Origin: Okamejei kenojei
Taxonomy: Eukaryota
Length of the DNA: 64,000 bases
Direction of reading: 5' to 3'
Assembly (NCBI GenBank): GCA_035221665.1
Contig: CM069164.1
Span: forward strand, 17,856,001 to 17,920,000
Numbering within the stretch: position 1 is the stretch's first letter; each line of letters starts with the position of its first letter. The position numbers were made by a program, and so were the translations under genes. This document shows, piece by piece, positions 1-64,000 of the stretch. The notes beneath the pieces are model-generated. The model had not been told where the DNA came from and ran no database searches. It saw only the letters and a list, made by a program, of their open reading frames with translations.

Positions 1-287
1 CATGACATGCAAATTAAGGGACAGAAGTTTAGGGGTAACGTGAGGGGGAACTTCTTTACTCAGAGGGTGGTGGCTGTGTGGAATGAGCTTCCAGCAGAAG
101 TGGTGGAGGCAGGATCGATTTTAACATTTAAAAGTAAAGTGAATAGGTATATGGACGGGAAAGGAATGGAGGGGTATGGTCTGAGTGCAGGTAGATGGGA
201 CTAGGGGAAAACAAATGGTCGGCACGGACTGGAAGGGCCGAGAGGGCCTGTTTCCGTGCTGTAATTGTTATATGGTTATATGGTTAT
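1..287 (+). mobile_element. CR1-clade LINE 3' end (truncated by window start)
   Basis: ORF 7..204 FRGNVRGNFFTQRVVAVWNELPAEVVEAGS is the typical CR1 ORF2 C-terminus; it is followed by GGGCCG..GGGCCTGTTTCCGTGCTGTA and a (TTATATGG)n tail. Confidence 0.85.
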
Positions 288-1235
288 AATAAACCATCCG
301 ATTGTAAATACTTTTTGGAAGGTTATATTTTTGTTACCTGTAGCTTTGAGAAAGCTGTGGGAATGTTTAGTGGGGATGTTTTATAAAGGAAATCTCTGTC
401 TAATTCCCCCGCCGTTTCAACACCCACTCCCCAGTCCACTACAATCATCACTTTACAATAAATAAGAAAACAGTTAGATTACTGATTCTTTTGGATGGGA
501 AGATTATGACATCAAATGCAGTCCAGAACCAGAGCACTTGATCTATCTGGCATTTAGAGTACCAACTAGAGAGTGCCATTTGTTACACTCAAGACTGTTA
601 GATGCCCCCTCACTGAGAATCATGAAATAACACAGCACAGATGCAGGCTGTAGTTTGCAGCTTGCCTCTTTGGTGGAGTTATCTCACTAATCCCGCTTTC
701 CTGTTATTTCCTCAACCTTGGTTAACAACACGTTGCTATTTGTGTGTCCTTTATGCACAAAGAATGGTTATCAACAGAAGCCTCAGTGTATGTGATACAG
801 GCTAGTGCTCTGCTCAATGGCCTATTGACATTGAGCGTACCAACATTAAAAAAAATTCTGCCCGTCTCCCTTTTGGCCAGTTATATATTTTCACAGCGTG
901 ATATTTGAAGTTCAGGTCTAGAGTTACAATGTGCGTAGAAGGCTTTTTCTTATAAAATGGCATCTCCAGCCTGACATCGCAATGCCTCTGTGTACTAGTA
1001 CTTGGCAACCACATTCCTTGCCATCTTTTGAATTTCATATGTTAAAAGCAAATTTCCAGCATTACCTTTACTTTTTTGTAAAAGGGAACAAAAGAAGAAT
1101 GTCAAATCATGGTTTTAACACTTTACTGCAAGCATTGTTGCCCATAATATGTCAGTTATTTACAAAATGTTAATATCATTTGATTTTTGGCATTGCATGC
1201 ATGGCTTTATCATTGATCCTGCTTAATTGTTTCAG

Positions 1236-1385
1236 CTTCCAATCTGTAATTGAAGAATGCGTGAAGCAGATGAATCTCGAATTATATCAGATGAGAGGAA
1301 ATGGGAACTCATCTACCAACAGGAACAGCGCAGCCATTGACGCAGAAACCGTCCTTAGGCCTTTAATGGATCTTCTGGATAAAAA
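1236..1385 (+). CDS. unc13c: unc-13 homolog (Munc13-3-like) coding exon A, MUN domain
   Basis: ttcag| acceptor, |gtaaag donor; [49 protein letters not shown] recognised as UNC13C-like; upstream exons lie outside the window. Confidence 0.93.
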
Positions 1386-1647
1386 GTAAAGTGTCTCTGT
1401 CAATAAGCTTCTGCCCAAAGATAACCATTTGATCCATCACTTGCATTGAAATGCAAATATCATGGGGAATTTGGCATTTAAATTGTAGTTATCAGGAAGC
1501 AGTGTTGCCAGCCAATTTTCTCACTGTGATGCTGATAGGATGCTGTTTTATATGTATGGTCTGCTGGCAGATCTTGTGGCGCATAATACAAGTTTTTTGA
1601 TGTCTTAACTGTCTGATGACAGCGGATATTTTTTCTTTTTATTCCAG

Positions 1648-1771
1648 CCTGACGCTGTTTGCTAAAATCTGCGAGAAGACTGTTCTAAAAAGGGTTCTGA
1701 AGGAACTTTGGAAAATAATTCTGAACGTAATAGAAAGAAAGATTGTTTTGCCTGCGCTAACTGACCAAAGT
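1648..1771 (+). CDS. unc13c: unc-13 coding exon B
   Basis: ttccag| ... |gtaagt; (N)[41 protein letters not shown], a conserved MHD2 segment; phase 2 in, phase 0 out. Confidence 0.95.
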
Positions 1772-2557
1772 GTAAGTACTAGCCAACTGTTGCTACAGAA
1801 ACTACTTTGTACAAATATTTCATAAATAGGCACCACCTCTCTGCCACATATCAAGCGGGAAGCCAGGGATGACACAGATTCCTAATGCGTACACTGTTTC
1901 ACAACATAGCTCTGAGATTAAATGTCAGTCTAAAGATACGATGATGTACATCACTGGGTAATCTGTCATTCGTTTTAGAATCAAGAATTAGAACAAAGAT
2001 ACAGGTTCAACATGGAATGAAGCCACCAATTTGTCTGGTGTCATTTTTTGAAGTGTGTGATTAGCAGTTGTGAACAATGGAGTACATTAGGGTTCAGTGC
2101 TGGCTCCACTATTGTTTGTTACCTACACTAACAAGGAACACAAAATCTAATGAAATTTGTGATGCGCACTTTCCCACCACAAAGCCGTACTCGCTATCTC
2201 TAATTAATCCTTTTAATCTACAAATGCTGGTAGATCTTGTCCCCAAGAGTCCCAATCCAACAACTTTCCCACCGCTGATGTCATGCTCATCAGCTTGTCC
2301 TTGCAGCCCTTTTCTAAAATAAAAGGACATTAGTCATCTTCCAGTCTTCCTGTACTCACCCATGGTAAACGATGATAGAGCAAAGTTATTTCTTCCATGG
2401 GTTCCATAATGTCCTAGGATATGCTTGGTCAGGCCCTGGGGATGTATTCGCCTAGGCATGCATTAAGACTGCCAGTGATTCCTCTTTTCTGATGTGGATA
2501 TGTTTCAAGACATCATTATTCTCGCCCCAAATTCCCAAGCTTCCAAGACCTTCTATG

Positions 2558-3445
2558 CTATGAGGCTGCAGGGTGACTTGGACAGGTTTGGTGAGTGGGC
2601 AGCTGCATGGCAGATGCAGTGTAATGTGGAAAAATGTGAGGTTATCCACTTTGGTGGTAAGAACAGGAAGGCAGATTATTATCTGAATGGCGTCAGATTA
2701 GGAAAAGGGGAGGTGCAACGATACCTGGGTGTGCTTGTACATGTGTCACTGAAAGTAAGCATGCAGATACAGCAAGCAGTGAAAAAAGCAAATGGCATGT
2801 TGGCCTTCATTACGAGAGGATTTTAGTTTAGGAGCAAGGAGATCCTACTGCAGTTGTACAGGGCTCTGGTGAGACCGCACCTGGAGTATTGTGTGCAATT
2901 TTGGTCTCCTAATATGAGGAAGGACATTCTTGCTATTGAGGAAGTGCTGTGTAGGTTCACCAGGTTAATTCCCGGGATGGCAGGGCTGACATATGATGAA
3001 AGAATGGGTCGACTTGAGCTTGTATTCACTGGAATTTATAAGGATGAGAGCAGATCTTATAGAAACATACAAAATTCTTAAAGGATTGGACAGGCTAGAT
3101 GCAGGAAAAATGTGCCCCGTTGGGGGAGTCCAGAACCAGGGGTCTCAGTTTAAGAATAAGGGGTAGCCCATTTAGGACTGAGATGAGGAACAACTTCTTC
3201 ACCCAGAGAGTTGTGAATGTGTGGAATTCTCTTCCACAGAAGGCAGTGGAGACCAAGTCACTAGATGTTTTCAAGAGAGACTTAGATTTAGCTCTTAGGG
3301 CTAAAGGAATCAAGGGTTATGGTGAAAAAGCAGGAACGGGGTACTGATTATAGATGATCAGCCATGATCATATTGAATAGCAGTTCTGGCTCAAAGGGCC
3401 GAATGGCCTAATCCTGCATCTATTTTTCTATGTTTCTATGTTTCT
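2558..3445 (+). mobile_element. CR1-clade LINE, 5'-truncated ORF2 C-terminal part with 3' tail
   Basis: Frameshifted ORFs RLQGDLDRFGEWAAAWQMQCNVEKCEVIHFG, YRALVRPHLEYCVQFWSP and FFTQRVVNVWNSLP; ends with a (CTATGTTT)n tail. Confidence 0.92.
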
Positions 3446-4396
3446 CCATCGTAAGAGGAGAAATATTTACCTCAGATTTTGTCCACGTCCAGTGGCTTCA
3501 CATACAGATACCCAGATTGATCCTTAAGGGATCCTATCCTCTCTCTAATTTCACTTCTGCTTTTAATATATGTAATGTATTTGCTAGGGTTGTCCTTTCT
3601 CCTTATCTGCTAGGAATATCGCACGTGCTCATGGATTAATGCTTCCAGTATTCAATAGGGTATTTTCTGTAGAATTTACATGCAAACCATACTGCTTAAA
3701 TGGAACATTAATCTCCTTTCCCTGGTGCCAGTTAAACAAATTCTTCATGGGTTCTCCGTTAATCTGAATGGTACATGGTTCTTTTGAACAATTTGGTCCT
3801 GCATGATTGACATTGATTCGATAATATTATTCATAGATAAGCAACCAATAAAATGAACATTCCAATCAAGATAGAATGGAGATTCTTCTAAGCATGTCAT
3901 TTTGCTTTACATTCTGAAGGAGGAGATTTCTAGCTCGCCTGTTTGAAGTTGTTAACCTTACTCGTGTGTTAGCTATTTTTGATTACAGAATGGTTTTCTA
4001 TTCATCAAGTTATGTTGTTAAATCTGTCGAGCTCAGGGCATCAGCTCTATCGGCCAGTGAACAATGTGAGGGAGGAAGAATGTATTTACTTGTTAAAGAA
4101 GGAACTGCAGATGCTGGAGAATCGAGGGTACACAAAAGGCTGGAGAAACTCAGCGGGTGCAGCAGCATCTAAGGAGCGAAGGAGATGGGCGATGTTTCGG
4201 GTCGAGACCCTTCTTCAGACTGGTCAGGGATCAGGGAAACGAGAGATATAGACGGTGATGTGGAGAGATAAAGAACAATGAATATGCAAAAAAATATCAA
4301 TGATAAAGAGAACAAGCCATTGTAAGTTGGGGGTTACACAAAAAGCTGGAGAAACTCAGCGGGTGCAGCAGCATCTAAGGAACGAAGGAGATAGGC

Positions 4397-4424
4397 GACG
4401 TTTCGGGTCGAGACCCTTCTTCAG
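4397..4424 (-). ncRNA. Minimal type I hammerhead ribozyme core (best-preserved copy)
   Basis: Minus strand reads CUGAAGA A GGGU-CUCG-ACCC GAAA CGUC: conserved core, 4-bp helix II, palindromic ACGU helix III and a GUC cleavage triplet. Confidence 0.65.
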
Positions 4425-4703
4425 ACTGGGGCCCGAGGGCTGTGGGAGAGGTGGGAAGGGGAGGAGACAGCAAGGGTTAACAGAATTGAGAAAATTCAAT
4501 GTTGAATTTTATTCTCGGGCCCTGGCATTCCCTCTCTCTCTATCTCCCTCCCCCACCCTAGTCGCACCAGCTTCTAATTTTCACACCACAAACAGCTTAC
4601 AGTGGCTTGTTCCCTTTATCATTGATACTTTTTTGCATATTCATTGTTCTTTATCTCTCCACATCACCGTCTATATCTCTCGTTTCCCTGATCCCTGAAC
4701 AGT

Positions 4704-4731
4704 CTGAAGAAGGGTCTCGACCCGAAACATC
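4704..4731 (+). ncRNA. Minimal hammerhead ribozyme core (AUC variant); mirror copy at 4191-4218 on minus strand
   Basis: CTGAAGAAGGGTCTCGACCCGAAACATC. Confidence 0.55.
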
Positions 4732-5602
4732 GCCCATCTCCTTCGCTCCTTAGATGCTGCTGCACCCGCTGAGTTTCTCCAGCCTTTTGTGTACCCCCAA
4801 TGTATTTACTTGCTTGTGATTTAGATAATGTTGCAGGCAGTTATTTCTTCATTGGCAAAGAGCAAACTTAACGTCACCATAAATTATGGGGAGTTTCAGT
4901 GGGGAACAGGCAATTTCACGATTTGTACTGAGAAGAGAAGAATGGTGGTATACTGTCAGGAAATAATCAGAAGGTACTTTCCCATCCATTTTACACTGTT
5001 TCCCTGCTCCTCCCCCCCACCATTCCTCAATCCCTCATGCTCCCCCTCTCTACCCATTCCCTGCCCTCTACGTTTCACACATCGAGATTATGAAATCAAT
5101 AGAAATGAAATGGAAAATTCTGTGCTTCCAACAATATTGTTTCTCCCTTTCCATTTTCCTGAGTCGCGCAACACTTCGAATCTCTGAACAAAAGGTCAGT
5201 TGGACATCAATTCCAAATTCCTGCCAGCGTTGCACTGAAATTAACGGGCACACATGACTGAACACAGAACTGGCGAATTACTACCCTTTTCCATGGCAAC
5301 AGCTCTCCGTTCAGGAACCCGTCATGTGGACAATTGCATACAGAGGCATAGCTCGTGCTGCTTCTGTGGCATTAGGCATGGGTCCGATGCTTCACCTGGC
5401 TCACTGTGTCAGAAGTTTCAGTCATTGTGAAAATGGAAAAAGGATTTGGAGCAAGTTAAAACCAATGGGTTTCTCTGCATTAACGGAATACGGAATATTC
5501 TCAACAGTTGCACTAAATGTCTGCGTTCAAGCGCATCTGGATCTCGTTGATTTGTGAATCGTCCTCTATTTTCCAAATAATGCCATTGTTCTCCTCACGG
5601 TG

Positions 5603-5626
5603 TGAGAGAGAGAGAGAGAGAGAGAG
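5603..5626. repeat. (GA)n microsatellite
   Basis: Direct reading. Confidence 0.9.
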
Positions 5627-7849
5627 GTGGCATTTTAATTCCTTGTTATGGAGCCTTCAAGTGAGCTCCTGATTTATTTCTAGGTATTGCTCGTGGAAGG
5701 GATATTCTATTCAAGTCTAATGCCTATAACTTTACATCAAATTCCAGATTGTTGCTGCTGTAAGTGATTAGGGAGTTTGAGACAGAATTCAGGTAATTTC
5801 AGGATTTGTGCTGTGAAGAGTAGCATAAATCTTGTTAAAGTGGCTGATGATGTCCCCTGTTCCCTCTCCACCACAACCTTTCTGTCCCACGTTTACTTGC
5901 AACTCCCCCTCCTCTTCTTTATTCCCAAGCCCTCTTCCTTCTCCCTCTCCTGTGCTCCCTCAAGGTTCAATTACATGACTGTGAGTGTCCACCTGCATGT
6001 GCCATGGTACCACTAAAAACTGTAAATGCTGCAGAGCAAGTTCAACAAATGCAGAGGAAATTGCTAAGATTTACAAAAAGAGTGGAAAGGTTGCTATTCC
6101 AGTTATAGAGGAAGAAACACTGACCACCTGTTTGAATTGGTTGCAGAGTACAGGCAGTCCCCACCGTATCACAGATGTTCGCAGGACAGAAATGAACAAA
6201 AAGGGTGTGTGGGAGAAGATCACAGAAACAGCAGTAATGGGAGGGCGAGCAGGCGCCGAGAGAGCAGCCGCCAGCCGGCCTCACTGGCTCTGTGAGTGAG
6301 TGAGTGAGTCTGCTTAGTGCACCCAGCACTGCTCAGTGCAGCCTAGCTCTCAAATGGAGCGGCTCGGCATAGAGGGGAGAGAAGCTGTATAGAAGCGCCC
6401 TATTCATTAGATGTCCGCCTACCCTGCTGGTGTCCCAAATACTCACTCATTCCATAAGTCAGGCATTAGCAACCCAAGGAGGTACTTGAAAGAAAGCCGT
6501 TGATATAATGGATATTTCAGTGAAGTAATTTTGAGGTCCAAAATCAAAAGTATAAGCAAATAAGGATGTATAAAGAGAAAATGTGTACAACAATGAGAGA
6601 AAATTGAATATAAAACGAAAATTGGTTCTAAAATTCTGAGTCTGAATTTAACCTGGAAGATATTGTCAAAGTATTTATGTGGATCATTTAGTTTCCTCAA
6701 AGATGAAGCCATTGTCACTTCTCCCCCACCCTCAACACCAGCTGGCATTGTGTTCTAACATCAAATGCACACACCTCTCCCTCCCACACCCCCACTGAAT
6801 TGTTCTTTAGACACACTTGCCTTTCACCATTCAACCTTCATGGTCGTCTCTGTAACCTATTGCTCCTCTGCAACACTTTTACTCTCAAGGAACCCATAAA
6901 AGACCAACACATTTTCTTTTATAGCCAGCCACTGATCAATATGCTTTTATCCCAGTTGTTTATGTTTTTCCCGGTGTTTGGGACAATGTTTAACCTCATT
7001 CACTTTTATACTATCAAGCTGACATTTGTCATACCTCCCCATATATCTGCATTATTCTGTGAGTTCTGTCTTTTCCCTCATGTCTTTCCCCCCAATAGAA
7101 TGCAATCTGTCCCTGAATTATCTCCTCTCTAAAGGTTGTCCATTATTCTGTTCATTTTATCCTTGCCATTCTTTTAACTTCAATCAGATCATTCCGAAAT
7201 TCCCTAAAATAATCCCCTTCAGTTAAATAATCTAGTTTCATATTCTGCAATTCCCATCTATATTAACTTCTTGACTCAATTCAGCAATTCTTCTTCACTG
7301 ACTAGAAAGTTTCTCTCTTAACCATCTTTTACACAATTATTCAACAATTTGCTATTATCTCATTCTCTTTCAAAAATGCATTGTAACCTGACAGCTCCTT
7401 TGACGTTTCAGACATTAAGCAAATATAATTTGCCTTGCACCCCTCAGATTATTCACTTTATCAAACACTGAACTAATTTCCTCAATCTAAATGCTACATT
7501 GAAATGATTTTCCCTCCCTGTTTTTCCTGAATATAATGTACCCCAGATATATTAAACACCCATGAACAATACCACCTGAGGTGGAGGTTTCAAGCTGTAG
7601 AACTATTTATCTGTGGGCATTTTAACAATTTCTGGAGATTTAATGCATTGGTTCAAACTAGGTTTTTCACTATACACTGATGATCAATAGGATGACAATA
7701 TCGAAACACAATGTTCTCAGAGAGAATGGCATAGTTGTGGAGCACAGTAGTCCCCCTTCAACACAGCAGGTCCATGGTGACCATCAGGTACCCATTGATA
7801 CTCATCGCATTTATGAGCACCTGGTCTATAGCCTCTCAGTCTTGGCAGT

Positions 7850-8135
7850 TCAAGTTCAAGTGAGTTTATTGTCATGTGTCCCTGATAGGACAATGAAATT
7901 CTTGCTTTGCTTCAGCACACAGAGCATAGTAGGCATTTATTACAAAACAGATCAGTGTGTCCATATATCATCATATAAATATATACACACATGAATAAAT
8001 AAACTGATAAAGTGCAAATAACAGATAATGCGTTATTAATAATCAGAGTTTTGTCCGAGCCAGGTTTAATAGCCTGATGGCTGTGGGGAAGTAGCTATTT
8101 CTGAATCTGGTTGTTGCAGTCTTCAGGCTCCTCTT
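7850..8135 (-). mobile_element. L2/Rex-Babar-like LINE 3' end
   Basis: caagttcaagtgagtttattgtcatgtg...atgaaattcttgctt...agcctgatggctgtggggaag, typical of an antisense fish LINE tail; related pieces at ~21945-22030 and ~57215-57445 (+). Confidence 0.55.
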
Positions 8136-9809
8136 CAAGGAGTCTTTTTAAATGTTGTGAGATTAAAAGTTACATACATTACACTATTTGGACCCATCAA
8201 ATTCTCATATTTTTCTAACTCTTTTAAGTGCAGAATCTCAATTCTGAGAAAGGATGGGTTGGATTCTAAGACTCAATTACAAGACAAAATTATTGGCACC
8301 AGGAACTGAACCACTCCACTCCCCAGCAGAGGCAAGTGGCCAACCTACTTAAGGATGCTCTCTGCTTTCATTTAACACACATTTTAAACTACAGGCTTCC
8401 TAGACCACTGGAGACTTGGCAGCTGTAAACACAAAAGCTGGGCTGAGTCCATGAGGAGGTGTCTTCAAAGTACTGTGCTGGCCAAGACAAGCAAGCTGGA
8501 GCCTCAGACTCAAAACACAGTCAGTAAATCCACAATGAAAAAAATATTTCCTGCCTCTCCAACCATCACCTCACCTCATTCTCTTGACCCATGTCACACC
8601 ACCTTTTCCCTACTCTTTGCACCATACAACTCGAGACAAAACCAAGTGATTCTAAAAAGCTCCCTCTCCGTGATTTATCTCCAAACAATTTCAACCAAAT
8701 GTCCTCTATTTTAATTCTCAGGACTTTTGGGAAAACTTTTGCATAGCTTTCACCCCAACCTCTTGAGATCCTTCCCACTGCACAACACCAGTCCATCAAA
8801 GCCACTGATCATTTTGAACCCCTCCTTAAATCTCTCTTTTCCTTACACTCAATGATATCTCCCAGAGCTTTTGTCTTTCCACAATGCTGAATTTTCTCTC
8901 CTTGATATCTGTGCTCGTTCCTAAACTCTGCTTGACTTATTTCAATTCAAACCAGTATGGCTCAAGATACACTCTCTTGCTTTTCTGTTCAATGCACAAT
9001 TTATAAACACAATAAATATTTTTTTAACAATGTTATCAATATCTACCTGGAAAGATTTAAATATTTACGTCATGGTCCTTGATTGAAAGCTGGCATATTA
9101 TGATTAACAACTATTCCTTAATGCAGTAACTTGTTCTCAATTGTTCTCAACTTGTTCTCAACTTATTGTCATCCTGTAACTGAGTTCTTTACAACCCTGC
9201 CTCTGTTAGACATGCGAGTCTGCCACAAAAGTTTCAAATTCTCTGACCAAATTAATGTTCATGTTGGGAACGCAACCACTTTAATTCAACATTCAGCATC
9301 AATCCCAAGGTCTGCACTGAATACTGCTTTGGATCTTGTTTCATCCATGACTATGGAATCTTCCCTCAAACTGCACACTTGCTAAATACAAGGACAACCA
9401 TAGGGATCAGAATACATGACTAAGATAATTCTTTGCTCACAGCATAGTCAGCATGGCAACATCTTGCATCCTTATCATGGTATGCAGACAGTGCTAACTG
9501 TGCTGTTGAATGCCAGTATGAGAGGCAAAAATCTCTTAAAGGAGAACTGCATCACTGTAAGACTGCCTGCAGCTCTCAAAGGAGGTCGAGGGAGTCTATG
9601 GCAGATTTCAGTGCAGACGTCTCTGTCACTTCCTCCTCATTGTGCTTCGGGTCAGAGTATTGCTTCCTGAACAATCTGGGGAGATGTGACTTCCTACTGC
9701 ATGTCCTCCTCCCGGCATCTTGCACTATTTGGGGCAACCTTTGCCATTCTTCCACTGATGCTGCATGGTGAGGGGAATGCAGACTTGAGCACCTTAGGTC
9801 AGTGTTAAC

Positions 9810-10520
9810 TGGAAACACAAGAGTCTGCAGATGCTGCAATCTAGAACAAAAAACTGAATGCTGGAAGAACTCAGCAAGTCAAGCAGCAACTGTGAAGGCT
9901 AACATTGTATGCCAGCATTTTGGGTTGTTCATAGCAGTACGTCCAGGTGAGAAAGAGGTTCATGTGCACCTCCCCTAACCTCATCTACTGCATCGGGTGT
10001 TCCCGATTTGGTCTACTGTACATTGGCGAGACTCGGTGGCCGTTTTCGCTGGACATTGGCTCGATCCGCCAATGCTTACTGGATCCCTCAGTTATTAATC
10101 ATTGTAATTCCCCTTCCCATGTATGAACATTGATCTCTCCAATTTTAGGTAACTAACATTTCTTCCCTTTTTTATCTCTCCCGTTTCCCAATTAGACTTG
10201 CACCTATTTCTCTTCTCCCCTTCCACCTACATTACTTTCTTCTAGCTTCACGATCCACAACTCTTCAATCCTTTTGTATCAAACCTTCTGTCTTTTCGTC
10301 TCTGGCCTCTGTCCAACCATCTGCCTATCAAAGACCCCCCTCACCCGTATCCACCTATTACCCAGCAGAATTTGTCCTGCTTCTCCTCTCTTCCAGCTTT
10401 CTTCCCCCATCCCCCCAACACAATCAGTCTGGAGAACGGTCCTGACCCAGAAAGTCACTTATCGATGCTCTCCAGAGATGCTGCTTGACCCACTGAATCG
10501 CTCTAGCACGTGTATTTTCT
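9810..10520 (+). mobile_element. Penelope-like element 3' fragment: GIY-YIG endonuclease relic, terminal repeat and upstream inverted partial repeat
   Basis: 9942-10120 translates as QVRKRFMCTSPNLIYCIGCSRFGLLYIGET..., the GIY-YIG signature; followed by the same repeat tail with a degenerate hammerhead at ~10428-10457; inverted tail copy at 9810-9900. Confidence 0.8.
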
Positions 10521-13344
10521 TGGATTGAGACCCTGCTTCAGGACCGAGTGGGAACAGGAAGGATTTCTGGTAGAGAATAGCCCAAGGGGGTTGCTGTTAC
10601 GACCACCTCTTGGGACAAAGTCTCCATAATGGCCACAATTGTAGGTCCATGCATTGATTCGGGCCCTAGGTTCATTCGTTTTACGCAAAATACTCTTGCA
10701 TTGGCATGCAGTGACTGGCTTAGCTGCCTGAATAAAGGAAATTATATTCACTGCACTCTAATTAACTGAAAAGTGCCACAGTTACTTGTTATCTTAAACT
10801 ATCAGCCGGTGCACACAGATCATTGGCACTGCAGCACCCATTCAGTAACTGTTCAACTTTATGCAGTTTGATACTGAAACAAATGCCAATAACTGTGTCA
10901 GACTTTCATTATCGTAATATTAACCTGCTCTACAAAAGCCAGATTCTGTAAAGGTTCCCTGTTATTTGGAGCTCACAGGACAACATGCTCTTAAATCCAT
11001 AGTACTAACTTAGAAGGCCTGCAGATAAGTAAAATACTTCCCCCAATTTCTCAAATGCATTGAAGTATCATCAATTTTCAAATATTTAGTTGCAAAGTGG
11101 TCATAGACATTGGGGTATACTTTCGAGATGCTATTCAGGAATAAAATGGGTTATTTGACCACCCATTCAATTTCCATCTCCTCCAACTTAATGTGATTGG
11201 GAGGGACTTCTGTGCCTTATATTGGGAAACATTGAAACTCTCATGTGAATTCCAGCTCTTTGTTCCATTTAGTTACCTAATCCACCAGTTTACTTCATCT
11301 TATGGATTTAGACCCACCAAAATATTCTTCAAATATTTCAGACTTTAAACTGGGCAGGTATAAAAAAGACATCGACCTCAAACCTACCCATTAATGGCAA
11401 AGACAGCTCTCAATTATCATCATTAATGGAATTGATCTGAAGTTATATACTCTCTCGATGTCCCATTGCAAATTCACAGCAATTTATCTTACCTTTCAGT
11501 TTTTATTTCTGGTGCTATATTTTGAAGTCATGAAAAATCCTCAGCGTTATAACCAATTAATCCTTTGGGATTTTTTTCCAACTTGCCATTTCTCTTCAAT
11601 CATGCCATATTTTACTCTGATCTCGTGGGTCAATATAATGTTCCTCCTAGCTGACATATAGAAGGCAAAAATACAGTATGCTATTTATTTCCACAAATAC
11701 TAAACTTTCCCATTGTTGCCCATGTCAGAAATGCTCCATTTTTTAACAGGTTTTGACATAGAATCAGATCGCAACTCTTCCATCTTCTCCTCTGTGCAAC
11801 TGTAATGAACTGCTCTCCTGTTTAAATTAAACCAGCTGCATTGACTTTTCCGACTTTGAGTTTTTGACATTTTCCCAGATTGAGACTTTTTTTAGCAGAT
11901 GCCTTTGTTTTCACCTTCCCCGGTAATCTGTAGCATATTCTTTGATTTGCTGAAGCTCCCACTTCACTTGAAGCTTTTGTAGAATAAGTAAACAGATATG
12001 TTTTACTTCTTAGTTTTAATTAGAAACAAGCCTACTTGGAAGCAGCAGCATAGCCTTTGAACCACGTTAAACTGAGCAAAATAAAGCTGTCAGACATCTT
12101 TTCGAAATGTCACAGTGGAAGATGTGTAGTTATATTACAATATATACTGTGAATTCATCTCTTTGATAAGTTTTGATGAAAGCAGAGATAATTTCCCTCT
12201 TTGTCAAGTGTGCTACCAGTGCTACCATTTCAGTTGGTTGGATACCACTTGGAGTTTACTTTTCTCTTGTATCTAGGTATATTGATGCAACATCAAACAT
12301 ATCTCAACCTTTTATCTTGTAAGACTATTAAGATGTAAATTAGGCACATTGTTCAATTTCTCTCAGTAACAATAGCATTTGATATTCTGAGGACTTTTCC
12401 TTTCAATAGAAACATGAATTTCGCCTTCCATTCCGGTGCTAAAATTGGATATCTGAACAGATTACAATTGAGAAATTAAAAATATATATTGTTGAGATTG
12501 TTGTAAGAATACTTAAAGTTATTCCATGTTTCTTGATTCATTGTTTTAGTAAAAATGGGTCTATTATATATAAGCGAAGGCCTCAGTTAAAGTAACAAAT
12601 AGAACATTTTTCCTTGTATGTTAAGGATTGCAACGATTTATACATTGTAAAAGCAATCACCAGTCTGCAGAGATTATGTTTATGGCACAAACCTAGCCCA
12701 TTAAACAACGAACAGTCGATAGCATTGCTATGAAAATCAATAAAACTCTAGAGGCTATAAATCTGAAATAGAAGTAGTAAATACTGTTGTCACTCAGCAT
12801 CTGTGGAGAGGGAATCAGAGTTAATTTTCCAGATCAGATAGCGTAGATCTATTTTGATTTAGATAGATCAGTGTGGTTTCCATAATCAATAAAGTTTGTT
12901 ATCGAGATAAGTACTGAAGGAAATCTTTAAAAGTCTTGTTTAAAAATCAAAACGTATAACCTTCTACTTGTGGATCACAGCATTTTGTACTTCTGTGATG
13001 CTTTTGAATGTGATCTTTGGGAGGACAAGAAGGTATCACGAGACCACATGAGAACTCCCACATCCCATTGGAAAGGCAGCAGAGGATTTAGTTTGCCATC
13101 ACAATTAAAATATGTAGTATTCTTACATGGAAATACCATCTTGGGTCAGCTATGGCCAGTTCCTGCCTGAAGAAGTGAGGGTGCTGTCAAAACCAATTAT
13201 ACTTTTATAATGATACTAGTAAAGCATCTAATAACACTTCACTGGAGAAAATCCCTAGAAAGTTTAAAAAAAAATGTATTAGGCTAGATGATCAAAGAAT
13301 TAAGCTCAAGGGAGCATGTTCCTAAAAAGTAGAAGCGAAAAAAT

Positions 13345-13632
13345 TTTAGTTTAGTTCAGAGATACAACATGGAAACAGGCCCTTCAACCCACCGAGTCCA
13401 CACCGACCAGCGATCCCCACACAATAACACTACCCTGCACACATCAGGGACAACTTTACTTTTACACCAAGCCATTTAACCTACAAACCTCTACGTCTTT
13501 GGAGTGTGGGAGGAAACCAAAGATCTTGGAGAAAACCTACGCAGGTCACAGGGAGAACGTACAAACTCATTACAGACAAGCATCCCTAGTCAGGATCGAA
13601 CCCAGTAGCTCTCCCGTTGCACCACCATGCCC
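13345..13632 (-). mobile_element. tRNA-derived V-SINE/HE1-like SINE
   Basis: (TTTAG)n tail; central TTAACCTACAAACC..GTCTTTGGAGTGTGGGAGGAAACC; B-box-like GGTTCGATCC on minus strand. Confidence 0.85.
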
Positions 13633-14289
13633 CAATAGGGGCAGAGGATTCAGTGTCAGGGACTTGGTGAGTTAAACCATGCACTGGTTACAATGAGACA
13701 TGTTCGAGGCCAGACTTGGAGGAACACCTGTATAGTTGATAGTTGTGGGGCTGCAGGACATCACAAATATGGGAAGTAGTCAAAATATGGGAGCTTCTTC
13801 AAAGAAAGATGGGAAATTTAAAATCTAGGTTTTATTTTTCAGTCACAGTTTCTGAAGACAGGAATGATGGGTGAGTGGGACTTGATTCAATAGGCTACTG
13901 GAAGTAGAGTTTAGGATGACCTCAAGTGTACATAAGATGAGGCACTATAGGACAACTAAGAACACTTTGGAATTGTTGGGTCCAGATGTAAGATGGTGTT
14001 GATGAAAGTTTTAACACCAGATAAATGAAAGGAAGGGCGAGGGTATCAGACAATGTTACAGAAATGTAAATAAGCAATTTTGTTGACAGTGTGTTATCAG
14101 TCTTGGACAGTTGGTGGGAAAGAGATTGTGTCTGTGGCAAGGACTGAAAATAAGGACCAGAATATTCCCAGTATTTAATTGGAGGTGTTCTTTGCCTAGC
14201 CAGTGTTGGATGAAGGAAATGTCTAATAAAATGGCTGGACTAAGCAAGGTTGTGCTGGGATTGTTGGGTCAATGGTTACTATGACTTCA

Positions 14290-14630
14290 GAAGATAGAAC
14301 AGCTCTTTGTCCCGTAATGTTTGTGCCAAACATGATGCTTACATAAATTAATCCCTTCTGCCAGCATGTGTTCCATTTTCCTCCATTGCCTGCATATTCA
14401 TTTATCTATCAAAATGCCTCAAACACCACTGCCGTATCTGCTTCCACCACAACCCCAGGTAGAGCGTGTTCCAGGCACCCACCACTCTCTTGTAAAAAAC
14501 ACTTGCCCTACACATCTCCTTTAAGCATTCCCCTTTTGCCTTTATAGCTATGATCTTTAACAATTGACATTTCTGTGCTGGCAAAAGGTTCTGACTGTCT
14601 ACCCTCTCTATGCCTGTTATGTTAGTATTA
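14290..14630 (-). mobile_element. Old CR1 LINE 3' fragment
   Basis: Minus ORF ...FYKRVVGAWNTL... Confidence 0.7.
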
Positions 14631-15549
14631 TGTCACCTCAACATTTACTTGATACATAGAACATGGCACAGATTTACCAATTTCAGAAGGATGCATTATC
14701 AGAGGTTAAGGCATGGAATGTACAAGGCTGGGTCTGAAGCTCAATTTTTGTCTGAGTACATACAATTACTGTATAAATATTAAGGAACTTATATATTTTT
14801 TTAAAACAATCTGTTTTTAGTACAAATGCACAATATCCCATCACACCGGGAGTATGTGTAGCATTGCTATTTTATGTGGTCTTCTGCCTAGTGACATCAC
14901 ACACGGCCAACTCTGTAAAATTACCACAAAGAAATGTGGATAAAATCAAACAGGTAATTAATTATTCTGAAAGCAAAATACTGCAGATGCTGGGAATACT
15001 CAATGTCAGGCAGCATCTATGGAGTCAGAAACAGGGTTAAACTTGGGTCAATAATCTTTCAGCCAACCTGAAATATATTTTCATTCTATTTTATTTCAGG
15101 TAATTTTACCCATTAATAATAAAGGCAAACAGCGCTTCGCTTATACCTACAGGAGATTATAAAAGGACTGGACAAGCAAGATGCGGGGAAAAAATATATA
15201 TTCATTGTTGATTTAGGATGGTTCACAGTTACACCATTACTTTATGACAAATACTGATTTTAGGTAGCATAGTTTTTCATCGATATGCTGTGGATGCTGT
15301 AGCAGAATTATATCTGGGACTTGCCCTGGTAATGCAGGCAAAGCTTTGATTGCTACATGTGTGTCATCAGTTAATACAGTGTCAATTATTTTTGCTTGGT
15401 ACTCTGAATTTTAGTTTGTTTTTGTCTTGAAAAGGTAACAAAGCAGTTTTTAAACTTTGTTTCCCCAAATAAACAATGATATTCAAAGGCTCTTCTTTGA
15501 TGGCTTTGGTTTTCCACTCACTGCAATATTTTTGTCCTGTTCTTTCTAG

Positions 15550-15606
15550 GGAGCTCAAATGATCTTCAGTGCAGCAAAAGACTTGGGCCAGCTATCAAAG
15601 CTAAAG
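15550..15606 (+). CDS. unc13c: unc-13 coding exon C (57 nt)
   Basis: tttctag| ... |gtaaca; GAQMIFSAAKDLGQLSKLK; not in the ORF track. Confidence 0.93.
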
Positions 15607-16509
15607 GTAACAGTATGAATTTATTGGCTGTAGTAAAATTCGCTTCTATTTAATCTTGCCCTCCCTAGTGGTTTCCCCTTAAAATCCATATATCAGACAT
15701 ACATCATAATGATTGAAATTCCTTGCAAGAAGCTAAACGAAATATATTCTAGAACTAAACGATTCCAGTGATTCTTTACATTGAGCATGGTTCTTCAGTA
15801 CGACTTAAAATGATGTGTGTGGGACTCTGCCAATTATAATTTACATATCCCTGTCAAAATATGCTTCATACTGAATCATAGCACAAATAAGCATGTCATT
15901 GAAAATAGAAACTGTTTAGTATTTCAAAGATGCATTCCCTGGAAATTCAGGCAGAACATTTAGGTCATCAGAACGTTCTATATTTTTAATTGATGGGGAA
16001 GAACTCAAGGGTTAGATTAAAGGCTTTTATCAAAAGCACTTTGCAATTTTTGAATGGTAATGTAAAAGAAAACTGGAAGTAATAATATGCACATTCTGAA
16101 ACACAGCTGGAGTAAAAATATATGAAAAACAGTTTAATTGTCTATAATGTGATTCATTGAACTCAGGCAGAATTACTCTGTTCCAGTCCGTAGAGATATT
16201 TAGTATGTTTTAAAGTAAGTCAAAATGTATCAAGTGAAATTCAGTAGTTGAGTATTTCTAGCATCATTGTTATATTGTAAACATTTAAATTGCATTAACT
16301 GGAAGCTGCATGTTGATAAATTCAAGATTATGCATGCATGCATTTGCTTTCATTGAATGTGCTGTTACTAGTAAAATGTATTTAAACTAGTCTGGCAGGG
16401 GATTGATACCCAAAATATTGGTGTAGTAGATGAGAATATTGAAACAAATATAGATGTTAAAGCGAGAAGGAAACAGTAAGCAGACCAGGGAGCAATACGC
16501 AAATTGCAT

Positions 16510-16692
16510 TTCTCTGGTTCTCTGGATACTTTCAAGAGAGAGCTAGATAGGGCTCTTAAAGATAGCGGAGTCAGGGATATGGGAGAAGGCAGGAACGGGG
16601 TACTGATTGGTGATGATCAGCCATGATCACATTGAATGGCGGTGCTGGCTTCAAAGGGCCGAATGGCCTACTCCTGCACCTATTGTCTATTG
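16510..16692 (+). mobile_element. Short CR1 3' end
   Basis: Closely matches the 3' end of the 34125-35385 element; (CTATTGT)n tail. Confidence 0.85.
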
Positions 16693-17313
16693 CATTTATT
16701 TTAATGTATAAAGCCTGACAGATAATGCAGAGGAGCTCAGGGCACGGATTGGCACCTGGGATTGTGATATTTAGGTAGCACGATAATATGATTGAGATAT
16801 TGGCAGGACTGGCAGCTCAATGCGCCTGGGTGCAGATGCTGCCAGGTAAGATAGAGGTGGAGGTAAGATAGGAGAGGGGAAGTTGCAATATTGACAAGGG
16901 AGAACATTATGGCAGTGGTTAAAGAGAATATTCCTGGGGCAATGTCCAGTGTAGTTAAATAGGTACAATTTAGAGAGATATGGGGAAACATGATAAAATG
17001 GAGCTGGCTCAGTAGTCATCACTTGGTCGGCTTGATCAAATTGGGCCAAAAGACTGTTTGTCTGCTGTATAACTCTGTGACTATGACATTGAACCTCTAG
17101 TCCTACTTTGCTCTTGATACATACTGTCAAGTTCCTTGAGATATATAAATTAATCTAGGTTACTATATATACTAGTTTCTTAAAACTATAACGAGTAATG
17201 TTAATGTTATGGCTAGTTACTTATTTCTCTGGTAAGCGGAATAATGTTTTGATCATATAATTTTGCAATATATTCACTAATTAAACATGTTTCGTTTGAT
17301 AAACCTCAATTAG

Positions 17314-17394
17314 GAACATGTGATTCGTGAAGAAGTGAAAAGTCTCAGTCCTCGCCAATGTGCAATAATGGAAGTCGTGTTGGCCACCATAAAG
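17314..17394 (+). CDS. unc13c: unc-13 coding exon D (81 nt)
   Basis: aattag| ... |gtattg; [27 protein letters not shown]. Confidence 0.93.
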
Positions 17395-18426
17395 GTATTG
17401 CCTGGATTCTGTGTGAGCACAGATTCATTCATCAATTAATGTTTTATTGTTCAATGTTGATCAAAAATGGGATCTTCTAAAAAAAAAGTATCTGTTTGTC
17501 CACCCTGAATGAATCTGTGTACAATGATGGAGGTTGCCCAGCAGAGAGAGTGCAGAATCTCCCTATTCCGTAAACATGGAGGGCACAATGAAGAGATGGA
17601 ATGATCACACTGATGTCCACAGGTGATTTCACAATGGACAATAATGAATCTACTGCCTGTTTTCTGCCTTAACTAATTTACTTTCTTCTCAACTCTTTCA
17701 CTTTATTCCCAAAGCCAGATTTGGTCAGTTATGGATGGCTGGTGCCTATGGTAGGATGCTGCACACATCTGGTACCTTTTCTCCAAAAAGCCAAGTCACA
17801 TTTTTATGCAGTAATGTTACATTTTGTAGTTATGCCATTGCATATCAAAACTATGTCATTGTTAGATGCTAAAATCATTAGCTCTGCATTCACTACCCCT
17901 TCATATATAAAGCTGATAAAATATACCACATATTTCAAATGTGAATCACCTGATAAAATTATAAAAATACATTCCCTCTTTCTTCTTTTGCATTAATATT
18001 GTTCCTTTTAGATCAACACGCACTTATAGGCTGGATCATTTTATACTACAATTATTTTCCCAATGCTGTTGATAAATGAAAAGATGAGAAGCAGCAACAG
18101 TCTGAAATTGGCTGCCTGAGGCTTCCAGTTGCTTACAGTAATGATTGTTTTTGATAGTAAAAATAGTTATTAGTCAGAAACACTGAAACAGAGGGAGTTA
18201 ATCTCCAGCACACACTGACTAATGCACAGCTGCCCCTCATGCAATCCAGTGACAGCTTTGGTAAACAAATAGATTTAATATATCACTGAATAATTTGCAC
18301 AATGGCAAATGTACAGAGAACACAGTGTGTAAACCCCTTCTTCTCCATTTTCAACCAATGAATTTCCAAGGTAGCACTTTGCCCTGTTATTTTCTAAATT
18401 CAAAGCCTATAATCGCCTTTCTCCTG

Positions 18427-18692
18427 TGTAGGAAGGAAGTGCAGGTGCCGGTTACACCAAAGATAAATACAAGATGCTGGAATAACTCAGCGGGCCAGGC
18501 AGCATTTCTGGGTAGAACCGTTCCTTCTATCCAGAAATGCTGCCTGTCCTGCTGTTACTCCTGCATTTTGTGTTTATCGCCTTTCCCCTTCTGCCTGTTA
18601 TGTCAACATTGCTGCATTGGAAAGACTTCCTATTCCTTGCCTGCACTGCCAATTTCAAATCAATATTTCCAGCATCTGCAGTTCCTTCTTTA
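18427..18692. mobile_element. Fold-back remnant of the Penelope-derived repeat
   Basis: gatgctggaataactcagcgggccaggcagcatttctgg followed by its inverse ccagaaatgctgcctgtcctgctg.ttactcctgcattttgtg. Confidence 0.65.
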
Positions 18693-20625
18693 ACACATTG
18701 GGGATTGTTGATTATTCCTGCTAATTCCCCTTTCCAGCAAAAGGTGAAAGTATTCCTACATTCTGTTAGCATGCTAACAGAAACATCTGGAATAATATTC
18801 CAATGGATTTACTCAAGTTGAAATGTGATTTAGTACTTCATGTTGGTTTGAATATTTTAGTCTTTGATTTTCATTTTGGAATGTTTCTTTAGTTTTTGTG
18901 ATAGTTTGTAAAACAGTTAATAAAATAAATCAAGAAATTTGCTTCAGGCGTTGGAGGATTTGCTGGTACCTTTATTCACAGAAGCATGAAGGTCAGCTGT
19001 TGTAGCAAGATTCAGTAGACATTAAGTGAAAATTTCACAGGGGTAACTCACTTCTGCAGATGCCTCACTTTAATAAAATGTTTTAAATCTCTCCTTCAGC
19101 AAAGGCCTACAGAGTGTACCTTTCAATAAACTTAACCGCTTCCAGAAAATTTCATTTGGAATACCTTTTCAGCCAACCTGTCTGTCTTTTTCGAGGCAAA
19201 ATGCCCTCTTTGTTTACCACCACTGATTGCGGAGATGATTACAGCCAGCAGTTGATACTTAGACACACAGATTAAGGATGGATTTCTTTCCATTCACTTT
19301 CAATGCAGAGAGAAAGGGATTGAAGGACACGGGGTATGTTGAGTTGACCTTGAATACACCCATCATGTTGTTCTCTAGCCCAAACATTCAAGTCCAACAC
19401 GTTTCATGTCATTTGAGTTAGTTAATCACTTGGAAAACAATATTCATTTCACGTCTTTACCTTCTTTCATGGGAATACATTTCATTAAAGAAAAGAGGAT
19501 ATTTAAAGCAGTTCTATTTTCATAAATTACTTAAATATGACTATTGATTAATAGATGCAATTACATTCTCTTTTTCCAGTTGCATTTGGGCAATTATAAT
19601 CGTTTCAACTATTGAAGTGTGATCCTAAGCATAATTGAACTTTGGGTTGGAAACAGATAAAGAAAACGAATATGCTCATTGGGGAATGGAGATGCCTTAT
19701 CCAGTTTAGCCAGTTACTCATCAAAGCAGAGCAGATGTGAAGAATAAATCACAAAACAAAATTACCTATATAGAGTGTTGAAGTTGTTAGGAAAAGCAGT
19801 AAAGCTGATATCTGCTTCTTTTTTATATATTTATCTGCAATTAAACAACTATGGTAAGGTGGAATATGAAATATTAACAATATTAATACTTTTTTTCTGG
19901 ATATTTACTGGGTAACAGAAACAGTACAACATAAAAACAATGTTCCAGAGAATCTAGTCATTATTCCAGCAGCAAACTGTTAATCCCCAGTGAGTATCAT
20001 GATATTATGATTGATGAAAGCTTGGAAGAAAGATACAAATAGTGTTTGATCTATTTCTTATCTTATTAATATTTTCCTGACACAGTGGAACAATTTATTT
20101 GACACTGCAAGATGTTAAGTCAGTGAGCTATTCAGGTTTACAGTGCTGAATTCTCTGTCACTTTATCAAACCCCTGTATGTATGGAATATCTTCTAAAGT
20201 GGAGATGTTTTCCGTCTTGTCATACTGTATCTGAGTAATAGTGAGACAATGGTGAGAATATAGCCAGACAAACAGATTTTCCCTGAAAGTGATCGTTAGA
20301 CACTGAATATACCTGAAGTGTTGCAGAAGATGATTGACCCTGACATACAAGTCCAACATAATTCCTGTCATTTGCACCGTAATTAATGGCGGCTGGTGAG
20401 ATTGACATGGCATTTTGAAGTTCTGTAATAATAAGGAGTGGGTGGGGAGGTATGATGCAGAATAGCGGTGATGAGGGCCATCACTTTTAAATGGATTTTT
20501 AGATGAGTGTGATTGAGAACAAGATTACAAATTTGATTCACACCATATGGTCAAATTCAGAACCTGCTTAAAAACTCAATAATATGTGCAACTGCCCCAT
20601 TCAGGCCCACCTGTGGCTTGTATCA

Positions 20626-21152
20626 TGTAGAAACAGGGGACTGCAGATGCTGGTTTAAAAAGACACAAAGTGCAGGAGTAACTTAGCAGGTCCAGCAACA
20701 TCTCTGGAGAACATGGGTAGATGATGTTTTGAGTCGGGGCCCTTCTTCAAACTCGAAGAAGACATGGGATCGCAGTGGTAGAGTTGCTGCCTTACAGCGC
20801 CAGAGACCCAGGCTCGATCCTGACTTTGGGTGCTTGTCTGTACAGAGTTTGTACATTCTCTCCGTGACCTCCATGGGTTTTTGCCGGGATCTCTGGTTTT
20901 CTCCTACACTCCAAAGACGTATAGGTTTGTAGGTTAATTGTCTTGGTGTAAATGTAAATTGTCTCTAGTGTGTGTAGTATAGTGTGTGTGTGGGGATCGC
21001 TGGTCGGCGTGGACTTGGTTGGCCTAAAGGCCCGTTTCCCCGTAATATCACTAAACTAATCTAAAAGTGTCATGACCGGCAATGTCACCTATCAATATTC
21101 TCCAGAGATGTTGCCTGACCTACAGAGTCACTCCAGCACTTTGCGTCTTTTT
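20626..21152. mobile_element. Penelope-derived fold-back element (14-bp TSD) interrupted by a SINE
   Basis: TGTGGCTTGTATCA at 20612-20625 and 21153-21166; inverted arms ~20630-20760 and ~21080-21150. Confidence 0.75.
20768..21063 (+). mobile_element. V-SINE/HE1-like SINE nested in the fold-back element
   Basis: tRNA-like head GCAGTGGTAGAGTTGCTGCCTTACAGCGCCAGAGACCCAGGCTCGATCC; (CTAAA)n tail. Confidence 0.88.
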
Positions 21153-22239
21153 TGTGGCTTGTATCACATCACCTTTTTACCACCCAGCTCTCTCCTACGA
21201 GGCAGACTTCCTGACTGCATCAAAGTCCCAAACAATTAAAAATATCTGGATGACCGTCAGCACCATGGATGAAGACAAAGCCCCAACACAGTTCTAGTAA
21301 CTCTGTGGTTAAAAGGTTTAAAAAGTAATTTCAGATATTTTGTATCAAGATCTGTCAAAGGATTCTTCCTCCAGCATTGCATGATTCATAGTAAATCTTC
21401 ACAGATGATATGTAAAACTGACATGCGTTTATATAAAAGGAACCTGTTCCCATGTGTTAATCAACATAATGGGCTTTATACCATTATAATTAAATTAATA
21501 GTTAAATAGAAAAGATTCTCTATCCCAGCTTCTTACCTTGGCGTAGAATGACCTTATAGCCTGTTCCTTTTATGTAAGAATTTACATATTTAAGTTTACA
21601 CATAATCTCATAGATGATAAGACGTGAATAGCTAATTGTGACAACTACAAGATTTCTGAATAGATTAATATAATATAACCATGTTTTTTCAGCTCAAGTG
21701 ACTGCAATATGTAAATGGGAGGGTTGCTCTGAGTATATCACAAAAAAAATAGATAAGCACCTCGGGTAAAAATCATCTCTCATTCATTTGCAGAATTACA
21801 GTCCATTGTATAGGTAGATTGCTGAAAAAGCACAATAAATCAATGCTATATTTAGTTACATCAAATTAATAAAAAGAAGCCTCCAATGCATTGTATAAGT
21901 AATTTATGGATTCCTATGTTATATAACCCACTTACCTAAGAAAGTCAAGTTGAGTTTATTTGCATATGCATAAGTACAGTGTGATGCAGGAACAATGAAA
22001 ATTGCAGTAGCATCACAGGCATATAGACTTGGACTCAGATAGATTGAGACAGGCCATTGATAAACAATCATCAAGCAAGATGCAGGATTGTTGCAGCAGG
22101 GTTTGGAAAGGTTGGAGTTTATGGAGGAAGAAAGGCCTGTAAATAGAGTTAAAATGTAAACTACAGATGGTGGAAATCTGAAATGAAAATAAATTCTGGA
22201 ATCAAGCACAGATCAGGCTGCATCGCAGAGATTCATTAA

Positions 22240-23240
22240 GTTTACAGCAGAGAAATTGACCCATCAGCACATCACATCCATGCCAACCTTTTTGCTCAAC
22301 TACATTAAACCCATTTGCCTGCATCGTGCCTATAACCTTCTATGCCTTGCCTATTCAAGTGTCTGTTTAAATGTCTCTTAAATATAGTAATTGTATCTGG
22401 CTCCACCATCTCCTCTGTGTAAAAAAAAAAAATCCTTGAGACCCCCTTTAAATCTCCTTCCCCTCGCCCTAAATCTATGCCCCTCTTGTTTTAACCGTGA
22501 AAGGGTGAGGTTACATTTGCTGTGCAGGTAAGTTCTCAAGTTTCATGTGAACAGTTAGAGGGTCGTAACATGTATAATTTGTTGCACGTAGTTGGACTGT
22601 CCCCAGCAATTCAGCCTGTAATAATACAGAGGAAATTTCAATGGTTGACATATGGCAAGGATGTCATCCTTTACTCTCAGTTTTTCTATCTGTGCACATT
22701 TCCATTCCAGGACATCTGAGATGTTCTCTATATTCAGCAAATATAGAGAATGCCATGCTGTTACGGATGCAGCCCTCACTTTGTTCTCCTCTGTTTTCTA
22801 CAGTTCTGTTCCGGTGCTGTCTGTACGGAGAAATCCGGTCCTGGGGATTTATCCATCTTGTCTCTTCCAATAACCTGGGAGAGACCCCATCGGGTCCTGC
22901 CGATTTATCCACCTTAATGCTCTTCAAGAGCCCCAACACCTCCTCTTCCTAGTATTCTCCACACTGATCTCACTGCCTTCCATGTCCTTCTCCTTCGTGA
23001 AAACAGGTGCAAAATACTTGTTTAGTACCACACTTACATCGCCAGACTCTGAGCACAAATTCCCTCCTTTATCCATGAGCAGTTCTATCTTTTCCCTGGT
23101 TACTCTTTTGTTTATATTGTAGGTATAAAAAACTCTGTGATTTTCCTTAATCTGACTCAGCAAAATCATTTTGTGGCCCCATTTTACCCTCTAATTACCC
23201 AGTTGAGTTATTTCCTCCTTTCTTCATATTCCTCAATTAA
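22240..23240 (-). mobile_element. Degenerate CR1 LINE fragments (3' end at ~22240-22490; ORF2 linker at ~22870-23240)
   Basis: Minus ORFs LKSIKVDKSAGPDGVSPRLLEE and VLNKYFAPVFTKEKD. Confidence 0.75.
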
Positions 23241-24550
23241 ACTTGAAGTAATTCAGAGAACCACTTTCCCCTCTCCCCCACACCCTGATCCTTCCATCAA
23301 CATTCCTCCCTCTAGCTGACATTTCACTCCTCCTTTATCTGGCACTCTTTTGTCTCCATTTCACCTCTAGCATTTGTCATTATCTCCACCGATCACTCAC
23401 ACATCCTCACGTATTACTTGCCAGGCTTTGCTCCACCCCTACCTCTCTTTTCCAGCTTTCTCACTCCACTCACACTCCATAAGTCTTAAGAAGGGTACCA
23501 ACCCAAAACATCATCTCCACAGAAGCTCCCTGTCCCACTGACTTCCTCCAGCATTTTATTTTTTCCCAGCATCTACAGTCTTTTATATCTTCAGTGGAAC
23601 ATAGAACTGAAAGACAAATAAAGTAATTTAGGGTCTCTTTGTTTGGAAATATAATCCTTTGAGATGAAAACAATATGTTTTTGACAGAGAATGATGTGTT
23701 TTGAAATTATATGGATAACTTGTACAAGTGAATTTCAATATTTACTCTGAAGGTCTAAAATGTAAATTCTTAAGATTCAAGAGACAATATTGCGCTCTTT
23801 AAGTATGTTTGGTGAGAACAGATAAATCAATTTTATTTGAATGCATTAACACACACACTCATGAGTACATACCACTTCCTTCATGCTGTTTCATTTAAAC
23901 TCAACCTGGTCATTGAATTTTTCATGAATCAATGAGCTTTACCCCAGAGGCCGTGGCCATGGATAGCCCAGGGCTGGGAGTTTTATTATGATGGTTAGGA
24001 GCCCATCTAAATGGACATGTCACTTTTATGCCACTGCTCAAGTACAGCCCTGGGGAAATGAATTAAATGCCTCCACCAAGGATGAAAGGGAAATTATTAA
24101 AGATGTTTCTGTGGATTGGGAAATCTTGTGAACCCCTAGGTCCTTTTCTTAGGCGAGAAATCACAATACTACTAAAAAAATGTCAGTTGGAAATACATCC
24201 CTTTCTGGCACTTCTAAGCACAAATGAGCAAAGTACAAAATAGGTGTCAATCTCAATGCTACATTAGCACAGATTAGCACAAAACAGTGTGACTTAACGT
24301 GATCTATAGACATATATTACCAATGTAACTGTGAACCAGTGTCATCACATATACTATAATCAATTATAATTTATTATTACAACTAAATAATCATCAAGGA
24401 CATAAAGATATTATTACCAAAAGTACTAATAAGAAAATTAAAAATGCAGTCTTCTTGCTTGAGTTGAGGAGGTGCGTTATATATGTTGAGGTCAGAGATC
24501 AGATAATGTGCATAACCACCGGATTGGAGAAGCAAAGCTCCACAATAGTT

Positions 24551-24860
24551 TTTTTTACTTTAGACTTTAGAGATACAGCGCGGAAACAGGCCCTTTGGTC
24601 CATCGAATGCGCCAATCAGCGATACCCCATAGACGAACACTATCCTACACACGGGAGATAATTTACAATTTTTATTGAAGACAATTAACCTACAAACCTG
24701 TACGTCTTTGGTGTGGGAGTATACCAGAGCACCTGGAGAAAACCCACGCGGTCACAGGGAGATGTACAATCTCTGTACAGACAGTACCATAGTCAGGATC
24801 GAACCCGAGTCTCTGGCACTGTTAGGCAGCAGCTCTACCGCTAAGCCACTGTGCCACCCC
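24551..24860 (-). mobile_element. V-SINE/HE1-like SINE
   Basis: Same family motifs; (CTTTAGA)n tail. Confidence 0.85.
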
Positions 24861-27408
24861 ATTTTAATTGGACTTTCTTTATGAAAAAGTTTGGAATCAA
24901 CAAAGAATTTAGTCTGAAATGCTTTCTGGTCTAATTATTTTAAGACATTTCTCATGCAAAATTTGTTCTGTATCTGAGGTTTAGCAGCTATACCTCAGAT
25001 AGGAAGCTGCATCTGATTTCATATTTTGATGGTTCACCATAAATTGTCAATGTACTTCTTTCACTAATTGCATTGATGTTCATATTTTCTCCTAAACTTA
25101 CAAAATGCACTGTCAGCTGAACTTTTCTAAATCAATAAACCATTGCACAGTTTAAATCATGTAGCCTAAATTTGAATTTTGCTCATTAGAAGGTTGATAG
25201 TGGAATTAGAAATTCAGTATTTTAAACAATTAAGAAGCTTGTCAGAATAGGTTTACATTGGGAAAGTTACAACATTTTACTTCAACCTATTTGAAAACGA
25301 TTGGTGGAGAAAGAATATTTAATAGATTTGCCTCACTGCACAACTGAACCGTGAAGGTTATGACAAAATTAGACCAGTATAGTGCAGTATAGTGGGATAA
25401 CTAGGTTTTTTTCAAAGCTTCAACTCAAATTGACTGCTGGATAGAAAGCCTCTGCATTCAGACAGTTGTAACTGTCAGAAGTAAAATTAGTTATTGTGTT
25501 TCCGAAGAAGGGTCTCGACCCTAAATGTCGTCTGTCAATTTCTCTCTACAGATACTGCTTGACCCACTGAATTCCTCCAGCAGTTTGTTTTTGCTGAAGG
25601 TTCCAGCACCTACAGTTTCCTGTAGCTCTATTGTGCTGTTTCTGCCTTGTTTCAGTACAAAAATCTCCTGAAAGTTATCAGCAATTGAGATGACTACTTC
25701 AATTCCTTCAGTGAGCAACTGTGTGAATGCCAGCACAGGGATAGTTGATGGGGTTTATTGGTATCCTGATGGACACAGGAATTTCATACAAAGCCTTTAA
25801 CCATTCATGTGCTGGTTTCTGGAGAGGAGAATTTCAAGGCTACAGGAAAGATGTGCAAAATAAACTCTTCGATCAGTATGAAAGGAAACTTACATGACTT
25901 TTAAAAAAAGAACCAGTTTAAAAATTGAAAAACCAAAGTGTAGGACTTTGGCTGTTTAAATCAGCAACAAGGCCATTTTTTCTCTCGAATGGCGATAGGC
26001 TGACGAGATGGGCCGAGTGGTCAAATCCTGCTCTTGAGTTGTATGTTCCTTTGTTTGTATGTCTAGTTCTTTGTTATTTCTGTTTCTGGTAGTTACATTG
26101 GGCTGTACGGTCATCACTGCTCACATTTACCTTGGTGAGATGTCAGTTGTCAACCAAGGTGACCCAACTACCCAGGAGCCTCTGTAGCTGGGCAGGGTGG
26201 GGGGAAGAGGGGTGGCATCACCTCAGCCACGGGGAGGACTGAGCCAGTGCTCTCCCCACTGACAACGTATGATCAGAGACATTTGTGGAGAAGCCTCACC
26301 TTCTGCCAACTTGCTGAAGCTTTTGTAATAGATTTTAAATATTTTTAACAGAGAGAGAGAGAGATTTAAAAGCTGTCAAGATTACTTACAATGATCATTT
26401 TAAAAAAGCCGGATCAAAATATAAGCAAAATCAAAAACATATTTACATACTGATAAATTATTTAAAGCGTTAAAGTAAATTAAAAATCATGTTATTTTTC
26501 AAGCTTTCTCCTCCGAACTTCCAGCCAGAAATTCCCACTCAACCCTATGGAGCTTCCTATACTGTGCCCCCTTCTGTTGATCTAGAGTGCGAGTGGGAGA
26601 TTCCCTAGCATTGTGCTGGGGAGGAGTTGATGTAGGATTGTTGGTGTAGGGGTGTGTGAGGATTGTTGTTAGTGTTGGTGTTTGTCGTTTTGGTGTGAGG
26701 CTGTTGGATGGATTGAACTCCTGGGTTGTAGGTGGGCCCTGGTGGTGCAGGGTTGCTGTTGGTGACGCTGCAGTTGATGCAAAGGGCTGTTGCTTCAGTA
26801 GTTGAAGAAAGTTGAGTATCAGAGGGTTGTTTTAGTGGCTAGTAAAAACATCCTGAACTCTCAGTGGATTCTCACTAATCTTTCAGTGGTAGTCAAAGAT
26901 GCACTTTAAGGTGTACTATAAAAAATCTTATATTAAAGTTTAAGACACATATTTTAGATTTTGTTGTACTTCTCTGCAGCAAATATGAGCAATTGAATGT
27001 GGAGCATTGAATGATGGTAAGGCACTGATAATCTCTCCATCCTTGCAGATGAACACTCTAAATGAGGTATCCTCCACTCCACCTCATGCCCCATACTAAC
27101 TGGAACCAAAAACAGTGGGTAGTCCATGTGGCTTGGTTTTCTGGGATCAATACTTGAGGCTGTGCATCTGAAAATTTCTGGAATTGTCAAGGCCTCATGA
27201 GTTCAATCTCAAAGTGTTGTAAATTGGTGAATGGGTTTCTAAACTTTGCTCAGTTAGACAACAGTATGAGCTTTGGAATTGAAATATTTATTCCTCTTGT
27301 TGTTCTCAGATCATCTGATGGTGCCAAGAAACTTGCAATGGCATTGTTCCCACCAGTTTTCTATAATGTTGTTAATTAATGCGTGTTCTTGAATTCTTCT
27401 GCCTGTAG

Positions 27409-27556
27409 CAATATTTCCATGCTGGAGGAAATGGCTTGAAGAAGACATTCCTGGAGAAGAGCCCCGACTTGCTGTCCTTGAAATACGCACTCAGCCTCTA
27501 CACCCAGACAACAGATACCCTGATTAAAAAATTTATCAACACTCAGTCTTCACAAG
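27409..27556 (+). CDS. unc13c: unc-13 coding exon E (148 nt)
   Basis: cctgtag| ... |gtaaga; [49 protein letters not shown]; ends in phase 1. Confidence 0.96.
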
Positions 27557-28694
27557 GTAAGATGCAACAAAATGAATATTAAACTCCAATGTACAATGAT
27601 TATGATTAAGTTAATTAGGGCGTACTGTGTCCACCATGAGGTGCTGATTGTTTCTTTCTTCAGTTAAAGCTAACATTTCATTTAAATGGTATGAACAAAT
27701 TCCCAGTTTAAAAACTCTCACAAAATACCTTGAAATGTCATTTACGTTTTGGCTCGATTAAGTTAAATATTGATTACAAAACTTGAATAGATTGTTGAAA
27801 AGGTTTGTTGTTTCTGTGTGGTTGTCACAGAGAGTAAGTGGGCCTTTAAGGGCTGTTCATCTTCACTGCATATTCATAGTAAAATGAAGGGAGCTGTACT
27901 GACTGAGTGAGAGCACAATTTGGTGTTAACATTACACACACCGATATCTCAGCACCACATAAATAGATGCAATTCAACCTCTGAGCAACAGGTCTTGGTG
28001 AATAAGGCCGTGCCAACCAAAATGAATGAAATAGCAGAAAGCAGTTTTTATTAAAAGTAAACCCAACAGCTGTGTTTATATTAGAACAATAGAACGTCGT
28101 GCTATCCAAGAATATAATAGAAACATAGAAACATTAAAGGGAACTCAGCATCTCAGTGAAGAATAATATCTGACTACTCACTAGAGCAGGCGGTGTGTGG
28201 CAATATTGGAATATTATACTGAAACAGTGAGAATAGTACAAATAAGAAATTCACATTTGCAAACACAAGTAATTATCCCAAAGTTTTATAAAATTGATAT
28301 TTGATTATTAATTTTGGGGTCCAAAATATGTAGTTGAAGTTGCTGATCTGTGAGAAATATCGCAGTTTGAGCAGATCTCCTGACGCCAACTCACAGAAAG
28401 TGCTGGCTCCAATTTCAGCAGCAAGTCTCTGCGCCAAGGCAGAGTTCACAGTGTTAAACTCCAGCACAGGCTTCAAGCCCAATCACTAACTCAGTGCAAG
28501 AACATTTGACCTTAGTGAAGCCAAGCTACTGACATCCGAAATGTTAAATACTTTGCAAAATTATGAACCTTAATCAACTGTAAGAAATGGATAAATGTAC
28601 TAGTGGGACCCGTTGGGTCCCAGCTTCACACGGGAGGGCTGGTCCCCCAATGCAATATTCCACCTCTCCACCAATTCCAATATTGCTGGTCAGT

Positions 28695-28748
<54 letters not shown>
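28695..28748. repeat. poly-G tract (~54 nt)
   Basis: Direct reading; length may be affected by sequencing error. Confidence 0.85.
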
Positions 28749-28749
<1 letters not shown>

Positions 28750-28862
28750 GCTTTCTGAAGTGCTAGCATGGGTGTTGTGGGCCAAAGGGACTGGTTTCCA
28801 GAGGGCTAGTATGGACATTTTGGGCACAGGCACACTCACGCAGATGTACAGACACATATACA

Positions 28863-28864
<2 letters not shown>

Positions 28865-28939
<75 letters not shown>
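28865..28939. repeat. (CA)n microsatellite
   Basis: Direct reading. Confidence 0.95.
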
Positions 28940-28941
<2 letters not shown>

Positions 28942-31261
28942 ACTCACTGACTCACAAACCATAAATATGACAGTAAACTTTCTTGAATGCTCACACGGCT
29001 GAGCGTGGCTTCTCCACTTTGGGGCTTCCACAGTCAGCGGCACCACTGCACTTACCGGAAATAAGGCAACCAACGCAACCTCTGCACTCACCAGAAATTA
29101 CGCAATCAGCGCGACCTGTCTACGAAGCGGAAGTAACGAAATGGGTGGGACTTTTGAACCAAACACAGTCAAACCTAATAAAGCATTTATTCCTTCCAAA
29201 CACAGTCGGACCTAATAAAGCATTGCATTTTCAAGCACAGGCAGGGCAGCAGGCCAAACAACTCATGGCATTGTCATTAAGGGCTAACAAATCATTTATT
29301 GCATGTACATTGCAGTTCAGTTGATTCACAGCTTAAAATGAAAGTCGTGGCCTCTCCCTCGTGATCTTGCAGAGTGACTGAGTCATGTCCAGGCATCCGG
29401 GGTTTTATAGTCCTGCCCCCACCCACCCCCTGGAAGGGGCGTTACCTGCATTGATTAACAGGCGAGAGGATCTCAAGGTTTTATTAAACACTCATAACAT
29501 TTTTATTTTTCATCGATGAGAAAAATTCTCAGGGCCTGCTCAGTGTAGGAGGACTGTGAGTAAGATGGCCAAAAATAACGGCGATACAGGGTAGCGTTTT
29601 TTTCTAAAATGAATATACAGTGCAGACGGGAAGTGGTCAAGATGAGACTTTTAATTCTATAGATAATAAATGTATTAAACGTTAAAACAAATTAAGGTAC
29701 TAAAACATTCAGTACAAAGAATTAAATCTAAAAATATAGTGTAACTCCAACAATCCACTCTCCAGTCATTTGGAAATCCGGGTGCTCGGTACCTGGGTAT
29801 CAGTGATGTTTGCAATGTCCTCTCACCTGGGTCCCAGTTCCCACCCTCACCAGCAAACCACTGGGCCGGGTATCCACACTCACCGTCCACACACCAAGGC
29901 CCCACTTCCCACACTCACCATCCATTCAACGGCCCTAGTTCTGGCATTTCCTAAGCACTTGCCAGAGCTCTGGTTCCTGCCCTCAATGGTTAAATAGCAG
30001 TTCCGGCCATGAGGCAAGATGGAGATAGCAGACAAGTTGGGGTTATATTTAAGATGAGCATGGTTGCTTGAGGGTTTATGGTAGGCAATACCTGTCTGGT
30101 ATCAGAATGTAGAATGTCGACTGCTTGTTCCCTTCATTATCAACAGAGTAATCCTTGACTATTATTGATGTCGACTATTATTGCCCTGAGATCCGTAATT
30201 ATGTACACTTACCACCATTTTTATTTCATTCAAACTATGAGTTTATCTTACATAAAATCTTGGTGTCACACTCATAATAAAAAATTACCTATTCATTAAT
30301 AACTTAACAATCAAAGTTATGAATTATACTGGTCACTAATTCAGAATGTACAATCCATCTGTTAAATCCACAAGAGCAACAATTAAAGTGGTCATTAAAT
30401 AAAGTTGTAAAATGTAATGAGCTCAAGCTGAAATTTAATGAACAAATTTGTTGTAAAATAAATTTATGTGGCATTCGATGAGGTCAAATTAAACTGATAT
30501 GTGTAAGTACCGATAGGTATGTTTGATCCTATAGAGCAGCAGCGTATACAAGGAACCAAAGGCAGTGAGAGCTCAATGTCAGTGCCGCAGTCACAGAGTC
30601 TGGAAGATAAGAGGAATGAAAGTCAGCTTTCCAACTCTGCATTATGATTATTTCAAAAACGTGGTAGAATAGAACGCAGAAAAAATTAGTTCGAGGAAAA
30701 AACTCTGCTCTTTAAGCTACCTGCGCGTACTGCAATTTCACAAACTTGCTTCTGTTCTAGTTTTCTGTATTCAGAGGTAGCTGGAGAAATCATCTTGAGA
30801 ACCAGAGACCACCATGATTGGAGCAGGGAAAGCTTATCGGGGTGGGCGGTGCCTCATCTGGAGAGCAACTAATATTTTTTACTGGGCTTCTGCATGGAAC
30901 TGACGAAGGGACTCGGTGTGATCCTGAGGACTCCTTCTCCATTTTCAGGGATGAAGAACTATGGGCTCCCAGGAATTAGTGGGAAATCACATATTTTAAG
31001 GAAGCCATGAAAACTGTTTATATGGTCCAAACCCGGCAGGTGGGACAAGTGCACATGGGGTATCTAGGTCGGCATGGGCAAGTTGGGCTGATTGGCCTGT
31101 TTCTGTGCTGTGTATCTCTATGACTAGAACAAGCTGAATTATTTCCTCTGACCTCCTGATAAACCTGCCATGATGCAGCTGAGAATGGAGTGTCAATTCG
31201 TGAGCCTGGTGTTGGACATGTGAATGATGTGACCAGTTGAATGGAGTTAACATTTTCTCCA

Positions 31262-31477
31262 TGTGACCACGTAGGCTTCCTCTGGATACTCCAGTTTCCA
31301 GATATGTCCAGATATGTAGGTTAATTGGCTTCTGTAAAACTGCCCCTAAAAGTGTAAAGTGTAAATGAGAAAGTGCGTAAACTAGCGTGAACTAGTGTGA
31401 ACGGGTGAACAATGGTCGGTGTGGACTGAGTGGGCCAAAAGGCCCGTTTCCATACTATATCTCTAAATTAAACTAAA
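31262..31477 (+). mobile_element. 5'-truncated V-SINE/HE1-like SINE
   Basis: GTAGGTTAATTGGCTT...GGGCCAAAAGGCCCGTTTCC...CTAAATTAAACTAAA. Confidence 0.7.
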
Positions 31478-31595
31478 TGTTACATTTTTTATATTTCTTA
31501 AATTCCAGTTGATTGTGATTCAGTTATGATTTTGATATAATGTTTTAAAGTGGAAAGTAAAATGTCCCAAGGTGACATAAAACTCCAGCAGATAA

Positions 31596-31870
31596 ATTCA
31601 ACCTATTAAATCTGTATCGGCATTGAACTTCTGCACAAGTATTCATCCTTCATGGTGGCACAGCGGTAGAGTTGCTGCTTTACAGCAAAATGCAGCGCCA
31701 GATACCCGGGTTCGATCCCGACTACGGGTGCTGTCTGTATGGAGTTTGTACGTTCTCCCCGTGATCTGCGTGGGTTTTCTCTGAGATCTTCGGTTTTGTC
31801 CCACTCTCCAAATACGTACAGGTTTGTAGGTTAATTGGCTTGTTTAATCGGCTTGATAGAAATGTTAAAT
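31596..31870 (+). mobile_element. V-SINE/HE1-like SINE with 57-nt 5' extension, 3'-truncated
   Basis: Head GGTGGCACAGCGGTAGAG...GGGTTCGATCCC; leader 31596-31652 shared with the copy at 40015-40377. Confidence 0.85.
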
Positions 31871-32039
31871 TGTCCAAGTTGGTGATATGCAGAGTATTGT
31901 CCTGCCGACTACAAAATTCAGAAGGTTCAGAGGGTTCTTGGAAATCTGACATTATTTGCAGATGTGTTAAAGATGCATAAAATTAAAAATGCTCAAAATT
32001 GTCAATTGATTGTTAAGCTTCATACTGATCTGGCAGCAA

Positions 32040-32352
32040 CATAGAAACATAGATGCAGGAGTACGCCAATCAGTCCTTCGAGCCAGCACCGCCATTCAAT
32101 ATGATCATGACTGATCATCCAAAATCAATACCCTGTTCCTGTTTTCTCCCCATATCCCTTGATTCCATTAGCCCTAAGAGCTATATCTAACTCTCTCTTG
32201 AAAACATCCAGTGAATTGGCCTCCACTGCCTTCTGCAGATTCACAACTCTCTGGGTTAAAAAGTTTTTCCTCGATCAGTCCTAAACGGCCTTATTCTTAC
32301 ACTGTGATTCCTGGTTCTGGACTCTCCCAACATGGGGAACAATTTTCCTGCA
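32040..32352 (-). mobile_element. CR1 LINE 3' end
   Basis: Reverse complement of the 3110-3445 segment, starting with a catagaaacatag tail. Confidence 0.88.
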
Positions 32353-32558
32353 GCAAGTAATGCTGAATAAACATTTTGTTGGGTTACATATACTCACAAC
32401 AAAATATGCATTTATTTTAGGGCTAAATTACCTTCTCTATTTAATTTTCTGAAATAAGGAAAGCCTCCTCTTGGGTCAGGTACTGAAAGTGTAAGATGAT
32501 TACTGTAAAGTGAGAAATGTAGAATATCTGGAACCTGAATAATAAATAATAATCTTAT

Positions 32559-33015
32559 GTGTAGGAAGGAACTACAGATGCTGGTTTACACCGAAGATAG
32601 ACACAAATAGCTGGAGTAACTCAGTGGGACAGGTAGCATGTCTGGAGAGAAGGAATGGGTGACGTTTCGGGTCGAGTCCCTTCTTCAGACTGGTTGGGGA
32701 TAAGGGAATCGAGAGATATAGATGATGATGCAGAGGGATAAAGAACAATGAATAAAAGATATGCAAAAAAGTAACGATGATAAAGGAAACAGGCCATCGT
32801 TAGCTGTTTATTGGGTGAAAACGAGGAGCTTGTGCGACCAGCTTATGCTGTAGCTTGCTTCTTATTTGGTGAACCAGCCTCTCATGAGGGACCTTATCGA
32901 AAGCTGATTAAGCCAAAGATAGACACAAAATGCTGGAGTAACTCAGTGGGACAGGGAGCAACTATGGAGAGGAGGAATGGGTGACGTTTCGGGTTGAGAA
33001 CCTTCTTCAGACTGA
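32559..33015 (-). mobile_element. Tandem pair of Penelope-derived repeat units, each with a hammerhead core (32661-32688, 32983-33010)
   Basis: gacgtttcgggtcgagtcccttcttcag and gacgtttcgggttgagaaccttcttcag in the same orientation, 322 nt apart. Confidence 0.75.
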
Positions 33016-34124
33016 GAATAAAATCTTATTATGAGTGAAATAATCTTACATCTGTAAACACTTGGTTGAAATTGGTTGAAATGTATTCACTGGACTAAGA
33101 GCAGAGGGGAAATTAGTGTGGATGAATTCAATGGCAAATTAGTTACAGAAAGAAATAGGGAGCAAAATTGATTGACTCAATAGAGAGAAAGAACAAGAAC
33201 ATAATTTGATGTTTAAATTTGCAATGACATTTAAAACTCAAAGGGATGAAATGCTATGCATATAAATCAATTTCTAATGCCAGACCGTTTGAATGGCAGT
33301 AACTGAGACTTAGGGCATTGTTAGGACTCAATTTGGCTTACAATTGACAAGATACACTAACCTCACATCATCCATCAGTTGTGAACCAGATAGTTGTGAT
33401 GTTGTTTCATGCACCGAGAAGGTGAGCAGCACAATTTAGACGCAATTCTGGAATATTCCAGTTTAACTGTACTTTTTTCAGGTGCCTTATTTGTTCCCAA
33501 ATAAAAATGAGGCTCATTAGCCTCATTATATTGAAGATAGACACAAAATGATGGAATAACTCAGACAGCATCTGCCTGACCTGCTGAGTTACTCCAGCAT
33601 TTTGTATCCATCTTCGGTATAAACCAACACCTGTAGCTCCTTCCTACAGAGCATCATTATTGTCTGATCCACAATCTTATGCAAAGGGAATTGTCTATGT
33701 TTTAAGCTGTATTACTACAAGGGATAAACATTTGTTGTCCAACAAAAGCATCAGAATTATTAAAGAGATTCATTGCTGATTTGCCTGTAAACTCTTCCTG
33801 CATTCAAAATTATGTGGGAGATGACAAATTTCTTAAATAAAACTATCTTCCCATAACAAAAATGACGAGAGGCTTCAACTACATTATGTGACATTCCACA
33901 TAGAAAACCTGAACAGCAAATGCTGATTTATCAAATTACAGTAAAACTATAATAATCAACTATCCCAATTTTGTTGACTTCCTGAAGATTCACTATCAAC
34001 AGGTGATGTTTCCTGTACTCACTTTCTATTCTCTGGGCCCCAATTCTTGCAATTGCTTCCCCCTCACTGGGACCCCAGTTCCTGCTCTCCCTCCCCCCTC
34101 ACTGGGACCTCAAAGGCACTCAAT

Positions 34125-35385
34125 AAACAATAGACAATAGGTGCAGGAGTAGGCCATTTGGCCCTTCGAGCCAGCACTGCCATTCAATGTGATCCATGAT
34201 CAGTACCCCGTTCCTGCCTTCTCCCCATATCCCCTGACTCCACTATCTTTAAGAGCGTTATCTAACTCTCTCTTGAAAGCATCCAGAGAACCGGCCTCCA
34301 CCACCCACTGAGGCAGAGAATTCCACAGACTCACAATACTCTGTGTGAAAAAGTATTTCCACATCTCCGTTGTAAATGGCTTGCCCCTTATTCTTAAACT
34401 GTTGCCCCTGGTTCTGGACTCCCCTGACATGTTTCCTGCCTCTAGCGTGTCCAAACCCTTAATAATCTTATATGTTTCAATAAGATACCCTCTCATCCTT
34501 CTAAACACCAGAGTATACAAGCCCAGCCGCTCTATTCTCTCAATATATGACAGTCCCGCCATCCCGGGAATTAACTTTGTGAACCTACGCTGCACTCCCT
34601 CAATAGCAAGAATGTCCTTCCTCAAATTTGGAGACCAAAACTTCACACAATACTCCAGGGGTGGTCTCACTAGGGCCCTATACAACTGCAGCAGGACCTC
34701 TTTGCTCCTGTACTCAACTACTCTTGTTATGAAGGCCAACATGCCATTCGCTTTCTTTACTGCCTGTTGTATCTGCATGCTTACTTTCAGTGACTGATGA
34801 ACAAGGACCCCCAGATCCCGTTGTATTTCCCCTTTTCCCAATGGCACCATTTAGATATTAATCTGCCTGCGTGTTTTTGCCACCGAAGTGGATAACCTCA
34901 CATTTATCCACATTAAACTGCATCTGCCATGCATCTGCCCACTCACCCAACCTGTCCAAGTCACCTTGCATCCTCATAGCATCCTCTTCACAGTTCAACT
35001 GCCATCCAGCTTTGTGTCATCTGCAAATTCACTTTAATTCCTTCATCTAAATCATTAATATATATTGTAAATAGCTGCGGTCCCAGCACCAAGCCTTCCG
35101 GTACCCCACTAGTTATGTCTGCCATTCTGAAAGGGACCCGTTTATCCCTACTCTGTGTTTCCTGTCTGCCAACCAATTTTCTATCCATGTCAGCACCCTA
35201 TCCCCAATACCACGTGGTCTAATTTTGCCCACTAATCTCCTATGTGGGACCTTATCAAATGCTTTCTGAAAGTCCAGGTACACTACATCCACTACATTCA
35301 CTTGTCCATTTTCCTAGTTACATCCTCAAAAAAAATTCCAGAAGATTAGTCAAGCATGATTTCCCCTTCATAAATCCATGCTGCC
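34125..35385 (-). mobile_element. CR1-clade LINE, 5'-truncated reverse transcriptase with frameshifts
   Basis: Minus ORFs VDVVYLDFQKAFDKVPHRRL and GVPEGLVLGPQLFTIYINDLD, plus the 216-aa C-terminal ORF 34200..34850; (CTATTGT)n tail. Confidence 0.95.
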
Positions 35386-35607
35386 TCACTTTGAACTGGT
35401 TCATTGGAAAATTTCCAATTACATAGCAGAACATCTAAAACAATTAATTAAAAGAGTTTTAAAGTATTAATGGAAACAACAAGTGAAGGGGAATTTGAAT
35501 TTTACTATAAATTTCTGGGGTTTCAAATAATTGATTCACCCAGGAAAATGTATAAGATTTGTTCCCTTCAAATTAAAGAGAGAACTATATAAATGTCTGA
35601 ACTATCA

Positions 35608-35800
35608 CCGAAGAATGGTCCTGACCCGAAATATCACCTGTCCATGTTCTCCAGAGATGCTGCCTGACCTGCTGAGTCACTCCAGCACTCTGTAAAATGT
35701 CACCTATCCATGTTCTCCAGAGATGCTGCCTGACCTGCTGAGTCACCTATCCATGTTCTCCAGAGATGCAGCCTGGCCTGCTGAGTCACCCCAGCACATG
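35608..35800 (+). repeat. Penelope-derived repeat with an internal triplication of a ~45-nt tail segment
   Basis: tcacct(g/a)tccatgttctccagagatgc..cctg.cctgctgagtcac occurs three times after a degenerate hammerhead motif. Confidence 0.75.
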
Positions 35801-38544
35801 GCATCTATCCTGGATAAATGTTTAGATTGACAGAAAAGGTTATGTCATAATTCTTGAATATTCAGTCCAGTGACAGAAATATATCGTCTCATCATTTACA
35901 ATTCTATGTAAAATTGCTTTAATATCTGAAGAGTAGAGAGATATATTGTTCAATTAATAAGGATATGGAAATGTTACAACAGCACACTTAACAATTGCTC
36001 AGAGAAGTCTTATCAGTCTCCACTATCCATGAAATGTTGTAGTACATAAAGGGCCATTTGGCACATCAGATCCTTTCAAGTTATTACCTATTTACCTCTT
36101 GTAGTAATACTATTAACTTTAGTCAGGGCTACATCTCAATCATTATACTGTTGCAGTTGTGGTTGGATTAATATTAACCAGTATTTTTTGCTTGATTTAT
36201 TTTAAAACCCAGCACTTAGTTTTGTTTAGATTATTTAACCCGAGTGCTACACAAGGAAAACATCCAACTTTTATGACTTCAACACCCCTCATCTTCCACT
36301 GGAGTAACATGAAAACACTTTGCACTAATTCAAGATGTGCAGTTTAACCACCTGATATATAATGCAGAATCTCCCTGGTGTTGGTGGAAGGGCTGTTCAC
36401 AGTAGTTATTCATTCCAACAACCACATCTCCAGAAAGAAAGTTCTTCCATAAAAAAACAGGTTATCAATGAAACTGCTATAGAAATATAGATTTTTCCTA
36501 CGAATAAGGGTCTCGACCCGAAACATCACCCATTCCTTCTCCCCAGAGATGCTGCTTGTCCTGCTGAATCACTCCAGCAATTTTGTCTACCTTTGATTTT
36601 TCCTACATTTTGGGCTTATTCACATTAAATGCAATCTTAAATCATCATGGGGATCCCAAATCTTTTAAAACTGTCAAGAGACCAAGAACTCTTGTGCAGA
36701 TTCAATTTCTTTGGGAAGACTGCAGTGGCATTTCTTCCAGGAATCCACTTTTATCAAAACACAGAGCATTGAATTTCATTATTACATTTTAGTTCTGTTG
36801 CACATAGACTATCCATGTGTTATGAGCATTCTGCTTATGGACACTGCTGTATACAAATGAGCTCCCATAACATTATTAAATCCAAAGGTACAACATACAT
36901 AGTTTCTACAAGTGACAGTACTAGTTTTCTTTATCTCTCCACTTTTAATAAATGTTCTTTCTTGTCAGCCTTATGTGCTTCTGATGCCATTCATTACAAC
37001 ACTGGGGAGATAGATACTATATTGAGTGTTTTTGCATTTTGCTGACATTTTGACTAAATCATCTTATGGACGTCTGTAAAAAAGGAAGCCCTTCTTTATC
37101 AATGGGTGGCCTGTAATGTCTGCCTGTAGAGAGAGTCACCATCAGGAAAACTATACTCATTAGTAATATCACATTCACACTAAGTTAAGTCCATTCCTGA
37201 GGTATTTTAATAATTATTATCAAGATGCACAAGATTCTTGTCTCTTACTCACAGTCAGGTATATCACATTGGTGTACTTTCAAACAGCATCCTGCTCGAA
37301 ATTCAGACCACGACCTCAAGATTAATACTTAAGATTGAACCTGAAATTGCTGTCACCCAGGCTGTCACTACCTGCTCTTGACTCCCACATTTGCCACCCA
37401 GGGAAGTATGTATGTGCAACATTGCAAGAAGAGCCCATAGATAGGGGATGTGATACCTGATTGAACCGGGCAACAAATCACCACAGTTAGCTTTAAGTAT
37501 TGGGAAGTAAGCAACGGAGGATCTAAGAAGGTGGCGATCTAAAAAGGATACTTTGTATTGATTCCTCGCAGAATGAGTAATAAGAGTAGGAAGGAAAGAC
37601 TGATTCAAATGTAAAAGAAGAAATGTTTGACATATTTGAAATGGTCTCAAAGTTCAAAAAGCCTGAAGAAATAATACTATGCTTGTAATATTTAATATTT
37701 AATGCAAGAGGTTGAATGGCACTAATTAATGTTTATCCCATTGTTGAACGAACACTTACTGTATGCTACTAATTAGTAATTTTAACTATCTGCATTGTTT
37801 TAATTTGCGCCTGCAGACAAATCCAGAAACTTGATGTTATTAAATGTGAATCAGCAGTGAGGCAGACTGCAGAAAGACATTTCAGCACAGTAAGAGCAGA
37901 GCAGTGGAGACGCATGGGTCCACAGATGCAGAGATCTGGAGCACCAAACAATCGGTGGGTCGAGCAGCATCTGTGAAGTGAAAAGGAATTGTCAGCATCA
38001 CGGGTCAAAACCCTGCATTAGTCCTGAGGCAAGGTCTTGATTCAAAATATTGACAATCCCTTTCCCATCACAGATGCTGCTCGACCCGCTGAGTCCCTCC
38101 AGCAGATAGATTGCTGCCAGTAGCAGAGCAGTAAGGACTTAGTGCATGCTTCGGTTTAGCCCACCTTGCACGTCCTTAGTCTACACCTGGCAAAGGTTGA
38201 CATTGTTTGCAGATGAGAGTTCCTGGAGAAAGTATCTCTTTGGACTATTTTGTTAAATTTAAAGGGATTATTTTCTGTGACATATGTGTTTTTTTACAGT
38301 CTGGTCTAACAGAACCTGTTGTGGATGGCCCCCATTGCAAAATATACAAACCATTGGTTCAGAAAGATGATGGGAAGGGATGCCCCTGTTATATGTGAAT
38401 GTTGCACTACAATGTCCAACTGCGACCTTGCCAGTTGTAGCTGGGAATTCCTGCTTAAACATGGAGACATACACAGGAAAGGGTCAACAAAGAATTGATA
38501 GAAAGATGTTCTCTGTAACTATTTTCTGGGAAAGTCAGCCTCCT

Positions 38545-38579
38545 CCCCCCCCCCACCCCCCCCCCCCCCCCCCCCCCCC
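38545..38579. repeat. poly-C tract
   Basis: Direct reading, with one interrupting A. Confidence 0.85.
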
Positions 38580-39264
38580 GGCAATGCTGTTGGCTTGTGG
38601 TGATGGTGGGTGGTGCTGGACACATAAGCAGATGGAGAGATGCCATTGGGGAATTATGCATTAGGTGGGGTGTACAGAGGACTCACGGAAGCAGAATGCA
38701 GGGACTGTAATTGTTGGTCAGGGCTATAGTAGTGTCAGTAGCTATGTTTGTCAGTTGGGGTGTAGCTGAGTGATAGTTGGTAGGGGTAGATGGATAGTGT
38801 TGAGTTGACTGGGATTGGTTGCAATAGTTGTGTCATGGTGTAGCTGCGGTTCTTTGTTCGCTGGTTATTTTCCCAACACTTGGACAACAGAAGCTCTCAG
38901 TCCAAGGATGGTTGCCAAAGCTCTAAGCCAGAAATGTGAGGGGGAGTGATGTGTGCTAATATTGGTGGCCACTGGTAGTTGCTCTTTTTAAGAGTCTATC
39001 TGCTTGATAGAATAAATTGAAACAAAACCTAAAACATCAGCGCAAAATGGAGACACCAAGAGAGGAAGATTGCATGATTTTACAATTGCATGATAGTGCT
39101 GAATATACTTGTTTATATATCTATGCAAAAGCAACCCATAGATTTACGGAGCTATACAGCATGGAAAAAGGCCTTTAGACCCAACTCATCCATTCCATTC
39201 AAGCTGTCACCTTCAACTTGTCCCTTTCACCTGAGTATTGCAAATGTTCCATTAAACATGTGGG

Positions 39265-39985
39265 GGAGAAAAGGGAGAAACCGTTTTTCAGTCACTCCCT
39301 CGACGGAGAGGCCACTTTTTTCATGTCGCATCTCCGCATCCCCTCTCGTGGCCTAACAGTTTGGATTGGAGCGGCCTTTCCCGGAGTCGGGCCCAGAGCT
39401 TCAGCAGCGGGCGCAGCGAGGACTTTTCCATCGCAGAGTGGGATGAACCCTTGCCGGGGGCCGCCAGAGAGGAGTGCTCCGATCACTGGCCTGGTGACTT
39501 TGGCATCATGCGGCTGTGGTCTGTGGAGCTTCTAGCTGCGGGCGTAGCGTGGATTACCCTCCAGAGCCTGGGATCCCTTGCCAGGGATCACCGGAGAAGA
39601 GCTCTGACCACCGGCCTGCGGCCTATAACATCCTGAATCCATGATTTACAGTAAGAAAGTGGCCGACTCGGGCACTCCAAGCTGCAGAGTGTGTTCGACC
39701 GTCCCGACATCGGAGTTTCAATCATCCCGACGAGAGGGCCTGTACATCCAGCTGTCCGTAGCGGCGACTATGGAGGGTTCATGGCCCCGACCACGGATGA
39801 ACAACGGAGGAGGACTGATTGAACTTTGTTGCCTTCCACCACAGTGAAGAATGCTGTGGTAGATGTTTATGTTAAATTCTATTATGTATTGTGTGTTCTT
39901 TTTTCAATTGCATCGCTGCATGGCAAATTCATTTCACTGTACTTTAGTTGGTGAATGTGACAGATAAATTTGTATTGTGTATCTT
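39265..39985 (+). mobile_element. Unclassified CpG-rich non-coding repeat with an L2/Rex-like 3' tail
   Basis: Sharp GC/CpG-rich block ending ...catttcactgtac...tgtgacagataaatttgtattgtgtatc; no credible ORF. Confidence 0.45.
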
Positions 39986-40014
39986 GTGCGGTTTCACCAA
40001 GGTTTTGCACAACT

Positions 40015-40377
40015 TTAGTTTAGTTACAGTGCGGAAACAGGCCCTTTGGCCCATCGAGGCCGAACTGACCAGGGATCCCCACACATTAACACTACCCTAC
40101 ACACACAAGTGACAATTTTCTACATTTATACCAAGCCAATTAACCTACAAACCTGTACATCTTTGGAATGTGGGAGGGTACCGAAAATCACGGAGAAAAC
40201 CCATGCTGTCACGGGGAGAACGTACAAACTCCATACAGACAGCACCCGTAGTCGGGATCGAACCCGGGTATCTGGCGCTGCATTTTGCTGTAAAGCAGCA
40301 ACTCTACCGCTGTGCCACCGTGAAGGATGAATACTCGTGCAGAAGTTCAATGCCGATACAGATTAAATAGGTTGAAT
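40015..40377 (-). mobile_element. V-SINE/HE1-like SINE, full length, with 57-nt 5' extension
   Basis: (TTTAG)n tail at 40015; head ends at ~40320; leader 40321-40377. Confidence 0.88.
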
Positions 40378-40419
40378 AGTCAGGATCGAGCCCAGGTCTC
40401 TGGTGTTACAGCACTGTAA

Positions 40420-40591
40420 AGGGCCTGTCCCACTTACACGATTTTTTCGACGACTTGCTGGCACCCGTCATAGTCACAGCAGGCTGGCGAAAATTTTCAA
40501 CATGTTGAAAATCCAGCGGCGACCAGAAAAAGGTGACGACTAATCACCACCAAACAGGCATCACCCCGAATGTCACGGTGGGACAGGCCCT
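40420..40591. mobile_element. PIF/Harbinger-type MITE inserted in an older SINE head (40378-40625)
   Basis: TIRs AGGGCCTGTCCCAC / GTGGGACAGGCCCT flanked by TAA and TTA; splits the SINE sequence ..ctg-taa-ggcagcaactc. Confidence 0.78.
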
Positions 40592-42471
40592 TTAGGCAGC
40601 AACTCCATCGCTGCGCCACCGTGCCGTCCGACTGTAACATGTATATGTAGAAATGTCTAAAAAAGAAGGGTCCTGACCTCAAACATCACCTATCCTTGTT
40701 CTCCACAGATGCTGCCTGACCCACTGCATCACTCCAGCACATTTTTGTCCTTTTGTAACATTTATATCTATCAAATATGAATAGATTTGCTCCAAATCTA
40801 CTTCAAAAATGAATATATCTGGGGAATAGAAGACACCAAGGAAACAAAGTTGAAGTAAAGGGCTAGATAAAACAAAGAATGTTGCAGAAATAAATTTGCT
40901 CAGTTTATCATCGGTCATCGCCTCCAAAAGCATTGGGGTTATGAGCTCCTAGAACAATACTTGCCATCACATCCAGGCTAAACTCCCTGCCTGGCCCCTT
41001 TGCAAGTGTTTGTATCACTTGTCAGCTGCTTGGAGACTGAGTCAACCAACTCCATATAAAATGTTGTCAAGAACTGAAGAGACACCTGAAGTTTCAGCAG
41101 AAGATTAAGAATCTGCTTTCAACATAATAGCAAAGAACATGACGTTAACTATCCTTCTGTGATTTTCAGCACCTCAAGAGAATCATGAAACTGAGCTTTT
41201 TTCCAATTAGAAGAAATTGAAAATGTTCGACTGTTGTAGAGCAACCTTGAATCAGTTGCCACTTGAGTGTAGCAGCATTAAATACAACATCCCCTGAGTC
41301 TCACAACTCCTGCAATTACATCTGGGTTGTCAATTCATTCATAAAATCACATCAAATTTCATTAGATGTCATTGGTTAAAGATTGGTCTTTATCCCTGGG
41401 CCCTTAAGCTGCAATCAGAGTATGGAGAGGAATCCATGAAAGCTGATTAAAACTTCAGCTGTTAATGCACCATAAGGGAGTGAAGAATAGATACACAAGG
41501 GGGGGAGATCATAAAAGCCAGATCTCTGGCCACTTTACATATTGCTGGGCTTGGCTTCGATAGGGGCTGGCAAACTGCCTGACTAGGTTAACACATTTGC
41601 ATCTTTGCAACAAATCTTCCCTACGCCCACCAGTGCCCATCTGTTTCCAACCAAGTAAAACCAGACGGGCCAGGTCAGTAGGCACTGATCTTAAAAGAGA
41701 CTGCCTTACTGCTGAGCACATTTCAAGCCATTTTTAAAAACCTTTCTTCTTCTTCTTGCGTATGGAGTGCACAGCCTAACGTTGTCGGACAACTTGTTCT
41801 ATTTGATCTTATTTGATTGTGCACGCCGGGTTGATTGCATTTGTCGAAACAGGGCGGACCACGTGAAGGTTGCAATCTTCCACCCCTTTAAAACCTTTAA
41901 TTTTGCATTATTAGACTTGCTACTGGATGATTAGTGGCAACATCAGGAGTACAGGCTGCCACATCCACAGACTGAGGGAGAGGTACTGTGGTGAACACTA
42001 ATTCACGGGGAAGGCAGTGAATGAACATTACCGTACACTAATGATTTATCTCCATACAGAAATACCTGTGGTGTGAAGGTCACAGCAGCCTTTAAATTCT
42101 TTGTGTCGGAAACATTTCAAGTTGCCGTTGGCAACATCAGCTGTATTACTTATCCCAAATGCTCAAGCAAGAGACAGATTGGTTATTTGCTTGAGTGAAT
42201 AATGTCTGTGTTTCCCTGCAGCACGATGGGCTGCAGCACGACTGGGCTGTACCACGTGGAACTGTGGCAGGATTCCCACAAACCCAGGGCATGCAGTCCC
42301 ATTTTGCCATTTCACATTTTGTTGCATCAGGCCACAGTTTTCCTCCTGATCCAGGCCGTTTAAAGCATGCATTTGTACAGAGGCGGATCCATAGACTTAC
42401 AACATTAACAAAATATACTGATTAAATTTAGGTCACGTGTTACAGTCCGAGAGTGCAAACAATTTTTATTT

Positions 42472-42770
42472 CTAGTTTAAAGATACAGCATGGAAACAGG
42501 CCCGTTCTGCTCACCGAGTCCACACCACCATTGATCACCCGTACACTAGTTCAATGCTATCTCACTTTCACTCCTGCACACTAGGGGCAATTTACAGAAG
42601 CCAATTAACCTTCAAACCCGCTTGTCTTTGGAATGTGTGAAGAAATTTGAGCAACCAGGGAAATCCATGCGAGCACAGGGAGAACATACAAATTCTGCAC
42701 AGATAGTAGCCGAGATTAGAATCGAACCCGGGTCTCTGGCACTGAGAGGAAGCAGCTCCTCCACTGCACC
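42472..42770 (-). mobile_element. V-SINE/HE1-like SINE (older)
   Basis: Family motifs, ATCGAACCCGGGTCTCTGG. Confidence 0.8.
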
Positions 42771-43221
42771 ACAGAAATTCACTGTAGCTAAGCTCTATGC
42801 AGTGTTAAGCCCAAGGGTGAGAGGTGAATGATGAAGGCAGGGTTCAGAGATGGACGGGGTGGTGGATGGATGGGATTGAGAGGTCGTTGTGAGGAGTTTC
42901 TTACCTTTGCAATATGAGGCTAGAACCTCCTTGGGTTTACATTCATTCAGCATTTATGTGATGTATAATATGGTTTGCAGCAAAGTAAAGGACAGAATAA
43001 AAGCATGAAACATTTTTGTGTATTTTCGGCATCAGTAGATTGGTAAGTGTAAAATATTGTCTACAATGAATTCAAATAAATGTAAATAAATATTACTAAA
43101 TATCCCCAGGAAGTATCTGCACTGGCATGTAGAAGGAAGCTTTACTATAAAGCACTATTACCGGAAGGATTGTGTCAGCTGTCAGAGATACTCTCATCTT
43201 ATCAGGCATTTACAATATACA

Positions 43222-44385
43222 CAGTGCCCTCCATAATGTTTGGGTCAAGGTCCCATCATTTATTTATATACCTCCGTACTCTTTAATTTGAGATTTGTAA
43301 TAGAAAAAAAATCACATGTGGTTAAAGTGCACATTGTCAGATTTTATTAAAGCGCATTTTTATCCATTTTGATTTCACCATGTAGAAATTCCAGCTACAC
43401 AGTCTCCCCATTTAAGGACGCCATAATGTTTGGGACACATGGCTTCACAGGTGTTTGTAATCGCTCAGGTGTGTTTAAATGCCTCCTTAATGCAGGTATA
43501 AGAGAGCTATCAGCTCATAGTCTTTCCTCCAGTCTTTCCATCACCTTTGGAAACTTTTATTGCTGTTTATAAACATGAGTATCAAATTTGTGTCAATGAA
43601 AGTCAAAGAAGCCATTATGAGACTGAGAAACAAGAATAAATCTGTTAGAGACATCAGCCAAACCTTAGGCTTACTAAAATCAACCGTTTGGAACATCATT
43701 AAGAAGAAAGGGAGCACTGGTGAGCTTACTAATCGCAAAGGGACTGGCAGGCCAAGAAAGACCTCCACAGCTGATGACAGAAGAATTCTCTCTTTAATAA
43801 AGAAAAATCCCCAAACACTTGTCCGACAGATCAGAAACACTCTTCAGGAGTCGGGTGTGGATTTGTCAATGACCAATGTCCACAGAAGACTTCATGAACA
43901 GAAATACAGAGGCTACACTGCAAGGTGCAAACCACTGGTTAGCCGCAAAAATAGGATGGTCAGGTTACAGTTTGCCAAGAAATACTTAAAAGAGCAACCA
44001 CAGTTCTGGAAAAAGGTCTTGTGGACAGATGTGACGAAGATTAACTTATATCAGAGTGATGGCAAAAGCAAAGTATATGGGAGAGAAGGAACTGCCCAAG
44101 ATCCAAAGCATACCACCTCATCCGTGAAACACGGTGGTGGGGGTGTTATGGCCTTGGCATGTATGGCTGCTGAAAGTACTGGCTCAATAATCTTCATTGA
44201 TGAAACAACTGCTGATGATAGTAGCATAATAAGTTCTGAAGTGTATAGAACTCATTGGCCGGCGGTTCACTCTACAGCAAGACAATGATCCCAAACATAC
44301 TGCTAAAGCAACAAAGGAGTTTTTCAAAGCTAAAAAATGGTCAATTCTTGAGTGGCCATCAATCATCCAATCTGAACCCAATTAT
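43222..44385 (+). mobile_element. Tc1/mariner DNA transposon, decayed and lacking the right end
   Basis: Left TIR CAGTGCCCTCCATAATGTTTGGG with inner direct repeat CCATAATGTTTGGG at 43421; transposase ORF with HTH, GRPRKT, WTD, KHGGG; QQDNDPKH in another frame; stops at NLNPI. Confidence 0.93.
43596..44385 (+). pseudogene. Tc1-type DDE transposase pseudogene
   Basis: The 242-aa ORF 43560..44288 frameshifts before the second catalytic D; the E of the SPDLNPIE motif is lost. Confidence 0.88.
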
Positions 44386-46109
44386 GAATAGGTTTGATTC
44401 GTTAACATATATTTCTAAAATAAAATTGGAATACCATGGGACTTTTTAAAATAAAATGTAGTCTTTTATTTTTATTTTTAATAACTTTCTTGAATATCTT
44501 ACTGTATTTTACTACCCAAGTGTGATTAATATGCTCCTGCAAAAATGTATCTGCCAAATGTATCTACCATCCTCTTTGGTGATGTTAGCTGAAGGGGACT
44601 TGTTGGACAGATCCTGACACTTTGAACAACCTATTAAAGTAGAACTCTTTTGGGACCCTACAGTTCAATCTAGTATCTTCAGGACTTTGGCAGATAATGG
44701 GTACTATTCTCTATAAATACCCCCAAAATCATTATTTTAGATGTTACCGAGCAGCATAATTTCTTCAGTAAAGACAGGAGCACGAGACCCTGATGCGTTA
44801 AAAGGGGCATGGAGACTGGTCAAGACAGGCCCTTCAGTCCACAATGTCCAGCATGCCTGTTCTTCGTGAAATTAACTGCATCCAATCTCTTCCCTCAATA
44901 TTTCAGTCTATTTTCTTTGTCACCTTGTCTGAACACTTTTTTCGCCACACTTTTAAACTCTTCTATCCATGGCGCCATTCAAACACAGGAACAAACTGCT
45001 TCTATTTGCCTTTCCATTTATTTGTTCCACATTTTATGTTCTCGTGTAAAGGATCCAGCTTCAAGATTTCTTCAGTTTACTAATTCCTTATACTGAGCAG
45101 CTTCCTAATGAATCCATTATGCTTTCTCTAAGGCCTTACCATCCTGATTATAGTAGAGAGGCAGGAGCTCCACATGAGGCTGTAATGAGTGTGAGATTCG
45201 ATGTTCTGGACAAGCCGATCACTAACTGATTGATTTTATGCCCCATACATTGAGGAAAAAGTCTGGTTATTGTTAGCTTTCTTCATGATTGCTTGTCCAT
45301 GAGAAGCTCTCCCATTGCTCTGTGAATCTCTCTCAATTCCTTTATTTTATTTTACGGGACCAAATCCACTTCTATTCAACATGTTAATACTAGCATTTCC
45401 ACAGAAGACACCACCAATATCTTCTTAATATTGAATTCAACCTGCCACTTGCAACCCACCCCAGCCTATCAATATCCCAAGTGGTCTGGCAGACTACACT
45501 GCCATCATCTAGCCTGGCTCTTATTTTTCTCTGCTCCAATCATTTATCTCCCAATCTACAAATGCCTTAGGTTTCTCCAATGATCTCCCAGATGGTATTT
45601 TGTCAAACATTTTCCTGAAGGCTACGTGTGTTACCTCATCAAATATTTGCACAAGTTTTATCAAAGACAACCATCCCTTTTGAAATTTATTCTGGCGATT
45701 TCTGTTTTTCTCCTTATCTTGCTATGTCTTTATTTCATCCTTAACAAACGTCTTGGAAATTTTGACGAGGTGCATTGTAAACTATGATCATCCCAATTAG
45801 CTGTGTCTCTGTGTTGAAGACTGAACACTGTTTTATCCAGCCCTCCAGCACACATACACATACGGCTTGCAACGATAATGACTGCAGTTGTCCTTTTACT
45901 GCCTAATTATGTCTTTTCAAACCCTTGTGCTCCATTTCCGTTGCTCAACTGATAAATTGGTAAATGCACAACAATGCCACATTTTAGATGTTAGGCTCAA
46001 ATCCACAATTGACCTTAATATCATAACCTGTTGTTCAGACTAAGTGTTAGCATTAAACCAAGCTAAATCATGCCCAGTACTATTGACTATTCATAGCTTG
46101 TATGGATAG

Positions 46110-46402
46110 AGTTAGCGATACAACATGGAACCATGCGCTTTGGCCCACCAGGTCCACACCAGCCATCCATCACCCATTGTATGTTATCCCACTTTTGCCT
46201 CAGCTTCCTACACAAGAGGGGCAATTTACAGCAGCCCCTCTAAATACCTACAAAGCCACACATCTTTGAGACGTGAGAAGAAACCTGAGCACCCAGAGGA
46301 AACCCACGTAGTTACAGGGAAAATGTGCAAATTCCACACAGATTGAACCCGGGTCTCTGGTGCTGTGCGGCAGCAGCTCTCCCAGCTGCGCCACTCTGCC
46401 AC
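46110..46402 (-). mobile_element. V-SINE/HE1-like SINE (diverged)
   Basis: GAACCCGGGTCTCTGGTGCTGTGCGGCAGCAGCTCT..GCTGCGCCAC head on minus strand. Confidence 0.75.
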
Positions 46403-46622
46403 CTTTTAAAAATTATTTTGCTCCAAAGTAGTCACCATTGATGGCACTAACATTCGCAATTGATTCGAATGTTGATTTATAATCTAGATGAATTGATTCT
46501 TTATAATTTCGGATCACAAAATTGAATTGACATCCGAACCTTAGAGACCCTCCTGCCTAGATATGCATATTATAGTTGCTTTCCCTAACTTGGTTATTCT
46601 TGTTTACTGTATAACATTTCAG

Positions 46623-46715
46623 CTCAATCTGCGAATGGCGCAGTGGGAGAAGTATCGATTCATGTAGACCTCTTCACTCACCCTGGTACTGGAGAACATA
46701 AAGTTACAATTAAAA
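46623..46715 (+). CDS. unc13c: unc-13 coding exon F (93 nt), start of C2C domain
   Basis: atttcag| ... |gtaagt; (A)[30 protein letters not shown]; phase 1 to 1. Confidence 0.94.
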
Positions 46716-46819
46716 GTAAGTGTCCCCACCACTCTCCACTGGTGTAACTAGTGACAGACCCTTTGAACCGTGCCAGCTATTGTGACCATTTGAAGAGCGT
46801 TGATCTCTTTTTTTTGCAG

Positions 46820-46979
46820 TTGTTGCTGTCAATGAACTGATCTGGCAAACAACGGCCATGTTCCGACCCTTTGTAGAAGTTCACGTGATTGGACCGAACC
46901 TCAGTGACAGGAAAAGAAAATTTGCCACAAAAACCAAAAACAACGTTTGGTCACCGAAGTACAACGAGACATTTCACTT
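46820..46979 (+). CDS. unc13c: unc-13 coding exon G (160 nt), C2C domain
   Basis: ttttgcag| ... |gtaagt; (I)[52 protein letters not shown](F); phase 1 to 2. Confidence 0.95.
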
Positions 46980-47047
46980 GTAAGTGGTCCTGCATCTTCT
47001 GTGTTACATTTCCTTAAGTATTCACTTGAAATTAAGTTGCTGGCTTC

Positions 47048-47225
47048 AAAGTGTATCAGTCTGAAAGATATTGCAGTCTAGTAAATCAAATCAAATCCTT
47101 ATTTGGAGAAAAAACAGAGCCCAAAAGTGTACCAGTCTGAAAGATATTGCAGTCTAGTAAATCAAATCAAATCCTTATTTGGAGAAAAAATAGAGCCCAA
47201 AACAGAGCCCAAAAAAACAGAGCCC
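47048..47225. repeat. 76-bp tandem duplication plus AACAGAGCCC sub-repeats
   Basis: 47048-47123 and 47124-47199 are nearly identical. Confidence 0.9.
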
Positions 47226-47304
47226 ATAGAGTCATTGAACTCTACAGCATGGAAACAGTCTCTTTGGCCCAAATTGTCCAAGCTAACCACTTCACAAGAC
47301 TTAA

Positions 47305-47775
47305 TACGAGATTGATCCCAGGGATGGTTGGGTTAGCGTATGAGGAGGGTTTAAAGGCTCTGGGCCTATACACGATGGAGTTCAGAAGGATGAGTGGGGA
47401 TCTCATTGAAACCCACTGGATACTGAAAGGCCCAGATAGAATGTGGAAATGCCGTTTCCAGTAATGAGAGAGTGTGGAACCAGAGGGCACAGCATCAGAA
47501 TGAAGGGATGTTCCTTTAGAGTGAAGATGAAGATGAATTTCTTTAGCCGAGGGCGGTGAATCTGTGGAATGCATTGCCACAGACGGCAGTGGAAGCAAAG
47601 ATATTGGGTGTTTTTAAAGCAGAGATTGATACATTCTTGATTAGTCAGGGTGTCAAAGGTTACAGGGAGATGGCAGGAGAATGGGGTTGAGAGGGAAGAA
47701 TAGATCAGCCATGATCGAATGGTAGACTTGATGGGCCAAATGATCTAATTCTGCTCCTATGTCTTGTAATCTTAT
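47305..47775 (+). mobile_element. CR1 LINE 3' fragment
   Basis: TRLIPGMVGLAYEEGLKALGLYTMEFRRMSGDLIETHWILKG. Confidence 0.85.
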
Positions 47776-48496
47776 GCTTTAAATTGATTTCCCTCTGAGC
47801 ATCAAAATGCCTAATTTGAAAAAGATCATTGTCACATGGTTTCAATTGTGTTAATATTTGGTTTTGAAGTGGAGCCAAAGCTGATTTATAATCGGTGTGA
47901 TTTGCAATATATTCGGTGTTTGGGCTCAGTGCTACTCTGGGTCAAGATAATGTGTTGGCACCAGATTGGGGTTATGCAGGGTGATTGCCAATGAGTGATG
48001 TGACAGGCACAGACTCTGTGGGATGACAGGCTTGTTTCTGTGTGTGCATGGAGCCATGACTTGGCTCAGGAACCTTCTGCTCTCCTGGTCCTGGTCACAA
48101 ACGTACCATACCCTTTGCTTCCTGTGCTCCACAGTGGCACAGTGTGCAAAGGTAACTGTGTAAAAGCAATTCCTTGTGCTTCAGGGGCTGCTGCATTTTG
48201 TTGGGGTGGGCCTGATACTAATGAACTAATTGAGGCACAGCACAGTGACTGTTTAGAGCAATATCCTTGGAGGCAGAACATCTCCAGCTCTTTGCACCTC
48301 TGGGCAAAGAGGAAAGAAAGGAAAGAGAGAAACCTGAGGAGCATGATGAAGTGTTTATGGCAACTCAATGTCTTTGAGAACTGAGACTCATAGCTGGAGA
48401 GAGAAAAGCTGCAGTGAACACTGAGATGTGAGTAAATGGAAGTAGAAGTTGTCGGTGGGGAGGATATCCAGACTTAATGTTTGTTTATGACCGCAG

Positions 48497-48782
48497 CCTT
48501 CTGAGCAATGAGAACGGCCCTGAGTCCTTCGAGCTTCATGTGACCGTGAAAGATTACTGCTTTGCCAGAGAAGACCGGATTATTGGAATGACCGTCATCC
48601 AGTTAAAGGACATTGCCGAGAAAGGGACCTGTGCCTCGTGGTACAGCCTCATCAAGAACATTAACATGGATGAAACCGGCCTGACAATTCTCAGAATACT
48701 CTCCCAGAGGACCAATGATGAAGTGGCCAAAGAATTTGTACGCCTCAAATCCGATACCAGATCCTCGGAAGAAACCACATAA
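48497..48782 (+). CDS. unc13c: unc-13 terminal coding exon, stop TAA at 48780-48782
   Basis: ccgcag|; [94 protein letters not shown], the Munc13 C-terminus. Confidence 0.96.
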
Positions 48783-49780
48783 GAAGCAGACGAGAGAGAA
48801 TGCAAGGAAGCTGAAGTTATCTTTAGTGCATGTCTGTTTTAATTGTGTGGGTACGTTTATCTGAATATGTGCAGGTGTGTGCTTCAGCCCACTGTTCCAG
48901 TGATGAGTTATCTCAGTCTCTCAGACACTTAATTGTTCTGATAAAGTGCCAAATCAAGATTATCCACGGGAATTTTCCCCTGGTATTTTGGGATTTTTTC
49001 AATTTGCTATATGATTAAAATCTAACACTGACTTGCTTTTCTGTGGTTTTTAACACTAAGTATTGATCCTTCATTTGTGACAGGCTTTGTCTCTCTACTT
49101 CTGCGATGTTGGGCTGTGATTATCCAGAGCATGTTAATGTATCTCAGCTAAGTTACATCCTAAAACTTACTAGTATACTTTACATTTTTGTAAGTTGCAT
49201 TTGACTTCTCCAGACGAAGACATTTATATTGAGGTAATTGTTATTGACATTTAGACTGCTATACTTTTCATTCTTAATTCACCAAACTGCAAACTACTGG
49301 TCATTATTAAAGGTGCAAGACAATTAATATTAGCTTAGTTCTTTTTCTGACACATCACTGTGAAGATGATACTTAGCTGACATCGTAACCGATTTTCTTA
49401 AAGAGAAACAGCTCATGAGCAAACTGGCATTGTTAATTTCCAAAAGTTGCCAAAAGGATCCAAGGTCCATCCAATACTTTTTTATGCCACATTAAGAGGC
49501 CACATATGTTTACAAAGCAACCGGGCTGTTTTGGTGATTTGAATAGAAATACTATGTTTCTGATAAATAGTGAAGCTGTTACTATTTTCAATGATGCGAT
49601 TGTAAATGTTGCTTTATAAAATGGTAATATTGTTCCAGCTGTAATCCTCATTGTTTCAGCATTTTCAACAAATGGTAATTATGCAACATCCTTATGTATT
49701 GCACTGATGTTGAAATGAGTGTCATGTAAATATATTTAGTGAACAATTGTACAATAAAGCATTGGAAAAAATCCAGTCCT
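48783..49780 (+). promoter_or_regulatory. unc13c: Probable 3' UTR with polyadenylation signal AATAAA at 49753-49758
   Basis: AT-rich stretch with no recognisable repeats after the stop; TGTAAATA at 49725-49732 just upstream of AATAAA; repeats resume at ~49895. Confidence 0.55.
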
Positions 49781-49894
49781 GCACATTGATACTTGGTGCT
49801 GAACTTGTTCAGCATTCAGTGTTGCAATAGAGAGCGCTGATGTGGCCTCACCTGGAATAATTGTTTGGTCCTCTAAAATAAAATAAAAAGATAT

Positions 49895-50365
49895 AGCAGC
49901 ATTGGGGACAGTATGAAGGAGATTCACTTGGATAATTCCTGGGATGAGAGGGTTGTCCTTTCAAGAGGGATTAAATAGTTTGCCTCTGTATTCCTCGGTG
50001 TTCAGAAGAACGAGGGGGGTCCTTATTCAATCGTAAGATCCTAATGGTGCTTGGTAGGATGGATGTTGGGGTGTTTTATTCATGGGACAATGTCGAACAA
50101 GTGCACATAACTACAACATGAGGGACTGGTGATTCAAACCAAATTTCTTCTGACTAGATGACCAATCTCTGGAATTCGTTTCCCCGGTGGGCGGTGGGTG
50201 GCAGCTGGGTCATTGGAACTATTTAGAGTGGAGGTGGATAAATATTTGATAGATCTATGACTGGCACACAGGAGGAGTTGAGGCCAGTATAGATCAGCCA
50301 CCATCAGCGTGCAGTCTTCAAGGGCCAGTGATTGACCCCAGCTCCAAATGTCTTGTGTTCATTTC
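49895..50365 (+). mobile_element. Old CR1 LINE 3' fragment
   Basis: Similar to the 2930-3420 region (ataattcctgggatgagagggttg...gatcagcca). Confidence 0.65.
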
Positions 50366-51059
50366 CAAATGAACATCTTTTGGTTTTAAATATTGCGGAT
50401 CTGGATATTGGTAAGCATTCATAATATTGAGATAATCTGTACTTCCACTTCAGAACACAAAGTTACATGTTGTAGGGTGCTGCAATTGTGTAAATTGTAC
50501 AATGGAATTCTTACTTGCTGCAGCTTTACAGGCCCATTAAGAATGTTACTGTTCCTTTGCCAGTACATATGATAATTAAGCACTCGTGTCTCTTGATCAA
50601 CTGAGGGGTGCAAGACCAAAGGCACCGAGCACTCTAGAAATTTATGACAACATCCTGTCCCTGGAAGGAATGTGAGGAAAGTAGTTTGGAAAGAGGATCT
50701 GGTGAGAAGATGACTGGTGATTTTACCCTTGTGAGAGAAGAGTGTGGAAGCAACAATGGGAAGTTAAAGGAAGCCCATATCTGGGGAAGATGGATGCCTC
50801 ATTGGTCTTGGTCAGGTGGAGGCCATCAGCCAACACTGTAGCAGGCCTCAGACCTCCAGGTACAACCCGCTGCAGCATTCTCCCGGGCGTAGTAGAATTT
50901 TACGTAAGTGCTCTGTGCAAGATTTGCCTTCATTGCACATGATCTGTCATTAGCCTCTGTACACCAGTGTGTTCCACTCAGTTTTTTCCCCTATTATTTA
51001 CTCCACCTACAAAGCCTGAGGTAGGTATCCCTGCTATAACAACATGTGGTGGCCAATCT

Positions 51060-51400
51060 CTCATGGAGTAGTGGGAGAGTCTAGGACCAGGGGGTGCAGT
51101 CTTATACTAAAATGATGTAGCTTAGAAAGGAGATGAGTGGGAATTTCTCTAGTCAGAGGGTGGTGAACTTGTGGAATTCACAGCCACAAACGGCAGTGGG
51201 GGCCAAGCCGTTTGGGTATTTTTAAAGCGGAGATTGATTAATAAAGATGTTAATTAGTTTTTGATTAGTAAAGATGTTAAAGATTAGTGATAATGCAGGA
51301 CAATGGAGTTGAGAGGGAAAAATAGATCAGCCATGATCAAATGGCAGTGCAGACCTGATGGGCTGAATGGCCTCATTCTGCTCCTTATGGTCTAATGGTT
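51060..51400 (+). mobile_element. CR1 LINE 3' fragment
   Basis: gggagagtctaggaccagggg...agtcagagggtggtgaacttgtggaattc...gatcagccatgatc. Confidence 0.8.
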
Positions 51401-52439
51401 GATGGCTCAGTTTGGTTCTTTCAGCATCAGTCACAGAGTGCTCTTCATGTTTTGTCCTCTACATAATGACCTCCAGAACTCAGATGTCCTTCCCAACTCC
51501 CATGCCCTGATCCTTCATCGATCAATGATCATCCCTCTCCTGTACTAATTTGTTCTGGTCCGGCAATGTTTGGTTTTTAAATTCTATGTTCAAGCCATTC
51601 CCTGACTTCTCACCTCCCTATCAGGTCAAGTCGAGTTTATTGCTTGAGTAGAGTGAGGTGCAGCTACAATACAAATATTGATAAAACACAGTCTGCAACT
51701 TGCAATTAAATCTCTACATCCATTTCTGGAGTATTTCCACCATTGGTGACTGTGTCTTCATCTGCAAAAGCCTTAAGCTCATGATTCAGCTTTTGGAGTG
51801 GACAGTATATTCTATCTAGAAGCAAGCACTGCACAAGCAGATTTTGAACTCCTTTGTTTAATCGGTAAATGTATAGATAACTACACAATACATCCATGTT
51901 TCACTGCAATGATAATCTTGTGGTTCTTGACTCTCTGTCAAGAATGGTTTGAGATCTCAATTGTTGGTAATTAAGGATTAATTAAGGACCAGTAAGGACT
52001 AATTTCCCTCTAAATACAAACTATATATGTTAGTTCCACTGCATGTCTCAAAACTCCCTTTGCCAACTATTTCCACAGTGAAAACAAATCATGAGACTTC
52101 AAATTTACTCATTCTGTTATTACAGCATCCAAACTGATTTCAGCTGAACTGTTCCCTGTATTGGAGCATCCTGAGAGTGAGATGCTTTTAAACCTTTCAC
52201 TAAGTATTAAGAAAGTAACAATTTAATGAGGGTACATCAATTCTAGTCCATATGTTGTGTGTTTACGGTACTTGAGGCGTCTTATGCTAAGTAGTAAATT
52301 ATGCCTGAACTGGGAAGTTTAAACTAAAATAAAATTTCAATTGGGAATAAAGGTCAGCCCATAACATTTTCGCCAGGAATGAAGCCAAAGCTTTTGTTTA
52401 CATATAATTGAAGGGACTCTTACTGGGAAATGTTTCTAG

Positions 52440-52752
52440 GCCCAAAACGTTGCCTATTTCCTTCGCTCCATAGATGCTGCTGCACCCGCTGAGTTTCTCC
52501 AGCACTTTTGTCTACCTTCGAATTTCCAGCATCTGCAGTTCCTTCTTAAATAATTTAATTACAGTAATATTATGTACACAACCAACATATAGAGAGGAAG
52601 GTTATTATTAGATTATACACCATTCACTACTGTCTTGACCTGAAACATCACCCATTCCTTCTCTCCAGAAATGCTGCCTGTCCCACTGAGTTACTCCAGC
52701 ATTCTTTGTCTATTTTCAGTGTAAACCGGCATCTGCAGTTCCTTTCCACACA
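52440..52752 (+). mobile_element. Two tail fragments of the Penelope-derived repeat (52440-52550, 52632-52752)
   Basis: aaacgttgcctatttccttcgctccatagatgctgc... and gaaacatcacccattccttctctccagaaatgctgcc... Confidence 0.7.
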
Positions 52753-53550
52753 TTCCCTATTTCAGTTTTATTACAGCATGGGAACATTGTTTTCAACAAA
52801 CAGCATCTACAATAAGTCCTGTTTAAACAATTATGCATAGTGTGTATTGATGTTCAATAGTTCTGAAGTTTTCTTTACAGAAGATTCAATAGATTGTTTG
52901 AAAGTATTCTGCCACGGGAAATTGATTCCACTGTAACAAGCAGCAAATAATTTTACAAATTTGAAAAACTTTGCCAAAATAAATTACAAAGCAAATCATT
53001 CTGCCCCCTGAGTGATGAAAAAAATCCACAGCTCCAGTCTCAGCACTCCATTTCTGAAGACCATTTTTTCTCTGGAATACATATTTACAGTAGCTGTCCT
53101 AGTGTTTGATTTCCCAAAATACATTACCTCAACTTGTCAGGATTAAATTTCATCAGCCTAACTTTCCTTCTGATCGGTATCTTGCTGTAGCCTTGGATAA
53201 CTTTCCTCTCAAAATGCCGACTGGAAATTTTACAAGTAACCAGTGGGTCATGCCGTTTTCCGGGGTAGGGGGGCATCGAACATTGGGAAAAATAATTAAA
53301 ATATAACACTTTATTCATCTAGGGTTTAATCTTTATTAATCAGGATTATGTTTATTAACAATCTAGAAAAAGATGAAATGGAGTAGAATCACGGATTTCC
53401 GTATCTCCGACATCAAAGTAGCGGGACACCAAAGTAGACACTTACTGATGAGTCACCCAGTACCAATAATTTTAATTTTACAGTACAAGAAGTTAAAACT
53501 GCATCTAACATCAGCAACCTATCAGCATGCACAATGATCAGAATGCACAA

Positions 53551-53815
53551 AGACTGAGGTGAGAAAAAACTTTTTCACCCAGAGAGTTGTGAATTTATGG
53601 AATTCCCTGCCACAGAGGGCAGTGGAGGCCAAGTCACTGGATGGATTTAATAGAGAGTTAGATAGAGTTCTAGGGGCTGGTGAATTCAAGGGATATGGGG
53701 AGAAGGCAGTCACGGGTTATTGATAGCGGGCGATCAGCCATGATCACAATGAATGGCGGTGCTGGCTCGAAGGGCCGCATGGCCTCCTCCTGCACCTATT
53801 TTCTATGTCTATGTC
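53551..53815 (+). mobile_element. CR1 LINE 3' end
   Basis: Matches 3175-3440; ttttctatgtctatgtc tail. Confidence 0.88.
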
Positions 53816-53962
53816 CATGATCTCCCAATTGTGAAATCTTGACGATCATCAACCAATATTTCTGACACTAACTGTTTATAAGTCTCAGCTATTCAGATTC
53901 AGAGTTTAGTGTTTCGTTTTTACTTCCTCACTGTTTATTTTACTTTAATCCTATTATTATTT

Positions 53963-53964
<2 letters not shown>

Positions 53965-54013
<49 letters not shown>
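53965..54013. repeat. (TG)n microsatellite
   Basis: Direct reading. Confidence 0.95.
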
Positions 54014-54015
<2 letters not shown>

Positions 54016-56399
54016 GTTCATGAATTACCCATTAGAAAAACAAATGATTGGCTCATATAGCAGGCAATGTTCCTGGCTGGATGAATTTGCAAAGGTACAC
54101 CAACTTTTCAGAAAGGCGTTATAATATGTGTGTGTGTGCGCGACCAAGTGCTCAGTTTGGTCAAACTAAATGGACGTTTGACAACTTGGGTCATGAGATT
54201 GTTCTGCTGCTGCAATAAAACACCAGCTAAATATTGTTCTCTCCCTGCATTTACTTTTGGCAGGTTATCGTGGGTGTCCTCAGCTTGTGAGTGTGAGTTA
54301 ATCTTCACTGCTTAATGGCGTCTGGGTCAGCTTCGTCGCCAGTGTAAGGGCCATGTACAAATAAAATCAATCACTTTGCCACATCATTTTTTGAAACTAC
54401 TTGGGAATAATTCAGCCTCAGATTTGAGACCCACTCCTGCTGATAAGGGCAATTTAAAGAGTGAGTGTCATTACTGTAAACAACCCACTGTGGATTACAC
54501 ATTGTGAGCTCAGAGCCTCCTGCACTCATTATTCGGTCATTACCGTTCAGGCCAATTCCCCTCACTGTCCCGGGACACTGAGCATTACACTGGCACTGCC
54601 CACTCATCTTCCACATTAAATCAGAATTTGGTGACCGTGGGACATATTGATAGGGCTCCCTGGAGATTGAATAGGATTCCAATGGAAAGTGCAAACAGTT
54701 CTGGCTCTGGCTGGTGAAGAGTTAATATTGGCCCTTGTACTACTCTTCCTTCCCATTTTGCCACAGATCGAAATGCAAACTTAGCTCTGATAGTACAAGG
54801 CATTTTGTCCCTGAGATTCAATCGAGCTCTGGCGATGTGGCAAGGATAACTTCCACGATGATGCTGTGGTTCCTTAAATATTCTGTAGAGTGATCAACTT
54901 TTACTAGCCTTAAATAGTATTCACTTCTAGAAGCTAAATGGCCATTTCCTGCATTGTATGTGCTTCTCAGAGCAATGGGAACTTTTATAAATGCAGTTGC
55001 CTGTTGGTTGGGAAACCATCCACTTAGTTTCCACTTTCATTTAGTTTCAGGGAATTCTGTGTTTTTTAAGGAATCATATACTCATATATTTTTACTAATC
55101 TTCAAATTTCTTTGGATTATTTTGTTGGTAAAAAAGAGCAACTCAGGATAGAGTGAAGCACGGAGCACTTTGATGCATAGTGACTGCTGGAACCTTGCAA
55201 CCAATTTGCTCCCACAGACAGCAAAGTGTAGTCGGCATACAGAGTGCAACTCTTGTTCTTCAGGGTCCCAGAAAGTGCCACAGCTTCTCACCTGAAAGGT
55301 GCTTTTTTCACGGTACTTTGGGAGCAGCTTCCACCTTCTCCAGCAAAGATAAATTTCAGAAAGAAGCACTGACAGGATTTTATTATAGGCCCTGCACTCG
55401 GCTCGTAATGAAACAGAATTCTTTGATGAGTAAATTGATCGAATGTGTAATATGAGCAATGACAGATTTAAAATTGTAAAATCTATTAAAAAGACAAGTG
55501 CAGAAAAGGATGAGACGAATTTGAATAGAAATACCAGAGGGATTGCTATTTAACTTTGATTTAAGTGCTGGAGTGACCAGGGGCTTTTTAATCATAATAT
55601 AGCAGACAGAATTGTACAACGAGAGGCAGCTGAGCAAATGCCGCTCTCCCCACCATGGTCTATTCTTCACGTAGCTTCCTCTGTGTCCAATCTGTCAGCA
55701 ACATTTTATGTCTGCAGTCCAAAAATTATTAATGCAGTTACCATGGTGATCCGATTTGCTCCTCTTTTATGCTTAGCTTCAGGAACATTTCTGTTGAGTT
55801 CACAGACTTTGATTGCAAGCCTGTGAACTATTAATCAGTGACAACAATATTTTATTCAAATTTGAAGATGTCAGTAAAGAGGCAATTCTGCAAAATTCTT
55901 CCAGTTTATGCTGAGAAAATAATGTTAGACAGGAAATTCGAAGGAGAAGGTGAAATGTATTTATTGTGTATCAATCAATTATTCTCAAAGCCCCAAAGTT
56001 AATCTTGTTAGCATTCACTGGCTGGCCATTTGCAGATTGACTCGTCAGTCATGTAGTACAATGAACTCTGGGCTTGTCAGGATCGGCTGATAGGCCATCA
56101 TTGGACCATGGCAAAGTGTTGCACGTCTAATAACAGCACGCTTGGGATAACACCGCATGTCAGTGCAGCTTACACACTGCACCACACCACTCTTCTCACA
56201 GACTCCAAGTGACTCTGACTTTTACTGGCATAAGAACCAATGAAACCATTGAAATGCTGTGTACTAGTTGGGAGTGCTTCTTTCAAACACTTCCAATAGA
56301 ATAGTATTTGGAAGATTCTGATAAGACATTCAGAACCAAACATCTCTACACTTTTGTACTGACTTCCCTGCAACCTGTTCTCCCTCAAATGCCCCTCAA

Positions 56400-56830
56400 C
56401 TGCCCTCTGATTCACCTGCCACAGGTAGACGTGGTGTTCTTCCCATGCTTTTGCTGCATCTGCCCTTCTAGCTGCAGAGGACGAGGGTTTGGAGGATGCT
56501 GTCAAAGGCTTCTTCAGTGAGTTACTGCAGTGCACCCTGCAGAGGGTACAATGTGCTGCCACAGTGTGTTAAGTGGAGTGAGTAAATGGTTATGGATGGG
56601 CTGCCTTATCAAGAGGGCTGCTATGTCCTGTACGGTGTTGCGTTTCATCAATGTTGTTGAAGCTGCACTCATCCAGCCAAATGGCAAGTATTCCATCACA
56701 CTGCTGACTCGAGCCTTGTAGATGGTGGATAAGCTTTGGGACGTTAGGAGGTGAGTTAGCCGCTGTTGGATTCCTCTGACCTGCACTTGTACCTGTAGTG
56801 TGTATATGACTACTTCAGTTCAGCTACTGG
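56400..56830 (-). mobile_element. Non-LTR retrotransposon (CR1/L2-group) ORF2 C-terminal relic
   Basis: HLLTSQSLSTIYKARVSSVMEYLPFGWMSAASTTLMKRNTVQDIAALLI resembles the post-RT IYKAxVRxxMEY motif. Confidence 0.7.
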
Positions 56831-56842
56831 TCAATGGTAGCC

Positions 56843-56985
56843 CACTGAGTCTGTGCCGACCAGCGATCCCTGGACATTAACACTATCTTTACCAAAGCCA
56901 ATTAACCTACAAACCTGTAGGTCTTTGGAGTGTCGCAGGAAACCCAAGTACCCAGAGAAAACCCACACAGACCCGGGGAGAACAC
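56843..56985 (-). mobile_element. V-SINE/HE1-like SINE fragment
   Basis: CCAATTAACCTACAAACCTGTAGGTCTTTGGAGTG. Confidence 0.75.
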
Positions 56986-57494
56986 CAGATTCAGGTGTGG
57001 CGGCTCCCAAGGGGTCGGGCCATTCCACTATCAAACCCCTCGGCACGGGAATGGACTAGTCCGGGGGCGGCCCTTAGCTGCAGGGATAAAGGTCAGGGGT
57101 TTAGGCGCGATCGCTCTCTTGCAGACCCGACTGGACAAGAGAACAACAACTAATAAAATTCCTCCTGAAATACCTGGCTCCTTGCCTTCATTTCGGGCTT
57201 ATCACCGCGCCACACAGGGACAGTTCCTTCCCAGCTGTTATTAGGCAACTGAATCATCCTACCACAACCAGAGAGCAGTGTTGAACCACTATCTACCTCT
57301 TTGATGTCCCTCGGACTATCCTTAACTGGACTTTGCTGGTTTTACCTTTCATTAAACAATATTCGGGAAGTTTTCCAGTCTGGATTCAAGCTATGCACCT
57401 ATTCTCTGCACAGAGTCGTGACAATAAACTCTGAAACTGAAAGGGTCTTATAAACATCCTTCTCATCGCAAACGACTTCCCCCTCCCATGTGGT

Positions 57495-58095
57495 CCTTTC
57501 TCCTGCAACTGCAGGATACAACACCTATCTCCCCCCACCACTCGATACAGGGACCACGACAGATTAGGCGAGGTTCATTTCCCTTATCAGCATCCAAGAT
57601 GGGATTTGTCGGGACCAGTGACTGGGGATTGTTTCACTCCTCACTCAGTCCACCTGAACCTATGCTAACTGGTTGCTACACGCTTTGAATTCTCCATCCC
57701 ATTCACACTAGGTCTCCTCATGGGACTGAGGTTATGGAACAGCATCTTATATTTCACTTTTACAGCCCAGTGCATTGATTTCTCTAACTTCAGGTAGCCC
57801 CGGCATTCCCTCTCTCTTTATACCTACTTCCTCTGGGTTTTCACCCAACAAAAGAAGGCAATGGCATCTGTTTCCTTTTCATCATTACTTTTACTGCAGA
57901 TATAGCCTATTATTAATTGTTCATTATTCTCTAAAACATTATCTGTCTATTGCCTTCGACATTAAGTCTGGATGGCCTTAAACTTTCTGGGACTTAATGA
58001 AGGAAGAAGGGTGACTTTGTTCTCTCCAGAGATGCTGCCTGATCCTCCAGCTTTTGTGTGATTTGGGTTTAAACCAGCATCTGCAGTTCCTTTGT
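57495..58095 (+). mobile_element. Highly degenerate Penelope-like 3' end
   Basis: ggaacagcatcttatatttc (EQHLIF) ... attgatttctctaacttcaggtag (IDFSNFR*) followed by the same terminal-repeat tail. Confidence 0.6.
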
Positions 58096-59287
58096 AAACT
58101 CCATTCAGATAGCAACCCGTTCAGGATTGAACCTGGGTCGCTAGCCATACTCTGGGTCATTTTAAACTACGGCAATGCAACAATGCTGAGGGGAGTACTC
58201 ATCTTGGTTAAGTTCAGCTTCTTCACGTCTGAACTGGAACAAGCTGTGATGTCAGGGGCTGAGACTTTGTTGAAACCAAACTGTGAGCAGGTTGTTGCTG
58301 AGCAGCGTTGCTTGAAATCACATCAAATTACCTCTTCCATTTGCATGCCCTAGTTATGTAATTATTGGCTGGATTGGATTGTAACGCACTCTTCTGGACA
58401 GGGCCTAACTGGGTGATGTTTCTCGTTGCTTGGGTCCAAAGATTCCCGTACTGGAGCAGCTTCGCCAAGAGCATCGAAACCTGATCGGGGAGCAGGTCAT
58501 TACACTGCACAGAACCTCCCTTCACTGACAAAGCAAGGATCAGATCTGGCTTCGAGTTCACTTCAAAATTTAAATATTTCTATATTATTAACTCAAAGCT
58601 ACACAAATCACATAAAAAATTATAATAGTTTCTAACATATTACAACAATCTAAAACTAGCTTGACCTTAGTCCCTCAAGAGTGCATCTCCCGTATTGAAC
58701 TGCATGTAGAAGTGAAGCCTGCATCAGATGTAACCCCGCACATGGTTACAGCAGCCTGCAGTGACCATGGCACATTGTGTGGTGCTGACATCGATACAGG
58801 TAGTCAGCGCAGTCCGCTAGCATCTCTCCTCTGACACTCTGACTGCAGCAGTTTGATGTGCAATCAACGAATCAAAGACCAATAAATGGTGAAACAACAA
58901 AAGTCATTACATTAGAAAATAAGTTGGGAGCTTTAAAATACTTTGATGGTAGTGATGTGAAGAGCATGCTTGGCGTGCTTCCCACAGCAGGCAATGATTC
59001 ACAGAAAAACTGATAAATTCAGAGAAAGCTTGCCATGTGTGACATGTTTAAGGGTCATCATGGAAAATCTAGAAAGATTAAAGTGGCTCACAGGCTGTTT
59101 TTTCTAAATGGCCATTTCGGCGAAGGATGACATCTTGTTTGATGACTGAGAGAACGACAGGCTGAGTGTTCACCCTGTTCATTACAGTCACGATTTGTTC
59201 AATTATATGAGGATGGTGAATCTGTGGAATTCTATTCCACAGATGGATGTCGAGGCCAAGTCAATGGATAATTTTAAGGCAGAGATA

Positions 59288-59330
59288 AGTGCCCTCCATA
59301 ATGTTTGGGACAAAGACCCGTCATTTATTT
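59288..59330 (+). mobile_element. Solo Tc1 TIR fragment of the 43222 family
   Basis: AGTGCCCTCCATAATGTTTGGGACAAAGACCCGTCATTTATT. Confidence 0.75.
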
Positions 59331-60819
59331 TGTAGAATTTTGTGGACTAATCTACAAAGCTACAGCAGATTCTCTAACATTAAATATTTTCCTTAGCAAG
59401 CTGCCACTTGATTTCTCAACTGAACAAAGCAGCGTTTCGAATCACAGCATTGAGAATTTTGTATACGGTTTGTAAATAGCTTTTTTAAAATGCTTCTTGC
59501 TTTTATGGAAGTTCTTCCCATGTGGAGACCTGTCTCTTGAAAATTCAGATTGAAAATGCATCCTGCCTGATTCTTTCTGAGGCATAAATAATTCCCACAC
59601 TGCAAACCTCAGCAACGTGAGGCACTGAGCTGTCATATGCAAACTGGGTTTGGTTCACCCTGGGCTGTTGAGTTATCCAACCTGTAAACGGTAAACACCA
59701 GTTTGCATTTGCAAAGGGGCACAAATGGCTTTTTGTAACCAATAAAATATTTCGATTTGATTAAAAAATTGGCCAATTAATTGATCAAAATAAGACCAAA
59801 GCCCATACCTGCCAGATTATTGACCAAGAATAAATTACCATCTTATAAATAAGCAGGAATTGGTATTTGGAAAAAATAAAGATCTGTTAATTAGTACATA
59901 AATAGTATTTTTTGTTGGAAGGCATTGACCAATTTGTATAAAGAAAGCATGATACATCCTTCAAGTAAGTCCCTGCATTGACCCAATGGCTTACTAGAAG
60001 GGAAGGTCCAGCCTCTGTTTAATGGGCAAAGTTATATTGAAGCTCGACTCGGTCTGAGTAGACTATGATGAACATCAGAAACACTACTATGAATCAGTCT
60101 GAAGAAGGGTCCTGACGGATGCTGCCTGACCCACTGAGTTACTCCAGCATTTTGTGTCTTTCCTTGCAGTTCCTTGTTTCTACCATACTGCAAGGCTTGC
60201 CTTGCCAGGACTTGCAGCATAGAGTCTACAGATAGTCGACAAGAGTAACTCGTTAAAGTGACATTAACAGCTCCTTCTCTGAAATCTGACGATCCACCAT
60301 CCAGTTGAGGGACGTGTCACTGGTTCCACCTCTTGTTGCATTTCTAGCTTATGTTGATATTTACGGGAAGTGGGACGTTCCAAGAAGGTCAAATGCACAA
60401 GATCATTAACAATTGTTCCCAGCATTCTGGAAATATTTCATCAAAATTATGCGAATTAATGTGCAAGATGACGTGAATAAATCATCGTGCCTCAATCGTG
60501 GGAGAGTTGATGAGTTGTAGTTTGCAAACACCGCTGCTGAAGCTCCTTTTGGCATTGAGCTTGAGCAGAATCAATCAAATCTGTTGCTGTAGATAGAGTG
60601 AACTGAATATTCCCCGACTGAGAATCTCTCTGCTCACGAAAAGCAATTGAATATTAAAAATTACTTCGTTCTTTACTTAATTAAGCATAATTTAAAAATA
60701 TCTCTTATCTGCATGTTTAATCGAGAAGAAGTCAAGTTCTCACTTTCAAGAGATTTGTAATCATTAAATCATTGAAGAAATGTTGCTAAAATGTATATTG
60801 ACCAAATCATATTTATTAG

Positions 60820-60934
60820 CTGAAGAAGGGTCTCAACCCAAAACGTAACTCATTCCTTCTCTCCAGAGATGTTGCCTGTTCCGCTGAGTTACTCCTGCAT
60901 TTTGATTTAAACCAGCATCTGCAGTTCTTTCCAA
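60820..60934 (+). mobile_element. Short Penelope-derived insertion starting at a degenerate hammerhead core, 15-bp TSD
   Basis: CATATTTATTAGCTG at 60808-60822 and 60935-60949. Confidence 0.78.
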
Positions 60935-61377
60935 CATATTTATTAGCTGTTGCTGTGAAGTTAAATGCTAAAGTAAATTAGTCAGCTATAGAAATCTAAT
61001 GCATTCAGTCTGACTTTTATGAAGATTAATTCATTGCTTCTTTCTGCATTTTTCTAAAGCTGTCCTTCAGTGGAATATCTGGGGACCAATTGAACTTTAT
61101 GTAGCTCCAGCCAAAATTCACAATCTATGGCTTGAGTCATTGAACCAGGTTGTATGAAGGTTTGGAGTAGGTAAAGATTAGTGAGATAACTCTAGATCCT
61201 CGGGCTAGAGCAGCTGAAAGCCAAGTTGCCGGTAGCAGAGTGAGTAAAGTTGGGGATGAGCAAGAGGTCAGATGTGGAGGGGCTGAGAGCTCATGGAGAG
61301 CTGCTGGCACTGAGTGGATCACAGACAGAGAGAGACAGGGAGACAACAGCCCAATCTGCTTTCAGTAATTCAGACCA

Positions 61378-61650
61378 CCTGGATGCAAGGGTAGGGCCTT
61401 GACTGTGTGCTGTCAGCACATCCTCCCTGAGACCACATGGGCTTCCTCCAGTTGCTCTGGTTTCCTCCCTCATCCCAAATATGTGCCGATTGGAAGATAA
61501 TGGCATTAGATGGGCACCTGTTGTAAGCAGCTGGTTGGCGAACATGGATGTGAGTTGGGGAGTATGAATGGACATAAGTAGGAGAGGGATACGGGAAACG
61601 GATGGTTGGGATTCCTCTGAGAGCCAGCATAGAGTTGATGGGCCAAATGT
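61378..61650 (+). mobile_element. Old V-SINE-like element
   Basis: gggcttcctccagttgctctggtttcctccctcatcccaaa...ttgatgggccaaatg. Confidence 0.55.
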
Positions 61651-62104
61651 CCTAATTAGATTTCTAAGGAAAAAAGAGAAATGAAAGAGAAAGTCAATCT
61701 ATGCCAAGGCCCAACGTGTGTGGATAGAGCAGTTAGACTTACACATACAACCAGGGCAATCATTTTTGTCCCCGATCTCCCGATCGGAGGGATGGGGTTG
61801 TCTGAGGAGAATCTGGGGGGATGGGATGGGGTGGGGAATGTGTGGGAGAAGACGATAGAGGGGTTATCAGTGGAGATGATGAAATTGGCTGTGATGATCA
61901 AGATGGGGGCTAAGGAAATAAGCGACAAAGGGTTGGGAGGACAGCCCTGACTGTACGAGACGGGGGGGATCATTACAAATGAAAAGTGAACATTAACTCA
62001 CCTCAAGGAAGGTTGAAGCTCTCTGGCTTCCTGGCTGGGGAGACACGTCAGGTCTCCTTTAATTCACTTCAGTCCTCCACTTTAATGCCGGATATTTATT
62101 AGTC

Positions 62105-62935
62105 CTCCACCGAAAGGACCAATGACTGGTTTGATGAGAATGACCAGGAGAATGACGCACTAATTAATCGCCAGTGTAAAGTGTTCCTGGATCGTGAGCT
62201 CCAATTTCAATCGGGGAAAAGAAACTGGGGGACGGGCACCTGGAGACAGTGGTGACCTGAAGTACAAATGGAGAGAGTGCAGGAATGTCAACAACTCACT
62301 GACCTCCATCACACATGCTCTGCAAAAGACAACCCTGGTCCAGGTCCCACTGAAAGCCAAGAGTGAGGGAAGCATCCACATCCAGGTCAGAGAGGCTGTC
62401 AACCCACCCACGAGAAGGAACATTCCAAAGACCTCACCTTGACTCTGACCTGGATGTGGATGCTTTTGGTCCCATCCGCAGCAAAACTATCCAGGCCAGT
62501 CTCACCTCATCTCCCGATGAACAAGGTGACCATTTCCCAACTGAAAAATATCAAGCTTTTGCTATTCCCAGTGAAATCATAAAGCTCAGCGATGAACATC
62601 TTCAGTCACAATCCCACAACCTCATCGCATTCACCTGGAAAGTGGCGGATACACCGGGGACTTCCAAAATGCTGAGATCGTGACCAAGGCTGACGGTGGT
62701 AACTCCTGGCCACTGTCCCCACCACAGAGTAAGTTATGGGCAGGGTCTTCTTCCTCCATCTCCCCCTTGGGGAACCCCCGTATCACCGCGCGGATTCTGT
62801 CCGAACCTGAGAAAACTGCTGGGAACACACCAGCCGCGGTACCCAGCGCCCAGCCCCACCAGGACCTTTGATTATATCAGTCGGGACGGACCAGGGAGTG
62901 TCCTCATCAAATCTGGCTGTTTGCAGTAACTTGTG
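62105..62935 (+). mobile_element. RTE-clade LINE ORF2 relic
   Basis: Across frames: NDWFDENDQE, IPSEIIK..HNLI..TW, KADGGN, PVSPRGFCP (cf. PESQCGFRP) and TRTFDYISRDG..VLIKSGC (cf. TKAFDTVxRxGLWxxLxKxGCP), in the expected order. Confidence 0.75.
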
Positions 62936-63254
62936 GAAGAATTTGGATACTTTAAGCATTTTAGTCTCAGGGGGTTGCTGAAGTAGGTATCTCCAGAAAT
63001 TATAAATGTACATTTGCAATACAGTTAATCCAAGAACCTTGCATCTGGAAAGCCAGATTCAGAGTACAGGTCAACACACACAAATCCCTCCAACAGATGG
63101 TTGTCTGCCATGATTATGCAGAGAGAAAACAAGATTCCGTTTGGCAAAAAGCAAATCTGTAAACTAAATTCAACAAAATTGGGAGGGTAGGACACCAGGC
63201 ACAGAGCAGATTCATTAAAAGCCATATTAAAATCAATAAGTGGGCATACATCAT

Positions 63255-63990
63255 ATTCATAGTTACACAGTATGGAAACAGGCTATTTGGCCCTACTCTT
63301 ACATGTAGACCAAGGTGCCTATCTACAATGATCCCTTTGCATGTGTTTAGCCCACTTCCCTCCAAGCTCTACCTATCCATGTAGCTGTCCAAATACCTTT
63401 TAAACGTTGTAATTTTACCTCCTCTTCTGATGGCTCGTTCCATTTATCCATCCTCTGCCCATCAGATTCCCTTAAACCTGTGCCTCCTAGTTTTAGACTC
63501 CTTTGCTCTAGAAAAAAAGACTGTGATTATCTACCCTATTTATCGGCCCATCATAATTTTATAAACCTCTATCAGGTCACCCCTCAGCATTCTCCACTCC
63601 AGAGAAAGCAGCCCCAGCCTATCCAAACTCTTTTTATAACCCAAGTCATTCCAGTGGCAGCGACAATCCTGTCAATCTTCATGCTCTCAAGCTTTATCAT
63701 ATTATTCCTATAATGTGATGATACTCTAGGAGTGGCCTTAACGTTTTGTATCAACGATTTACAACATGACTTCCCACCTCATATATATGAGTGCCTGAGC
63801 CAATGAAGACAAACAGGCCCATGCCTTCTTCTCCACTTTGTCTGCCTGTCACATCTCCAGAGAATTGTGTACTTGTAGTCCAAGTTCTTTCTGTTCTACA
63901 ATGCTCCCCAGGGCTCTGCCATTCAATCTCTATTTCCTGCCCTGATTTACCTTCCCAAAAATGCATCACTTTGCACTTGTCTGAAACAAA
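63255..63990 (-). mobile_element. Old CR1 LINE 3' fragment
   Basis: atggaaacaggctatttggccc tail; ttttataaacctctatcaggtcacccctcagc; aaatgcatcactttgcacttgtc (KCKVMHF on minus strand). Confidence 0.75.
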
Positions 63991-64000
63991 GACGAGGAGT

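Follow-up and report, generated by a model that had tools for sequence, protein, structure and literature searches.

Hammerhead motifs in a cartilaginous fish unc13c locus as probable remnants of Penelope-like elements

Motifs of the hammerhead ribozyme type recur along a 64-kb stretch of DNA (64,000 nucleotides, referred to here as the window) that contains the end of an unc13c gene. A preliminary description of this DNA attributed them to a non-autonomous, retrozyme-like repeat family derived from Penelope elements. The question raised by the locus is what kind of element these motifs belong to, and what part the hammerhead plays in it.

Protein matches show that the DNA comes from a cartilaginous fish, and they confirm the earlier naming of the gene as unc13c. 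Its eight exons in the window were mapped with a 99% identical protein, the terminal exon (48498-48779) matches Munc13, and the named proteins closest to this exon, at 86-93%, come from sharks, rays and chimaera and are called UNC13C or 'unc-13 B-like'. The insertion at 4093-4798, which carries the best preserved motif, sits in a 13.8-kb intron (1772-15549), and four of the 18 motifs described below are located downstream of the unc13c stop codon.

A scan of the window with the 28-nt motif gave seven matches with three or fewer mismatches (Table 1) and none in 100 shuffles. All five sites previously listed as near-intact were recovered. A looser scan, in which downstream family sequence was required, gave 18 motifs in 64 kb and none in two shuffled windows; these included all nine sites listed earlier as degenerate and four further ones (21059, 38024, 52424 and 52622). 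Because just two insertions (4093-4798 and 32560-33016) account for the five best motifs, the 18 motifs correspond to about 15 insertions. The computed spacing is one insertion per ~4 kb; one remnant per ~5 kb had been estimated.

The proposed parse of the motif holds: CUGANGA, an extra A, a 4-bp helix II with a 4-nt loop, GAAA, an ACGU palindrome and GUC. Its core, extra nucleotide and palindrome are as published for Penelope-like elements (PLEs), in agreement with the view that it belongs with the minimal type I hammerheads found in Penelope pLTRs. Helix I, previously given as 2-3 bp, is indeed very short; it measures 2 bp, not 3, in the five best copies, and the 4-5 bp of PLE minimal type I hammerheads are not reached. 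As for the five near-intact sites, only 4397-4424(-) is a fully intact minimal hammerhead, the sole one among 18. Motifs 4218 and 4704 read ACAU, with a broken palindrome and the triplet AUC, and motifs 32688 and 33010 have one helix II mismatch each. The core (CUGANGA, GAAA, UH) and the ACGU palindrome are complete in three of the 18 copies (4424, 32688 and 33010). The extra nucleotide 9.1 is A in 16/16 counted copies, the 10.1-11.1 pair is G-C in 11/17, and the CpG of the palindrome is altered in 14/34 cells. An Rfam scan of the window did not detect the motif as a hammerhead: no hammerhead family occurred at E up to 5 among 11 weak matches. Motif scans of metagenome, prokaryote and viral contigs for host-derived long loci gave 0 each.

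Table 1. Coordinates of features in the window
Feature	Position	Strand	Basis or remark
Host unc13c, last 8 coding exons	1234..48779	+	protein match, exon mapping
Left TSD copy, perfect 14 bp, AT-rich	4079..4092	+	score 14; best of 150 random pairs 9
31-nt PLE tail, at left end of insertion only	4093..4123	-	sequence comparison
Arm A: 5'-truncated pLTR (3' UTR, hammerhead 4218-4191 with broken palindrome, downstream block)	4124..4329	-	
Core B: short pLTR core (98 nt), partial tandem upstream of A, no tail	4330..4429	-	
Intact minimal hammerhead (core, extra A, 4-bp helix II, ACGU, GUC, 2-bp helix I)	4397..4424	-	antisense to unc13c
Segment U: final codons and stop of endonuclease ORF, start of 3' UTR	4430..4503	-	reading frame, contig ends
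Inversion junction: 9-bp fold-back palindrome and filler	4491..4513		self-match 4491-4510
Arm C: pLTR in inverted orientation (3' UTR; motif 4704-4731, palindrome broken), no-tail end	4514..4798	+	
Right TSD copy	4799..4812	+	contigs of two related species start matching exactly here
Decayed GIY-YIG endonuclease C-terminus, older PLE copy	9935..10153	+	then pyrimidine-rich UTR, hammerhead remnant 10429
pLTR of another subfamily	10154..10520	+	upstream part matches 23485 copy
Second composite insertion: short core with motif 33010 and long tailed pLTR with motif 32688, a captured spacer of ~70 nt between them	32560..33016	-	
Frameshifted endonuclease C-terminus, then pLTR with hammerhead lost	57630..58100	+	short matches only
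Solo ~115-nt core from hammerhead C3, tailed, 12-15-bp TSD; type example of the short class	60820..60934	+	
Seven best motif sites	4191-4218, 4397-4424, 4704-4731, 32661-32688, 32983-33010, 25502, 60820	-, -, +, -, -, +, +	motif scan

The region 4093-4798 had been taken for dispersed repeats. It is instead one insertion bounded by a perfect 14-bp TSD, and its sequence identifies it as a single, recent insertion with PLE anatomy (Table 1). Arms A and C are 97.5% identical and form an inverted repeat of 209 nt. Core B begins 4-5 nt ahead of CUGA and differs from arm A at 5/98 positions; a second template would therefore have contributed to it. Segment U is inverted relative to arm C. An opposite-strand joint 4438/4514 was present in four of four sequencing runs, and loose ends before 4514 occurred in 88 and 41 contigs; U therefore precedes C in other genomic copies. 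The change that breaks the palindrome is common to arms A and C. It sits at a CpG, and either parallel decay or conversion between the arms could account for it.

TSD scores were also obtained for 20 candidate insertions whose limits were placed by eye. With a null of 150 random pairs (maximum 9), five scored at least 11, four were borderline at 8 and 11 were at chance level. The 8-bp TSD match of the second composite insertion (32560-33016) is among the borderline cases.

Contigs of four runs were compared with 4430-5300, a region that contains the right flank only, without the left flank. Organisms B and C each yielded one long contig whose match to the right flank (98% and 96% identity) begins exactly at 4799, the first letter of the right TSD copy; each of these contigs also has several hundred more letters with no fit to the element. 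The corresponding contig from a second sample of organism A runs from the flank into the element. The points at which the matches begin indicate that the insertion site is probably empty in two related species.

PLE insertions have been described as combining a partial tandem with an inverted, 5'-truncated copy, one end of the whole carrying a tail of 30-40 bp (PMC8557442). In rotifer Penelope elements the tail has 31 bp and the TSDs 8-10 bp, and palindromes at the junctions and captured DNA occur as well (PMC3846280). The insertion at 4093-4798 resembles EN+ PLEs (Penelope/Poseidon, Neptune, Nematis) in its partial tandem, inverted 5'-truncated copy, 30-40-nt one-end tail and TSD, and the repeat further shares with them the palindrome at the inversion junction, a captured spacer and a GIY-YIG domain at the ORF end (PMC8557442, PMC3846280). 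Unlike EN+ PLEs as described, no reverse transcriptase (RT) or full-length copy was found in the window. The repeat also resembles PAc (Poseidon of Anolis carolinensis), in which two 3' ends with a tail between them likewise follow the hammerhead by ~90-120 nt, targets are AT-rich and the likely template is unprocessed RNA (PMC11167929). In PAc, a start codon is located at the start of stem II (PMC11167929); here positions A9-9.1-10.1 read AAG in intact copies.

The motif itself corresponds to metazoan PLE minimal hammerheads in its core, extra nucleotide 9/10.1, G10.1-C11.1 pair and palindromic 15.2-16.2, and in occurring mostly as single dispersed motifs with some opposite-strand pairs 100-700 bp apart (Cervera and De la Pena 2014, PMC4209133). 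Helix II has 4 bp here versus 7-8 in Schistosoma mansoni, and helix I has 2 bp versus 4-5 typically and 2 in Drosophila virilis Penelope (PMC4209133).

Taken as a whole, the most satisfactory account, which we regard as very likely correct, is that the repeat is the pLTR of a cartilaginous fish EN+ PLE family that inserts in a PAc-like manner and carries the hammerhead as a passenger. The family comprises at least three subfamilies, and its hammerhead is the minimal type I usual for such pLTRs. By analogy with PAc, an RT-endonuclease protein would cut an AT-rich target with two nicks, one in each strand and 14 nt from each other, and cDNA would be primed from both nicks at two internal sites, 89 and 120 nt downstream of A9. 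One start per nick would give head-to-head arms with a 31-nt tail at one end. Core B and inverted U would come from switches of template, first onto a second pLTR and then to the place where arm C had stopped. The template would be uncleaved RNA, because the copies span the cut site. Selection on the hammerhead would be confined to master elements, in which it would probably be a slow ribozyme that depends on dimers and on protein, and its presence in genomic copies and in unc13c pre-mRNA would be that of a passenger.

Several other features of this kind were observed in the window. CCAGC occurs twice, 26-31 nt apart, once before each 3' end, in two subfamilies (4093-4150(-) and 32560-32620(-)), and this paired motif could position the two RT start sites. 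The second composite insertion has a spacer between its pLTRs (32845-32912(-)), one frame of which resembles what we take to be a CR1/L2 LINE reverse transcriptase motif, suggesting a template jump onto LINE RNA or DNA. Three more head-to-head inverted insertions have a tail on one side (18425-18580, 33530-33650 and 37905-38120). The first is the source of weak miRNA-like hairpin matches in the Rfam scan, and its plus arm, at 18518, begins near the hammerhead cut site.

The parent element was sought through its protein. At 9935-10123(+), a decayed 63-aa stretch has 52 relatives at E up to 0.001 in a full HMMER search, and Pfam GIY-YIG was found in 10 of the 17 relatives scanned, four of them above the curated cut-off. 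The 9935 remnant itself had no Pfam or NCBIfam match, and when it and the 57620 remnant were used as queries in word-indexed searches, no homologue was returned. As the 52 homologues were gathered with the 9935 remnant, its re-detection with them is circular. RT motifs were present in one of the 52 relatives, and atlas neighbours of one relative, P0012, combine RVT_1 with GIY-YIG. The end of the endonuclease ORF, the UTR and motif 10429 follow one another in the same orientation. The upstream part of the pLTR at 10154-10520 matches the 23485 copy with a score of 44 (null 99%, 24; null maximum, 47). A second, frameshifted ORF end lies ahead of pLTR 57798, with the tip of the ORF at 57774 (short matches).

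At 4093-4798 itself, the endonuclease link consists of a few codons and a consensus. Loose ends behind 4503 were present in 99 contigs of run X3 and 78 of run X6; the hand-read minus-strand consensus behind 4503 gives L-x-P-x-G-[LM]-N, with an agreement of 0.63-0.71, and the same pattern occurs near the ORF end in 7/52 relatives. The clear endonuclease remnant (9935) belongs to a different subfamily. In all, endonuclease ends were located upstream of three copies. Since these remnants are directly upstream of the repeat, the repeats are read from their sequence as truncated 3' ends of protein-coding PLEs, not as a retrozyme array, and we infer an autonomous master element. No RT remnant or full-length element was found in the 64-kb window. 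Pfam searches of 53 of the 199 window ORFs detected neither RT nor GIY-YIG; the matches were a Tc1 transposase, a C2 exon and one weak DUF7821. Frames from the hammerhead to the tail did not match the 52 relatives (best E 0.32). A linker C-x(3,4)-C-x2-C, as in Neptune and Nematis, was seen by eye in 8/12 printed relatives; the window remnant starts after this region. A linker regular expression that matched 41/52 relatives was discarded, as it also matches the nuclease's own C-x2-C. In a read-through protein, P0018, a peptide resembling the in-frame translation of the window's hammerhead is found ~60 residues past the endonuclease end (by back-translation only), which hints at the same layout in a distant animal.

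The reading put forward in the preliminary description was a different one. In a non-LTR retrozyme, tandem units self-cleave and the monomers circularise and are retroposed. The repeat shares with retrozymes a type I hammerhead, a PLE derivation and non-coding remnants (PMC7229834, bioRxiv 10.64898/2026.07.22.740005), and retrozymes are reported in the one chondrichthyan genome of a 2026 preprint (bioRxiv 10.64898/2026.07.22.740005). In the window, each of two minus-strand tandems contains two hammerheads, at distances of 206 and 322 nt; short back-joints of 39 nt that pass through the motif occur in four of four runs; and a run guessed to be RNA (X15), whose contigs cannot reveal RNA ends, covers the repeat and not the unique flank. 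However, the members of a tandem differ in length, neither tandem is free of defective motifs, and the hammerhead is present in 0/11 tandem-repeat rows. Copies begin upstream of the core and end at tail sites rather than extending from cut to cut, and only one of about six motif-less copies (18518) starts near the cut, as judged by eye. Eight of nine Xenopus dimers did not cleave (bioRxiv 10.64898/2026.07.22.740005). In addition, retrozymes as described (PMC7229834) have equal-unit arrays, a canonical helix I and loop contacts, none of which were found here, whereas the inversion is TSD-bounded and ORF remnants are attached. With PLE anatomy and ORF ends in place of a hammerhead array and cut-site starts, the reading as a separate retrozyme-like family is not supported, and we consider a non-LTR retrozyme very improbable.

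The abundance of the family, also part of the preliminary description, was upheld. The density of 18 motifs per 64 kb is about 280 per Mb. In three DNA runs, summed motif depth was 5.7-6.4 x 10^5 times that of the unique flank, which is not a copy number; the density, if genome-wide, is of the same order as this depth. If the window density holds genome-wide, the family is very abundant, on the order of 10^5 copies or more. This load is seemingly far above the 4,000-9,000 of coelacanth and Xenopus, although the counts are not like for like (PMC4209133). If several hundred thousand motifs are indeed present, the hammerhead load of shark and ray genomes would rank with the highest known, and these genomes would provide a natural dataset on the regeneration of PLE tandems and pLTRs.

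Most copies are short. In 12 of the 18, the motif is not preceded by upstream pLTR sequence common to any other copy, and most of these short copies begin at the 5' edge of the hammerhead, not at the cut site: by eye and with TSDs, ten start between -11 and +4 of C3 and two within helix II. Depth rises 4.1-4.8-fold at 4700 in three DNA runs, partly on account of subfamilies with other UTRs, and 4700-4702 is the commonest position among the upstream loose ends listed. Among 12 of 330 joints listed, all five entering at 4701 have a G just before. In both composite insertions the upstream core starts at CAGT.

The missing upstream sequence and the depth step could mean that the solo ~100-130-nt cores are a SINE-like non-autonomous family, derived from short masters and mobilised in trans by the PLE protein. 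This is the portion of the preliminary description's reading that can still be defended. In rotifers, pLTRs suffice for such mobilisation (PMC3846280). Such a family, which is compatible with the PLE account, seems a tentative possibility: short and long copies have the same subfamily types downstream of the motif, a short core and a long copy are joined in each composite insertion, no promoter belonging to the short cores was identified, and the other-UTR subfamilies account for part of the step.

Starts at the 5' edge suggest instead that uncleaved RNA was copied from an internal start. A more specific version, which we think unlikely, is that the commonest product is a 100-130-nt 'strong-stop' copy, arising from a capped CAGT start, internal priming and integration of the short cDNA. 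The CAGT, three bases before CUGA, is presumably initiator-like. Priming by the protein would take place within the mRNA, at its first tail site, and the cap would sometimes be read as an extra G. The hammerhead would be at the very 5' end of the RNA, held off by post-cut pairing until the protein binds, and this position would therefore explain the 2-bp helix I. A similar edge would also result from a 3' splice site (a pyrimidine tract and CAG) or from an RT pause. UTR-bearing copies have 75-82% pyrimidine upstream, and in D. virilis Penelope an intron ends at helix I (PMC4209133); its promoter has also been described (PMC2377424). With regard to splicing, no common first exon was found upstream of the short copies, and the loose ends before 4700-4702 agree only to 0.31-0.42. 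If the edge does reflect internal priming on capped, uncleaved RNA, both the origin of PLE partial tandems and the use of the hammerhead during PLE transposition become testable from genome data.

Conservation of the hammerhead was assessed with start columns set by eye and with a scan that favoured copies having a good downstream block. The core (11/90 cells changed, 12%), helix II (15/135) and the downstream block (80/594, 13%) are equally diverged. Loop II (17/68, 25%) and the post-cut segment (83/325, 26%) are more variable, largely by subfamily. Helix II showed no covariation: in 18 copies, a small and decayed sample, none of the four pairs was changed on both sides, and 101/500 shuffles reached the score. 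Thus, of the two signs of function proposed earlier, covariation failed to appear, and excess conservation of the core was seen relative to the loop and the post-cut segment but not to the downstream block. The better preservation of the core over these two segments points to selection on master elements, and the sequences fit constraint on masters followed by neutral decay of copies after insertion.

In the predicted fold of the intact copy, the core pairs with the post-cut strand, and the probability of helix II is 0.01. This pairing beats shuffles at 0.05 in two of 12 copies (32688 and 20750), with 0.25 for the intact copy, so that a conserved off-switch by core/post-cut pairing is only a lead from modelling. 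In both native tandems the double-hammerhead fold is 22-24 kcal/mol above the minimum; these energies are for secondary structure, omit tertiary contacts and lack an active-ribozyme control. The doubt about activity voiced at the outset was borne out. Elsewhere, metazoan minimal hammerheads cleave poorly, even as dimers (PMC4209133), and for PAc it is reported that cleavage needs protein, that hammerhead mutants still insert and that no RNA ends were seen at the cut (PMC11167929). Dimer cleavage is dealt with by Lunse et al., as cited in PMC6765202.

It is also conceivable, though on balance doubtful, that this lineage has only a vestige of the hammerhead, which would serve as a signal for protein binding, transcription start or splicing and would not cleave even in masters. 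The short helix I, the predicted sequestration of the core, the lack of covariation, a downstream block as conserved as the core and the anole data would all be expected in this case. Nevertheless, three subfamilies that differ in their UTRs and post-cut segments have all retained every catalytic position, the extra nucleotide and the palindrome, D. virilis Penelope has the same 2-bp helix I (PMC4209133), and PAc does cleave when protein is added (PMC11167929).

Finally, the locus might have been co-opted to regulate unc13c through intronic cleavage or the 209-bp hairpin. In the predicted fold of the sense unc13c pre-mRNA the arms pair fully, as this idea would require. The same pairing buries the arm C motif, already broken, in the hairpin with arm A, and the insertion is apparently absent in species 2-4% diverged. 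Core-intact intronic motifs are antisense only (3/5 minus versus 0/9 plus), and all are from two insertions. We find co-option extremely improbable, and return to the PLE account with a passenger hammerhead.

A literature search for a description of the family returned only the 2026 preprint, which includes one chondrichthyan genome (bioRxiv 10.64898/2026.07.22.740005); the family may already be listed in its tables or in repeat libraries. The present data add a very high-copy chondrichthyan example to a described class, with one clean young insertion in which every PLE hallmark is contained within 700 bp. They also caution against counting such motifs as active ribozymes or retrozymes, as 17/18 are damaged.

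Other repeats are present in the window. A 255-codon ORF in an unc13c intron (43521-44288(+)) matches Pfam HTH_Tnp_Tc3_2 (E 9e-18), a domain of Tc1/Tc3-type transposases. A further dispersed repeat, which is probably a SINE derived from a tRNA, occurs at 20760-20900(-), 40560-40630(+) and 24785-24855(-); this SINE-like repeat lies upstream of two hammerhead copies (score 37) and has a weak tRNA match. At 35699-35790, the post-cut segment of one copy shows a local 43-nt tandem duplication from which the hammerhead core is absent.
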